From a virus, in IMG/VR virus record IMGVR_UViG_3300021956_000005: a DNA stretch of 34,902 nucleotides; one strand, given 5' to 3'. Below are positions 1 through 34,902 of the stretch, piece after piece (within the stretch, counting starts at the first letter, position 1; each line of letters starts with the position of its first letter). Below the pieces are notes generated by a model. It was not told where the DNA came from. It saw only the letters and a program-made list of their open reading frames with translations, and did not search any database. Position numbers and translations under genes: made by a program.

Positions 1-127
1 CAAAGGTCAAAGTCACCCAATGGCCTGAACGTCTTGCAATGAGGGCAGCGCTTCATTGAGCGCCCTGCCCTGGTATCCGCCATCCCGATGGCGAACGCAC
101 CAATGCAATGCCGGTCTCTTCATAAAC
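1..127. repeat. Terminal overlap, copy 1 (identical to 34776..34902)
   Basis: Direct base-by-base comparison of both ends gives 127/127 identical. The overlap lies inside coding sequence (Zn-ribbon ORF and ORF 53..268). Confidence 0.95.
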
Positions 128-268
128 CTCAAAGGCTTTGCACTTGATGCCTTTGGATCCACAGAAGTCCTGCATGGATTTGCCGCAGGACTCACATGGC
201 GGATCAAGAACCAAACAAAGAGTCGGGCCTTTCCGCTTCGGGCTTGATGGATTGGAGTTCAGCATCAT
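53..268 (-). CDS. Hypothetical Cys-rich small protein (71 aa)
   Basis: ORF track. Its ATG overlaps the stop of ORF 265..504 (ATGA). Its stop overlaps the ATG of the downstream Zn-ribbon ORF (nt 56 here = 34831 in the other terminal copy). It has five Cys including CESC. No family recognised. Confidence 0.35.
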   Translation of the reverse strand: MMLNSNPSSPKRKGPTLCLVLDPPCESCGKSMQDFCGSKGIKCKAFEVYEETGIALVRSPSGWRIPGQGAQ

Positions 269-504
269 TCGCCCCGATTCGACCCGAACCGTCCTTCATC
301 GCCCCATTCCGCGCCTGTACCGTCTCGGTACTGAATGCGACGCTGTGCGCCGTAGACGTGGTACTCAAGAACCATCCGGATGTAGTCAGACACTTTGCGG
401 TCGTCTGCCATTGCCAGGTCTTGAAGATCACGCTTCAGAGACTCGCCAAGATGCACCTTGACGTTGTCGAGCAGTTTTTCTGATGCAGCCATATACGGAG
501 TCAC
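265..504 (-). CDS. Putative ribbon-helix-helix (Arc/CopG-like) DNA-binding protein
   Basis: VKVHLGESLKRDLQDLAMADDRKVSDYIRMVLEYH fits a strand-helix-helix pattern. GTG start at 504, alternative ATG at 492. It is the first gene of a coupled leftward chain. Confidence 0.4.
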   Translation of the reverse strand: MTPYMAASEKLLDNVKVHLGESLKRDLQDLAMADDRKVSDYIRMVLEYHVYGAQRRIQYRDGTGAEWGDEGRFGSNRGE

Positions 505-508
505 CCTG

Positions 509-799
509 ATGTCTATCTCACTTTCGCCCAGAGATACTGGTCTCTATGTTCAATGCACATGCGGATCCCGCATGTTTATTCCATCTGAGTCTGCTACTCG
601 CAGTCCTGCTCTTTTCTGCCCCTGTGGGGAGGTCGAGAAGATCGGCAAAGAAGTTCTTAACCAACTCACATCCAGGCAACTGCGCTCTCATATCGCTAAA
701 AAAAACGGCAGGCTTTACCGGCCCGCCGCCAAGTCAGAGGAGAGAACGAAAAAAACAGTTGCAACAAAAGTCGCTGATGAATTCGTTGAGCTGATCTAG
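509..799 (+). CDS. Hypothetical zinc-ribbon protein (96 aa)
   Basis: This is a long open frame in AT-rich DNA (track ORF 458..799). The ATG at 509 is preceded by GGAG at 497-500. It has paired Cys motifs CTCG ... CPCG. Caveat: it is wedged with near-zero spacing between minus-strand genes and contains an antisense terminator. Confidence 0.4.
   Translation: MSISLSPRDTGLYVQCTCGSRMFIPSESATRSPALFCPCGEVEKIGKEVLNQLTSRQLRSHIAKKNGRLYRPAAKSEERTKKTVATKVADEFVELI
698..727 (-). terminator. Rho-independent terminator (minus strand) downstream of the 800..1099 HTH gene
   Basis: The minus strand reads GGCGGGC-CGGTAAA-GCCTGCC-G-TTTTTTTT, a 7-bp stem (one G.U) followed by a T8 run. The plus strand has no T-run after the stem. 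Confidence 0.6.
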
Positions 800-1099
800 T
801 CATGCCTGTCGCTTCGCGTCTTTAAAGCTGAGTAATGACTCTGCAGAAATTCCACCATGAAGCCTTGCAATTGTTTCAGCGTAATTTGTTTCCCCGGTCC
901 ACTCTGTTCTTGGAAGGCGATTGCGCGACTTCCACTTGTGAACTGTCGCTGGGCTCCTATTGCATGCTTTAGCAATGCGAGTTAGGCCCACCTCAGAAAT
1001 GACTGTTGCAATGTTCATGTCCATCATTTTCACCGATAGTGAAAGTTCTTGCAACTCGAATTTTTTACCCATAGTGAAATTTGACTGTGGGAAATTCAT
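800..1099 (-). CDS. Cro/CI-type HTH regulator (YdaS/Cro-like)
   Basis: The HTH reads LTRIAKACNRSPATVHKWKSRNRLP and the gene is divergent from an XRE gene. The start is uncertain (1099, 1072 or 1027). A start at 1027 would leave a 75-bp intergenic switch region containing the operators. Confidence 0.65.
   Translation of the reverse strand: MNFPQSNFTMGKKFELQELSLSVKMMDMNIATVISEVGLTRIAKACNRSPATVHKWKSRNRLPRTEWTGETNYAETIARLHGGISAESLLSFKDAKRQA
1028..1079. promoter_or_regulatory. Operator pair in the divergent switch region
   Basis: 1028-1044 is TTTCAC-CGATA-GTGAAA, a perfect 6+5+6 palindrome. 1063-1079 is TTTTAC-CCATA-GTGAAA, with one mismatch. A palindromic TTGCAA hexamer lies between them at 1049-1054. 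Confidence 0.6.
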
Positions 1100-1102
1100 A
1101 CA

Positions 1103-1489
1103 ATGAGTAAAAGCAAGGCAAAGGCTGAAGATTTTTCTAAGCGATTTAATGAACTTTTAGCTGAGCGCGGCTGGGATTCTTTGCCGGATATAGAGCTAAG
1201 CAAAAAACTCAGAAGGAGCAATACGACTGTCTGGAATTGGAAAAATGGAATCAAGCTTCCATCGCTTGATACGGCAATAGACTTGGCGATTTTTTTTGAC
1301 GTTTGTGTTGACTGGCTGCTGACAGGCCGAGGTGACAAGCATCCAGGAGCATCGTCTGGGAGCTCAGATGAAAACGATGTCCTCATCCTTTCTAGGCTGG
1401 CTGACTCTGACAAAGGTCATCTTAAGGCGCTGTTTCATTCGCTTGCTGACGCGAACAATAAAAGCGGAAAATCATCAAACGGTGATTGA
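1103..1489 (+). CDS. XRE-family HTH transcriptional regulator (repressor-like N-terminal domain, no S24 peptidase domain)
   Basis: IELSKKLRRSNTTVWNWKNGIKLPSLDTAIDLAIFFDVCVDWLLTGRG is a typical XRE/434-cI-like HTH ending in LLTG. The C-terminal tail is disordered and Ser/Asp-rich. Confidence 0.8.
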   Translation: MSKSKAKAEDFSKRFNELLAERGWDSLPDIELSKKLRRSNTTVWNWKNGIKLPSLDTAIDLAIFFDVCVDWLLTGRGDKHPGASSGSSDENDVLILSRLADSDKGHLKALFHSLADANNKSGKSSNGD

Positions 1490-1530
1490 AGAGCCGATAA
1501 AACCGGATTTTTAAAACATTGGAGTTTGAC

Positions 1531-1881
1531 GTGAAGGCCCCTCTTGATATCAGCCCATCATCAATTTCGAGTTCATCATTTTTTATTTTGACAAACCGAA
1601 TTTCATCGGTACGAATCAGATCAGCAAAAGCAAAAAAAGACTGGATCTATGGTCTTTTTCCCATAATGATTGGGCTTGGAGCCTCTGTTGAATACAAAGC
1701 AATCGGCTTTGGCCTGATCGCTTTTGGCGTGCTTGTGACGATTGCAATTGCCTTGGCTCGAGGAGAGCACGAGGTTATCGTCTCGATGCCTGGACTAGAC
1801 TTCACGATTTATAAAACCAACGACTTTCAAAGTGCCGCAGACATTCATCAGAAAATTGTTGATGCACTAAAAGCAGCTTAA
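1531..1881 (+). CDS. Hypothetical membrane protein (two predicted TM helices), co-transcribed with the XRE regulator
   Basis: GTG at 1531 lies 6 nt after GGAG (1521-1524). The track ORF starts at TTG 1519. Hydrophobic stretch IYGLFPIMIGLGASVEYKAIGFGLIAFGVLVTIAIALA. It is followed by a terminator. Confidence 0.55.
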   Translation: MKAPLDISPSSISSSSFFILTNRISSVRIRSAKAKKDWIYGLFPIMIGLGASVEYKAIGFGLIAFGVLVTIAIALARGEHEVIVSMPGLDFTIYKTNDFQSAADIHQKIVDALKAA

Positions 1882-1917
1882 TACCTTGCTGTAAACCTGT
1901 TCCATAAATCAAACCAT

Positions 1918-1941
1918 AGGCCGCTAAGCGGCCTTTTTTTT
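1918..1941 (+). terminator. Rho-independent terminator
   Basis: AGGCCGC-TAA-GCGGCCT stem followed by T8, 37 nt after the stop at 1881. Confidence 0.8.
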
Positions 1942-1956
1942 ACCTTGAGTAAATTT

Positions 1957-1999
1957 TTTCACCGATAGTGGTTGCATTGATCTTTCACTTTTGGTGAAA
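1957..1999. promoter_or_regulatory. Second operator pair (same motif as the switch region)
   Basis: 1957-1973 is TTTCAC-CGATA-GTGGTT; its left half and spacer are identical to the 1028 site. 1983-1999 is TTTCAC-TTTTG-GTGAAA, with perfect half-sites. Confidence 0.6.
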
Positions 2000-2001
2000 T
2001 C
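1973..2001 (+). promoter_or_regulatory. Sigma70-like early-right promoter candidate overlapped by an operator
   Basis: TTGCAT (1973-1978), a 17-nt spacer, then TGAAAT (1996-2001). The 1983-1999 operator sits in the spacer and -10 region. Confidence 0.4.
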
Positions 2002-2106
2002 TCTGTGCCCCCTTGCTGCCCAGGCCAGCGCGGATGCACTAAGGGCCTGCAGTGAATGGCTTCATTCAGGACACACCAGGACAGGGGGCACTAACAGGAG
2101 AAAGAG

Positions 2107-2223
2107 ATGAACAAGATTGCTTTTCTGATCATGGCTGTTTGTTTCGCCATCGCATCAAATGACGATTTTGATGATTACCAGGTGGCCCACGGTTCAATGT
2201 TGGTTGCTCAGTCTCATGAATAA
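2107..2223 (+). CDS. Small hydrophobic peptide (38 aa), signal-peptide-like N-terminus
   Basis: ATG at 2107 lies 6 nt after AGGAG (2096-2100). The peptide begins MNKIAFLIMAVCFAIAS. It is below the ORF-track size cut-off and was read by hand. Confidence 0.3.
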   Translation: MNKIAFLIMAVCFAIASNDDFDDYQVAHGSMLVAQSHE

Positions 2224-2383
2224 CTTTTTTGTGATTTTCGGCTTAATTGCTGGCGGGATCGCTTTGGCATGGCAAATCTACAAATTATGGAAGCAGGTTT
2301 TCGTTGATCCATTTGGAGACCGTGAGTTCCGTAGCGCCTTGCGGAAAATTGAAAAAGAAAAAAGGAGGATGCGGCCTCGATGA
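2216..2383 (+). CDS. Small membrane protein (55 aa)
   Basis: Internal ATG of track ORF 2159..2383. One TM helix: MNNFFVIFGLIAGGIALAWQIY. It overlaps the upstream small ORF, and its stop overlaps the next ATG (ATGA at 2380). Confidence 0.4.
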   Translation: MNNFFVIFGLIAGGIALAWQIYKLWKQVFVDPFGDREFRSALRKIEKEKRRMRPR

Positions 2384-2925
2384 GCGCGCCATTCAAAATC
2401 ATTGGCCTTGCCGGACAGGGAAGGAGCGGAAAAACAACCGTGGCTGACTACCTTTGCACTAAAGGTTTTCATCAGCTGGCTTTTGCTGATCCGATTGTGG
2501 ATGCCCTAGTCGCAATGCTTGATGTTCCCACCGAGTATCGCGTTGATAAAAAAGAGCTCCCAATTCCGGGCTTTAGTTTCAGCTATCGAAAGGCAGCTCA
2601 AACATTAGGGACTGACTGGGGTCGTCGCATGCTGGATCCAGATTTATGGATTCAAATCATGGCTAACCGGATCAAGGCGGTCGCTGATGACAGTGACTGC
2701 ATCGTGATCTCAGATGTTCGATTTGAAAATGAGGCTCGCTGGATACGAAGCCAGGGCGGAGAGCTTTGGCACATTATTCGGCCCTGCTTTGATGGTGGGG
2801 TAAGGAAACATGTATCAGAGGATGGAATTGCAATCCTTGAAGGTGAAACTGTCTTGATCAATGACAAAGGCATCGAAGATCTCTATGCGCATATAGATCC
2901 ATGGCTTTGGGCTGAGGTCTATTGA
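2380..2925 (+). CDS. P-loop deoxynucleoside-monophosphate kinase-like protein
   Basis: Walker A GLAGQGRSGKTT at the N-terminus. ISDVRFENEA and the FADP/TLGTDWGR context resemble phage dNMP kinases. Confidence 0.6.
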   Translation: MSAPFKIIGLAGQGRSGKTTVADYLCTKGFHQLAFADPIVDALVAMLDVPTEYRVDKKELPIPGFSFSYRKAAQTLGTDWGRRMLDPDLWIQIMANRIKAVADDSDCIVISDVRFENEARWIRSQGGELWHIIRPCFDGGVRKHVSEDGIAILEGETVLINDKGIEDLYAHIDPWLWAEVY

Positions 2926-2927
2926 TC

Positions 2928-3101
2928 ATGACCATCATTCTTATTGCTGTATTTTTTTTGGTCTTGCTGACCGTTCCTGTGATTACTGCCGTCTTCGCTT
3001 ATGGCTTGATGACTCATCTGCAAAAAAGAAAATCACGAGATCAAAGGATTTCGAAAGATCTTTTTTATGTCATGACACTGAATCGGCGGGGAATGCCATG
3101 A
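2928..3101 (+). CDS. Small membrane protein (57 aa)
   Basis: Hand-read ORF MTIILIAVFFLVLLTVPVITAVFAYGLM followed by a basic tail. It starts 3 nt after the kinase stop. Confidence 0.3.
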   Translation: MTIILIAVFFLVLLTVPVITAVFAYGLMTHLQKRKSRDQRISKDLFYVMTLNRRGMP

Positions 3102-3211
3102 CTGGATCCGCTGAGTTAGATGCCATCAGCGTCATATTAATTCTTTTCTTTGCAATCATTTTTCTTGAGTTTGTCCTGGGAATTTGCATTGGAGATTACT
3201 GGGATGAGTAG
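3098..3211 (+). CDS. Small membrane protein (37 aa)
   Basis: Hand-read ORF containing ISVILILFFAIIFLEFVLGICIG. It shows ATGA-type overlap with both neighbours. Confidence 0.25.
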   Translation: MTGSAELDAISVILILFFAIIFLEFVLGICIGDYWDE

Positions 3212-3854
3212 GCATATCTGGACGGATGAAGAAGTAGATGCCCTGCGCATTCTTTACCCAATCACCAGGACACAGGACATTGCTGATCAGCTCAATATCC
3301 CGTTGTCCAAGATTTATCACAAGGCCAAGAATCTTGGTCTTAATAAATCTGAATCCTACATGCGAGCCGAACTTACCAGACAAGGTGAAAGATTAAAAAC
3401 AGTTGGAAATCCTGCCCGTTTCAAGAAGGGACACGCCTCATGGAACAAAGGCAAAAAAGGTCTTGCGCTAGGCGGTAAGCAAACTCAATTTAAGCCAGGC
3501 CATATCCCCCACACTATCAAACCGATTGGGTCTGAGCGCATTAGCCAGGACGGTTATTTAGAAAGAAAGGTAACAAACGAGGGTCCCGCTCGATCACATT
3601 ACAAATTCGTTCATCGAATTATTTGGGAAGAAGCTTATGGCTCTATCCCAAGAACCCATTACGTGACGTTCAAAAATGGAAATCGGCTGGATGTACGGCT
3701 TGAAAATCTTGAACTTATCAGCATGGCAGACCATGCCAGGCGAATCAGCATCATGCGTTATCCGGAAGAGATCCGCGAAATCATGCTGTTAAAAGGAAGG
3801 CTAACCAAAGCAATCAGAAAACGGGAAAAATTAGATGAAAAACAAAATTGTTGA
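3204..3854 (+). CDS. HNH_3-like endonuclease-related protein (catalytic motif apparently degenerate)
   Basis: GHxSWNKG / KPGHIPHT repeats and FVHRIIWEEAYGSIP ... NGNRLDVRLENLELIS resemble the HNH_3 family. The usual His preceding the NGN motif is replaced (VTFKNGN). The ATG at 3204 is internal to track ORF 3150..3854. Confidence 0.55.
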   Translation: MSRHIWTDEEVDALRILYPITRTQDIADQLNIPLSKIYHKAKNLGLNKSESYMRAELTRQGERLKTVGNPARFKKGHASWNKGKKGLALGGKQTQFKPGHIPHTIKPIGSERISQDGYLERKVTNEGPARSHYKFVHRIIWEEAYGSIPRTHYVTFKNGNRLDVRLENLELISMADHARRISIMRYPEEIREIMLLKGRLTKAIRKREKLDEKQNC

Positions 3855-4086
3855 TCTTAGAAACCACCTTTTTGCAACGCTTGAGGCGCTTCAAGACAAA
3901 GATGACCCAATGGATCTTGCCCGGGCAAAAGCCATTGCTGATGTAAGTCAAACCGTCATTAATAGCGTCAAAGTTGAAATCGACTTCATCAAAGTCACTG
4001 ACCAGGTAGATGCCGAAAGTAAGTTTTTTGATATCCACCCTCATCTGGAGACGCAGCAGCCTAAAAAGCTTGTCGGTGTTTCATGA
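3835..4086 (+). CDS. Hypothetical protein (83 aa)
   Basis: ORF track. It overlaps the upstream gene end and is coupled to the next gene (ATGA at 4083). Confidence 0.5.
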   Translation: MKNKIVDLRNHLFATLEALQDKDDPMDLARAKAIADVSQTVINSVKVEIDFIKVTDQVDAESKFFDIHPHLETQQPKKLVGVS

Positions 4087-4283
4087 CCAAATACGTCACT
4101 GGCCGTTATGTCATCACGATGTTTGATGAGCGCGGCACCAAGATCGGACAGTTTGCCTCCAAGGAAGGAGGACTTATTAGGGCGCAAGAGATTGGCGCCA
4201 ACTTGATCAGAGAAAAAAGATGCCATTCATTCAATGTGCACCTAAACGTATTCAACAGCATGGATCCGAAGGGCCCCTGGTGA
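4083..4283 (+). CDS. Hypothetical protein (66 aa)
   Basis: ORF track, same-strand coupled array. Confidence 0.45.
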   Translation: MTKYVTGRYVITMFDERGTKIGQFASKEGGLIRAQEIGANLIREKRCHSFNVHLNVFNSMDPKGPW

Positions 4284-4299
4284 GTCTTTGAGGTTAATC

Positions 4300-4578
4300 G
4301 TGAGCATAAATATCGGACAAAAGTTTGGACGCTGGACAGTAATTTCTGCCACATCTCGCCTGGTCGGAGTTGCAAAACATAAAGCGTGGATATGCGAATG
4401 CAGTTGCGCCAGAAAGACCAAGCGCGCAGTGACCGAATATAGCTTGACCGGCCATCACAGCCGCAGCTGCGGAAAGTGCCCAGACAGTCAGTTCCGGCGA
4501 TGGATGACAAATGGTCTTTCTGGAGTTGGAAAGTATCGCAAAGAACCTCAGTGGTGGAAGGAGACCCAGCCAAAATGA
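4300..4578 (+). CDS. Hypothetical Cys-rich (zinc-binding?) protein
   Basis: GTG at 4300 lies 6 nt after GAGG (4290-4293). The pattern FGRWTVI ... WICECSC ... SRSCGKC is common in small phage DNA-binding-type proteins. Confidence 0.5.
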   Translation: MSINIGQKFGRWTVISATSRLVGVAKHKAWICECSCARKTKRAVTEYSLTGHHSRSCGKCPDSQFRRWMTNGLSGVGKYRKEPQWWKETQPK

Positions 4579-4760
4579 AGATCAAACGATTCATTGATCT
4601 AGCAGAAGAGTTTGTGGAGCCTCAGCCGGGAGAGGTTGAGACCTACTATCCATTTACTAGGCAGGAACTCATCGATCTGTTTTTACTCGTCCGCAAAGAG
4701 ATTATTGAAGATTTCTCAAAGGCAATGATCGATAAAGAATTAGAGTCCAAATCGATATGA
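4575..4760 (+). CDS. Hypothetical acidic protein (61 aa)
   Basis: The ATG at 4575 overlaps the upstream stop (ATGA). It is the internal part of track ORF 4476..4760. Confidence 0.4.
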   Translation: MKIKRFIDLAEEFVEPQPGEVETYYPFTRQELIDLFLLVRKEIIEDFSKAMIDKELESKSI

Positions 4761-4924
4761 AACTAATTTTGCAAATTGCATGGGCAATTCCAGTCCTTGC
4801 TGTTTTTATTCTTGCTTTTCCATTTGTATATTTAGGGTTTTCAGTTCTTGCTACATGGATCCTAGCTAATGCGTTTTCCTCAGCTACTGTAGGAAAGATT
4901 GAGGATGGGTGGAGGGCAAAATGA
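4757..4924 (+). CDS. Small membrane protein (55 aa)
   Basis: Hand-read ORF with two hydrophobic helices: MKLILQIAWAIPVLAVFILAFPFVYLGFSVLATWILANAF. ATGA overlap at 4757. Confidence 0.3.
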   Translation: MKLILQIAWAIPVLAVFILAFPFVYLGFSVLATWILANAFSSATVGKIEDGWRAK

Positions 4925-4952
4925 GCATCATGAAACCTAAGCTGGGGCTCTC

Positions 4953-5309
4953 ATGAAAGACAGAGAGCTTATGGAAAAAGCGCTTGAAGCTTTATCAGGT
5001 GGACTAGATGTTCGATTGACAATAAATGCGCTCAAGGATCGGATTCGGGCATTAAAACATCAAGAGGAATGGTATTCGCTACCCAAAGAAGCCAGAGACA
5101 AAATAAGGATGGCAGCGACAGGAAATCGCAATGTCTGGAAAGCAGAGCTTGACCCAAAGTATCAAAAAGCGAAAGAACTTCGCGAAAGCGGAATGATGCT
5201 GAAGGATGCTTGCACTGTCGCTGGAATTTCTACTGAGCAGTGGTACAGGCGTCAGGCGATCGAGAAGTATGGCAAAGCCAGGGCTGGCGGTAAAAGGAGG
5301 CAGGAATAA
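4953..5309 (+). CDS. Hypothetical protein with possible C-terminal HTH
   Basis: ORF track. MLKDACTVAGISTEQWYRRQ looks HTH-like. Confidence 0.5.
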   Translation: MKDRELMEKALEALSGGLDVRLTINALKDRIRALKHQEEWYSLPKEARDKIRMAATGNRNVWKAELDPKYQKAKELRESGMMLKDACTVAGISTEQWYRRQAIEKYGKARAGGKRRQE

Positions 5310-5656
5310 TGAGCGAAACAAAATTCACGCCGGGGCCATGGATTCCAGCGGGACCTAGTTTTGGCGAACCCAAAATGAGGTTTGCAAACTCAGTTATCCC
5401 TGACAGAGACGATGATGAATACCCGGATGATATTTGCGAAATGCCGTTCCCTTATTACGACGAAGAACAAGAAGCCAACGCCCACCTAATCGCCGCCGCG
5501 CCGGATATGTACGAAGAGCTTGAGTGCGCGAGGGACTTATTTCGGTTTTATCAGTCGCATCACGAATTCAAAGGCGGGACCGAGAAGGCCATTCGAAATA
5601 AGGAAATTGCCGATCGGATTGATCGGTTGTTGGCTAAGGCTAGGGGTGACGCATGA
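5309..5656 (+). CDS. Conserved phage hypothetical protein (TPGPW ... ANAHLIAAAPDMYE motif)
   Basis: ORF track. The motif pair recurs in many phage early proteins of unknown function. Confidence 0.55.
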   Translation: MSETKFTPGPWIPAGPSFGEPKMRFANSVIPDRDDDEYPDDICEMPFPYYDEEQEANAHLIAAAPDMYEELECARDLFRFYQSHHEFKGGTEKAIRNKEIADRIDRLLAKARGDA

Positions 5657-6030
5657 GTACCGCAACCGAACTGCTCAGACGTGTGCTTGATGATCTTGAA
5701 TTGCAAGTCGGACGATCCATAGATGAAATCCGCACTTTCCTCGCCGCCGAGCCAGAAGCGGAGCCTGTGGCGTGGATTCCAGAGGACGAACTGCCGGAAC
5801 GATATCCTTACAACTTCATGTTCCAGTATTCCAAGGTAGACATCATTCGATGGTTTCCGATCTATGGCCCATCCAGACCCTCGCCAGCAAGGAAGCCGAT
5901 GACGGAGGAGGAGATAAAAGACTTATATGACCAGGCTGGACACCATGATTTTGATATGGTTGTGCGATCTGTTGTTGAGTTTGCCAGAGCAATAGAAAAG
6001 CACCATCTGATCGGAGTGAGCGATGAGTGA
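5653..6030 (+). CDS. Hypothetical protein (125 aa)
   Basis: ORF track. ATGA overlap at 5653. Confidence 0.5.
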   Translation: MSTATELLRRVLDDLELQVGRSIDEIRTFLAAEPEAEPVAWIPEDELPERYPYNFMFQYSKVDIIRWFPIYGPSRPSPARKPMTEEEIKDLYDQAGHHDFDMVVRSVVEFARAIEKHHLIGVSDE

Positions 6031-6286
6031 CACACTAGATTCAAAAGGAGCCGCCGAGCTTCTGCATGTGTCAGTAAAACATATTCAGGAATTGGCCAGG
6101 AAAGGAGAAATTCCAGCGGTCTGGATTGCTGGTCAATGGATCTTCATCAAAGATGATCTTTTGAGCTCATTAGCTCAAAGGGCCAGGGATGAGCAAAGGC
6201 AAAGACGTGAAATGAGTCTGCACGTCAATTCAATCGTGGAATCAGTAAATCCACGTAAGCCTGGTCGGCCTCGGAAAGCAGCATAA
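6023..6286 (+). CDS. xis: Excisionase-family HTH DNA-binding protein
   Basis: GAAELLHVSVKHIQELARKGEIPAVWIAGQWIFIKDDL matches the excisionase/MerR-type HTH_17 pattern. It lies immediately upstream of attP and int. Confidence 0.65.
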   Translation: MSDTLDSKGAAELLHVSVKHIQELARKGEIPAVWIAGQWIFIKDDLLSSLAQRARDEQRQRREMSLHVNSIVESVNPRKPGRPRKAA

Positions 6287-6417
6287 TGCAATCACTTCCC
6301 GTTAAGTGGACTGTCAGTCCATCTACCGAAAACGTAGGTAATACTACTTACGCAGCTGACCAAGGTGTGATTGGTTTTGTGATCGTCATCTACAGGCCTT
6401 TGATAGCAATGGATTGG

Positions 6418-6466
6418 GTGGATTGCAAATCCATCTAGGGCGGTTCGACTCCGCCACGCGCCTCCA
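6418..6466 (+). other. attP core candidate: 3' two-thirds of a tRNA-Cys(GCA) gene (anticodon arm, variable loop, T arm, 3' acceptor strand, CCA)
   Basis: The fragment reads GTGGA-TTGCAAA-TCCAT CTAG GGCGG-TTCGACT-CCGCC ACGCGCC TCCA. It parallels E. coli tRNA-Cys from the anticodon stem onward. No upstream GGCGCGT pairs with the 3' acceptor strand, and the D arm does not fold, so this is a fragment and not a gene. Confidence 0.65.
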
Positions 6467-6469
6467 TAA

Positions 6470-6482
6470 AATCAAGCACTTA
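6470..6482 (+). promoter_or_regulatory. IHF consensus site (WATCAANNNNTTR) next to the tRNA fragment
   Basis: AATCAAGCACTTA matches the consensus at every specified position. Confidence 0.4.
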
Positions 6483-6608
6483 CGATAAAATCAGTCCATC
6501 TAATGGTGCTTGAAAACCCCCTAAAAACCCCTAAAATCCCCCCCTAGTGTGGTTAAACCGCACTTGTAATGGATCGACATGTCCATCTAGTCTTAGGGGG
6601 AAGACACC

Positions 6609-7646
6609 ATGGCCACCATCCGCAAGCGCCCGTCCGGGAGCTACGAAGTCACCATCCGCCGTAAGCTCCTGCCCCGGCCGATTTCCGTCTCGGCCGAGAC
6701 TGAAACTCAGGCCAAGGCCCTGGCTGAGCGCATCGAGGCGCAGCTCGATCTCGGCATCATTCCCGAAGATTTTCTGACCCTCCAGCCCCGCTCGTTCTGG
6801 AATGTCTCCAGCTGGACCGAAGAATACGAAAAATCCGGCAAACCCTCGGCCTCAGATCGCCCTCTGTTGAAAATCGTGCGCTCCGATCTCAAGACCCTGG
6901 CACTTAAGGATCTCAATCCAGTGAACCTTGAAAAGTGGATTCAGGCCATGAGGGCCCGGCGATTGAGACCCGGCAGCATCAAAAAGCGGGTGGGGGCCCT
7001 AGGCCGGTCGCTGGATCTCGCCGTACACCGCGAAATCCTGGTCTTTAACCCGATCCGGAATCTGCCCAAGAACTATGCCGCCTACAGCGAAGCCGATGGC
7101 GAAATCATCGAGGATGGCGTCCGCGATCGGCGGCTGGAACCCGGTGAAGAGGCGCGCCTCGATGCGCAGCTGCAACCTCATCCCGATCTCTGGCTCCTAT
7201 TTCATCTAGCTCTGGAGACCGCCATGCGGATGCGCGAAATGTTTACCCTGACCCTCGACCAGGTCGACCTTAAAAAACGCACGATTTTTCTGCAGAAAAC
7301 CAAGAACGGCGACAAACGCCAGGTGCCCTTGAGTTCGATAGCCCTCGGCTTTTTAACGGAGCGGATTCAGGGGGCCGATCCCAGCGCCCTGCTCTTTCCC
7401 TATTTTGATGGCCATCTCGATAACACCACCCGACGCATCAGCTATTACTGGTCCTCGATCACCGAAAAAGCGGGCATCGAAGACCTTCATTTTCATGATT
7501 TGCGTCATGAGGCCACCTGTCGCCTGTTTGAGCGGACCCCCATGTCGGATCTTGAAATTGCCACCATCACCGGTCATCGGGATCCCCGCATGCTCAAGCG
7601 CTATGCCAATTTGAGGGGCTCAGATCTGGCGCAGAAAATGTGGTGA
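6609..7646 (+). CDS. int: Tyrosine recombinase / phage integrase
   Basis: ETAMRMREM (Arg I), HFHDLRHEATCRL (H-x-x-R), GHRDPRMLKRYANL (His/Tyr). N-terminal SAM-like arm. Adjacent to xis and attP. Confidence 0.95.
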   Translation: MATIRKRPSGSYEVTIRRKLLPRPISVSAETETQAKALAERIEAQLDLGIIPEDFLTLQPRSFWNVSSWTEEYEKSGKPSASDRPLLKIVRSDLKTLALKDLNPVNLEKWIQAMRARRLRPGSIKKRVGALGRSLDLAVHREILVFNPIRNLPKNYAAYSEADGEIIEDGVRDRRLEPGEEARLDAQLQPHPDLWLLFHLALETAMRMREMFTLTLDQVDLKKRTIFLQKTKNGDKRQVPLSSIALGFLTERIQGADPSALLFPYFDGHLDNTTRRISYYWSSITEKAGIEDLHFHDLRHEATCRLFERTPMSDLEIATITGHRDPRMLKRYANLRGSDLAQKMW

Positions 7647-7672
7647 AAAAAAAAAGGGGGCCCGAAGGCCCC
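7646..7672 (-). terminator. Rho-independent terminator closing the minus-strand late/DGR operon
   Basis: The minus strand reads GGGGCC-TTCG-GGCCCC(C) followed by T10. The plus strand has only the A-run before the stem. Confidence 0.8.
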
Positions 7673-7691
7673 AGAATCGCGCTGCTGTGAA

Positions 7692-8174
7692 CTAGATTTC
7701 AATTTTGGCGGCTTCAATGAACAATAGATCCAAATCGCTATCCGACCATCCCATGCCGGCAGCAATCGAAAGCAACATTGGTGATTCGCGCCGATACTCG
7801 ATGGCATTAGTCCAGGCCAGTTTGACCAAGGGATCGGTGGAGGCATTGACGTAAGCCTCCACTGCATCGAGCGAGCCTTCCTGCAATAACACGGCCTTGG
7901 CCTGTAGCGGTGAGACGGCTTGCGGCACCTCGCTGGGTGGCGGTGTCCAGGTCGGCAATGCCGGCGGCTGGGCATTCGGGAAATCCGCGCGAGTTAGGCC
8001 ATAGCGCCCAATCACGCTATTGTCCTCAATTGCCACAAAACGGCGGTTGATGTCATCGCGCTGGATCAGCCACAGGCTTCCTTCTAAAAGCTGCATGAAT
8101 TCCGCATGCTCCACAGTCCCCTCCAGGGCGTCCAAATCCTCACGGGTGTTAATGATGGTCGTGGCCAAGCTCAT
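7692..8174 (-). CDS. Hypothetical protein (160 aa) immediately downstream of, and overlapping, the DGR RT gene
   Basis: The ATG at 8174 is preceded by GGAG and overlaps the RT 3' end by 26 nt. It is the last gene before the terminator. It has a Pro-rich linker (PPALPTWTPPPSEVPQ). No family recognised with confidence. Confidence 0.55.
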   Translation of the reverse strand: MSLATTIINTREDLDALEGTVEHAEFMQLLEGSLWLIQRDDINRRFVAIEDNSVIGRYGLTRADFPNAQPPALPTWTPPPSEVPQAVSPLQAKAVLLQEGSLDAVEAYVNASTDPLVKLAWTNAIEYRRESPMLLSIAAGMGWSDSDLDLLFIEAAKIEI

Positions 8175-9165
8175 AATGACTCTCCAGGTAATGCAACAGA
8201 TGGTGGGTATCCGCCCAGCGGGCATGTCCTGCCCAGGCGGCAATGAATTGATTCAGCGCCACGGGATCCCTATGGGTGATGGCGTTCTGAATTTTGCGTT
8301 TGGCCCGGATGACGGAATCCTTGCGTAACAATTTATGCGTAGGCCAAATCCGGTAGCCGAGGAAATTGATGCCGCGGGACGTATTAGCCACCTGCCATTT
8401 GCTGATGCGAAGCCCGAGCTGGGTTTCGGCAAAGGTGCTCATGCGGGTGAACGTCTCACGCAGCGATTCCGAATCCTGACCCAGCACAATGATGTCGTCC
8501 ATGTAGCGGGCCCAGTGCCGTTCCTCGAGATCAAAATGCAAGAACCGATCGACCGCGCCGCCATAGACATTGGCAAACAGCTGCGAGGTCAGGCTCCCAA
8601 TCGGAAGGCCCTGCCCTTGAGGTGGAATAATTTCCCGCAATACAGCCAAAGTCTGAGGGCAACCAATCTTCTTTTCGATCATCCGATGCAAGACCGCATG
8701 CTGAATGCTCGGAAAAAACTTTCGAAAATCGGTTTTTAAAAAATGCGTCGCTTGAGTCTTCCGAAGGCGTGACTGAATATGACGCACCCCGGCATGGGTC
8801 CCAAGCCCAGGGCGACACGCAAAGGTATAAGGCAATAGGCTTTTCTCGAAGATTGGGCCAATGACGTTGCAGACTGCATGCTGAACCAGGCGATCTTTGA
8901 AGCCCAGAGCCGAAATCAGTCGCGGCTTGGGTTCAAAGATGGTGAATTCTCGATAAGGGCCGATCTGATATCGGCCTTCCAAAAGCTCATCCTGAATCTG
9001 TTTCAGATGCAGCTGATCGTATTCCTTGAAATTGAGATAGCCCCACGTCAGCCGCTTGCGTTGCGTGGTTCGAAAATAGGCCTGCCGCAGATTGGCCATA
9101 TCGGCAATCTTTGGCATCAATTGATAGTGAGGGGCGCTCATGAATGCTGGCCGCGCTTTTCCCAT
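8149..9165 (-). CDS. DGR reverse transcriptase
   Basis: RT motifs include LPIGSLTSQLFANVY (the DGR-type I/LGxxxSQ motif) and YMDDIIVLG (catalytic YxDD). The gene lies directly downstream of avd and TR. Alternative start at 9141. Confidence 0.93.
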   Translation of the reverse strand: MGKARPAFMSAPHYQLMPKIADMANLRQAYFRTTQRKRLTWGYLNFKEYDQLHLKQIQDELLEGRYQIGPYREFTIFEPKPRLISALGFKDRLVQHAVCNVIGPIFEKSLLPYTFACRPGLGTHAGVRHIQSRLRKTQATHFLKTDFRKFFPSIQHAVLHRMIEKKIGCPQTLAVLREIIPPQGQGLPIGSLTSQLFANVYGGAVDRFLHFDLEERHWARYMDDIIVLGQDSESLRETFTRMSTFAETQLGLRISKWQVANTSRGINFLGYRIWPTHKLLRKDSVIRAKRKIQNAITHRDPVALNQFIAAWAGHARWADTHHLLHYLESHYELGHDHH

Positions 9166-9288
9166 CCGTGGTACTCAGCGCTCTGCCAGACCCTGAAACG
9201 TGTTCCCCGAAGGAGGATCCCACCGGCTGACCACATGTTGAAGTGGACGGCCTGCTGAGCCTTGACCGCAGCAGAGCGAAGATCATGT

Positions 9289-9408
9289 GTCACAGGCGCA
9301 CCGCAACCCGATGTTGTTGTTCGAGTTCGAGGCAGCGTTGTTCCAGTTCGACGAACGCGAACCGCAGTTCGCCCCGTTGTTCCAGTTGCCGCCAAAGATC
9401 GCCGCGTT
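9289..9408 (-). repeat. DGR template repeat (TR), 120 bp
   Basis: It aligns without gaps to 9838..9957. In the coding sense it carries 12 AAC codons and starts at the avd stop codon. Confidence 0.9.
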
Positions 9409-9796
9409 AATTCCCGGTAGACCCCTGCTTTTTCTTCCGTTTGATCCACATGTTCAACATCCCGCCGACCTCGCTGACCAGTCCCTGGGCAAACTCGAGT
9501 TGATGATGGCTCATGCAGCGCTGAACGTGAAGAAATCGCATCCAAAAGCGAAGATGCGCGAGTCCCGCATCTGCCGCGTAAAGCTTGCCGACCTGATTGG
9601 ATTTTCCGGCCTGAAAGAACAGGTCCGGTTGCCGCATCAGGCATTGCAGAAACAGATCGCGGGCCACGCCATGCTTTCGAGGTATCGACTGAGCAATCGG
9701 GTAAAGATACCCAATCACGCGTTCGAATTTCTCGACAATGGCCATTTGGTCGTAGCATGCGATCTGCTCATCCGGTTGTTGGGGTTCGTCGCTCAT
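9407..9796 (-). CDS. avd: Accessory variability determinant (Avd)
   Basis: A 129-aa basic helical protein (KFERVIGYLYPIAQSIPRKHGVARDLF ... LRFWMRFL) in the canonical position between target gene and TR. It resembles the Avd / 23S-rRNA-IVS four-helix-bundle family. Confidence 0.8.
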   Translation of the reverse strand: MSDEPQQPDEQIACYDQMAIVEKFERVIGYLYPIAQSIPRKHGVARDLFLQCLMRQPDLFFQAGKSNQVGKLYAADAGLAHLRFWMRFLHVQRCMSHHQLEFAQGLVSEVGGMLNMWIKRKKKQGSTGN

Positions 9797-9803
9797 CCTG
9801 AGC

Positions 9804-9819
9804 GGGCGCTTTCGCGCCC
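9804..9819 (-). promoter_or_regulatory. GC hairpin with GAAA tetraloop just 3' of the VR-bearing gene
   Basis: The minus strand reads GGGCGC-GAAA-GCGCCC, a 6-bp perfect stem. It begins 1 nt after the target-gene stop codon and ends 7 nt before the avd ATG. Confidence 0.7.
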
Positions 9820-11463
9820 TTAATCAAGGATCAGGTGGTCACAGGCGCACCGCAACCCGATGGTGCTGCTCGAGGTCGAGGCAGCGTTGTCCCAGAGCGA
9901 CGAACGCGACCCGCAGCCCGCCCCGGTGCCCCAGGCGCCGCCAAAGAGCGCCGCGTTGGGTGGGTTATACGATTGGCCACGACCCCCGGTATCGGACTGC
10001 CAGGCGGCTGTGGTGTTATAGGGTCCGCCGCGTTCCTGTCCCCAGACCCACATGACGCCGGTGGCCTGAATCAGGCCCCATTTGGAGGTATAGGCTGCAT
10101 TCAGAATGGTCGAGCCTTGATCGGTCCCGATGGAGGAGCCTTCGGTCGTTCCATAGGCTGCTGCCATGAATTCCGATTGGAACAAAGGTCGCTTGCCATA
10201 GGCATGGGCGACTTCCTGCGCTTCAAACCAGGTCAAAGAACCGTAGGCGGTCGAGCCATTGCCGCCATAGAGCGTCGGGATCTTTGGGGGTGAGGAGCCA
10301 TCCGCAATGGTGACGTTATATTTCGAGGTGCCATTGGTCCCGGGATCGGTATTGGTCAGATAAATATCGGCCCAGAAGCCACCCGCGATCAGCGCCATGC
10401 CGCGCGGATCGGGACAGGCCGGTCGGAATTTCAAATCCCAGAAGGAATACTGATTAATCTGTGCGGTCGTATTGCCGCCTGTCGTGCCCGTGGCATTGCC
10501 GCCCGGCGCATAGTGGAATCCGCCGACCTTACGCGCCCCCGTTGTGGGAGGTGAGGTGTGATTGGTGGTGGCCTCTAAAGTGCCATCGGTTTTGGCCCAG
10601 ATGGCATAGTCGGTGCCGGCTGTGGCGGTACCAGGCATCGTCACCACCGTACCCGAGGCAATCGTCTTGATGGCGCCATTGACCTCGACATACAGCGCGG
10701 TCTGCGTTGAGACCGTAAAGTTGCCGGTTTTACTGAAAAGAACGACCGTGGGATCGGCTTTTCGAAACAGGCCATACCCCGGCGCCAAGGCGGCAATGGC
10801 CTGAGCAATCCGCAATGGCGTCATGGTTCGAAGTGCCGTAACGCTTCCAGCCTCCATCTCGGCCTGTGTGGCTGCGGTTTGAGCCAAAAGACTGGCTGTG
10901 ACATCAACATCGACCGTCATCGTCTTGGCGGTTGTTCCTCCTTGAAGAAGAAAACCGACTGCTTGGGGCGTGACGCCCAGCCCAGGAGCTCCCCGCGCAC
11001 CGGTTAGGGAGATATTCCAATCGGCTTTGCTTGTGGATCCTGAAATGACTTGAATGTCAATGGTGAGCTGATCGGCGGCATAGGCCGTAACTTGGCCAAA
11101 ACCCCAAATGCTGGGCGCCGAAGCCGAAACCACAGTGACAAAAATACCCGCCGTATATTGCTCACCTGCCTGAACCGTAAAGGTTTTAGAGCCAATGACT
11201 GGTGACCATGCGGTAGTCGATGTTGAGACAAAGGCGCCGGCAATCGCCGCGGCTGAGGCGGCGCTGGCTGAGGCAGCTGCTGCGGAAGCTGCGGCTTCCG
11301 TTGCTTTGGTGACCGTATTGGCGGCAACGGCGACCGTTTGTGCCAGGGCAGGAACAAAACGCGTCCGATGGCCACCATTGGCTAGTCCGGTGCTGGGATT
11401 GCTGTCATCGGTAACGGTTGAGCCGTCACCACCAACTGAGGTTGCGAATGTAACGCTGCTCAC
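9820..11463 (-). CDS. DGR target: tail fibre / receptor-binding protein with C-terminal C-type-lectin (FGE-sulfatase-like) fold
   Basis: It is the last gene of the tail module. It has an Ala-rich N-terminal helix. The C-terminus carries GVMWVWGQE ... FGGAWG ... GLRCA, which resemble CLec-fold DGR variable proteins (Mtd-like). It contains the VR. Confidence 0.88.
   Translation of the reverse strand: MSSVTFATSVGGDGSTVTDDSNPSTGLANGGHRTRFVPALAQTVAVAANTVTKATEAAASAAAASASAASAAAIAGAFVSTSTTAWSPVIGSKTFTVQAGEQYTAGIFVTVVSASAPSIWGFGQVTAYAADQLTIDIQVISGSTSKADWNISLTGARGAPGLGVTPQAVGFLLQGGTTAKTMTVDVDVTASLLAQTAATQAEMEAGSVTALRTMTPLRIAQAIAALAPGYGLFRKADPTVVLFSKTGNFTVSTQTALYVEVNGAIKTIASGTVVTMPGTATAGTDYAIWAKTDGTLEATTNHTSPPTTGARKVGGFHYAPGGNATGTTGGNTTAQINQYSFWDLKFRPACPDPRGMALIAGGFWADIYLTNTDPGTNGTSKYNVTIADGSSPPKIPTLYGGNGSTAYGSLTWFEAQEVAHAYGKRPLFQSEFMAAAYGTTEGSSIGTDQGSTILNAAYTSKWGLIQATGVMWVWGQERGGPYNTTAAWQSDTGGRGQSYNPPNAALFGGAWGTGAGCGSRSSLWDNAASTSSSTIGLRCACDHLILD
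9838..9957 (-). repeat. DGR variable repeat (VR), 120 bp, last 40 full codons before the 6-codon tail of the target gene
   Basis: 104/120 identical to TR. 15 of the 16 differences sit at TR adenines (coding sense). The invariant 3' part encodes IGLRCACD. Confidence 0.9.
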
Positions 11464-12326
11464 GCGATGATCTCCTTGATTTCGTAGGCTGTCGTAAATC
11501 GGACGGGGTCCGGGTTTTCAATCGGGGTCAGTGACCGCAGGCGGCCGAGAAAGCTTTGACGCATCAGGTTATTGCCATCATCCTTATCCCAGATCAGGAG
11601 CACCTCATCGGTGACTCCGAGGATGCGGCTGGCACCCAGCGCCGTTGTCATGGCTTCAGTCTCACCCAGCCAGTCAAGGCCAAAGCGGCAGACGCGATAT
11701 TTAGGTCGCTGATCGTAGTATTCAGCACCACCAATGGCTTCCTCAATCATGGATCCATCCTCATAGCCCAGGCTCCAGCTAAAGGACGCGTTGTTTTCGG
11801 GAAGAAATGAATTGCCGACAAACAGGCGGCCGATTTCCACATAACCATCGCTATTTGTCAGGTCGCTGAACTCAATCAGCCAGTAGCGATAGGTGACAAT
11901 GTTTTCAATAAATTCAAAAGCAAGGCCTGGGTAATAGGCCGCCTCTTCAGGATCCATTTTCCAGGTCCAAAAGGAATCCGATTCCCATTCCAGACCACCA
12001 TAAATGCCATCCGCCATGTCGACCCAAACATCTTTCCAGCCGGAATCATAAAGTGGGGTTGAAAAAGAGGCGCTGGTATTTCCTCGAATGCGGAATTGAG
12101 CTGAAGTGCTGAGGTTGTGGCCTACCACCGCAAACAAGTTCACAATTCGCTCTTTATCAAGCGTGATCTGAAATTGGGTAGAAGCGGTTGCCGTATTGGT
12201 TGATCGCGTTTTCTTGCTAATCCTTCGATCTTGAAGGTTGGTTAAAGGCAGGGAGGCTAGCCAGGATCCGCCCGAGAGCGTGCATTTATCAGCTAGATTC
12301 GGAAACCCCATGATAATGTTTGACAT
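11460..12326 (-). CDS. Putative tail-tip / baseplate structural protein
   Basis: ORF track. It sits between the distal-tail gene and the fibre, with ATGA-type overlap with the fibre gene. No family recognised. Confidence 0.4.
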   Translation of the reverse strand: MSNIIMGFPNLADKCTLSGGSWLASLPLTNLQDRRISKKTRSTNTATASTQFQITLDKERIVNLFAVVGHNLSTSAQFRIRGNTSASFSTPLYDSGWKDVWVDMADGIYGGLEWESDSFWTWKMDPEEAAYYPGLAFEFIENIVTYRYWLIEFSDLTNSDGYVEIGRLFVGNSFLPENNASFSWSLGYEDGSMIEEAIGGAEYYDQRPKYRVCRFGLDWLGETEAMTTALGASRILGVTDEVLLIWDKDDGNNLMRQSFLGRLRSLTPIENPDPVRFTTAYEIKEIIA

Positions 12327-12329
12327 GAT

Positions 12330-13865
12330 TTAGCCCCAAAGCGTGAGATCAAGGGTTCCAATGCGATAGTCGGGCTGTATTCCGATCACCCGGAAAAGCT
12401 TGCCCAAGGTATAACCAAATCGGTCAACCTTGACGGTTACTACATTCCCCAAATCAATGGTGTCAGTCGTGCCTGGCAAAACCTTAACCGTCAGGTTGAT
12501 TCGATCCTTCCTGTTTTTGTATAGATTAAGGCGCCGAGTAGCTTCTGTTTGCGCAGCTCCAGAATCAGTAAGAAGCGAATCGAAAGATAAAACCGGAGAT
12601 AGCAGGTGGGCCGTTAATACAGAAGAATCAGTCGCAAAAACTGTTCGATAGTCTTCAGCTAACCAGGCTTTAAATGCTGCTCCCACTGAAGTGGCCAGGC
12701 CAGATGTAATAACAGTGAAGTTTTTGGCATACCCCAGCCGGACCTGATAGGCCGGCACACCCTTGTCAGTATCTGCAGTTGCGGTTCTTTCAATATCAAT
12801 AATTTCTTGCTGCGTAAAAGTGGCAACAGAAGCGCCTGAAGGGGCATTTAGTTGAGCCATCCGAAATTGTCCGAGTCGATCAAAGCTATACCAGGCGCCA
12901 ACCGAATTACTGAGCGCATCCAATGCCGAATTGATGGTTTCATTTTCACTCAGATAAATTCCAAGGGTAGCGCTACCGGTTGCAGAATCTAGCGCTGTCA
13001 CGTCTGCGGCGACAATATCGCCTGCTGCAATACCACCCGGTCCGGTTACGATTGATTTAATGATTTGAGCTGCGGTTCGATCGGCGGCAACGGAACCCTG
13101 TGTTGCACTAGCCGTGATCGGGCCTGCAGGAGTCGATCCCAGTCGAAAATACCCGCCTGCAAGCCATGCCCGATAGGTGCCAGCCGATGGCGCGTTAGTC
13201 TCCATGTCAGCCTGTGAGCTATAGACTGCTCCAGCGGTCAGAGCAACGCCCTGATCATAGACCTGATCCAAAGAGGCCAACGGGCCATCATTGAGTTGAT
13301 AAATCAATCGCGCCGTGTTCACGATCGGCGGGCTGACGTTAAAAACCTTGCCGTAAAGCTTGGGCTTTGGTTTACCTTTTAAATCATCTGCAGTCCCTTC
13401 AAGGCCCGCAGGTAGTGCATTCGATCCTGCATATAAGGTCGTTTGAATCGGGCGGTCAAGTTCGGCCAGGCGATCCCGAATCCGGATGGTCAGACTTTGC
13501 CAGGTGAATTCTGGCTGCTCCATCGTGCCCTTGATCACGGTTGTAAAGCTGGCGCGGGCTGCTTTGCTATCTCCAAGGAGTACCCTGAAATTGCGGCCGT
13601 CAAAACCGTAATCCGCCATGCTATCGAGCGTTCCAAGGTTCACAAGCTCGATTAGGCCGTAGCCAGTCGTTGAGGCCCCGCCCGTGGATCCTTTAGAAAA
13701 AACATCACGCCGCATCAGGCCGGGCTGTTTAAGTTTTGGCTCATAAAAAGTGCTGGCAGGCGTATCGCTGGCCTTGGACGTAAAGCCATGCGTTGAAAAA
13801 TAAAGAGTTCTGACGCCTGAAATGGACGCGTCGTACGCCTCAATTTCTGCAAGGTAAATCAACAT
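12330..13865 (-). CDS. Putative minor/distal tail protein
   Basis: A 511-aa ORF whose start overlaps the tape-measure stop by 1 nt. The call rests on position. Confidence 0.45.
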   Translation of the reverse strand: MLIYLAEIEAYDASISGVRTLYFSTHGFTSKASDTPASTFYEPKLKQPGLMRRDVFSKGSTGGASTTGYGLIELVNLGTLDSMADYGFDGRNFRVLLGDSKAARASFTTVIKGTMEQPEFTWQSLTIRIRDRLAELDRPIQTTLYAGSNALPAGLEGTADDLKGKPKPKLYGKVFNVSPPIVNTARLIYQLNDGPLASLDQVYDQGVALTAGAVYSSQADMETNAPSAGTYRAWLAGGYFRLGSTPAGPITASATQGSVAADRTAAQIIKSIVTGPGGIAAGDIVAADVTALDSATGSATLGIYLSENETINSALDALSNSVGAWYSFDRLGQFRMAQLNAPSGASVATFTQQEIIDIERTATADTDKGVPAYQVRLGYAKNFTVITSGLATSVGAAFKAWLAEDYRTVFATDSSVLTAHLLSPVLSFDSLLTDSGAAQTEATRRLNLYKNRKDRINLTVKVLPGTTDTIDLGNVVTVKVDRFGYTLGKLFRVIGIQPDYRIGTLDLTLWG

Positions 13866-16800
13866 CAGGCGACCGCCCCTGCCAGCTTGTTGGCTGACTC
13901 CACCGAGGACAGGCGATCATCAATAGAGGTCAGAATTTTCATCAGCCCCTGATATCCCGCCTGGTCAACCCGAATTCCGGCGCTGACTGCATCCGTAACC
14001 GCATCCAGCTTCTCTGAATTGTTGTTGCCGGCAAGCATTTCCTTAGTCTGATTTGCGGTATAAACCATCCCTGGTCGACTGAATCTGACTAGCTCTGGAC
14101 CTTTTTCACCGACCATAGCAATGCCTTCTGAGGCCAGCCCGCCCTGGGCAAATCCAGGAATGAATCCCTTGGCAAGAAGATCCTTGTATTCAGCGCTCTG
14201 CCTAAACTGATAGGCCAATTCATCAGCTGTGATATGACCCCCCATCAGCTGCGCAAGCCGGCCCGTGTAGGCGCCTTCATTCTCCGGCTCTCGGCCCAGC
14301 AGCTGCTGGTAGTAGAAACGAATCATTCGCCGTGAGTAGTCTTCATTCAGTATCTGATAGGTTTCATCCTGGAAGGGGTTGTAGCCCATTCGGCCGCCGG
14401 GAACTTGTGGTGCAGTCGAAATCGGGACCGGTTTTGGCATCGGTATCGGTTGAACCACAGGCGCTGGAACTGGGACAGGCGTCGGTGCTACGGGAGCTGC
14501 TGCTTTACCCGCTGCGAGTGCCGCAATTGCCGCTTGATAATTGTTCATGGCGGTAATCATGTTATTCACGCCTTGAGCAACCGAGATCACGCCATCAGTT
14601 ATATTTCCAATTCCCGTGCTGATGCCCAACAATGCACCATAAGATTTTTCAGCAGCTATGAGCTGCTCTTTTGCGGTATTGGCTTGTTGCTCACTGAATG
14701 AAATTGCTTCAGTGACCGCCTTAATGACTTCTTCGCGATCTGCTTGAAACTGCAGGCTGGATGCGTTGTATTCTCTTGAGGCATCAAGAAACTCCTTGCC
14801 CACCGTATCCAGCTGTCCAATCGCGCCCTCATTGCCTAGAGCGGCCAGAGCGCTAACTCTTCGAAACTCCATTGCCGCGGATTCATATCGGCGCTCAGGT
14901 GAGGCCTGAAGATTTGTCAGTTCCAGCAGATAGGTTTTTAAGGTCTTGGAGGTCTGGATAAATCGATCTTGGGTTTTTTGTAGGTTCTGATAAGCATCCC
15001 TAAGTCCTGACAAGGCTTCACTTGAAGCTTCCTCAAGAGTTTTAAGCATTTCCTCATGGGCTTTTTTGGCTGCTTCATATTCAGCCTCTTTTGCCTTTCG
15101 AATTGCCTCTTCCTGTTTTTGAGCGTAACCAGCTGCAGCATCTGAAGCACTCGCAAATGCCGGCGCAAGAAGCACCAATTGGTTATAGAGGGCCTCTTGA
15201 GAAGGCACCAAAAGGTTTAGCCCATCAAGATATTTTCTAAATTCTTCCTTGCTCTGCGGCATCGATACGCCGAGTGCATCAAACTGTTTTTTGAGATCTG
15301 CCAATTGCTTAGCTGTTTTTTCTTCTGGCGTGAAAAAAGCATCTTCATAGGATTGCTTGATTTTTCGCGCAGCTGCTTCCGCTTCCTCGGCCGCTTTTCG
15401 CGCGGCATCCACAGCAGCCTGCGCGGCTTCGGCCTGCGCGTCTGCCAGATTTTTTGCAGCATCGGTAAAGTCAGAGAACGCCCCGCTCAAGGATAAAAAC
15501 TGCGCAAACAGTTTTTTGCCTTCAGTTGTAGTTTTGTCGATGCCCATTGCAATGGCATAAAACTGGTCTTTTGATTGAGGGAGACCATAGCCAAGCCGCG
15601 CAAATGCTTTCGTTAGCTCTTCGCTGTCTGAAGTCAGCTTTTGCTGGTCGGTCATAAAGTTATCGCGAAAAGTTTGCAGCGCTTCTTCAAACTTACTCAA
15701 GCCGCCGGCAGCATTGATCATTTCGCGATCAATGTTTTCGGTTCCAAATCCTGCCCCGCGCATCAGTCGGGTCACATTGGAAATTTGCTGATAAGCGGAA
15801 GCAATATCCTCTGCAGAACCCGTTAAGTCATTGACATACTGACGCGTTCCGGCGCTCAAATCCCCCTGGGCCATGATGACCTGACGCGTAATTTCAGCCG
15901 CTATGTCTCCTTCTTTCTCCTTGATTTCACTGTAGCTGATCGTGGTCATTCCTAATTGCTCAAGAATGCCTTTGGCGCGCGCGGAGCCTTCTGAAACGCG
16001 AATTAATGTGCCATAAAGCCCTTCATCAATTCGTTGAAACTCTTTTAGCGCGGGGTTAATTTGCTCTGCCCAGCGGTCTGCCTGCGCCGAAAGAGCCGCA
16101 GCAATATTCTCGGCATTTTTTTTACCGTCCTTGCCTAAGGGAATCCTGGGCATTTTTATGGCCAGGTTATTGATCTGTGCATCAAGACCCGGCCCTGACA
16201 TGCCGAGGAGCTCTGCAGATTTTCCGATTGTGCTGTAAATGCTTTTGAACGATTTTGAAAGCGCCTGAGCAATTGTGCTATCTAGCTTTCCAAAAATTGT
16301 TTCCAAGTTTTGAGAGGTGCTGCCCAACAAACCAAAAAGCGTCGAAGACTTTTTGGTTACCAGGACGTCCGCAAAGGTTTTTCCCTTAACCAAGGCGCCT
16401 TCGATAATGTCCCACAGCGATTGAGAGACCAGCTTAATGCCCTGACTGACCAGTTCCCGGGTGGTCTTGGTGCCGCCCCAAATCATTCCAGAAATGGGGT
16501 CAAATCCGGGCGCATTGGATGTTTTGGTCGCACCCAGATTAAGTTTTGCAGTATCGATTTTGAAAACCTTGGCTACAGCTGCCCCGGCTGAGTCCATGGC
16601 GTTAGCCAGGCGATTAAGATCTGCCGCCATCCCCTTGGTGTAATCAAGGTCATTACTTGAATTGTTGGCAATGAGATCGAGAGCATCTCGAATCGATGTG
16701 CTCATTTCTTCAGAGCCCAACATGGTTGCTGTGCTCCGCTTAAAGGCATCTTCCTGTTGCTTTTTCAGGTCTTCTGCAGAAACGCCACTTTGACTGCCTC

Positions 16801-19039
16801 CACTGCCACCGCTGATCATGATGCCTAGGCCGGCCATGAGGGCAACCCAGGCAGCTACGCGTGCAAAAGCAGAATAAGGATCGCCTTGGGTACCCTGGTT
16901 GGCAGCACCCTCAACCGCTTTGGCCTGAGCTTTAGCGGCGGACTGAGCAATCTCTTTCGTGGTGTTGACGGAAGAGATGATTCCCATTTGCTCAAGCGAT
17001 GCAGTGAAGAAATTCAGCATGCCGCCCATCTGTTCCATCTGCTTGACTGCAGACATCACAGATTGAGCCATTTCAAAGGCTCGGAAAACCTTGACGGCGC
17101 CCCCCATGGCTTCGTAACCCTTGGTCCCCTTCTGGAAAAATCCCTGAGCCGCTTGGGTCATATCTCCATAGGCTTTGATTTGCGTTCTTGAGCTTTTGAG
17201 CATGGCGTCTTGCTCAATCTCAAGCTTTCTCGTGGGATTCTTTTTAATATCTTCGGCAGCCTGAATGCTGATCGTTGCCTGTTGCTTGGCATATTCCGCC
17301 AAGGCCACAGTCATTCCGCCAATGGCTGTTCCCACATCCCCAAACGCATCAGAAAGGCCCGAAGCGATCTCCTTGGCATATTCCAAATTGGAAGAGAGAA
17401 CCTCGAGAGTCCGCAGTGCCTCCTCCCGCACATTCGTTTCGCCATCGATTCGAATGTCATTGAACTGTTTGGTTGCCTCAGCCATCTTGGCCATCGATTC
17501 CAGCTGGATCTGCGCTTTTTCTTCAGGCAGCGCCTGCTGCTGACTTAGCAGGGATTGCAGTTCCGTCTGTAGCTTGATCCGCTCGGATTGCTTGAGGTTA
17601 TATTTATCTGCGGCATCGATCTCCAGGTTGACCCCGTTAATTCGAGCCATCAACGCAGCTTCATCTTTGACCAGTTGCTCTTCTTTTAAGCGCGTTTCCT
17701 CGGCAATCAGGGCTTCCTGCTTTTTCCGGAGTTCATCGGCAATCTGCAGCTTTTGGTCCTGATTTTCAGCAGCCTTCATTTCAAGGCGTGCCGTTTCTTC
17801 GGCTTGCTTGCGCTCATTGTCAAATCGCATGGCGCTGGTTTTGGCCTGCGCGTCATACAACCGGGCAGCATCTTCGGCAGTCTTCACGTTGGCATCGATT
17901 GTCGCCTTGAATGCCGCTTCCGCATCGCTTGCGCCTTTTTTGGCGGTTTTGGTGGTCTTGGCAAAATGTGTGGCGACCGCAGTTGCTGCCTTTTCGCTTT
18001 TAGCAGCCAGTTCATCAATTGGGGTTTGGCCTTGCCCAAGCTTCATCAGTCGCTGCACTTCAGGATCATTTTGAGGGTCCACAGCATTGGTTTTTGTGCC
18101 TGTGATTTCCGCCAGGTCCAATCTTATGGTTGAAATGGCATCAGCAAGCTCAAGCCATGCCCAAACATTGGCCTGAGCTAGATACGTAACAACTTTCGCT
18201 ACTGGATCAACCATGGCATTGAAATTGTTAGCCATCAATTCAATGGTGGACGCTAATTCTGCGCTTGTCCCATTAGCCTGGTCGGCCTGCCCGATATAAG
18301 AGGTTGCAGCGTTTTCCAGCATTTGCCAGGCCTGCCCAACCGTGGTTTGCATGCTGGAAGCTTCCTGGCTCAGTGCGCTTGATTGGGATTCCAGGGCCTT
18401 GATGACCTGCTCTGAGGTCAACTTGCCCTCAGTCGCCATTTGCCGGAGGGCGCCGATCGGTACCTGAAGGCCATCGGCAATCGCTCGGGCCAGCCGCGGG
18501 CCATTCTCCATGACGGAATTGAATTCTTCGCCGCGCAGCACGCCTGAAGCCAAGGCTTGGCTCAGCTGCGTGGTAACGCTTGCAGCTTCCGAGGTTGAGG
18601 CGCCGGAGACTTTTAGAGCCTTGCCGACACTGTCGACGACCTTAAGCACTTGCGCTTGGCTGGCCCCCATGTCTCGCATTCCCACCGCAATCCGGCTATA
18701 GAGGCTGACCGTTTCGACCAGTGCCGTTTTATTGTTTTGGGCAATGGTAAACAGCGATTTTTGTGCATTGGCATATTCATCGGCGGAAGCTGTCGCCAGC
18801 TTCAACTTGGAATTCATGTTGGTATAGGCATCAGTCGTCTCAATCAATTGCTTGACTGAGAATGCCGCACCCATGGCAGCAAAAGCGCTTTTGGCCACGC
18901 TCGCCATTGAGCTCAAATTGGTCTCAATGGATTTGGCTGATTTACCAACTTCGCCCAGGCTCTGACGAATGCGATTAAATTCCAAATCGGCAGTTTTTCC
19001 ATCCGCCGTGATTTTGATGCCAAGCTGTAAATCGCCCAT
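13865..19039 (-). CDS. Tail tape measure protein (1724 aa) with C-terminal DUF4214-like segment
   Basis: The size and the long Ala/Gln/Glu/Lys coiled-coil composition are typical, and the gene follows the G/GT chaperone. The C-terminal motif reads GFAQGG ... MVGEKGPELV. LLGREPENEGAYTGRLAQL ... SAEY at 14177-14338 resembles DUF4214. Confidence 0.93.
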   Translation of the reverse strand: MGDLQLGIKITADGKTADLEFNRIRQSLGEVGKSAKSIETNLSSMASVAKSAFAAMGAAFSVKQLIETTDAYTNMNSKLKLATASADEYANAQKSLFTIAQNNKTALVETVSLYSRIAVGMRDMGASQAQVLKVVDSVGKALKVSGASTSEAASVTTQLSQALASGVLRGEEFNSVMENGPRLARAIADGLQVPIGALRQMATEGKLTSEQVIKALESQSSALSQEASSMQTTVGQAWQMLENAATSYIGQADQANGTSAELASTIELMANNFNAMVDPVAKVVTYLAQANVWAWLELADAISTIRLDLAEITGTKTNAVDPQNDPEVQRLMKLGQGQTPIDELAAKSEKAATAVATHFAKTTKTAKKGASDAEAAFKATIDANVKTAEDAARLYDAQAKTSAMRFDNERKQAEETARLEMKAAENQDQKLQIADELRKKQEALIAEETRLKEEQLVKDEAALMARINGVNLEIDAADKYNLKQSERIKLQTELQSLLSQQQALPEEKAQIQLESMAKMAEATKQFNDIRIDGETNVREEALRTLEVLSSNLEYAKEIASGLSDAFGDVGTAIGGMTVALAEYAKQQATISIQAAEDIKKNPTRKLEIEQDAMLKSSRTQIKAYGDMTQAAQGFFQKGTKGYEAMGGAVKVFRAFEMAQSVMSAVKQMEQMGGMLNFFTASLEQMGIISSVNTTKEIAQSAAKAQAKAVEGAANQGTQGDPYSAFARVAAWVALMAGLGIMISGGSGGSQSGVSAEDLKKQQEDAFKRSTATMLGSEEMSTSIRDALDLIANNSSNDLDYTKGMAADLNRLANAMDSAGAAVAKVFKIDTAKLNLGATKTSNAPGFDPISGMIWGGTKTTRELVSQGIKLVSQSLWDIIEGALVKGKTFADVLVTKKSSTLFGLLGSTSQNLETIFGKLDSTIAQALSKSFKSIYSTIGKSAELLGMSGPGLDAQINNLAIKMPRIPLGKDGKKNAENIAAALSAQADRWAEQINPALKEFQRIDEGLYGTLIRVSEGSARAKGILEQLGMTTISYSEIKEKEGDIAAEITRQVIMAQGDLSAGTRQYVNDLTGSAEDIASAYQQISNVTRLMRGAGFGTENIDREMINAAGGLSKFEEALQTFRDNFMTDQQKLTSDSEELTKAFARLGYGLPQSKDQFYAIAMGIDKTTTEGKKLFAQFLSLSGAFSDFTDAAKNLADAQAEAAQAAVDAARKAAEEAEAAARKIKQSYEDAFFTPEEKTAKQLADLKKQFDALGVSMPQSKEEFRKYLDGLNLLVPSQEALYNQLVLLAPAFASASDAAAGYAQKQEEAIRKAKEAEYEAAKKAHEEMLKTLEEASSEALSGLRDAYQNLQKTQDRFIQTSKTLKTYLLELTNLQASPERRYESAAMEFRRVSALAALGNEGAIGQLDTVGKEFLDASREYNASSLQFQADREEVIKAVTEAISFSEQQANTAKEQLIAAEKSYGALLGISTGIGNITDGVISVAQGVNNMITAMNNYQAAIAALAAGKAAAPVAPTPVPVPAPVVQPIPMPKPVPISTAPQVPGGRMGYNPFQDETYQILNEDYSRRMIRFYYQQLLGREPENEGAYTGRLAQLMGGHITADELAYQFRQSAEYKDLLAKGFIPGFAQGGLASEGIAMVGEKGPELVRFSRPGMVYTANQTKEMLAGNNNSEKLDAVTDAVSAGIRVDQAGYQGLMKILTSIDDRLSSVESANKLAGAVA

Positions 19040-19051
19040 GGTATGCCGCCC

Positions 19052-19366
19052 TTAGTCTTTCGGAAGTTTGGTTTCGGCCCATTGCTCCAATAGGAGAATG
19101 GTTCGGCTGCCCATGTGGCCCGCAATGCCGACCAGTGCGGCAGAAACTAAAGGATCGATTTCGCCAGCTTCACAGAGCCAAAAGGTCAGGACGCCAGCAA
19201 AACCCGCCGTGACAATCTCACCGACCAATTCCAGAATGTTGAAGGCGCGCGATTTGCCTTCACGAATCTTTTGTATAAATGAAACCACGCCACCCACCAT
19301 GGAAAGTCCCAAGACCCAGGAGTAGGTCAAGATGTCGTAACTGGTAGGGTCTTTCGATGGGTCCAT
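19052..19366 (-). CDS. Holin-like membrane protein (104 aa, about 3 TM helices)
   Basis: The ATG at 19366 follows GAGGA. Hydrophobic segments: ILTYSWVLGLSMVGGVVSFI, ILELVGEIVTAGFAGVLTFWL, LVSAALVGIAGHMG. It lies directly downstream of the endolysin. Longer starts at 19393 or 19429 are possible. Confidence 0.6.
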   Translation of the reverse strand: MDPSKDPTSYDILTYSWVLGLSMVGGVVSFIQKIREGKSRAFNILELVGEIVTAGFAGVLTFWLCEAGEIDPLVSAALVGIAGHMGSRTILLLEQWAETKLPKD

Positions 19367-19400
19367 CAGGTTTTCCTCTTTATGAGATGCCATGGCAGGC

Positions 19401-19772
19401 CTATCTAGGCAGCTGCCAGTGGGGTCCATCCTTAAAACTGGTCCAGTCGCCTCCCCACTCGATCTGAACTCCCAATTCCTGAGCTGCTGTCTTCATGGCT
19501 TCGGAAAGGGGGTAATAATCCTCCCAGTTCCAGGACGGCTTGCCGTCTTTCAAGGGGGCCAAATCCACGGCATGACCCGTGATGTGGCGTGAATTCAGGG
19601 TGCGGGTTGCCCCTTTATCAAAAAGGTATTTCTGTCGTTCCCGAGTCCTCAGTCCTTCAATCACCATAAAATCAATTGGTGTGATCTCAAGGGCTCGATG
19701 CACCACCCGAACCAGATCGGGATGCAAGCCTCTTAGCCGTTGCTGTGATTTCTCGGAAAGACAAAATCCCAT
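19401..19772 (-). CDS. Peptidase M15 (VanY / L-Ala-D-Glu or D-Ala-D-Ala peptidase type) endolysin
   Basis: LHPDLVRVV ... VIEGLRTRERQ ... SRHITGHAVDL ... FKDGPHWQL, i.e. an H-x6-D ... H zinc-ligand pattern typical of M15 phage endolysins. Confidence 0.85.
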   Translation of the reverse strand: MGFCLSEKSQQRLRGLHPDLVRVVHRALEITPIDFMVIEGLRTRERQKYLFDKGATRTLNSRHITGHAVDLAPLKDGKPSWNWEDYYPLSEAMKTAAQELGVQIEWGGDWTSFKDGPHWQLPR

Positions 19773-19774
19773 GC

Positions 19775-20589
19775 TTATTTCCTCGGTTTATTGAGAAGCG
19801 GCAAAGCAAAACGCTCCATTTCAATAATTCCTTTGAAGATTGAGCGGCGCTCTTTTTGATACCCCAGAAGCCGAATGGTCACTTCAATCTCGCTGTAACG
19901 CAGTCCATGCCAGATCATTTGTCCTGCCAGGGTGATTTCTTTTCGCCACTGGGTTTGGAGTGCCAGAAACACCAGCACTGTGGTCCAGTTTTCTGACCAA
20001 ACCTCAAAATGATCTTCATTCGGCAGTGCAATCGATTCCATTTCGCTTTCATCGATTCCGAAGGCGCGAAAAGCGCCTTCAAGATCATCGGATCCAATCG
20101 GTTCTGCTACATTGGGGTTTGCCCAATAGCGCGCCGCTTCAATCAGTTTTTTCTTTTGCCCTCGCCGGAGTTGGCCTCGTTGTAGGCGGCCTTGATGGCG
20201 GCATAGATCCCCGGGGTGAAGCGTATGAGCCTGACCAGGTTGTCCCGGTTAAATTCCATCGGGCCCTCATCGTCAGAAACATCTTTCCAGCCACAAAGGA
20301 TCTCCAGAAGGTCATCCGCCATCTGCTCAGAGGACAGGCTGTTTTTTCCTTGGCGAATGAGTTCAGCGGTGAATTTGCTATTGACTAGCGCAAGGTCGCC
20401 ATCATGTTCAGCCATGAGATTGGCCCAGATCTGCGCACCATCGGCCATTTGCCGATCGCGGACCTGGTCAATATCGAGACGTTTAAACTTGAAAATGATG
20501 GTGATCTTGGTGGACTGTCCATTCTCCTGAATCGCATGCACACTGGCCGGGTAGAAGAAACTGTCTGATACGCTGAGCTTGAATCCCAT
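19775..20589 (-). CDS. Tail assembly chaperone frameshift product (gpGT-like; -1 shift at 20146-20152)
   Basis: The -1 frame is open from the slippery site (..LIEAARYWANPNVAEPIGSDDLEGAFRAFGIDESE..) into track ORF 19775..20041, which has no independent RBS context. Frame arithmetic was checked by hand. Confidence 0.6.
20143..20589 (-). CDS. Tail assembly chaperone (gpG-like)
   Basis: It sits between tail tube and tape measure. It is acidic and ends in a slippery heptamer. GAGGG RBS. Confidence 0.7.
   Translation of the reverse strand: MGFKLSVSDSFFYPASVHAIQENGQSTKITIIFKFKRLDIDQVRDRQMADGAQIWANLMAEHDGDLALVNSKFTAELIRQGKNSLSSEQMADDLLEILCGWKDVSDDEGPMEFNRDNLVRLIRFTPGIYAAIKAAYNEANSGEGKRKN
20146..20152 (-). 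promoter_or_regulatory. Programmed -1 ribosomal frameshift heptamer A_AAA_AAC
   Basis: The minus strand reads GGC AAA AGA AAA AAC TGA. The X_XXY_YYZ heptamer lies immediately before the G stop codon. Confidence 0.6.
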
Positions 20590-20623
20590 GGGTTATCCCT
20601 CATCTGTCTGTTGTTGAATAAGT

Positions 20624-20650
20624 CCCTGCCTGTATCGCTCGGCGGCAGGG
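20624..20650 (-). terminator. Stem-loop (attenuator/terminator candidate) after the tail tube gene
   Basis: CCCTGCC-N13-GGCAGGG, a 7-bp stem in the 121-bp gap between tube and chaperone genes. Only a weak U-tract follows on the minus strand. Confidence 0.3.
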
Positions 20651-20710
20651 TGCCGAAGACAGCCCATGGGGGTGGGCGCGATTCGTTTATCTGTCCGTTT
20701 GTGGTGAGGC

Positions 20711-21643
20711 TTACTTGAACGTGAGCTTCAATTCATCATTGCCACTGGATCCTGGAATCAGCGCCAGATTGGTATTGAGCATGGCAATCCCATCACTGTC
20801 GGCATAAGCCGGCTGCTGAATCTGGACATTGGGGGCATCGATCTGGCAGATATAGCCTGCTGCCGTCCCATGAATGACCTGAAGAGCACCAAGCGTGGTG
20901 GCTCGGGCAATTTCAAACCAGTTCTTGCTGGCAATAAGACCCGCTTCAAAGCTGATCGAACCCGTCGGCTTGCGATCAGTGATCAATGCCGCTGATGAAC
21001 CGCCGGGAAGATCCCGGTAAACCATGTTATTGGCCACGTCCAATGACAGGCTTTCCATAACCAGGGAAGCGCTGTGCAGGCTGACAGTGGGGGTATTGGT
21101 TGAGTTGGGGCCAATCGGAGTCTTAAATCCGGTATAGGTCGGGCTCAGCAATGCGGCATCGGTCGGGATGTTGTAGCGTCCCCAGAACGAGAAAGAGAGG
21201 CTCGGAATCTGGCCACGCTGCACGGACAGGGAAACCGTCCCGCGCGCACCGGTCAGTTGGTGCATCACGCCATCGAGATAAAAGTCGATGGTGACAGAGT
21301 CAAAGCTAGCCGAAACCGGCAAATACTCCACTTTACTTCCGGCAGTCACTGTTTCAGCGAAGCCACAAGCTTTCAAAGCATCCTTGAATGCAGGCGCTGT
21401 TCCAGCGGTGCCTGAAGACTGAAATTCGACATCGAACTTGAGTTCCGCATGCGAATTCAGCTGAATGGTTTCAGAATTCCCAAAATAGGGGCGGATCAGA
21501 TCACGGGCGGCAGAGTCGCCAGCAATCGGAGTCAAGGTGGCATTCTTGACCAGGAACGCTTCCGTTCCGGTCGGGCTTGAGTCAGTGCCGTAAGTCGTTT
21601 CCTTCTTAACGGCAATGACGGTCTTTCTCATAAAAAGAGTCAT
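20711..21643 (-). CDS. Major tail tube protein
   Basis: A 310-aa beta-rich protein directly upstream of the G/GT chaperone. The N-terminus KKETTYGTD ... and overall composition are typical of siphovirus tube proteins. Confidence 0.65.
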   Translation of the reverse strand: MTLFMRKTVIAVKKETTYGTDSSPTGTEAFLVKNATLTPIAGDSAARDLIRPYFGNSETIQLNSHAELKFDVEFQSSGTAGTAPAFKDALKACGFAETVTAGSKVEYLPVSASFDSVTIDFYLDGVMHQLTGARGTVSLSVQRGQIPSLSFSFWGRYNIPTDAALLSPTYTGFKTPIGPNSTNTPTVSLHSASLVMESLSLDVANNMVYRDLPGGSSAALITDRKPTGSISFEAGLIASKNWFEIARATTLGALQVIHGTAAGYICQIDAPNVQIQQPAYADSDGIAMLNTNLALIPGSSGNDELKLTFK

Positions 21644-21849
21644 GACGGGATCTCCTGGTCTTCATCAATCGTTAAAGACGCTGAATCCGCCTCATGGGCT
21701 GAAGCTGCAGGCGCAGGCTCAGGCCGAGGGGCTTCGGCAGTCGGGGCTTCGATCAGCGATAGTTCGCCGGTCACGGGATCCTTGGCGTAGCTTCCGCCAA
21801 TGCCCGGACTGATCGATTCAATCGCTTTGGGGGCTGGGCTTTTAGCCAT
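21640..21849 (-). CDS. Hypothetical small Pro/Ala/Glu-rich protein
   Basis: ORF track. ATGA overlap with the tube gene. Confidence 0.4.
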   Translation of the reverse strand: MAKSPAPKAIESISPGIGGSYAKDPVTGELSLIEAPTAEAPRPEPAPAASAHEADSASLTIDEDQEIPS

Positions 21850-21858
21850 GGGTTACCT

Positions 21859-22275
21859 CTAAGGAGTTAACAAATAGCGGGAGGCATACCGATCCTCCCA
21901 GATCAAATCAGAATTGATATATTCCTCACTCTGTCCACCCACATAGTTCACGGTGTCAAAACAGTTGGGCGGCTGCCAACCCTGCAGCGCAGCGTTCACG
22001 GCATTGCGCACGGTGGCGAGTGAGTCCAGTTTTTGCTCGGAAGTGCCACTGGCCCTGACCACAATCAAAACGGCCATGGTGACAACCACGGACTGTCTTG
22101 CATTGAGAGTGGCATAGCCTTCTCCGGCCATATCCGAAACGGGATAAACGTAAGCTGCCGGAAGGGTTTTCCAGCCGCCTGCATCTCGCGTGAATTGCGC
22201 CAGGTCAAAAACGCGACCACCCAGGGCGGCACAATGGTTTTTGAGATGGTCAACCCAATCCCGATGATCGATCAT
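21859..22275 (-). CDS. Putative tail terminator / tail completion protein (gpU-like position)
   Basis: It sits between the FII-like connector and the tail tube. The LPAAYVYPVS segment recalls FPAVAVYLTG of lambda gpU. The similarity is weak. Confidence 0.4.
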   Translation of the reverse strand: MIDHRDWVDHLKNHCAALGGRVFDLAQFTRDAGGWKTLPAAYVYPVSDMAGEGYATLNARQSVVVTMAVLIVVRASGTSEQKLDSLATVRNAVNAALQGWQPPNCFDTVNYVGGQSEEYINSDLIWEDRYASRYLLTP

Positions 22276-22595
22276 GGTCGAAGCTCCATGGCGGTCATCC
22301 CGCCATCGTCAGGCCACAGCTGGGAAACCCAATAGGAAATCCCATCAATCGTGGTGGTGTTTTGCACTTCAATACCGCAAGCGGCAATGGCTGAAGTTTT
22401 TGCAGAAACCAAAAGATCGTTGGGCCCTAGGACCTGAGCCACTAGCGCATTTTGCGCAGCGGGCATCGAACTCACTGGAGCGCGGGGTCTCAAGACAATC
22501 GCGGTCAGGCTTCTGGAGCCGCCGGCTGTCGAGAAGATGAGGATTTCGCCAAATTCGGCTAATACCGCATCATTGACCCCGCCCCAATTCATCAT
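22272..22595 (-). CDS. Head-tail joining protein (lambda gpFII-like)
   Basis: The C-terminus YWVSQLWPDDGGMTAMEL parallels lambda gpFII FWVDRVSPDDGGSCHLWL. Size and position fit. Confidence 0.65.
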   Translation of the reverse strand: MMNWGGVNDAVLAEFGEILIFSTAGGSRSLTAIVLRPRAPVSSMPAAQNALVAQVLGPNDLLVSAKTSAIAACGIEVQNTTTIDGISYWVSQLWPDDGGMTAMELRP

Positions 22596-22777
22596 TCTGC
22601 TGCCTTGCCTTTTACAGGCTTGGATGCCACCGGCTTTTCGGCTTCAACGGCTTTCTGCATCAGTTTGAGATCCTTTGCATCAGCTTCAGAGACGGCATCC
22701 GGCACAACCAGGATGGTGCCAGCGTCATACATGACGCCGGCCACACCACAAGGCTCGATCAATTTGATGGCTTCCAT
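22592..22777 (-). CDS. Hypothetical small protein (61 aa) after the capsid gene
   Basis: ORF track, coupled on both sides. Confidence 0.45.
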   Translation of the reverse strand: MEAIKLIEPCGVAGVMYDAGTILVVPDAVSEADAKDLKLMQKAVEAEKPVASKPVKGKAAE

Positions 22778-24729
22778 TAGCTGGTAACCACGTCAGTGGC
22801 TGCCGCAAAGCTCGCCGCGTGACGAACGGCAACGTCTACATCCTGCAGCGCCACGATGCGGAGCGTTCCAGAAGTTGAGTTGCTGTAAGGATCAACGGTG
22901 AGATCCAGGCCACCCCACATGCCGATCAGAAGATCTGCGAAGTTGCCGAAGATGATGGCGGAGAGCGCGGTACCAGATCCCTTGGTGAGATCTGAAGGAA
23001 CGGCATTGGTGACGGCTGCGTTATAGCCATTGACCATGCTGTCCATGCCCCACACAGGCTGTTCGCCATAAGTGGCATTGGTGAACGTGCCCTTGAGCTT
23101 GCCGCGAACCTTGGCGTTGGTGAGGTAAGCCAGGGTGCCGACATCGGCATTGGCTGCAGCCACCAGGCTTTCAAGATTAACGATCTGGGCCCAGGTCGGT
23201 GCCGTACCATCAGCGCCTGCGCTGGAAGCATTACCGATACCAGAGGTGTTCAGGATGCCGCGCGGGGTCGGTGCCGTACCGCTGCCATTGATGGCGGCCT
23301 GCTGAATCGCGAGACCCAGAACGGTCGCCAGATCCTGACGGACCATCGCTTCGATATCGAGTGAAGACTGAAGCAGGAGCTTACGGCTGATATCCGTGAA
23401 CGCGCCGACCGTCTTCGGGCTCATGGTGACCTGGTCAAAGGTCTGCTGGCTTTCAGTCGGTGCACTGGACTCTGAAACCCAGTAGGCCGTTGAAGCGCCA
23501 GAAAGGCGCGGAATGGCAATGTTGCCCACCAGGCCAGTCAGCATGCGAGCGCCCAAGCTCGGCAACACCATGGCATTGCGCAGAAGCTCGATAAAGTCCT
23601 GAGCCAGGAGGTCCGTCGCTACGGTGTAGCCACCGGCCGAGTTGGTACCAACGGTCAGATCACGCTTGCCGCCCAAGACGTCAAACGGGACCAGGGCGCC
23701 GCGCGGTGCACGGACAGCGATATCGGCCGCTGCGCGAGCGCAGTCTAATTCGAAAGCGGCTGCTTCCTGAGCGCGAAGGTCTTTCGGATGCGCCAGAGCA
23801 TTCAGAAGACGGACCAGGCTGTATTTGCGAATTTCCTGAGTCGACATGCCGATGGTGGCCGGCGCATCGCCCATGGCGCGCTTGGACATATCGGGCATGC
23901 GTTCCAGAAGGGCATCCTTCATGTCATCAACGCTGCGACCCGCGCTGATCATTTCAAGAGCTAGATCGCGACCACCAAGGTGGGCGGCTTTCTCGCCAAG
24001 GGTACGGATTTCCGCAATGCGCGATTTCTCGGCCTCACGGACGCCATTTTCAATTGCCTGCACATCTACAGGCTGGGGGGTTTTCTCTGTCATAGTTCCT
24101 CCTGTAGGGATGCAGACAGTGGTGGTTGAAGTCACAGTGATACAGTCCTCCCCCTCGGATTCCGTTTCGCTTTCGCCATTCGGATCCATGGGATCGGTAG
24201 AAGTCAGGGCGTCATCTCGCTTGGGTTCACACGCTTTATTTGAGCGACCCACGCCGGCCTGAATATCGGCCGGGCAGCTGACAAGGGAAATCTCATAGGG
24301 AGTCCATGAGGTAATCCGATAGGTTTCGATGTCATCCATCATCCCGACCAGGACAGCCGCGTTAACCATGTAGCCAACGCTGACGTTTTTCCGGATGCCA
24401 TCGACCACATCCTGGAAAATCTCTTGGCCTCGGGCGGATTGCGAAAACCGGACGACAGCCCGGCAGACGCGATCGGGATCGATGCGGACCGACTCAATGA
24501 CGCCGACCTGGTCACAGGGATCGTGATCCATCAGCAATGGCCCTGAGGCAATCAGGCGCGAAAGATCGACGCTGGCAACAGTGCAATCAAGAATCTCGTA
24601 GCCATACCAACGCTCATAAGGCGCTTCGGTAGCAAAAGCCAGTTCGACGGTGCGCTTTTCCAGATCGATAGCGCGGGTTTCAAAGGCAGCTGCGCGAGCT
24701 GCCTTCTCGTTAAGCTTGGGTTGAGCCAT
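22777..24729 (-). CDS. Fusion of HK97-family prohead protease (N-terminal) with HK97-fold major capsid protein (C-terminal)
   Basis: The N-terminal region (PLLMDHD ... VGVIESV ... VSVGY ... YEISLVSCPAD) resembles prohead protease S78/U35. An acidic/helical linker follows. The C-terminal region (SAGGYTVATDLLAQDFIELLRNAMVLPSLGARMLTGLVGNIAIPR ...) is typical of HK97 MCP. It is a single uninterrupted 650-codon frame. Confidence 0.8.
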   Translation of the reverse strand: MAQPKLNEKAARAAAFETRAIDLEKRTVELAFATEAPYERWYGYEILDCTVASVDLSRLIASGPLLMDHDPCDQVGVIESVRIDPDRVCRAVVRFSQSARGQEIFQDVVDGIRKNVSVGYMVNAAVLVGMMDDIETYRITSWTPYEISLVSCPADIQAGVGRSNKACEPKRDDALTSTDPMDPNGESETESEGEDCITVTSTTTVCIPTGGTMTEKTPQPVDVQAIENGVREAEKSRIAEIRTLGEKAAHLGGRDLALEMISAGRSVDDMKDALLERMPDMSKRAMGDAPATIGMSTQEIRKYSLVRLLNALAHPKDLRAQEAAAFELDCARAAADIAVRAPRGALVPFDVLGGKRDLTVGTNSAGGYTVATDLLAQDFIELLRNAMVLPSLGARMLTGLVGNIAIPRLSGASTAYWVSESSAPTESQQTFDQVTMSPKTVGAFTDISRKLLLQSSLDIEAMVRQDLATVLGLAIQQAAINGSGTAPTPRGILNTSGIGNASSAGADGTAPTWAQIVNLESLVAAANADVGTLAYLTNAKVRGKLKGTFTNATYGEQPVWGMDSMVNGYNAAVTNAVPSDLTKGSGTALSAIIFGNFADLLIGMWGGLDLTVDPYSNSTSGTLRIVALQDVDVAVRHAASFAAATDVVTS

Positions 24730-26305
24730 TGTCAGCTCCAGGTGGTTTGGGTGAAGTGGGAACGGTTTGGCCGTAGGTCAGGCCAAGGCCTGCTGTTGCA
24801 GCCATTTGATTGAATCTCGCAATGTCCGCCAGGACGGATTCAACATCGACTCCCAGATCGGCCGCGGCCTGCTGAGGTGATTTAAATCCGGCATTAACGG
24901 CCATGATGGTGGCCTCGATGTCCCGCAAGGGATCAACCCAAGGCCAGCGACGGCCACGCCAGGTGTGCAGGCGGAAGCGCGAAAAAAGTTCTTCGCGATT
25001 TAACTTTGGAAGATTTGGAATGGCGCTGACAGCCAGAGAACGATCCAACCAGCGTAGATAAATCGGTTCCAGGATTGAACTGATCATCCAGTCCTGACGC
25101 GTCATCCAGTGCTCGCGCTCTTCAATCGTTCCCGAGCGGATTGAAGAAAAGCTGACCTGATTCAGATCGCCGGTCAGCGCGTGATAGCTGACATTCAATC
25201 CGGCAGCAATCGAGCGCAAAATGGTGCTGGTAAATTCCCGGTAAAGCTGGTGGGGGTAATCCGGGTTGAAGCTCTGAAATTCATAGCCTGGGGGCAATGC
25301 TGAAAAATGCCCGGCCACCACCTCATCGAGCAGGGTGCCGACGTCATCCGTTTCATTAGCCAAGGGGCTGAGATTGCCATCAGGCGTCTTGAAGAAGCCC
25401 ATTTTGGCGGCGCCGACCCGAGAGGCGACCAAGGCTGAATCCTGGTACTCATCCAGCATATGAATGAGATCCATCACGGCCGTCATCCAGGGCGTTCCCC
25501 GATATTGCTCAGGGCGATCGCTGACATAGGCATGGATAAACTGTCGTGCCGCAAAAAATTCAGCGGCATGCGTGCCAGGATAGGTATTAGGCTCAGAGCC
25601 GGTAATGATCCAGTAGCCTTCCGGCCGATTGAAACGATCCAGCACAATTCCAAGCCGCGTCCTTGAGCCGTCTTTGCCATCGACATGGCGCAAGGTATCG
25701 ATGCGAGCGGGATCGACCATTTCAAGCGCAAAGCCATAGGGATTGGCTTTGCTGGTTGGGAGGTCATCATGGACCCGAATCAGGCATTCGCCATCACGCG
25801 CCGCGGTACGCGCAGAAATTCGCAAAATATCGATCAGGCTGTATCGGCCAGTAATATCGGCTGTGCCACGTTTAGCCCAATTCCAGAAACTGGCCTCGAT
25901 GCGCGCATTGTTATTCTGATCATCGGATCCAGACCGATTCAGACCCTGAACGGTGAGGTGAAATCCTTCAGGGCCGACCAGGTGCGTTTCGACCAGCTGC
26001 AGAAAGCGACGGGCAATTTCTGAATTTTGCTCCAGATCCCTGGCGCGGTTTCGGAGAATGTCGAGCGCGTATCGCAGCTCTTCATTGAGCGGGCGTGACG
26101 TGACTTGCCAATCTGAAAACAATCGATCAGTTTTGGCTGCATTGAATTTGCGCTTAGCGATCCGACGGCGATCGAGCACAATCGTTTTGCCATCGGAATT
26201 GCGCTGGGCAACGACAAGGCCGCGACGATTGAACAGTTTTTCTTTCAGTGTGGGTCCGCTCATTGGCCAGTTTATAGACTGGCCAAGAGCAGATTGGGAG
26301 GGCAA
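24710..26305 (-). CDS. Portal protein, lambda gpB family
   Basis: Size and position are upstream of protease/capsid. The call rests mainly on size, gene order and general resemblance to gpB; I did not align a diagnostic motif by hand. The start is uncertain (TTG 26305 or ATG 26263). Confidence 0.8.
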   Translation of the reverse strand: MPSQSALGQSINWPMSGPTLKEKLFNRRGLVVAQRNSDGKTIVLDRRRIAKRKFNAAKTDRLFSDWQVTSRPLNEELRYALDILRNRARDLEQNSEIARRFLQLVETHLVGPEGFHLTVQGLNRSGSDDQNNNARIEASFWNWAKRGTADITGRYSLIDILRISARTAARDGECLIRVHDDLPTSKANPYGFALEMVDPARIDTLRHVDGKDGSRTRLGIVLDRFNRPEGYWIITGSEPNTYPGTHAAEFFAARQFIHAYVSDRPEQYRGTPWMTAVMDLIHMLDEYQDSALVASRVGAAKMGFFKTPDGNLSPLANETDDVGTLLDEVVAGHFSALPPGYEFQSFNPDYPHQLYREFTSTILRSIAAGLNVSYHALTGDLNQVSFSSIRSGTIEEREHWMTRQDWMISSILEPIYLRWLDRSLAVSAIPNLPKLNREELFSRFRLHTWRGRRWPWVDPLRDIEATIMAVNAGFKSPQQAAADLGVDVESVLADIARFNQMAATAGLGLTYGQTVPTSPKPPGADNGSTQA

Positions 26306-26309
26306 AACG

Positions 26310-26348
26310 TGAGACTTTGTAGACCAGTCGATGAGACTTTTTAGACCA
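26310..26348. repeat. Two 17-bp direct repeats (16/17 identical), 22-bp period, just upstream of the portal gene
   Basis: TGAGACTTTGTAGACCA at 26310-26326 and TGAGACTTTTTAGACCA at 26332-26348. The second copy overlaps the stop codon of the DUF2513-like gene. Confidence 0.7.
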
Positions 26349-26706
26349 CCGTGCTAATCAATGACTGCAACAGAATCTTGGACAGATCTTTGATCAGGTC
26401 CAGGGAAAGAGAGATGCCCTGCTTTCGTGCAGAGAGCTTAATTTTGTTCCATACCGATTCATCCCTGATCGAGTCTAGAAACTCATGCCCTTCCCAGGTC
26501 AATCGATGCGCAAAACAAAATGCGGGGCCGATTGCCTCGCGACAGGACCCGACGATCAATCCTGACTCAATCAATATCCGCATGTGATAAGCGCATTCCT
26601 CATTATCAATAGCGGCAATCTCTCCACTGCCTAACTGACTGTCCAAAGTCGGAAGTGCTTCTATCGCCAAGAGTATCTTTCTGATCGTGTCCCAGTTTCT
26701 TTTCAT
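26341..26706 (-). CDS. DUF2513-like winged-helix protein
   Basis: MKRNWDTIRKILLAIE ... YHMRILIESGLI ... LTWEGHEFLDSIRDESVWNK matches my recollection of the DUF2513 pattern. Confidence 0.55.
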   Translation of the reverse strand: MKRNWDTIRKILLAIEALPTLDSQLGSGEIAAIDNEECAYHMRILIESGLIVGSCREAIGPAFCFAHRLTWEGHEFLDSIRDESVWNKIKLSARKQGISLSLDLIKDLSKILLQSLISTVV

Positions 26707-26987
26707 CGGGTGACCTTGAAAGTTCGATGATGGATCACTGAGGCCACGGCAGTTTTGCTGATACTGAAGCGGCCAGCGATAGCCCGATGAGAGTGGCCGG
26801 AATGTGCCATTCGTCGAATGGTGCTCACTTCCGATGTGGTCAGTCGACTCTGTGCTTTAGGCAACGAAACATCATGGTCTCTCATTGCTCGAAACAGCGT
26901 TGATCTTGAGATACCCAGCATTTCTGCCGCACGATTTCGGTTCCATCCTGCCAGCGAAAGTCCCTGAAGAAGTTTGGCCTTATCCAT
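26703..26987 (-). CDS. Double-HTH DNA-binding protein (Fis/HTH_8-like followed by resolvase/sigma-r4-like HTH)
   Basis: GWNRNRAAEMLGISRSTLFRAMRDH and GHSHRAIAGRFSISKTAVASVI. It lies inside the morphogenesis operon and is coupled on both sides. Confidence 0.6.
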   Translation of the reverse strand: MDKAKLLQGLSLAGWNRNRAAEMLGISRSTLFRAMRDHDVSLPKAQSRLTTSEVSTIRRMAHSGHSHRAIAGRFSISKTAVASVIHHRTFKVTR

Positions 26988-27547
26988 CAGCCAAATCGCA
27001 CTTGAAGGTTTCGTCCTGAGGCCTGCCCCTGACGGATTTTGTCAGCCTGATCTTCAGCAAGAACTTCGGCGCGATAGCGGTCCCGCAATTTGATCAGTTC
27101 GCCCTTTCCTTCTCGCTTGACCCGGCGCATATCGATCGCCGATTCAACAATGTCGATCTGGCTTCCAGTCGCCTGGTTTTCCAGGTAGGCATCAATGGCA
27201 TCCAGCATTTTCCGGGCATGGCTGCGACCATCAATTGGGCTGCCGCTTGCAAGGTTAGGAAGAACCTGAATAGGCCCTGTGGCCAGGGTATAACGCTCAG
27301 CGCCTTTCGTGACGGCCAGCGTATAGGTATAGTTTCCGGCGACCCAGGTATTCGTCGTCGATCCGGCGACCGTCAGATCAAAATCATTGCCAGAAGCCGA
27401 GGCGCTAGCTGTTTTTGCGGCCGATCCGTTGGCAATTGCAAAGGTCAACGACCAGCCTTCGGAAGCAGGATAACGATCATCACTGATCGTCGCTTTGAAG
27501 GTATCGCCTACCGTAAAGGAGGAAGGAAGATTGGCTTTAAGGGTCAT
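26987..27547 (-). CDS. Hypothetical protein: N-terminal beta-rich domain plus gpW-like (head-tail joining) C-terminal region
   Basis: The C-terminus ARKMLDAIDAYLENQATGSQIDIVESAIDMRRVKREGKGELIKLRDRYRAEV ... LQVRF parallels the lambda gpW layout. The N-terminal ~100 aa are Thr/Ala/Ser-rich. Confidence 0.4.
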   Translation of the reverse strand: MTLKANLPSSFTVGDTFKATISDDRYPASEGWSLTFAIANGSAAKTASASASGNDFDLTVAGSTTNTWVAGNYTYTLAVTKGAERYTLATGPIQVLPNLASGSPIDGRSHARKMLDAIDAYLENQATGSQIDIVESAIDMRRVKREGKGELIKLRDRYRAEVLAEDQADKIRQGQASGRNLQVRFG

Positions 27548-27555
27548 AGTATTTC

Positions 27556-28122
27556 CTATTTCGAAAGTTTATTTGCGAGCTGGCTGGCAAGTTCTTGCTG
27601 GTAATACTCAGAAGCACGCTCACGGACTTGAGCGGCTAAAATTGGGGCTTTAAGAAGGCTGACTTTTTGCTCAACAATCTGTTGAGCTATAGGTCTATAG
27701 CTGCCACGTTTTAGTTTTATTTTTTCTCCTTGTCGATTAAAAACACCTTTATGCCCGGATGGCATTTTTTGAAGGAAGCTCCCTTGAAAAAGATAGCTTC
27801 TGATTGATACGCCCCAATCCTCTTGTCTTGCTGTTCCATATCCACTCCCCTGTTTTGGCATTTGTGCAACGTAAGTCGCTTTTATTTGGTTGTATCCCAT
27901 CCAGACCAATCCATTAGTTCCAACTCTCCTGGATTTCACTCGATATTTCGCTAAAACATTTTTTGGAATATCAAATTCGTTAGCAGAAGCTGATTCAAGA
28001 TCTTTTTCAATCTTTTTCATTGTTCTTGTCATTGCTGACCGAATAGATTGCTTAACTATCTTTGGAGCATCTGAAAATTTGGCAGAGATTTCCTGATCTC
28101 CAGTAATCGTGATTTTGATCAT
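27556..28122 (-). CDS. Minor tail / tail completion protein Z (gpZ)-like
   Basis: GSFLQKMPSGHKGVFNRQG ... YRPI ... ELASQLANKL parallels lambda gpZ GAFIQQLKNGRWHVMQRVAG ... YPI ... ELGYALQHQL. It is visibly AT-richer than its flanks. ATGA overlap with terL. Confidence 0.45.
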   Translation of the reverse strand: MIKITITGDQEISAKFSDAPKIVKQSIRSAMTRTMKKIEKDLESASANEFDIPKNVLAKYRVKSRRVGTNGLVWMGYNQIKATYVAQMPKQGSGYGTARQEDWGVSIRSYLFQGSFLQKMPSGHKGVFNRQGEKIKLKRGSYRPIAQQIVEQKVSLLKAPILAAQVRERASEYYQQELASQLANKLSK

Positions 28123-29999
28123 CGGTGATTCCTTGCTTTTCTTCGTGACAGGGCATATCCCAAGGGGTTTTTAGAAGGGGCATCTAGAACGGGCGCCGTG
28201 GTGGTTTCTGTTTCGGTTGGTGGCTTGATCTGAAGTCGGCCTGAGAGCCTGGCCGCAACCAGGGCCAAAAGACTGCAGTCCAGGGCTTCATTTCGAGCCC
28301 GCTTGCGCTTCCAGACTTGATGAGGTTTTCCTGCTCGGATTTCCGTCACCAACTTTTCAGCCCCGAGCTGCGCAAAGTATTCATCATCAAACGCTGTGGT
28401 TTCTGGAAAATGAATGTATCCAGGGCCAGGTATCGCCATCTTCAGTCGACTGTAGATGATGGCTTTGCCCTGGTCGACCCCGATCGGCTCAGAAATAAAT
28501 CCTTTGCGATTGCGCTTTCGAAGACGCTGTTTTCTTTTCTGTTCGTCTTCAATCAGAGGTCGGCCAGCGCCTTCGATCCCTTTGGTCGGGATGCACCAAA
28601 GCCGTGATTTGCAGAATTCATGCACAAAGCTGGTGTTGTAGCCCGCATCGATGCAGCCAAACTGAACTTTCCGTTCCCTGAGCTCATCATCAAAATCGTT
28701 CCAGACGTCGATTGAGGCGGTATCACCATCGACAATGACATGATCCAGAAACCAGGCTTCCTCATCCGATTGAAAAGCTGCAACCGTGAATTCGATGCGA
28801 TCTTTTTGGACGTCGGCTCCAAAAACAATCAGGGACGCTGAGGCAGGGATGGTTTCTTCGCAATACTGCTCGCGCCGCATAAGGAGCGAGACATTCTCAA
28901 GATCTTCGCCCTGCTCTTCCCAGCTTTCCCCGAGAGTCGTATTGATGAATCGTTTGAGATTAGTGGTATCTCGATGTGCCGATTTCCATTGCGCCCACAA
29001 TTCCTGCCAGCTGAATCCGAGGCCAATCGGTGAATAAAGACCGGACAAGCGATAACCCCTGATTGGGCGGTCAGGGAATCGTGGAACCCAACGACCTTGA
29101 TCGAGCATGGTGCTCTTATGGTGCTCATCAATCATGGATCCACAATGCTCGCAGGCATACCAAACCCGTCCCGTCGATTCGGAATACACCAAACCAAAGC
29201 TTCCATCCTTGCGTTTCCATTTGAGCATTTGGAATTCACCGCACTCAGGACAGGGAACGTGATATTCCCGCATGTCGGAACTTTCATATTCCATCTCAAT
29301 GCGGCTCATGCCCTTGATGGTCGGCGTACTGACCAAAAGCACTTTCCTTCGCGGATAGGTTTTGGTGCGCTCATCAATCAGGCCCAAAGGGTCCCCTTCT
29401 CCACCAACATCCCACGGAAAACGGTCCACCTCATCACAGAGCACATACTTGATTGGCATCGAGGCGAGGGAGGCAGGCGAGTTAGCGCCACCGATCACCA
29501 AGATTCCCCCCGGAAAATCCTTCATGTCCTCTGCATTGGATGAATCGCGGGACCTCTTGCCGTCAAATGACTTTCTGAGTACCGGAGTTTCTGTCAGTAA
29601 TGGATCCAGGCGCTGCTTAACCCATCGTTTCCTGACTTCAAGGGTGGGAACCACCGTCAGCATCGGGCCCGGCGCCTGGTCCATGACGTATCCGATCCAG
29701 TTCAAGCCGACTTCGGTTTTCCCGAGCTGCGCGGCAAACATCATCACAATGCGCTGGACGGAAGACCGGACCGAGAGAGAATCCATGATTTCCCGGAGGT
29801 AAGGCGTCCGATCGGTTCGCCACTTTCCGGCTTCGCCTGACGCTTTTCCCGACAGCACTCGAAACTGATCAGACCATTGGCTGACGGTTTGAGGTGGTTT
29901 GGGTTTGCATGAGGCCGACAAAACCCGATACAGGTGAAGACGACCATTGGGAATGGCAATGATCGAACGTCTGGGGCGATTTGACTTGATGGATTCCAT
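28119..29999 (-). CDS. terL: Terminase large subunit (lambda gpA family)
   Basis: VSQWSDQFRVLS ... RTPYLREIMD ... GGANSPASLASMPIKYVLCDEVDRFP (Walker B-like) ... VPCPECGEFQMLKW ... (zinc ribbon) are typical of gpA-type terminases. Confidence 0.9.
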   Translation of the reverse strand: MESIKSNRPRRSIIAIPNGRLHLYRVLSASCKPKPPQTVSQWSDQFRVLSGKASGEAGKWRTDRTPYLREIMDSLSVRSSVQRIVMMFAAQLGKTEVGLNWIGYVMDQAPGPMLTVVPTLEVRKRWVKQRLDPLLTETPVLRKSFDGKRSRDSSNAEDMKDFPGGILVIGGANSPASLASMPIKYVLCDEVDRFPWDVGGEGDPLGLIDERTKTYPRRKVLLVSTPTIKGMSRIEMEYESSDMREYHVPCPECGEFQMLKWKRKDGSFGLVYSESTGRVWYACEHCGSMIDEHHKSTMLDQGRWVPRFPDRPIRGYRLSGLYSPIGLGFSWQELWAQWKSAHRDTTNLKRFINTTLGESWEEQGEDLENVSLLMRREQYCEETIPASASLIVFGADVQKDRIEFTVAAFQSDEEAWFLDHVIVDGDTASIDVWNDFDDELRERKVQFGCIDAGYNTSFVHEFCKSRLWCIPTKGIEGAGRPLIEDEQKRKQRLRKRNRKGFISEPIGVDQGKAIIYSRLKMAIPGPGYIHFPETTAFDDEYFAQLGAEKLVTEIRAGKPHQVWKRKRARNEALDCSLLALVAARLSGRLQIKPPTETETTTAPVLDAPSKNPLGYALSRRKARNHR

Positions 30000-30012
30000 G
30001 GCGGATCAGTGC

Positions 30013-30294
30013 TCAATACGGAATGTCATCATTGGGAGCGCCATCATCATTGGGTGGCAACGATGTCTGCCCATCCGCTGATTTAGATCTTGGCCGGTAT
30101 AAATTTCCAATGATCGAATCCCGATTGGGGTCTCGATTTAAACCAGCCGGATTAAAGGTTGCCTTGAGGGTAAAGAATTTCCCTTTTTCACCCTGAAAGA
30201 TAGCGCCGATTGCTTCGTAGTTATTCTTCATTTCGCCGGCAGCAGTTCGATACTGTCCGGTGACCACGACCAGGTCATAAAGTTTTTCAGCCAT
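30013..30294 (-). CDS. Hypothetical small protein ending in an SSB-tip-like acidic motif (NDDIPY)
   Basis: The ATG at 30294 lies 6 nt after GGAGG. After a beta-rich N-terminal ~55 aa comes a disordered tail ending PPNDDGAPNDDIPY, compared with the DDDIPF tip of bacterial SSB. Confidence 0.5.
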   Translation of the reverse strand: MAEKLYDLVVVTGQYRTAAGEMKNNYEAIGAIFQGEKGKFFTLKATFNPAGLNRDPNRDSIIGNLYRPRSKSADGQTSLPPNDDGAPNDDIPY

Positions 30295-30538
30295 TCTTGT
30301 CCTCCAGGACGCTGCGCATGGTTTCCATCTCCTCCTGAGGCGAGGTCCGATCCAGTTTGAGACGATTGGCAATGGAGGCATCAAACCCGGCAGCGACCAG
30401 AACCGAGCGAAATGAGGCTAACCAGTGACCCAAGGAGCCATCGCCCTCGGTCGCCAATTGGACAGGCGTCTGGGTTTTGAAGCCTGGAATGGAGGTTTCG
30501 CAAGAAATCTCAATCAAATGCGTATTGTTTTTGCTCAT
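30287..30538 (-). CDS. Hypothetical protein (83 aa)
   Basis: Internal ATG (30538) of track ORF 30287..30772, chosen because upstream codons overlap dut in another frame. Confidence 0.4.
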   Translation of the reverse strand: MSKNNTHLIEISCETSIPGFKTQTPVQLATEGDGSLGHWLASFRSVLVAAGFDASIANRLKLDRTSPQEEMETMRSVLEDKNG

Positions 30539-30545
30539 GACCGTC

Positions 30546-30995
30546 TCAGATTCCGCTGGAGCCAAACCCGTTTTCACCGCGGACGGATCGCTCCAGGGAG
30601 TCGACCGGATCAAAGAGAGCCTGAAGTACGGGAACCAAGACCGCTTGGGCAATGCGTGCCCCGGGCTCGATCGTAAAGGGCTTGTGATCGTCAGTATTTT
30701 GCAAAATGACCTTGATCTCTCCACGGTAACCGGGGTCAATCGTGCCAGGCGCATTGGCGACCACAATTCCATGATTCAGGCTCAGGCCTGATCGAGACCG
30801 GATCTGAAGCTCATAGCCTTCAGGAATGGCTACGCTTAATCCGGTCGGAATCGCTTTTCGCTGGCCAGGCCACAGTGAAATACTCATGGGAATGCTGGCT
30901 TTAAGATCAGCGCCGGCATCATGAGGGTGCGCATATTCAGGCAGCAGGCTGTGATCAGTGACTTGGCAAGGAATTCTCAAGGTCTCATCGGTCAT
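30546..30995 (-). CDS. dut: dUTP diphosphatase (trimeric dUTPase)
   Basis: AGADL, IPTGL, RSGL, GTIDPGYRGEI and the C-terminal GFGSSG motifs are all present. Confidence 0.95.
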   Translation of the reverse strand: MTDETLRIPCQVTDHSLLPEYAHPHDAGADLKASIPMSISLWPGQRKAIPTGLSVAIPEGYELQIRSRSGLSLNHGIVVANAPGTIDPGYRGEIKVILQNTDDHKPFTIEPGARIAQAVLVPVLQALFDPVDSLERSVRGENGFGSSGI

Positions 30996-31009
30996 TGTTG
31001 TCTCCAGGG

Positions 31010-31570
31010 TTAAATCGTTTCTGCCTTGCGGCGAAGGTGTTCGCTGATATCGGCCAAGAGGTCATGCGCCGCATCATCCAGTTCTTTGTGTATGGCGGTT
31101 ACGTCACCCCGGTGGGAGGCGCAGGCCGGTGCGTAGCGGTCCGCTAAGGTGGCCAGCTTTTCTGCAAAGGTTTTGCCAATATCAGCCAGGACAAAATCAA
31201 TCTCTGATCGCTCGACCAGAAGACCCGCGGCCTTATCCAATTCGATGTTGGCCATTTCTGCCTTAGCTTCGCGCTCTTTCATCGTCGCCATCTTGAGTCG
31301 AAGGCCAATCCGCTCCACCGGGGTCATGGGCTCCTGAGGCATCTCAGGTGCTTCTCTAGCTTCAGCCTTGGCATCATCAATCTGCGCCTTGGCGGCTTGA
31401 TGATGCGGCGCTGGGCTTTCCGTCATTTCCCTTTGTCGTAAGCCTTCATCAACATCCAGCAACCCATCCCCCCCGAGCTTGAGCCTGCCGGCCTTGATCC
31501 AGCGGGAGACGGTGGATTTATTGACGTTGGCAATCTTGGCAAATTCCGTCTGAGTAACGCGCTTACCCAT
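31010..31570 (-). CDS. terS: Terminase small subunit (Nu1-like, N-terminal winged HTH)
   Basis: The ATG at 31570 lies 6 nt after GAGG. TQTEFAKIANVNKSTVSRWIKAGRL is the HTH. The central region ERIGLRLKMATMKEREAKAEMANIELDKAAGLLVERSEIDFVLADIGKTF parallels lambda Nu1. Confidence 0.7.
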   Translation of the reverse strand: MGKRVTQTEFAKIANVNKSTVSRWIKAGRLKLGGDGLLDVDEGLRQREMTESPAPHHQAAKAQIDDAKAEAREAPEMPQEPMTPVERIGLRLKMATMKEREAKAEMANIELDKAAGLLVERSEIDFVLADIGKTFAEKLATLADRYAPACASHRGDVTAIHKELDDAAHDLLADISEHLRRKAETI

Positions 31571-31582
31571 GATTAACCTCAA

Positions 31583-31672
31583 AACCACGCCAAGAAGTGG
31601 AAAAACCACGCCATAAACCACGGCAAAAATCTTCTAACTCTTTGAAACCACTTAAACCACGGCAACCACGGC
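31583..31672 (+). repeat. Iteron array, left arm: AACCACGSC x5 plus one degenerate copy
   Basis: Copies at 31583, 31604, 31616, (31646 degenerate: AACCACTTA), 31655 and 31664. Confidence 0.85.
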
Positions 31673-31752
31673 AGTCACACATGTGCGCGCGAGGCGCACG
31701 CGTTCCATTGATATTCGGTGTATTTTTTTCTGTGCGCGTATGCGCGCGGGTT

Positions 31753-31834
31753 GGCGTGGTTGGCGTGGTTTCCTTATTCCATGCGGGTTTCAGCCGTGGT
31801 TTTTGGCGTGGTTGATGCCGTGGTTGGCGTGGTT
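31753..31834 (-). repeat. Iteron array, right arm: GSCGTGGTT x6 (inverted orientation)
   Basis: Copies at 31753, 31762, 31793, 31805, 31817 and 31826. The last ends 1 nt before the primase stop codon. Confidence 0.85.
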
Positions 31835-34213
31835 TCATGACTCAAACCCCATGGCCAGGCTGAAAGCAAAAAAAGAGGAAGTCAGCCATTCGGCTTTGCT
31901 GGAATACTTATCGCGCATGAATTCGCGCTGCTTTCCTGTCGCGCATCGTTCGAGGCTAGCCTGGAGCACTCCCTCTGAGGGGATCACCATCTTTCGATTC
32001 TTGATGGTTCGATCATTGAGATCCATCCAGGTGGGATTGGACTCGCCTGCCGACCAGCCTTGGGTTTTTCCACACAAGCTGATCAGGTCTTTCTGGCCTC
32101 GTTTTCGCTCCCCATGCCGCTCACACCATCGCTCGTAAAGCTGATACAGGTGCGACCCAAGACAGGGACACAGCGGGATGGTGTTGCCATCAGGCCCTTC
32201 CAGCTCAAGACGGACCCATTCATCTAGGAATCGCTCTTCAGAACTTTTGCCAAGCTCCTGTAGATCGGACTTCGATCGCGTCATGGGCGGTTTGGTCCAG
32301 GGCTTGAAATCGCCCAGGTCCAGATTCAGAAGAAAATAATGCAGGGCCTCGATGCCGCCGGATTCGATTTCTGAATTGACGTCTTCAAAGAATGAATCGG
32401 ACAGTTTTGGTGGAACCCAGATGACGACGTGACGTCGATCGTCCTTTTCCATCACCAGAGGCATCCGCTCATTGGATAGAAAGACGATGTTCATGTGATT
32501 TCGCTCGGTGTGAGCAGCCACATTTTTTGGATTGACGCGGATGGTATCTCCAGTCACAAACCCCTTGAGGCGGTTTTTGATGTGATACATGTCCTGACGC
32601 GCCAGGACTTCATCCGCCAGGATAAAAAGCTTTTTCTCAGCCCAATCGGCATTGAACTTGTCTTCCAAAGCCTCTTGGCCCAAAACCCTGAAGTAAGGAC
32701 CAAAAATCTTGCCGTAAGCCTCAAAAAATCGGCTTTTTCCGGTGCCCTGCGGGCCATGAATCACCAAAGCCGTGTGCATCTTGGCCCCTCGATGCTGAAT
32801 CGGGTAAGCCAGCCACTTCAGGATCCAGCCATACACCTCGTCACTATTAGCTTCATTGCTGCAGAGGTAATACAAAAGATCCAGCAAAGCCTCGCATTTG
32901 CCCTCGATGGGCACTGAAGGCCAGCCACCAAAAAGGTTGCATCGGATCGATAGATCCTGTTCGGTGGGATCAAACCCGACTTCGGTATCTCTTGCGACGC
33001 GCCAGCGGGGATCGGTCTTCAGCATGTCCCAAGACCTGGGCGGCAAAAGATTCATGACGTCATCCTTGTGGACCAGGCGACGATCCTTTTCATCGAAAAG
33101 AACCTTTCCGCCCATCCCATACGTCCCCCAAAACCTTTGCACCGCATCCTCAACGGAAATCAACGATGGCATGACGGACTCCCCGCCCCCCGCAGGGAGA
33201 AGGCCCGCCGCAGAGGGCTTCACCGCATCCCATCCCGCTTCGGTTATGGCCTCTTCGATCTGGCGAGCTACCAGGTGCAGGCCCCCTGTTGGAAACAGAG
33301 CCAAATCATTGAAATCGGTAAGCTTCTTACCCTCTCGATCGGTAGGAAACCTTGGAGCCACCACTCGACCATTGACGGCCATGGCCGCCGCCTGGGCAGC
33401 AGTAACCCCTGGATTCCCCGCGGACAAATAATCATCATCAGCGCAAACCAAGATCCGAGCCGATCGATAGCGCTTCGAAAGCGACTGGGAAACGGGCAGA
33501 AGATTATTGGCATCAAATGCCACGGCCACTGGGAGGCCAGTCGCCTCATGCAGGGTGGCCGCTGTGGCATAGCCTTCAGCCACCAAAAGAAGATCCCGTG
33601 GCGTTCCGATTAGGTGGTAATGGCCTTGCTTGATAATCCCGCGGGGCCAGTATTCTTTTTCCAGCTGGCCCGGCCTTCGCTCTGCCCGAATGATCTGGAG
33701 ACCATGGATCTTTCCAGACTCATCGGCCATCGGGATCGCAATGGTTCCATTTCCTGAGGGAGCAAATCGGATGCCATGCGCCTTGACCTTTTTTCTCTCG
33801 AGGTATGCCGACTGCCCATCCTGGACATAAGCTGACCAAGCATGAGTTGCTTTACCAGAGGCCTTCACCGCCTGCGCCTCACGAATGGCTTTCATCCGCT
33901 TGGCATTGGCCTGATGTCGTGCGGCAATGGCGGCCTTTTGGTCATCAGTCAGGTGGCTACGCTTGCCCAGGCGAACCTTTTGCTTACCTGAGTCATTGCC
34001 TCGATAAACGCCAAAGCTTCCGACGATCAAAGGAACTTTGCAGCCCTCCCCGTCGACAAGAATTTCGGAAAGCCAGTACCAGCCCCGCTTTTCCCTATCG
34101 CCGTTGATCTCTCGACAGCGGATCGGCTGAGCCGTTCCGATCTGAAGGTGTTCGACATCAAGGCCACCAGCGCGCAGCTGCTCAAGGACGTCTTCGTAGT
34201 TTTCCCAGCTCAT
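31835..34213 (-). CDS. Bifunctional primase-helicase (Toprim primase domain plus P4-alpha/D5-type NTPase)
   Basis: Toprim: LLLVAEGYATAATL ... ILVCADDD. Walker A VIHGPQGTGKSRFF and Walker B LFILADEV lie in the C-terminal half. The N-terminal region MSWENYEDVLEQLRAGGLDV is typical of the P4 alpha/TraC-like family. Confidence 0.9.
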   Translation of the reverse strand: MSWENYEDVLEQLRAGGLDVEHLQIGTAQPIRCREINGDREKRGWYWLSEILVDGEGCKVPLIVGSFGVYRGNDSGKQKVRLGKRSHLTDDQKAAIAARHQANAKRMKAIREAQAVKASGKATHAWSAYVQDGQSAYLERKKVKAHGIRFAPSGNGTIAIPMADESGKIHGLQIIRAERRPGQLEKEYWPRGIIKQGHYHLIGTPRDLLLVAEGYATAATLHEATGLPVAVAFDANNLLPVSQSLSKRYRSARILVCADDDYLSAGNPGVTAAQAAAMAVNGRVVAPRFPTDREGKKLTDFNDLALFPTGGLHLVARQIEEAITEAGWDAVKPSAAGLLPAGGGESVMPSLISVEDAVQRFWGTYGMGGKVLFDEKDRRLVHKDDVMNLLPPRSWDMLKTDPRWRVARDTEVGFDPTEQDLSIRCNLFGGWPSVPIEGKCEALLDLLYYLCSNEANSDEVYGWILKWLAYPIQHRGAKMHTALVIHGPQGTGKSRFFEAYGKIFGPYFRVLGQEALEDKFNADWAEKKLFILADEVLARQDMYHIKNRLKGFVTGDTIRVNPKNVAAHTERNHMNIVFLSNERMPLVMEKDDRRHVVIWVPPKLSDSFFEDVNSEIESGGIEALHYFLLNLDLGDFKPWTKPPMTRSKSDLQELGKSSEERFLDEWVRLELEGPDGNTIPLCPCLGSHLYQLYERWCERHGERKRGQKDLISLCGKTQGWSAGESNPTWMDLNDRTIKNRKMVIPSEGVLQASLERCATGKQREFMRDKYSSKAEWLTSSFFAFSLAMGFES

Positions 34214-34419
34214 TCAGCGGCCTCCATGGCCGTCGGGGTTGTCCCTGCCAGCGCACTTTTGTCTAGCGAAAAACCGCGGCTCTTTACACCCGTTTTGAGT
34301 ACCCACCAGGAGGACCCGCGCACGGTTGCACCCCCCTGATCCTTTGCGTTGCTTTGCAACAGGCAATGCAACCTGAAAGCGAAAAAAAATCCCATGGGGA
34401 ACGGGGTCAGAAGGCTCAT
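34210..34419 (-). CDS. Hypothetical protein (69 aa), supported only by coupling
   Basis: Its ATG overlaps the upstream stop (ATGA at 34416-34419) and its stop overlaps the primase ATG (ATGA at 34210-34213). The composition is unremarkable and no family was recognised. Confidence 0.3.
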   Translation of the reverse strand: MSLLTPFPMGFFFAFRLHCLLQSNAKDQGGATVRGSSWWVLKTGVKSRGFSLDKSALAGTTPTAMEAAE

Positions 34420-34685
34420 CGCTGGGACTCCTCATAAGCCAGGCGGACCTCGGCAATCAGCTGAGCGGCATAAGTTTCGCCGCGGCGCTTTTGAATTCGC
34501 TCGTAGTAACCGATCCGGCGATACCTTGACCAAGCCATCAACATGCGTGCCTCGCATCGCATCCGATGCGCTTCAGTCCAGGTCGGACCGCGTTGAATGT
34601 CAGGCAGCAATCGAAACTCAGTCTGTTTTGATGCAGATATTGATCGAGTGCAGATATGGTCGAGGTCCTGGTCATTGAGTTCCAT
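34416..34685 (-). CDS. Hypothetical protein (89 aa)
   Basis: Track ORF 34416..34688. The ATG at 34685 shares one nt with the stop of the Zn-ribbon ORF. Confidence 0.5.
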   Translation of the reverse strand: MELNDQDLDHICTRSISASKQTEFRLLPDIQRGPTWTEAHRMRCEARMLMAWSRYRRIGYYERIQKRRGETYAAQLIAEVRLAYEESQR

Positions 34686-34831
34686 CAAGTCGAGTGAGCC
34701 AATCGGTGGTTAGTTTTGCGAATGGCTCTGGCTTTACATTCCTTGCACCATGGCTGCATGTGCTTGACGCCATGGCAAAGGTCAAAGTCACCCAATGGCC
34801 TGAACGTCTTGCAATGAGGGCAGCGCTTCAT
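34685..34831 (-). CDS. Small zinc-ribbon protein (48 aa; CPHC ... CKEC)
   Basis: Hand-read ORF MKRCPHCKTFRPLGDFDLCHGVKHMQPWCKECKARAIRKTNHRLAHST. Its 5' part lies in the terminal overlap, and a truncated copy sits at nt 1-56. Confidence 0.5.
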   Translation of the reverse strand: MKRCPHCKTFRPLGDFDLCHGVKHMQPWCKECKARAIRKTNHRLAHST

Positions 34832-34902
34832 TGAGCGCCCTGCCCTGGTATCCGCCATCCCGATGGCGAACGCACCAATGCAATGCCGGTCTCTTCATAA
34901 AC
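34776..34902. repeat. Terminal overlap, copy 2 (identical to 1..127)
   Basis: Direct comparison, 127/127 identical. Confidence 0.95.

Follow-up and report, generated by a model that had tools for sequence, protein, structure and literature searches.

The window, by which we mean the whole 34,902-nt stretch of IMG/VR record IMGVR_UViG_3300021956_000005 analysed here, carries a complete diversity-generating retroelement (DGR) of the BPP-1 type (target-avd-TR-RT) that, judged from its sequence, is very probably active and would hypermutate the receptor-binding tip of the distal tail fiber (Table 1). An earlier note on this DNA had proposed such a cassette aimed at the distal tail fiber, and we recovered every element that it listed where it had been placed or close by, all on the minus strand. 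The refutation tests that it had set all turned out in favor of its reading. The ORFs of the DGR are intact, and their catalytic and DGR-signature motifs are kept.

Table 1. Features of the DGR locus and its surroundings, in window coordinates
Feature	Position	Strand	Remarks
Target gene, distal tail-fiber protein, 547 aa	9820..11463	(-)	ORF; Pfam mtd_2nd 1.6e-16
VR (variable repeat), 120-nt ungapped core, target residues 503-542	9838..9957	(-)	Alignment with TR
IMH region, VR 3′ end	9825..9858	(-)	G/C-rich GGGTTGCGGTGCGCC, same in TR and VR, then TGTGACCACCTGATCCTTG
Target-recognition hairpin/cruciform, GGGCGC-GAAA-GCGCCC	9804..9819	(-)	Directly after target TAA stop codon
avd, accessory variability determinant, 129 aa	9407..9796	(-)	Pfam bAvd, NCBIfam NF033474
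TR (template repeat), 120-nt core	9289..9408	(-)	Begins inside avd stop codon
DGR spacer (Sp) RNA between TR and RT	9146..9277	(-)	Rfam RF03022 Phage_DGR
DGR reverse transcriptase (RT), ~330 aa	8149..9141	(-)	IGSLTSQ, YMDD; conserved ATG at 9141
bbp4-like gene, ORF160	7692..8174	(-)	Start overlaps RT stop by 26 nt
Intrinsic terminator	7648..7672	(-)	GGGGCC-TTCG-GGCCCC then T9

Template and variable repeats

TR and VR differ at template adenines, with VR lying in a coding region. The two repeats align over 120 nt with no gaps, and 15 of the 16 mismatches fall at TR adenines (hypergeometric P = 5e-11); the sole exception, T at TR 9361 and G at VR 9910, is synonymous (GGT to GGG). The claim that a 120-bp TR starts at the avd stop codon was confirmed (9408-9289). 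Its core holds 27 adenines (12 AAC, 2 ATC, and 1 GAC codon-equivalents), among which 24 are internal and mutable (11 AAC and 2 ATC codons), and the G at 9293 is the counterpart of G117 in the BPP-1 TR, the first templated nucleotide.

Under the BPP-1 convention, TR and VR extend through the diverged IMH* and IMH (1-nt indel), to ~9282 and ~9825, respectively. VR reads TGTGACCACCTGATCCTTGAT here, the last 21 nt of the IMH region matching the BPP-1 IMH at 19 positions, and the 3′ end of TR carries a non-identical counterpart, IMH*, that diverges from IMH after TGTGAC with the 1-nt indel (for the role of IMH, see PMC5758913 and PMC3240598). The G/C-rich element upstream of IMH has three T's, whereas the corresponding stretch in BPP-1 is pure G/C.

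Reverse transcriptase, Avd, and spacer RNA

The RT falls in the DGR clade, as the earlier note had expected. It bears the [I/V/L]GxxxSQ signature and the catalytic YxDD motif, present as IGSLTSQ and YMDD just as had been read, and conserves the equivalents of bRT R74 and I181 (for their roles, see PMC7826257). It shares 63% identity with bRT, and its match to PDB 8ub7 has E = 6e-142, compared with 1e-17 or worse for group II intron and retron RTs. Other RT classes were rejected on NCBIfam cut-offs: group II intron RTs (group_II_RT_mat, 111.6 vs. 300), retron RTs (Retron St85, 46 vs. 235), and Drt defense RTs (Drt3a, 45 vs. 200; Drt2, 38 vs. 390). Nor did Rfam detect intron RNA or msr/msd families. 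The longest RT ORF begins at 9165, and the ATG at 9141 is Met9 of this long ORF. Because the upstream ATG is absent in relatives L008, L010, and L013 and the bRT alignment begins at Met9, the RT probably starts at 9141 and would be ~330 aa long, leaving a spacer of ~140–147 nt in place of the ~120 nt previously given.

The 129-aa gene next to TR, described before as Avd-like, encodes a protein that passes both Pfam bAvd (96 bits, cut-off 40; 2.2e-27) and the NCBIfam Avd equivalog NF033474 (99 bits, cut-off 80) and is 63% identical to bAvd. Between TR and RT lies a structured spacer RNA that matches RF03022 over its full length (1-127) with 97.4 bits (gathering score 50). Its motif GUGGUCAGC is conserved and includes A9228, the equivalent of Sp A56, the priming nucleotide of BPP-1 (for the priming chemistry, see PMC6182149).

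Recognition hairpin and variation among relatives

Intact-looking parts might also be left by a recently inactivated DGR in which homing has ceased and VR is the frozen product of past diversification, a reading that we think improbable. Possible causes would be the short 6-bp hairpin or the impure GC element. The GC hairpin after the tail gene is present at 9819-9804, with a 6-bp GC stem and a GAAA loop (−17.1 kcal/mol for the 34-nt context). In BPP-1 the hairpin is required, a stem of 8–10 bp is optimal, and homing dropped markedly once the 8-bp stem was shortened by 2 bp; in the phage DGRs surveyed, a GC-rich hairpin of 7–10 bp, its loop being a 4-nt GRNA, lies immediately downstream of VR (PMC3240598). 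The stem in the window is thus shorter than the BPP-1 optimum, which favors loss of activity. The statement that every part needed is present holds for the elements listed, all of which were found, but it had left unmentioned that a 6-bp stem is below the 8-bp BPP-1 optimum. However, relatives keep stems of 5–8 bp by compensatory changes, with GAAA, GACA, or GGAA loops, and 6 bp is the commonest form sampled (15/24 hairpin matches) in a clade whose VRs all differ. The single TR/VR mismatch outside adenines could likewise hint at inactivation, but it is synonymous; no ORF is disrupted, the catalytic and signature residues are all conserved, and the spacer RNA scores far above its Rfam threshold.

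Comparison across the lineage argues further for an active DGR. VR differs from TR at 183/322 TR-adenine sites in 12 related metagenomic elements, as against 14/1118 other sites. Every one of the 24 internal TR adenines varies in at least three of these 12 lineage members, and the three boundary adenines are invariant, as initiation at the G117 equivalent and a homology-dependent 5′ boundary would predict. The TRs of lineage contigs are 93–100% identical to that of the window and far better conserved than their flanks; in L010, the TR is 100% identical and the flanks just 77%. Same-lineage contigs from IMG/VR and ENA resemble the window in chassis and cassette, yet each has its own VR, differing at TR-adenine positions. 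L009 (IMGVR_UViG_3300034198_011473) is 93–97% identical to the window across the tail genes, and the RT of L011 (IMGVR_UViG_3300043449_002656) shares 98% amino-acid identity with that of the window. The records available for L090, L009, L011, and like contigs carry no DGR annotation.

L090 (ERZ4225182 NODE_90), a strain-level relative, shares 97.3% nucleotide identity with the window over 10.4 kb and ~99% in the tail genes. Of the 120 VR positions, 14 differ between L090 and the window, and 13 of these 14 are TR-adenine positions, which speaks against the fossil reading. On the other side, the L090 VR also departs from its own TR at two non-A positions, suggesting that VR was not rewritten following a change in TR or a recombination. 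The RT region of L090 is only ~90% identical to the window, so the cassette appears to be mosaic, and in L090–L095 a GH108 endolysin lies 3′ of the bbp4-like gene, where the window has an integrase. Taken as sequence evidence, the A-site differences among relatives point to activity in nature; they show that the lineage has diversified, and not necessarily that the window phage is active at present.

Target protein

The C-terminal part of the target appears, by alignment, to be homologous to the second domain and C-type-lectin receptor-binding domain of BPP-1 Mtd. Residues 233-547 match the Mtd crystal-structure sequences (1yu0-1yu4, 2iou) end to end (E ~1e-93; 1.5e-93 for 1yu4) at 52% identity, and residues 176-546 match PHROG 11262 ("tail protein"). 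Because of this alignment, VR would lie in the Mtd C-type-lectin domain, and the variable residues on an Mtd-type C-type-lectin fold; the CLec-type C-terminus proposed earlier is in this respect supported at the level of sequence comparison only. Size (547 aa) and place of the target also stood, but GLRCACD, formerly given as its C-terminus, is the end of the repeat, and the protein itself ends in ...GLRCACDHLILD. Upstream, residues 1 to ~175-232 make up an N-terminal anchor unrelated to Mtd with an Ala-rich stretch. Pfam and PHROG searches with the N-terminal 232 aa gave no match, and among the first 89 loci this part occurs in only 3, vs. 73 for the C-terminal module.

An active DGR could conceivably serve a role other than host-receptor switching, with the target acting as an adhesin for non-host surfaces or as a superinfection-related protein, since receptor binding is read only from Mtd homology and from a gene position that ends the tail module, and the N-terminal 175-232 aa are uncharacterized. 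We give this very little credence: the target gene is the last in a TMP / 511-aa / 288-aa / target tail module, the 52% identity spans the whole Mtd receptor-binding region with variable codons placed as in BPP-1, and viral DGR targets are predominantly tail proteins, phage tail-fiber DGRs having been catalogued at scale (PMC8144416). Finally, the TR/VR pair is not an artefact of assembly or duplication without biological meaning. Nothing speaks for that possibility except that the window is a contig from an assembly and its ends overlap by 127 nt. The mismatches are adenine-specific, both copies lie in their expected functional contexts, BPP-1 and more than 80 independent contigs show the same layout, and dozens of independent assemblies repeat the TR/VR architecture with differences at A only.

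Phage chassis and bbp4-like neighbor

The window represents a complete phage genome of ~34.8 kb. Its structural genes include a Phage_capsid + S78 protease fusion, a tail tube, TAC, and a 1724-aa TMP, with no sheath gene among them, which supports an HK97-type, tape-measure-bearing, long-tailed phage and agrees with the HK97-like siphovirus chassis of the earlier note. The "tRNA-Cys attP" needs qualifying: the tRNA-like fragment at 6394-6463 (+) retains a GCA anticodon loop and a complete T-arm, but its acceptor stem is broken. It fits a partial tRNA-Cys-like attP core and is not a tRNA gene; ARAGORN found no tRNA genes in the window. The intrinsic terminator closes the transcription unit of tail, DGR, and bbp4-like genes. 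No sigma-70-like promoters were detected across 7600–11600, including near avd, so the route of cassette expression proposed below is putative.

The bbp4-like gene is linked to the DGR cassette. BPP-1 Bbp4 and the RT-abutting genes of related loci are homologous to the N-terminal domain of ORF160 (~1-65), and a gene of this kind adjoins the RT in 86/91 related loci. The C-terminal domain (~81-160) is found in non-DGR phages too. This conserved neighbor has been overlooked so far and merits a look.

Relation to BPP-1 and other DGRs

The cassette has exactly the gene order that had been claimed, target-hairpin-avd-TR-spacer-RT, which is that of BPP-1 (mtd-avd-TR-brt; genus Rauchvirus), in the same orientation. 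Identities of 63% (RT to bRT), 63% (Avd to bAvd), and 52% (C-terminal 315 aa of the target to Mtd) mark these products, on comparison of sequences, as true homologues of the BPP-1 proteins. The TR is 77% identical to that of BPP-1, with AAC codons at the same positions, and the two systems share the IMH (19/21), the GAAA-loop hairpin after the stop codon, the Rfam spacer family, the priming-A motif, and a bbp4 homologue overlapping the RT 3′ end. They differ in chassis, BPP-1 being a podovirus (42.5 kb, tRNA-His attP) and the window a ~34.8 kb HK97-type phage with a partial tRNA-Cys attP core. In addition, where Mtd has its first 56 residues the target has an unrelated ~175–232-aa N-terminal anchor, the hairpin has a 6-bp stem rather than one of 8 bp, the TR core has 120 nt and 27 A's instead of 134 nt and 23 A's, the bbp4-like gene has an extra C-terminal domain, and a lysis cassette 3′ of the DGR is absent, unlike in BPP-1.

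Similar targets are known from Wu et al. 2018, whose "category a" Mtd-domain proteins have VR in an Mtd-type CLec domain in a phage context and share the avd-TR-RT (B type) architecture with the window (PMC5758913). One reported Mtd-domain target has an N-terminal extension carrying a tail-collar fiber motif (PMC5758913); the extension in the window, by contrast, matches no Pfam/PHROG family. The DGR in the window is clearly an ordinary, textbook example of a known system, in a clade with more than 80 IMG/VR relatives.

Proposed mechanism and implications

Homology to BPP-1 suggests how the cassette would operate (steps drawn from PMC6182149, PMC7826257, PMC3240598, and PMC12875486). The avd-TR-spacer region would be transcribed, probably within the late tail operon, and its structured spacer RNA bound by an RT-Avd complex. 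cDNA synthesis would be primed from the 2′-OH of spacer adenosine 9228 and start at TR G9293, the RT presumably copying TR faithfully except opposite adenines, where any nucleotide may be inserted. The cDNA would then replace VR (9957-9838), with IMH and the GAAA-loop hairpin that directly follows the stop codon as guides, while IMH* would shield TR from overwriting.

With 24 mutable adenines, the system allows ~1.4e14 peptide variants on the Mtd-type C-type-lectin scaffold, and VR variants may thereby shift the receptor specificity of the phage. The avd-TR-RT-bbp4-like block, together with the Mtd-like C-terminal module, behaves like a portable cassette, fused here to a different N-terminal anchor and carried by an HK97-type long-tailed temperate phage rather than by a podovirus such as BPP-1.

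A complete BPP-1-type retroelement aimed at the tail fibre

The evidence supports a complete diversity-generating retroelement (DGR) of the BPP-1 type that targets the distal tail fibre; the phage is temperate, long-tailed and HK97-type. As the earlier note had claimed, target, hairpin, avd, template repeat (TR), spacer RNA and reverse transcriptase (RT) are all found, and the minus strand carries every element within the 7.6–11.5 kb interval of the window. The RT translation contains both the IGSLTSQ and the YMDD motif reported from the DNA. Its placement in the DGR clade follows from PDB sequence matches, where bRT of the Bordetella phage (8ub7 series) ranks first with E = 6e-142 and a group II intron RT second at 1e-17, and from scores far under the NCBIfam cut-offs of group II intron, retron and Drt RTs; searching for the exact RT protein gave no recorded match. 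Avd scores 99 bits against the NCBI curated equivalog model (cut-off 80), and the spacer RNA model RF03022, the sole Rfam match in the window, reaches 97.4 bits (gathering score 50). Among PDB sequences, target residues 233–547 align end to end with five Mtd crystal-structure variants (about 1e-93), in agreement with the predicted CLec/Mtd-type C-terminus, and the N-terminal 232 aa have no Pfam or PHROG match. No second or remote variable repeat (VR) was found within the window.

Coordinates of the cassette and of features discussed with it (window positions unless another locus is named)
Feature	Position	Strand	Description
Tyrosine integrase	6609-7646	+	Pfam
Intrinsic terminator, strong	7672-7657 plus T9	-	Follows the gene after RT
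bbp4-like gene (ORF160)	7692-8174	-	160 aa; start codon overlaps RT stop by 26 nt
RT, longest ORF	8149-9165	-	338 aa; Pfam RVT_1
DGR spacer RNA	9277-9146	-	Rfam 'Phage_DGR' RF03022, full length
TR and VR	9289-9408 and 9838-9957	-	One 120-nt direct repeat, 87% identity; repeat finder
avd	9407-9796	-	129 aa; Pfam bAvd
Hairpin GGGCGC-GAAA-GCGCCC	9819-9804	-	Directly 3' of target TAA stop
Target ORF	9820-11463	-	547 aa; ORF list; Pfam Mtd second domain
Tape-measure gene	13865-19039		
Tail assembly chaperone	20143-20589		
Bbp4 gene of BPP-1 (L001)	1527-1775		

The RT start codon determines the length of the spacer. Every close relative keeps ATG 9141, and the alignment with bRT starts at this methionine, which implies an RT of about 330 aa and a spacer of about 140–147 nt, as in BPP-1, rather than the ~120 nt first estimated; the upstream ATG 9165 is missing in three related loci (L008, L010 and L013). 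A 206-aa ORF (9138–9758, minus strand) runs in another frame across avd, the TR and some of the spacer, and we rejected it as a real gene because the avd frame passes curated Avd models. This ORF is called instead of avd in ENA and Logan relatives (8417–9037 in L090–L092), so that avd goes unreported when these phages are annotated automatically. Since a terminator follows the RT-adjacent gene and no sigma-70-like promoter was seen at 7600–11600, we infer that the cassette is probably the tail end of a late operon.

Component by component, sequence comparison indicates that the cassette is a genuine homologue of that of BPP-1 and not a mere resemblance. The annotated BPP-1 record shows the same order that had been proposed for the window, mtd(VR)-avd-TR-brt, and in pairwise alignment RT and Avd are each 63% identical to their BPP-1 counterparts, with 52% identity over Mtd residues 57–381. 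The window TR is 77% identical to that of BPP-1, with AAC codons at the same positions. The two virions differ, BPP-1 being a podovirus whereas the window phage is HK97-type and long-tailed. Among 50,697 GenBank phages, megablast with 24 kb of the window gave no match, and BPP-1 and its kin were recovered by blastn only, at about 66% identity. Two Escherichia phage T7 records (LR745708 and LR745707) also match window 10299–10440 at about 70% nucleotide identity through their gene 17 tail fibre. This stretch falls inside the Mtd-like domain, and the records may represent engineered fibres with an Mtd-derived segment.

Repeat pair and cis elements

On the coding strand TR and VR differ at 16 positions, 15 of which are adenines of the RT-proximal copy (27 adenines in the 120-nt TR; hypergeometric P = 5e-11). 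The sole exception, T at 9361 in the TR versus G at 9910 in the VR, is synonymous in the target. The TR was said to start at the avd stop codon, and the repeat indeed begins inside that codon. At its 3′ end the VR reads TGTGACCACCTGATCCTTGAT, matching the BPP-1 counterpart TGTGACCACCTGATTCTTGAG at 19/21 positions, and the TR departs from it after TGTGAC with a 1-nt indel, which constitutes the IMH/IMH* asymmetry.

Features linked to cDNA priming and adenine mutagenesis are likewise retained. TR G 9293 is the counterpart of G117 in the BPP-1 TR, the first templated nucleotide. In BPP-1 the 2′-OH of spacer A56 primes cDNA synthesis (PMC6182149); the spacer motif GUGGUCAGC is kept here, with A 9228 as the counterpart of A56. 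Equivalents of bRT R74 and I181, residues that promote adenine mutagenesis (PMC7826257), are conserved in the window RT. The hairpin downstream of the target has the required GAAA loop and a stem of 6 bp, compared with 8 bp in BPP-1, where removal of 2 bp markedly cut homing (PMC3240598). Stems of 6 bp occur in 15 of the 24 relatives matched, with compensatory stem changes and loops that fit GRNA. We take the short stem to be characteristic of the lineage and retain it as a caveat.

Adenine-targeted diversification in natural relatives

A scan of GTDB species representatives found no close host genome; the best RT match, in an Akkermansiaceae MAG, is 66% identical, and those in Thiobacillus and Pandoraea come next at 61–62%. 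More than 80 IMG/VR contigs carry an RT 54–98% identical to that of the window, nearly all with TR and VR at the same spacing, and a search with the TR pattern (N at each adenine) added three further contigs. Loci L016, L066 and L068 each have three TR-like matches, which correspond to two VRs and hence to two target genes per locus.

Among the 12 close elements, TRs are 93–100% identical to that of the window, also in elements with flanks at 77–79%. The TR of L010 (1497–1616), for example, is 100% identical to window 9289–9408 with flanks at 77%, and in other relatives the TR is 93–98% identical with flanks at 77–89%. The conserved positions include those at which a change would be silent in the VR reading frame, a pattern that suggests either recent TR exchange or selection acting on the nucleotide sequence or the RNA. 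The VR differs in every one of the 12. When TR and VR are compared within these elements and summed, 183/322 TR-adenine sites differ versus 14/1118 at other bases. All 24 internal adenines vary, each in at least three of the 12 elements, and three boundary adenines are invariant, those of the first AAC and of the GAC 3′ of the initiation site.

The closest view of this process comes from L090 (ERZ4225182 NODE_90, ENA), which shares 97.3% identity with the window across 10.4 kb, its tail genes being about 99% identical. Its VR differs from the window VR at 14/120 positions, 13 of them TR-adenine positions, and the fourteenth is the window's private synonymous change. Judged from these alignments, the comparison shows strain-level, adenine-targeted diversification in nature; it is not proof of present activity in the window genome itself. 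The lineage of this DGR is thus demonstrably diversifying, which supports the earlier proposal that the phage diversifies its fibre tip, and the copy in the window is itself predicted to be active.

L090 also departs from its own template. Its repeats lie at 8218–8337 and 8767–8886. At two positions the VR has A and G where the TR has G and C, and in both cases the VR agrees with the window TR. These two positions, together with RT identity of 90% against 99% for the tail genes, suggest that the avd-TR-RT block of L090 was recently replaced by recombination and that its VR has not been rewritten since.

Modularity of the fibre tip

Of the first 89 loci, 73 contain the Mtd-like C-terminal module, 3 the N-terminal 175 aa of the window target and 7 the N-terminal 56 aa of BPP-1 Mtd. 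L090 is a mosaic in the same sense, with tail genes about 99% and RT about 90% identical to the window. N-terminus swaps and this mosaicism imply that tip and retroelement change virion type via fusion to different anchors. Modularity of Mtd-type DGRs is not new in kind, since Wu et al. described 12 Mtd-type targets, one with an N-terminal extension (PMC5758913), and Roux et al. provided a large-scale catalogue of viral tail-protein DGRs (PMC8144416).

A conserved neighbour of the RT

A bbp4-like gene (ORF160 in the window) overlaps or abuts the RT 3′ end in 86 of the 91 related loci with room for one. In BPP-1, Bbp4 lies directly after the RT, is annotated 'hypothetical' and is 36% identical to the ORF160 N-terminal domain (about 65 aa), the part homologous to the RT-following gene of relatives. 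The position of the gene is constant while chassis, target N-terminus and downstream gene change, and the downstream genes fall into 33 unrelated clusters, endolysins and integrases included, which implies that the N-domain travels with the RT and not with the other neighbour. Loci L066 and L068 have their bbp4-like gene beside the extra target, about 3.8 kb upstream of the RT instead of after it. Among 50,697 annotated phages the N-domain is found in Bordetella DGR phages only; the C-terminal domain is also present in non-DGR Achromobacter and Caulobacter phages.

Database searches give little indication of function. ORF160 belongs to no Pfam or NCBIfam family, has no PDB sequence match with a 33-sequence profile and no PDB fold match, and none of its 43 database relatives bears a functional name. 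A lone JGI label, 'HD-GYP domain-containing protein', is attached to P0038, a protein sharing the C-terminal domain only. The AlphaFold model is confident (pLDDT 90.9) and has two domains; its BFVD fold matches are small phage proteins, almost all 'uncharacterized' and one 'tail fiber assembly-like'. The name 'bbp4' occurs in none of the papers searched.

That the bbp4-like protein is an unrecognised fifth conserved component of the BPP-1-clade cassette is a tentative reading, which we judge somewhat less likely than not. Our best guess at a role, a speculative one, is that the protein assists the Mtd-type fibre tip as its chaperone or adaptor and is carried with the portable cassette. A less likely role would be to modulate, in the native host, a stage of retrohoming that follows cDNA synthesis. 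The gene is dispensable for retrohoming, since E. coli reconstitution of BPP-1 homing requires avd-TR-brt and the target elements alone (PMC12875486). Membership of a lysis cassette, raised by the endolysin next in line in BPP-1 and L090–L095, was rejected as a general explanation because the downstream neighbour is highly variable (an integrase in the window) and the protein has no hydrophobic segments.

Phage genome and attachment site

Nucleotides 1–127 of the window are repeated exactly at 34776–34902, which implies that the genome is complete, at about 34.8 kb (about 34,775 bp; G+C 52%), and either circularly closed or terminally redundant. The HK97-like siphovirus chassis described in the earlier note is borne out by the head genes (large terminase, portal and an S78 protease fused to the HK97-type capsid protein), by tail genes encoding a tail tube, a tail assembly chaperone, a 1724-aa tape-measure protein and proteins of 511 and 288 aa ahead of the target, and by the lack of any sheath gene in the window. 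A LydA-type holin (PF16083) and an M15-peptidase endolysin (19052–19772, minus strand) lie between the chaperone and tape-measure genes, which places the lysis cassette, unusually, midway through the tail operon. L090–L095 have another endolysin, GH108, after the bbp4-like gene.

The proposed tRNA-Cys attP holds in part. A low-threshold Rfam search matched a tRNA-clan model (28.5 bits) at 6394–6463 on the plus strand, just upstream of the integrase. The anticodon loop there reads GCA (Cys) and the T-arm is intact, and the acceptor stem is mismatched. ARAGORN found no tRNA in the window, so there is no tRNA gene as such. Cores of attP that originate in the 3′ part of a tRNA gene commonly look like this, and the stretch is probably the attP core.

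Significance

The discovery leaves existing knowledge unchanged; phage tail-fibre DGRs are a well-known kind of system, catalogued by tens of thousands. Its value is that of a natural replicate of the BPP-1 model, with proteins 52–63% identical and each cis element (TR, IMH/IMH*, hairpin, spacer RNA and priming adenosine) open to comparison. The replicate points to features that tolerate change, namely a 6-bp stem, an impure GC element, and another fibre anchor and virion type. The bbp4-like neighbour offers a testable candidate within the system. Finally, the Mtd tip with avd-TR-RT moves as a module between short- and long-tailed phages, which bears on engineered host range.

Follow-up and report, generated by a model that had tools for sequence, protein, structure and literature searches.

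The window analysed here, a stretch of 34,902 nucleotides of viral DNA (IMG/VR record IMGVR_UViG_3300021956_000005), contains a DGR cassette in the order mtd-avd-TR-spacer-brt, with an accessory protein of the bAvd family and all parts on the minus strand, as established by comparison with the BPP-1 annotation (Table 1).

Table 1. Coordinates of the DGR cassette features in the window and the basis of their assignment.
Feature	Coordinates	Strand	Basis or detail
Mtd-like tail/receptor-binding protein, 547 aa	9820..11463	(-)	PDB, Pfam, PHROG matches
VR (variable region)	9838..9957	(-)	Codons 503-542 of 547-aa target gene
IMH-like 3' end of VR	9824..9858	(-)	Alignment with BPP-1 VR/TR
Hairpin/cruciform GGGCGC-GAAA-GCGCCC	9804..9819	(-)	Read from sequence
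avd accessory gene, 129 aa	9407..9796	(-)	Pfam bAvd PF22296, E 2e-27
TR (template repeat)	9289..9408	(-)	27 adenines; base count on coding strand
Spacer (Sp) of DGR RNA	9146..9277	(-)	Rfam RF03022 Phage_DGR
DGR reverse transcriptase (RT), 330 aa from ATG 9141	8149..9141	(-)	PDB, Pfam, PHROG

The product of the target gene is composed of two parts. Residues 233-547 are homologous to BPP-1 Mtd and align with PDB entries 1yu0-1yu4 (E about 1e-93, 55% identity over 314 aa), and residues 1-232 form an unrelated N-terminal part for which no PDB or Pfam match was obtained. In addition, the gene matches the Pfam family mtd_2nd and the tail protein family PHROG 11262. VR occupies its 3' end, the location characteristic of DGR targets, and the VR-bearing domain probably adopts a C-type-lectin fold, as suggested by its homology to the solved Mtd CLec domain. 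The avd product resembles Bbp7 (PDB 4dwl, E 3e-47) and is 65% identical to BPP-1 Avd. The reverse transcriptase matches the bRT structure 8ub7 (E 6e-142, 63% identity) as well as Pfam RVT_1 and PHROG 1423. Enzymes of the DGR clade are recognised by a catalytic YxDD box and an [I/V/L]GxxxSQ motif (PMC7826257); both are found here, as YMDD at residue 221 and as IGSLTSQ, and I189 and R82 are the equivalents of bRT I181 and R74. The longest RT open reading frame starts at 9165 (338 aa), a version for which no exact-sequence match was found, and the 330-aa start at 9141 is preferred because public gene calls and the bRT alignment agree on it.

Between TR and the RT gene, the spacer is matched over its full length (1-127) by the Phage_DGR covariance model, with a score of 97.4 bits against a gathering score of 50. 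It includes GTGGTCAGCCGG, identical to Sp 50-61 of BPP-1, where the priming adenosine is Sp A56 in the context C55-A56-G57 (PMC6182149); the predicted priming adenosine of the window lies within this motif at 9228. The predicted first reverse-transcribed base is TR G116 (9293), assigned by alignment to TR G117 of BPP-1 (PMC6182149). Folding of TR and Sp as RNA gave a minimum free energy (MFE) no better than that of shuffles (z = -0.2), and the evidence for the spacer RNA therefore rests on the covariance-model match and not on a thermodynamic fold.

The original prediction was based on a hand alignment of TR with VR that ran gap-free over 120 nt, and a repeat search recovers the same pair as one direct repeat (87% identical) whose homology ends abruptly at either side. 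A base-by-base count on the minus strand confirms 16 differences in total and the substitution of 15 of the 27 TR adenines (8 A>G, 6 A>C and 1 A>T), with a hypergeometric p of 5.2e-11 for at least 15 of 16 differences on 27 A among 120 positions. The sole non-adenine difference is silent, as had been proposed: T48>G converts GGT to GGG and Gly is kept. The translations given earlier for the two repeats match the frame-0 translations exactly, and a recount of the AAC codons likewise finds ten of 12 rewritten, codons 1 and 24 being those left unchanged; the ATC at codon 4 of the repeat is also altered in VR (I>L). TR itself is non-coding and situated between avd and RT, near the latter as is typical of DGRs. 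No third TR/VR copy, second VR or second target was found within the window. The attribution of the adenine-specific signature to DGR mutagenesis is well founded, as the pair is adjoined by a complete cassette in canonical order, each part of which is strongly homologous to BPP-1.

The 3' end of VR resembles the IMH as defined for BPP-1 (PMC3240598). Here, the G/C-rich 14-mer GGGTTGCGGTGCGC (9845-9858), which is interrupted by three T and unchanged in TR, precedes the 21-mer CTGTGACCACCTGATCCTTGA (9824-9844), which departs from its TR counterpart CTGTGACACATGATCTTCGCT beyond CTGTGAC; GACCACCTGA of the IMH region is kept in relatives. This element, whose distal part differs from that of TR, is followed by a G/C hairpin with a 4-nt GRNA-type loop, placed between the mtd stop codon (9820-9822) and the avd start (9796). 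The placement matches that of the BPP-1 hairpin, for which a functional requirement was demonstrated (PMC3240598). Stems of functional or observed phage DGR hairpins measure 7-10 bp (PMC3240598), and the 6-bp stem of the window is one below this range. Folding of a 61-nt stretch as DNA gave an MFE z-score of -2.3 with 4-5 bp of the stem predicted, and the hairpins of relatives have other G/C stems with the 4-nt loops GAAA, GCAA or GGTA. By analogy with BPP-1, the hairpin probably takes part in homing in this phage.

According to the original prediction, DGR activity should leave polymorphism confined to the positions that are A in TR, with TR itself monomorphic. The test drew on independent, publicly available assemblies of this phage rather than on reads; the pattern holds across them, TR being almost invariant. 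The 19 public loci yield 17 distinct VRs, among which 24 of the 27 TR adenines vary; two of the three invariant adenines lie at the 5' junction and the third (A119, constant in all 17 VRs) lies 3' of the predicted cDNA start. When 13 VRs were compared with their own TRs, changes were found at 190 of 345 A sites (55%), at 1 of 446 C and at 1 of 493 G (about 0.2% of C/G), so that differences are almost confined to TR adenines, the mark of a DGR, in these pairs as in the window. The rate is similar to the value of 51.6% found for bRT-Avd in vitro (PMC7826257). The A>N spectrum (G 94, T 52, C 44) is unlike that of bRT-Avd in vitro, where dA is preferred opposite A, and selection could be the cause of this difference. 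At the protein level, hypervariable columns coincide exactly with A-containing TR codons, and among the 15 listed members (of 25) of the Mtd cluster at 90% identity, hypervariability is limited to the 13 codons that contain A.

Among close relatives, identity amounts to 99.5% for TR, compared with 85.7% for VR. Six TR variants occur in all, one of which is shared identically by six loci (the window, L002, L003, L007, L010 and L013). Where TRs carry non-A variants (L008/L009, L012/L014/L019 and L005), the same bases are present in their VRs; this mirroring of TR changes in the cognate VRs indicates TR-to-VR flow. Across the assemblies, as distinct from reads, the flow is unidirectional, with a constant TR and a VR variable at A sites. 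The further claim that the element has been active is thereby supported at the level of the lineage. The clearest case is the near-isogenic pair L014/L019, in which 19 of 120 nt differ within VR and 1 of 7,524 nt elsewhere. This establishes activity for the lineage, not for this individual genome when sampled. The sole other assembly carrying the VR of the window, the independent ENA assembly L003, differs from it at 4 positions in 6,211 nt of flank, and given this identical VR the present clone may have been VR-stable when sampled.

Some observations concern the template and the rare changes at other bases. The L005 type of TR (AGCTCCAGC) has lost four adenines, at 89, 91, 92 and 95, and the VR of this locus has the same bases. 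An assembly chimera was considered for this TR and rejected: TR-specific bases flank the VR-like patch (89-95) at either end, no more than a few nucleotides away, and two switches would be required of a de Bruijn cross-over, in stretches shorter than any usual k-mer. In L006, a recombination breakpoint lies inside TR and connects this TR to the spacer of another DGR lineage. All three non-A changes within the mutagenised tract are T>G, and T48G was found twice, in VRs of different genetic backgrounds. In the standard picture of DGRs, template rewriting and recurrent non-adenine error are excluded or considered negligible. It is a tentative and rather unlikely proposal that TR is occasionally rewritten, by a VR patch or a mutagenised cDNA converting it as in L005, and that a recurrent non-adenine error exists besides. 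If both were true, the lineage would be a natural record of TR erosion and module swapping, and would also record sequence-context-dependent uracil misincorporation by the DGR RT.

With its observed anatomy, the homology of all its parts, the adenine-specific TR/VR pattern and the population diversification at TR-adenine sites, the element is almost certainly a BPP-1-type DGR of an uncultured temperate long-tailed phage that was recently active in its lineage. By analogy with BPP-1, an RNA spanning the avd 3' end, TR and the spacer would be bound by the RT-Avd complex, and cDNA would be primed from the 2'-OH of the spacer adenosine and begin at the TR guanosine predicted above, both sites in this phage's DGR RNA being placed by alignment. 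TR would then be copied toward its 5' end faithfully save opposite adenines, where any nucleotide would be inserted about half the time. In the mtd-like gene, the cDNA would take the place of VR at the 3' end, guided by the GAAA hairpin right after the stop codon and by the IMH-like motif, and the 5' junction would be formed within the 9-nt AACGCGGCG homology. In this manner 13 codons (11 AAC and 2 ATC) on the presumed C-type-lectin receptor-binding face would be randomised, allowing about 1.4e14 possible proteins, and the scaffold and TR would stay constant. RT-dependent mutagenic retrohoming via an RNA intermediate is expected here from the homology to BPP-1 components, for which it was demonstrated (PMC6182149, PMC3240598). 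Host-range switching is the probable benefit of the diversification.

A genuine DGR might nonetheless be inactive now in this genome, with VR as the frozen product of an earlier homing event. The VR shared by the window and the independent L003, T48G included, is compatible with such a state, as are the short 6-bp stem and the interrupted G/C block of the IMH. This reading is, however, improbable, considering that RT, Avd, TR, Sp RNA and target-site motifs are intact, that catalytic and mutagenesis residues are conserved and that sister loci with the same TR and hairpin/IMH have other VRs (e.g. L002, L013 and the VR flank of L006); in L014/L019, VR was turned over while a single flanking base changed. 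Another idea is that the difference pattern is an artefact of assembly or a chimera of strain variants. Metagenome assemblies of this phage do often break at the VR/TR repeat (L004, L011, L015, L016 and L018), but the ENA assembly gives the same VR and TR, 33-35 kb contigs from several samples span the cassette with its layout unchanged, and an artefact would not single out adenine positions, which leaves this idea with a negligible chance of being correct.

Explanations that accept the differences as real and dispense with a DGR fare no better. An ordinary tandem segmental duplication followed by point mutation and selection, in which the adenine bias would be a coincidence or a product of codon-level selection, accounts for the existence of the repeat and nothing beyond it. 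Such a duplication is refuted by the bias in the window (15/16 differences at adenines, p = 5e-11) and in the assembly pairs, where it recurs 13 times independently (190 A changes against 2 at C/G); furthermore, adenines change to all three other bases, and one copy is non-coding, invariant and beside an RT. It is accordingly given almost no credence. A base-editing enzyme such as an adenosine deaminase, or another TR-independent local hypermutation altering VR adenines, would fit the predominance of A>G, the commonest change both in the window (8/15) and overall (94/190). Deamination yields neither A>C nor A>T, which together make up about half of the changes, and a deaminase is thus inconsistent with the substitution spectrum; cognate VRs also copy non-A TR variants, and Pfam/PHROG annotation found no deaminase, whereas DGR RT, Avd and RNA are present. 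The probability of editing is likewise vanishingly small.

The element read in this way as a BPP-1-type DGR is of the textbook type and ordinary, and the understanding of DGRs is unchanged by it. Its modest significance lies in the move of an entire BPP-1 cassette to a temperate long-tailed phage that is unrelated to BPP-1 and whose Mtd has another N-terminus. The cis elements established by experiment in BPP-1 (spacer priming motif, initiation context, IMH and GAAA hairpin) were transferred with it, which favours the idea of the cassette as a portable module and of BPP-1 rules that apply more generally. Moreover, the public assemblies of one phage constitute a natural experiment, with 17 VRs, a 55% per-adenine rate and a near-isogenic pair, and given a host, the complete circular 34.8-kb genome could become a second, sequence-diverged model of BPP-1-type retrohoming.

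The phage that carries the cassette is temperate and long-tailed, has a circular genome of 34.8 kb with about 52% GC and is unrelated to BPP-1. It encodes a 1,724-aa tape-measure protein, tail-chaperone-like proteins and minor tail proteins, whereas BPP-1 is a short-tailed podovirus of the genus Rauchvirus with a genome of 42.5 kb. Its TerL is at most about 43% identical to that of any phage record; the best-scoring matches listed are Wolbachia and Ralstonia prophages, and BPP-1 is not among the best 12 listed. Membership of Rauchvirus entails genome-wide relatedness to BPP-1, and TerL and the tail genes indicate that the carrier lies outside this genus; the blastn comparison covered the cassette.

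The DGRs of BPP-1 and of BMP-1, BIP-1 and vB_BbrP_003 have the same gene order and strand logic as that of the window. With the cassette as blastn query, the alignment with BPP-1 covers 58% of the query at a nucleotide identity of about 66%, and at the protein level identity amounts to 55% for the C-terminal 314 aa of Mtd, 65% for Avd and 63% for RT. The CTGTG initiation context and the IMH-like GACCACCTGAT are kept, the GAAA hairpin again follows the stop codon, and ten AAC codons and one ATC codon correspond by homology to positions within Mtd 344-369. Differences include a TR/VR identity block of 120 nt instead of 134 nt, two additional variable codons (506 ATC and 533 AAC), the absence of the BPP-1 ACG codon 348, a G/C 14-mer broken by three T, a hairpin stem of 6 bp compared with 8 bp and a different N-terminal part, of about 230 aa, in the Mtd-like protein.

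BPP-1-like DGRs also occur in bacteria, namely in Thiobacillus MAGs (L021/L023), a gammaproteobacterial MAG (L024), an Akkermansiaceae MAG (L020) and Pandoraea nosoerga (L022). In a scan of RT proteins these five are 52-66% identical to the RT of the window, and none of them is related closely enough to point to the phage's host; a search of genome representatives with a DNA pattern derived from TR gave no match. In L020, L021, L023 and L024, TR lies directly upstream of RT and VR about 530-575 nt upstream of TR, with adenine-biased mismatches, the GACCACCTG motif and a hairpin with a 4-nt loop after the stop codon; no TR/VR pair was detected in the L022 locus at the thresholds used. The bacterial elements differ from that of the window in their TR sequences and hairpin stems. 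Much greater sequence distances separate it from the DGRs of Legionella LdtA, Treponema TvpA and Bacteroides/gut phages, which share the RT with TR/VR, adenine mutagenesis and a C-terminal C-type-lectin variable domain. More than 30,000 DGRs have been catalogued; in phages, their targets are for the most part tail proteins and their activity in metagenomes is broad (PMC8144416). Many other characterised DGRs differ in accessory proteins or target architecture or have several VRs, whereas the DGR of the window, with its single VR, lies near the prototype.

A repeat search of the window returned a single strong internal direct repeat, the template region (TR) and variable region (VR) of a diversity-generating retroelement (DGR), which align over 120 nt without gaps at 87% identity and lose homology sharply at both ends; no third copy was found when the window was searched. 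The coding sense is the minus strand, and TR, with 27 adenines, is the promoter-distal copy. The two copies differ at 16 positions, 15 of which are TR adenines (eight A>G, six A>C and one A>T; the probability of at least 15 of 16 differences falling on the 27 adenines is 5e-11), and the sole exception, T48>G, is a silent change of GGT to GGG. Ten of the 12 in-frame AAC codons are changed, as is one ATC codon. All counts of the original prediction (120 nt ungapped, 15 of 16 differences at adenines, 10 of 12 AAC codons) and both of its translations were reproduced exactly, and its reading of the pair as an adenine-specific signature of DGR mutagenesis is borne out.

The pair belongs to a cassette located wholly on the minus strand in the order target gene, intergenic stretch, avd (accessory protein), TR, spacer RNA and reverse transcriptase (RT) gene.

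Features of the DGR cassette and of the carrier phage genome (window coordinates)
Feature	Coordinates	Strand	Description
Target gene (Mtd-like)	9820-11463	-	547 aa; residues 233-547 match solved BPP-1 Mtd structures (E about 1e-93, 55% identity); Pfam Mtd second domain
Target N-terminal part	10768-11463	-	Residues 1-232; includes Ala/Ser-rich stretch
VR	9838-9957	-	Repeat of TR
Intergenic hairpin	9804-9819	-	GGGCGC-GAAA-GCGCCC, inside the 23-nt gap after the target gene and before avd
avd	9407-9796	-	Pfam bAvd; PDB 4dwl, E 3e-47; 65% identity to BPP-1 Avd
TR	9289-9408	-	Repeat of VR
Spacer RNA	9146-9277	-	Rfam RF03022 (bacteriophage DGR RNA), full length, 97.4 bits (gathering score 50)
RT	8149-9141	-	PDB 8ub7 (bRT), E 6e-142, 63% identity
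206-aa ORF of public gene calls	9138-9758	-	Other frame, over avd 3' part, TR and spacer RNA; no Pfam match
ORF overlapping RT 3' end	7692-8243	-	183 aa at longest, 160 aa in public calls; only match PHROG 6034, of unknown function
T7 gene 17-like stretch	10298-10440		Central mtd-like gene; about 70% identity over about 140 nt, E 1e-6 (blastn)
Tape-measure gene	13865-19039		1,724-aa protein
Lysis genes	19052-19772	-	Endolysin (PHROG 465, E 6e-62) and holin (PHROG 785, E 5e-26)
Tail-chaperone-like ORF	20143-20589		
650-aa protein gene	22777-24729	-	Matches major head protein and head protease PHROGs

The cis elements were located by aligning the cassette with the annotated cassette of BPP-1, the Bordetella phage that carries the prototype DGR, and were checked against published descriptions (PMC6182149, PMC3240598, PMC7826257). 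Around the priming adenosine Sp A56, the spacer shares the motif GTGGTCAGCCGG with BPP-1 without any difference, and the equivalent adenosine is at 9228. The CTG-TG initiation context is kept as well, so templating is predicted to begin at TR G116 (9293). The 3' end of VR has CTGTGACCACCTGATCCTTGA (BPP-1 counterpart CTGTGACCACCTGATTCTTGA) and TR departs from VR after CTGTGAC, which is the IMH/IMH* asymmetry fixing the direction of transfer. The GAAA-loop hairpin sits after the target stop codon, the same position as in BPP-1. YMDD and the DGR signature IGSLTSQ are retained in the RT, as are residues corresponding to R74 and I181 of bRT, the two shown to favour adenine mutagenesis (PMC7826257). 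The N-terminal ~230 aa of the target protein have no PDB or Pfam match; they stand in place of the first ~56 residues of BPP-1 Mtd and presumably serve as the adaptor to the long tail of the window phage. The similarity of the central target gene to the T7 tail-fibre gene 17 may reflect a common tail-fibre module or chance. Public gene calls that contain the 206-aa ORF often leave out avd; the call is very likely spurious, due to the open, A-poor repeat. The ORF overlapping the RT 3' end is kept in all full-length relatives.

The original prediction also held that an active DGR should confine variation to positions that are adenine in TR, with TR itself monomorphic. In place of reads, public assemblies of the same phage were examined: 18 further loci from ENA, JGI, Logan, IMG/VR and GenBank metagenomes, which together with the window yield 17 distinct VRs among 19 loci. 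TR is covered in 14 loci and is identical to that of the window in six of them. Across 13 distinct pairs of a VR with its own TR, 190 of 345 A sites (55%) are changed, a fraction near the per-adenine misincorporation of 51.6% that bRT-Avd showed in vitro (PMC7826257), while the rates at other bases are 1/446 for C, 1/493 for G and 9/276 for T; seven of these 11 non-A differences come from the diverged TR 3' end of a mosaic locus (L006) and an eighth is L017's final TR base. Among six close relatives, sequences of VR have a mean pairwise identity of 85.7%, compared with 99.5% for TR, 99.0% for avd, 97.0% for mtd upstream of VR and 94.2% for RT, and the expectation thus holds at the level of the lineage. 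Overall, 24 of the 27 adenines vary. Of the three constant ones, A1 and A2 belong to the 9 nt of 5' homology through which the cDNA has to recombine. The third, A119, is located 3' of the point where cDNA synthesis is predicted to start and should therefore never be copied, so that its constancy fits the inferred initiation site. At the protein level, 15 listed members of the 25 in the 90%-identity cluster of the window Mtd (96-100% identity to it) show hypervariable multi-state columns at 506, 510, 512, 513, 516, 523, 525, 526, 530, 532, 533, 534 and 535, which are exactly the A-containing TR codons minus the first AAC and the last GAC. Six contigs (L004, L011, L015, L016, L017 and L018) stop just past VR or within the avd-TR stretch, an assembly break expected from a repeat with strain-level VR heterogeneity.

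The direction of flow and its recency can be read from the same loci. Wherever TR carries a non-adenine variant, the same base is present in the cognate VR, and such mirroring of TR variants is seen at three positions in L008 and L009, at C48 in L012, L014 and L019, and at four former adenines in L005. L014 (SRR26341417) and L019 (SRR26341416), whose run accessions are consecutive, form a nearly isogenic pair: their alignment shows a single difference in 7,524 bases outside VR, and 19 differences in the 120 nt of VR, of which 18 fall on TR adenines. An ordinary duplication that diverged outside any DGR, an assembly artefact and editing by a deaminase are each contradicted by the substitution spectrum, the independent assemblies and the co-variation from TR to VR. 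A further reading, in which the DGR has by now become inactive in the window genome, draws on L003, which alone among the other assemblies shares the flanks of the window (4 differences in 6,211 nt) and whose VR is identical; activity is accordingly established for the lineage, and not for the window clone at sampling. Even so, loss of activity is unlikely, because no part of the element is disrupted and different VRs are found in sister genomes whose cis elements are the same.

Several side observations leave the verdict of a DGR untouched. Within the mutagenised tract, VR is changed at a non-adenine only three times, and each time the change is T>G: T48G (window 9911) occurs in the window and L003 and independently in L017, whose upstream haplotype and A-site pattern are unlike theirs, and T11G occurs in L014, where recent homing is its probable origin, more so than a subsequent mutation, given flanks identical to those of L019. 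Either a hot spot or occasional RT errors at template U may lie behind these changes, which fit the low error rate of bRT-Avd at bases other than adenine (0.4-1.2% at U; PMC7826257), though site 48 was hit twice. The L005 TR (4056-4175; VR 3509-3628) reads AGCTCCAGC where all other TRs read AACAACAAC, with four changes within 7 nt, all at adenines, and its VR carries the same bases, which suggests that this template was once overwritten, either by VR-to-TR patch conversion or by a mis-homed mutagenised cDNA. In L006 (minus strand from 10951, TR to contig end), TR bases 1-101 equal those of the window, after which the remainder of TR and the spacer belong to a different DGR lineage, resembling a locus in an Akkermansiaceae MAG (L020), while VR, IMH and hairpin are still window-type; this locus is a mosaic with a recombination breakpoint within TR. 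Finally, changes of A to G (94), T (52) and C (44) differ in their proportions from the in-vitro preference, possibly due to selection.

With anatomy, homology and population signature established in the present analysis, mutagenic retrohoming of the BPP-1 type is the best explanation for the TR/VR pair. RT-Avd would bind the avd-TR-Sp RNA, prime from the 2'-OH of the spacer adenosine and copy TR leftwards from G116 with ~50% misincorporation opposite adenines, after which the cDNA would take the place of VR, steered by the IMH-like element and the hairpin. The priming and initiation sites, the function of the hairpin and a benefit for tropism are carried over from BPP-1. In the variable set, each of the 11 AAC codons can yield 15 amino acids and never a stop codon, and each of the two ATC codons can yield 4, so that about 1.4e14 different receptor-binding faces are possible.

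The phage that carries the cassette is not BPP-1-like. Bases 1-127 and 34776-34902 form a perfect 127-nt terminal direct repeat, so the assembly is circular (or terminally redundant) and its unique sequence amounts to 34,775 bp; further contigs of this phage in public data measure 33.1-34.2 kb. The genome, with a GC content of about 52%, encodes an integrase, primase, terminase, portal, capsid-protease fusion (as indicated by the dual match of the 650-aa protein), tape-measure protein and lysis genes, and its large terminase reaches at most ~43% identity to any phage record among the matches listed. The lysis genes are flanked by the tail-chaperone-like ORF and the tape-measure gene, an unusual location for a lysis module.

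By every criterion that sequence can test, the element is nevertheless a DGR and BPP-1-type. BPP-1 and its sister Bordetella phages align by blastn with 58% of the 3.3-kb cassette at ~66% identity, spanning RT, TR, avd and the 3' part of mtd including VR, and ten AAC codons and one ATC codon are homologous to variable residues 344-369 of BPP-1 Mtd. Within the cassette the differences are small: two additional variable codons (506 and 533) and one fewer elsewhere, an identity block of 120 nt instead of 134 nt, a G/C block broken by three T, a hairpin stem of 6 bp instead of 8 bp, and the unrelated Mtd N-terminal ~230 aa. Thiobacillus, gammaproteobacterial and Akkermansiaceae MAGs contain cassettes arranged in the same way, with RTs 52-66% identical to that of the window and hairpins that have other stems and 4-nt loops. 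Since phage DGRs are already known from large catalogues to aim mostly at tail proteins and to be broadly active (PMC8144416), the TR/VR finding is right and well supported but unsurprising.

Follow-up and report, generated by a model that had tools for sequence, protein, structure and literature searches.

A two-armed iteron array downstream of a primase-helicase gene as the probable replication origin of a temperate phage and its relatives

The 264-bp gap between the primase-helicase gene and the terminase small subunit (TerS) gene of a complete temperate phage genome most likely (about 85%) serves as its replication origin. Sequence comparisons point to recognition of this gap by the putative C-terminal DNA-binding domain of the upstream primase-helicase, which would act as a self-loading SF3 initiator. 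The short repeats (iterons) in the gap are nonrandom. Their position 3' of the primase gene, their number, and their geometry are conserved among relatives, and their sequence varies with the primase instead of with TerS.

The window analyzed here is the whole 34,902-nt stretch of the IMG/VR virus record IMGVR_UViG_3300021956_000005. An exact 127-nt direct terminal repeat (i.e., positions 1 to 127 are identical to positions 34776 to 34902) indicates that the window is a circularly closed complete genome of ~34.8 kb, opened at an arbitrary point.

Iteron array and flanking genes

The gap and its surroundings contain the following features.

31010 to 31570, minus strand: TerS gene (186 aa), with an N-terminal helix-turn-helix (HTH); phrog_57
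31583 to 31672, plus strand: TerS-proximal iteron arm, five exact copies and one degenerate copy of AACCACGSC, reading toward the core
31673 to 31752, no strand: 80-bp core between the arms, with purine-pyrimidine tracts at its edges, a palindrome, and an AT-rich center
31753 to 31834, minus strand: primase-proximal iteron arm, six exact copies of AACCACGSC, reading toward the core
31835 to 34213, minus strand: primase-helicase gene (792 aa), encoding a Toprim primase, an SF3/D5-type helicase (DUF5906, VapE-like), and a C-terminal domain

Within the gap (31571 to 31834; 264 bp), 11 exact copies and 1 degenerate copy of AACCACGSC span positions 31583 to 31834. The 34.9-kb window holds 12 exact matches (0.56 expected; 12 were reached in 0 of 100 shuffles), 11 of which are within the gap. 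The only exact copy outside the gap (AACCACGCC, 19283 to 19291) is inside a coding region and, given the 0.56 copies expected, is consistent with chance. A scan of the complete genome detected no second iteron cluster outside the gap, even allowing one mismatch.

Exact iterons start at 31583, 31604, 31616, 31655, and 31664 on the plus strand (n = 5) and at 31753, 31762, 31793, 31805, 31817, and 31826 on the minus strand (n = 6); the degenerate iteron, AACCACTTA, is at 31646 on the plus strand. Moving away from the core, successive iterons are spaced 9, 31, 12, 12, and 9 nt apart in the primase-proximal arm and 9, 9, 30, 12, and 21 nt in the TerS-proximal arm. The outermost iteron of the primase-proximal arm abuts the primase stop codon (31835 to 31837), and only the TerS ribosome-binding site (GAGG) lies between the last iteron at the other end and the TerS ATG (31570). 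The core, presumed to be a melting and loading zone, contains the palindrome GTGCGC-GCGAG-GCGCAC (31683 to 31699), two copies of TGTGCGCG (31682 and 31731), an AT-rich center (31703 to 31730), and alternating purine-pyrimidine tracts at both edges (CGCGCGCATACGCGCAC and GCGTGCGCCTCGCGCGCACATGTGTG).

An earlier sequence-only reading of this DNA had described the six plus six inverted 9-mers, the palindrome, and the repeated TGTGCGCG, all of which are present, and had placed them between a P4-alpha-type primase-helicase and a Nu1-like TerS. The Pfam and phrog matches agree with these flanking genes, both of which are on the minus strand. The AT-rich stretch that it reported is real, but the coordinates given for it (31702 to 31729) were one base off.

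A search of the gap for sigma-70-like promoters gave none. Two terminator-like matches were found there, both inside iterons, and an Rfam search gave no meaningful match. GC skew along the window was dominated by gene orientation and hence uninformative.

The primase-helicase matched Toprim_3 (PF13362; 6e-10) and DUF5906 (PF19263; 2e-23) in Pfam, phrog_2249 "DNA primase" (2e-126), and the NrS-1 primase helicase structure 6k9c (3e-14), and it was 27% identical to P4 alpha over aa 39 to 395, i.e., the Toprim region (E, 2e-14). The candidate initiator thus unites a primase and an SF3/D5-type helicase. It was the sole replication gene found, given that the ORFs scanned gave no match to DnaB, DnaC, replisome-organizer, ParAB-type, or plasmid Rep proteins. 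A terminase large subunit (TerL) of the lambda gpA type implies that this is a cos phage.

Between the TerS and TerL genes (30013 to 30995, minus strand) are a dUTPase gene (30546 to 30995) and a 123-aa ORF of unknown function (phrog_18187). The lysogeny/accessory region (800 to 7646) includes an integrase gene (6609 to 7646), repressor-like genes (800 to 1099, minus strand; 1103 to 1489, plus strand), a dNMP kinase gene (2380 to 2925), and an HNH endonuclease gene (3150 to 3854). At 8149 to 11463 (minus strand), a reverse transcriptase gene (phrog_1423; 2e-114) adjoins a 206-aa ORF and a tail protein gene (phrog_11262), an arrangement that resembles diversity-generating retroelements of the Bordetella phage BPP-1 type and that would target the tail fiber.

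Iterons in relatives and the protein proposed to read them

A search of IMG/VR with the primase returned 80 loci (37 to 98% identity), of which 78 had enough downstream sequence. These 78 contigs, the window, and Stenotrophomonas phage S1, the primase of which is 45% identical to that of the window, made up the 80 loci analyzed. Relatives were obtained only via the primase: a search of the cultured-phage collection with the gap DNA and the TerS protein returned nothing, and a scan of genome contigs with TerS returned just two weak HTH matches, in Clostridia.

Short 8- to 9-mer repeats in both orientations were present in all 80 loci (7 to 24 copies; median, 12). In every locus, the distance between the primase stop codon and the first iteron was −1 to 34 nt (the two overlap by 1 nt in one locus), which puts the cluster immediately 3' of the initiator gene. 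The symmetric 12-iteron layout of the window had been called unusual; with a median of 12 copies across the 80 loci, it is instead the norm in this primase family. The iteron sequence varies among the relatives (AACCACGSC, AACTACGCC, TTCCACGC, ATCCACG, GTCCACGCC, TGTTCCGGGT, TGTTCAGGGT, CGCACGGG, and others), with about 12 to 14 copies of the ATGTGCGGG type in S1. Despite the changed sequence, the same iteron start offsets recur (0, 9, 21, 33, 64, and 73, followed by ~160, 170, 180, 212, 224, and 245). Orientations are mixed within an arm in the TGTTCCGGG-type relatives.

In the S1 record (L086; NC_011589.1), the annotated "gp2 hypothetical protein" (2454 to 2804) coincides with the S1 iteron array and is probably not a gene.

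The AT-rich core had been interpreted as an unwinding element. It is specific to the window, and we rejected it as a conserved unwinding element because an AT-rich core is not conserved among relatives (e.g., core GC of 0.65 to 0.71 in L007, L010, and L026). The AT-rich dips that are conserved are the ~30-bp gaps inside each iteron arm, not the core. Purine-pyrimidine alternation was 0.70 in the cores of 37 relatives versus 0.51 in the adjacent coding DNA, and alternating tracts such as CGCGCAYRTAYGCG and CTCGCGCGYRTRT occur at both core edges. These tracts could be Z-DNA-prone points of melting, start sites for the primase, or a site for a host factor. Many relatives also have conserved CTCGCGCGTAT(G/A)T-like motifs at the TerS-side core edge.

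A TerS-family gene was found downstream of the primase gene in 78 of the 80 loci. It starts 257 to 2,414 nt past the primase stop codon (>400 nt in 33 of 76 loci), and 33 of the 76 loci have at least one gene inserted ahead of TerS, after the array. Given that this distance varies and that the iterons remain at the primase stop codon, the iterons stay with the primase. In the window and about half of the relatives, the array ends 12 to 40 nt ahead of the TerS start codon. The TerS HTH (VNRSTVxRW...GRI) is nearly identical across loci with unrelated iterons.

Two loci (L073 and L066) are natural chimeras with iterons that match their primase and not their TerS. Their TerS is 61 to 67% identical to that of AACCACGG-type loci; their iterons are TGTTCCGGG, and their primase C terminus groups with phages of the TGTTC(C/A)GGGT type. 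The recombination junction in both falls between the putative origin and TerS.

Iteron distance was correlated with the last 100 aa of the primase (Spearman rho, 0.44) more strongly than with TerS (0.18 to 0.22), values that are confounded by shared ancestry, and the correlation peaks over primase residues about 705 to 745. In the close clade, the best covarying column was Pro727 (normalized MI of 0.52 versus 0.30 for the best TerS column, again confounded by shared ancestry), where Pro is paired with AAC-CACG, Ala with (A/T)TC-CACG, and Arg with GTC-NACG. The iterons are in this way matched to the initiator, with a determinant in its C-terminal domain, although the match is correlative only. 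The residues concerned fall in a predicted structural unit.

31979 to 32155, minus strand: winged-helix-like unit, primase residues 687 to 745, as predicted by AlphaFold2

The AlphaFold2 model of primase residues 600 to 792 (pLDDT, 87.9) places Pro727 in a beta-hairpin after the HTH. The predicted unit consists of a helix (686 to 700), a putative recognition helix (707 to 716), and a beta-hairpin wing (721 to 729 and 737 to 744). A Foldseek search with the C-terminal model placed winged-helix domains at the top, led by Orc1/Cdc6 (2qby_A, bound to origin DNA) and including the MarR family, ORC, and RFX, but the best E value (0.17) was not significant. The origin-binding domain of P4 alpha (1KA8) was absent among the 50 Foldseek matches listed, and hhalign aligned the C-terminal profile with P4 alpha only in the helicase region (probability, 10.9%), not in the C-terminal domain. 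With this E value and no similarity to the C-terminal domain of P4 alpha, assignment of the primase C terminus to the winged-helix fold is suggestive only. We propose that the primase-helicase is the initiator that reads the iterons; TerS is their neighbor and not their reader.

Position of the cos site

The ends of related contigs and of the S1 record were used to locate the packaging cut site.

34279 to 34290, minus strand: cosN, inferred 12-nt cohesive-end sequence GGTGTAAAGAGC, from contig ends and S1 record ends

This site precedes the primase ATG by 66 nt; the iterons are 2.4 kb away, on the other side of the primase gene. Its conserved flanks (about 34238 to 34406) include GCGGGTCCTCCTGG (34306 to 34319), GCAAC/GTTGC repeats (34325 to 34372), and CGCTAG (34263 to 34268). 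At least 17 IMG/VR contigs begin exactly at the homologous GGT upstream of the primase gene, and a 98% identical relative of the window (L001) begins at GGTGGAAAGAGC. Five contigs terminate 9 to 13 nt past the homologous GGT: two close relatives of the window, L087 and L088, end 12 nt (…GGTGTAAAGAGC) and 9 nt (…GGTGTAAAG) past it, respectively, and three further contigs end 11 to 13 nt past it. In the linear GenBank record of S1, the last letters are GGTATTCGGACG, which puts the right end exactly 12 nt past the homologous GGT; the S1 primase starts 39 nt into the record. We rejected the left end of this record (GGGTACATAGCGG) as the homolog of the contig-start motif; the true homolog is GGTATTCGGACG, at the right end. 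Phage S1 reportedly has 12-nt 5' protruding cohesive ends, with which the ends of its record agree. No contig end or S1 record end fell in the primase-TerS gap; all were at the homolog of 34279 to 34290. These ends place the cos site there and not in the iteron gap.

The cos upstream motif was found in at least 120 IMG/VR viral contigs (loci L090 to L209). The gene order was cos-primase-TerS in 11 cos-motif contigs. Another 57 contigs shared the cos motif and the TerS family but had neither the primase nor the iterons; in these contigs, TerS followed cos within mostly 50 to 300 nt. Given these 57 contigs, iterons are present only where the primase is present, and the primase and iterons together behave as an inserted cassette, with cos and its flanks on one side and TerS on the other. 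Some primase-bearing relatives have one extra gene between cos and the primase gene.

The sequence-only reading had left the gap as "ori and/or cos," with a lambda-like cos and its R sites as one option. The ori half of this proposal is well supported by iterons that are 3' of the primase in all relatives examined, follow it through recombination, and covary with a residue of its predicted C-terminal wing. The cos half fails: contig ends and S1 record ends map 2.4 kb away at 34279 to 34290, the 57 primase-less cos contigs are without iterons, and the TerS HTH stays constant.

Origin model, known systems, and alternatives

Head-to-head loading of two hexamers is suggested by the six iterons per arm, the hexameric helicase family, and the opposed arms. 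In the mechanism that we infer, the primase-helicase would bind the iterons, and each arm would recruit and orient one hexamer, yielding a head-to-head double hexamer. The core (rich in alternating purine-pyrimidine tracts and, in the window phage, AT rich) would be melted, the Toprim domain would prime, the host polymerase would then take over, and bidirectional theta replication would follow. Given that the array fills the gap down to the TerS ribosome-binding site, TerS/late transcription must cross the putative origin. A more ambitious joint reading would make the 6+6 layout a literal double-hexamer template with one iteron per winged helix, the Z-DNA-prone purine-pyrimidine core edges (and not an AT-rich element) the conserved melting points, and the >20 iteron variants together with wing residue 727 (P/A/R/K) a recognition code; origin occupancy could then couple replication to late-gene expression. 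Taken as a whole, this combination is unlikely.

The closest known systems are P4 crr and SaPI ori. The 300-bp crr of P4 has ten alpha-binding octamers in both orientations and begins 46 nt after the alpha stop codon; P4 and the window thus share 10 to 12 short iterons, in both orientations, over ~260 to 300 bp directly 3' of the initiator gene. The initiators have the same domain order, and their N-terminal primases are homologous (27% identity, as noted above). Distant relatives of the window primase use TGTTCAGG/TGTTCCGG, which are near the P4 iteron TGTTCACC. In P4 alpha, the SF3 helicase is followed by a C-terminal winged-helix domain (PMC2777425). The C-terminal domains of P4 alpha and the window primase have no detectable sequence similarity. 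The two systems also differ in layout. The ori and crr of P4 are two clusters separated by 4.5 kb, whereas the complete window genome has only one cluster and, in this respect, no bipartite origin of the P4 type. In P4 crr, a 120-bp unit is duplicated in tandem, whereas the window array has two arms of six iterons that converge on a core. P4, a satellite, has no terminase genes; the module in the window is between the cos and TerS of a complete temperate phage. Because P4 crr, the positional homolog of the gap, is a cis-acting enhancer and P4 initiates at its second cluster, 4.5 kb off, initiation at exactly the gap stays an assumption.

SaPI iteron sets flank an AT-rich region; in the window family, the conserved core feature is the alternating purine-pyrimidine tracts. 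As summarized in PMC7581432 (citing Ubeda 2007), the SaPI origin has iterons directly downstream of the rep helicase gene that are read by the Rep C-terminal domain, apparently as two hexamers. The same source describes matched iteron/initiator specificity that differs between related elements, which is a further likeness to the window family. It gives the SaPI primases (SaPIbov1 and SaPI5) as AEP type, unlike the Toprim primase of the window, and the SaPIbov1 primase as a protein separate from Rep (PMC7581432). The SaPI host is Gram positive (Staphylococcus aureus), and the likeness drawn here is one of layout. The archaeal plasmid pRN1 encodes ORF904, which is described as a primase-SF3 helicase with a predicted winged-helix domain (PMC4234260, PMC2777425). 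According to PMC4234260, 166 bp downstream of this primase-helicase gene are essential, which parallels the window in that a required cis sequence is directly downstream of such a gene. However, pRN1 is an archaeal element with a primase of the prim-pol type, whereas the window has a Toprim primase.

Lambda cos resembles the window at 34279 to 34290, where a 12-nt cohesive end with conserved flanks accompanies a gpA-type TerL and an HTH-containing TerS; it differs in that the 6+6 iterons are 2.4 kb from the window cos, with the primase gene between them. This bears on the possibility that the iterons are cosB-like or pac-like TerS-binding sites, as are the lambda R sites upstream of Nu1. The short distance from the array to the TerS start codon in the window and about half of the relatives, the N-terminal HTH of TerS, and the cos packaging implied by its TerL would all suit such sites. 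However, the inferred physical ends of the virion DNA are outside the gap, beyond the primase gene, and conserved cosB-like flanks remain beside them; in 33 of 76 loci, >400 nt and as much as 2.4 kb separate TerS from the iterons; and the 57 primase-less contigs have cos and TerS without any iterons. The repeats are neither linked to nor covarying with TerS, the HTH of which is near invariant across unrelated iterons, and the two chimeras keep primase-type iterons. Binding of the iterons by TerS is hence largely refuted already, and we give it very little credence. Also very improbable is an array that serves mainly as a set of operators, bound by the primase-helicase or some other phage regulator, to control whether transcription of the early primase gene continues into the late TerS/TerL/head operon. 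A TerS transcript must indeed cross the iterons, the gap has no sigma-70-like promoter that we could find, and the motifs at the TerS-side core edge are conserved in many relatives. Yet the array remains with the primase when genes intervene before TerS, and 12 sites in two convergent arms of fixed geometry go far beyond the needs of an operator. A transcriptional role could coexist with origin function, alongside it and not instead of it.

The enhancer role of P4 crr raises the further possibility that the array is a crr-like enhancer or a copy-control ("handcuffing") site on which the primase-helicase acts, with replication starting elsewhere, as in the P4 ori/crr pair. Its position is exactly that of P4 crr, 3' of alpha, with a similar size and iteron number, and the AT-rich core is not conserved. 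Against this, a complete genome with one stray copy (19283) and no cluster at one mismatch offers no second initiator-binding cluster to serve as ori, and the convergent two-arm geometry resembles the SaPI origin and not the tandem 120-bp repeats of crr; we regard an enhancer or copy-control role as improbable. The inverted arms might instead act through DNA secondary structure (i.e., a cruciform or a single-strand hairpin origin) and not as protein-binding iterons, in line with the fold predicted for the gap as single-stranded DNA (−75.8 kcal/mol; z = −8.4 versus shuffles). This strong fold is a by-product of the inverted 9-mers. Relatives conserve the repeat units and not an uninterrupted stem, the stem in the window is interrupted because the spacings of the two arms are not mirror images, and the mixed orientations within an arm of the TGTTCCGGG-type relatives also argue against a structural role, which is extremely improbable.

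Three other roles were considered and set aside. A plasmid-partition (centromere-like) role is unsupported, with no ParA/ParB-type match among the ORFs scanned. A repressor-operator role is unsupported by the gene content, the repressor-like genes (800 to 1489) being far from the gap. A plasmid-type iteron origin would have 17- to 22-bp direct iterons, a DnaA box, and an AT-rich element; the units here are 9 bp in two inverted arms, the AT-rich core is not conserved, and the ORFs scanned yielded no plasmid Rep gene.

The principle of an origin of this kind is already known from P4 and SaPI. Reading the iteron gap as the probable replication origin decides which cis-acting site is which, with the iteron gap as the origin and cos in front of the primase gene. 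The annotation and orientation of genomes in this phage group would be corrected accordingly; for example, "gp2" of S1 would be an origin and probably not a gene. The primase and its origin would form a cassette that is a movable module between cos and the TerS gene. With one geometry and many iterons, the 80 loci provide a comparative set for how a self-loading SF3 primase-helicase may read its origin and switch specificity.
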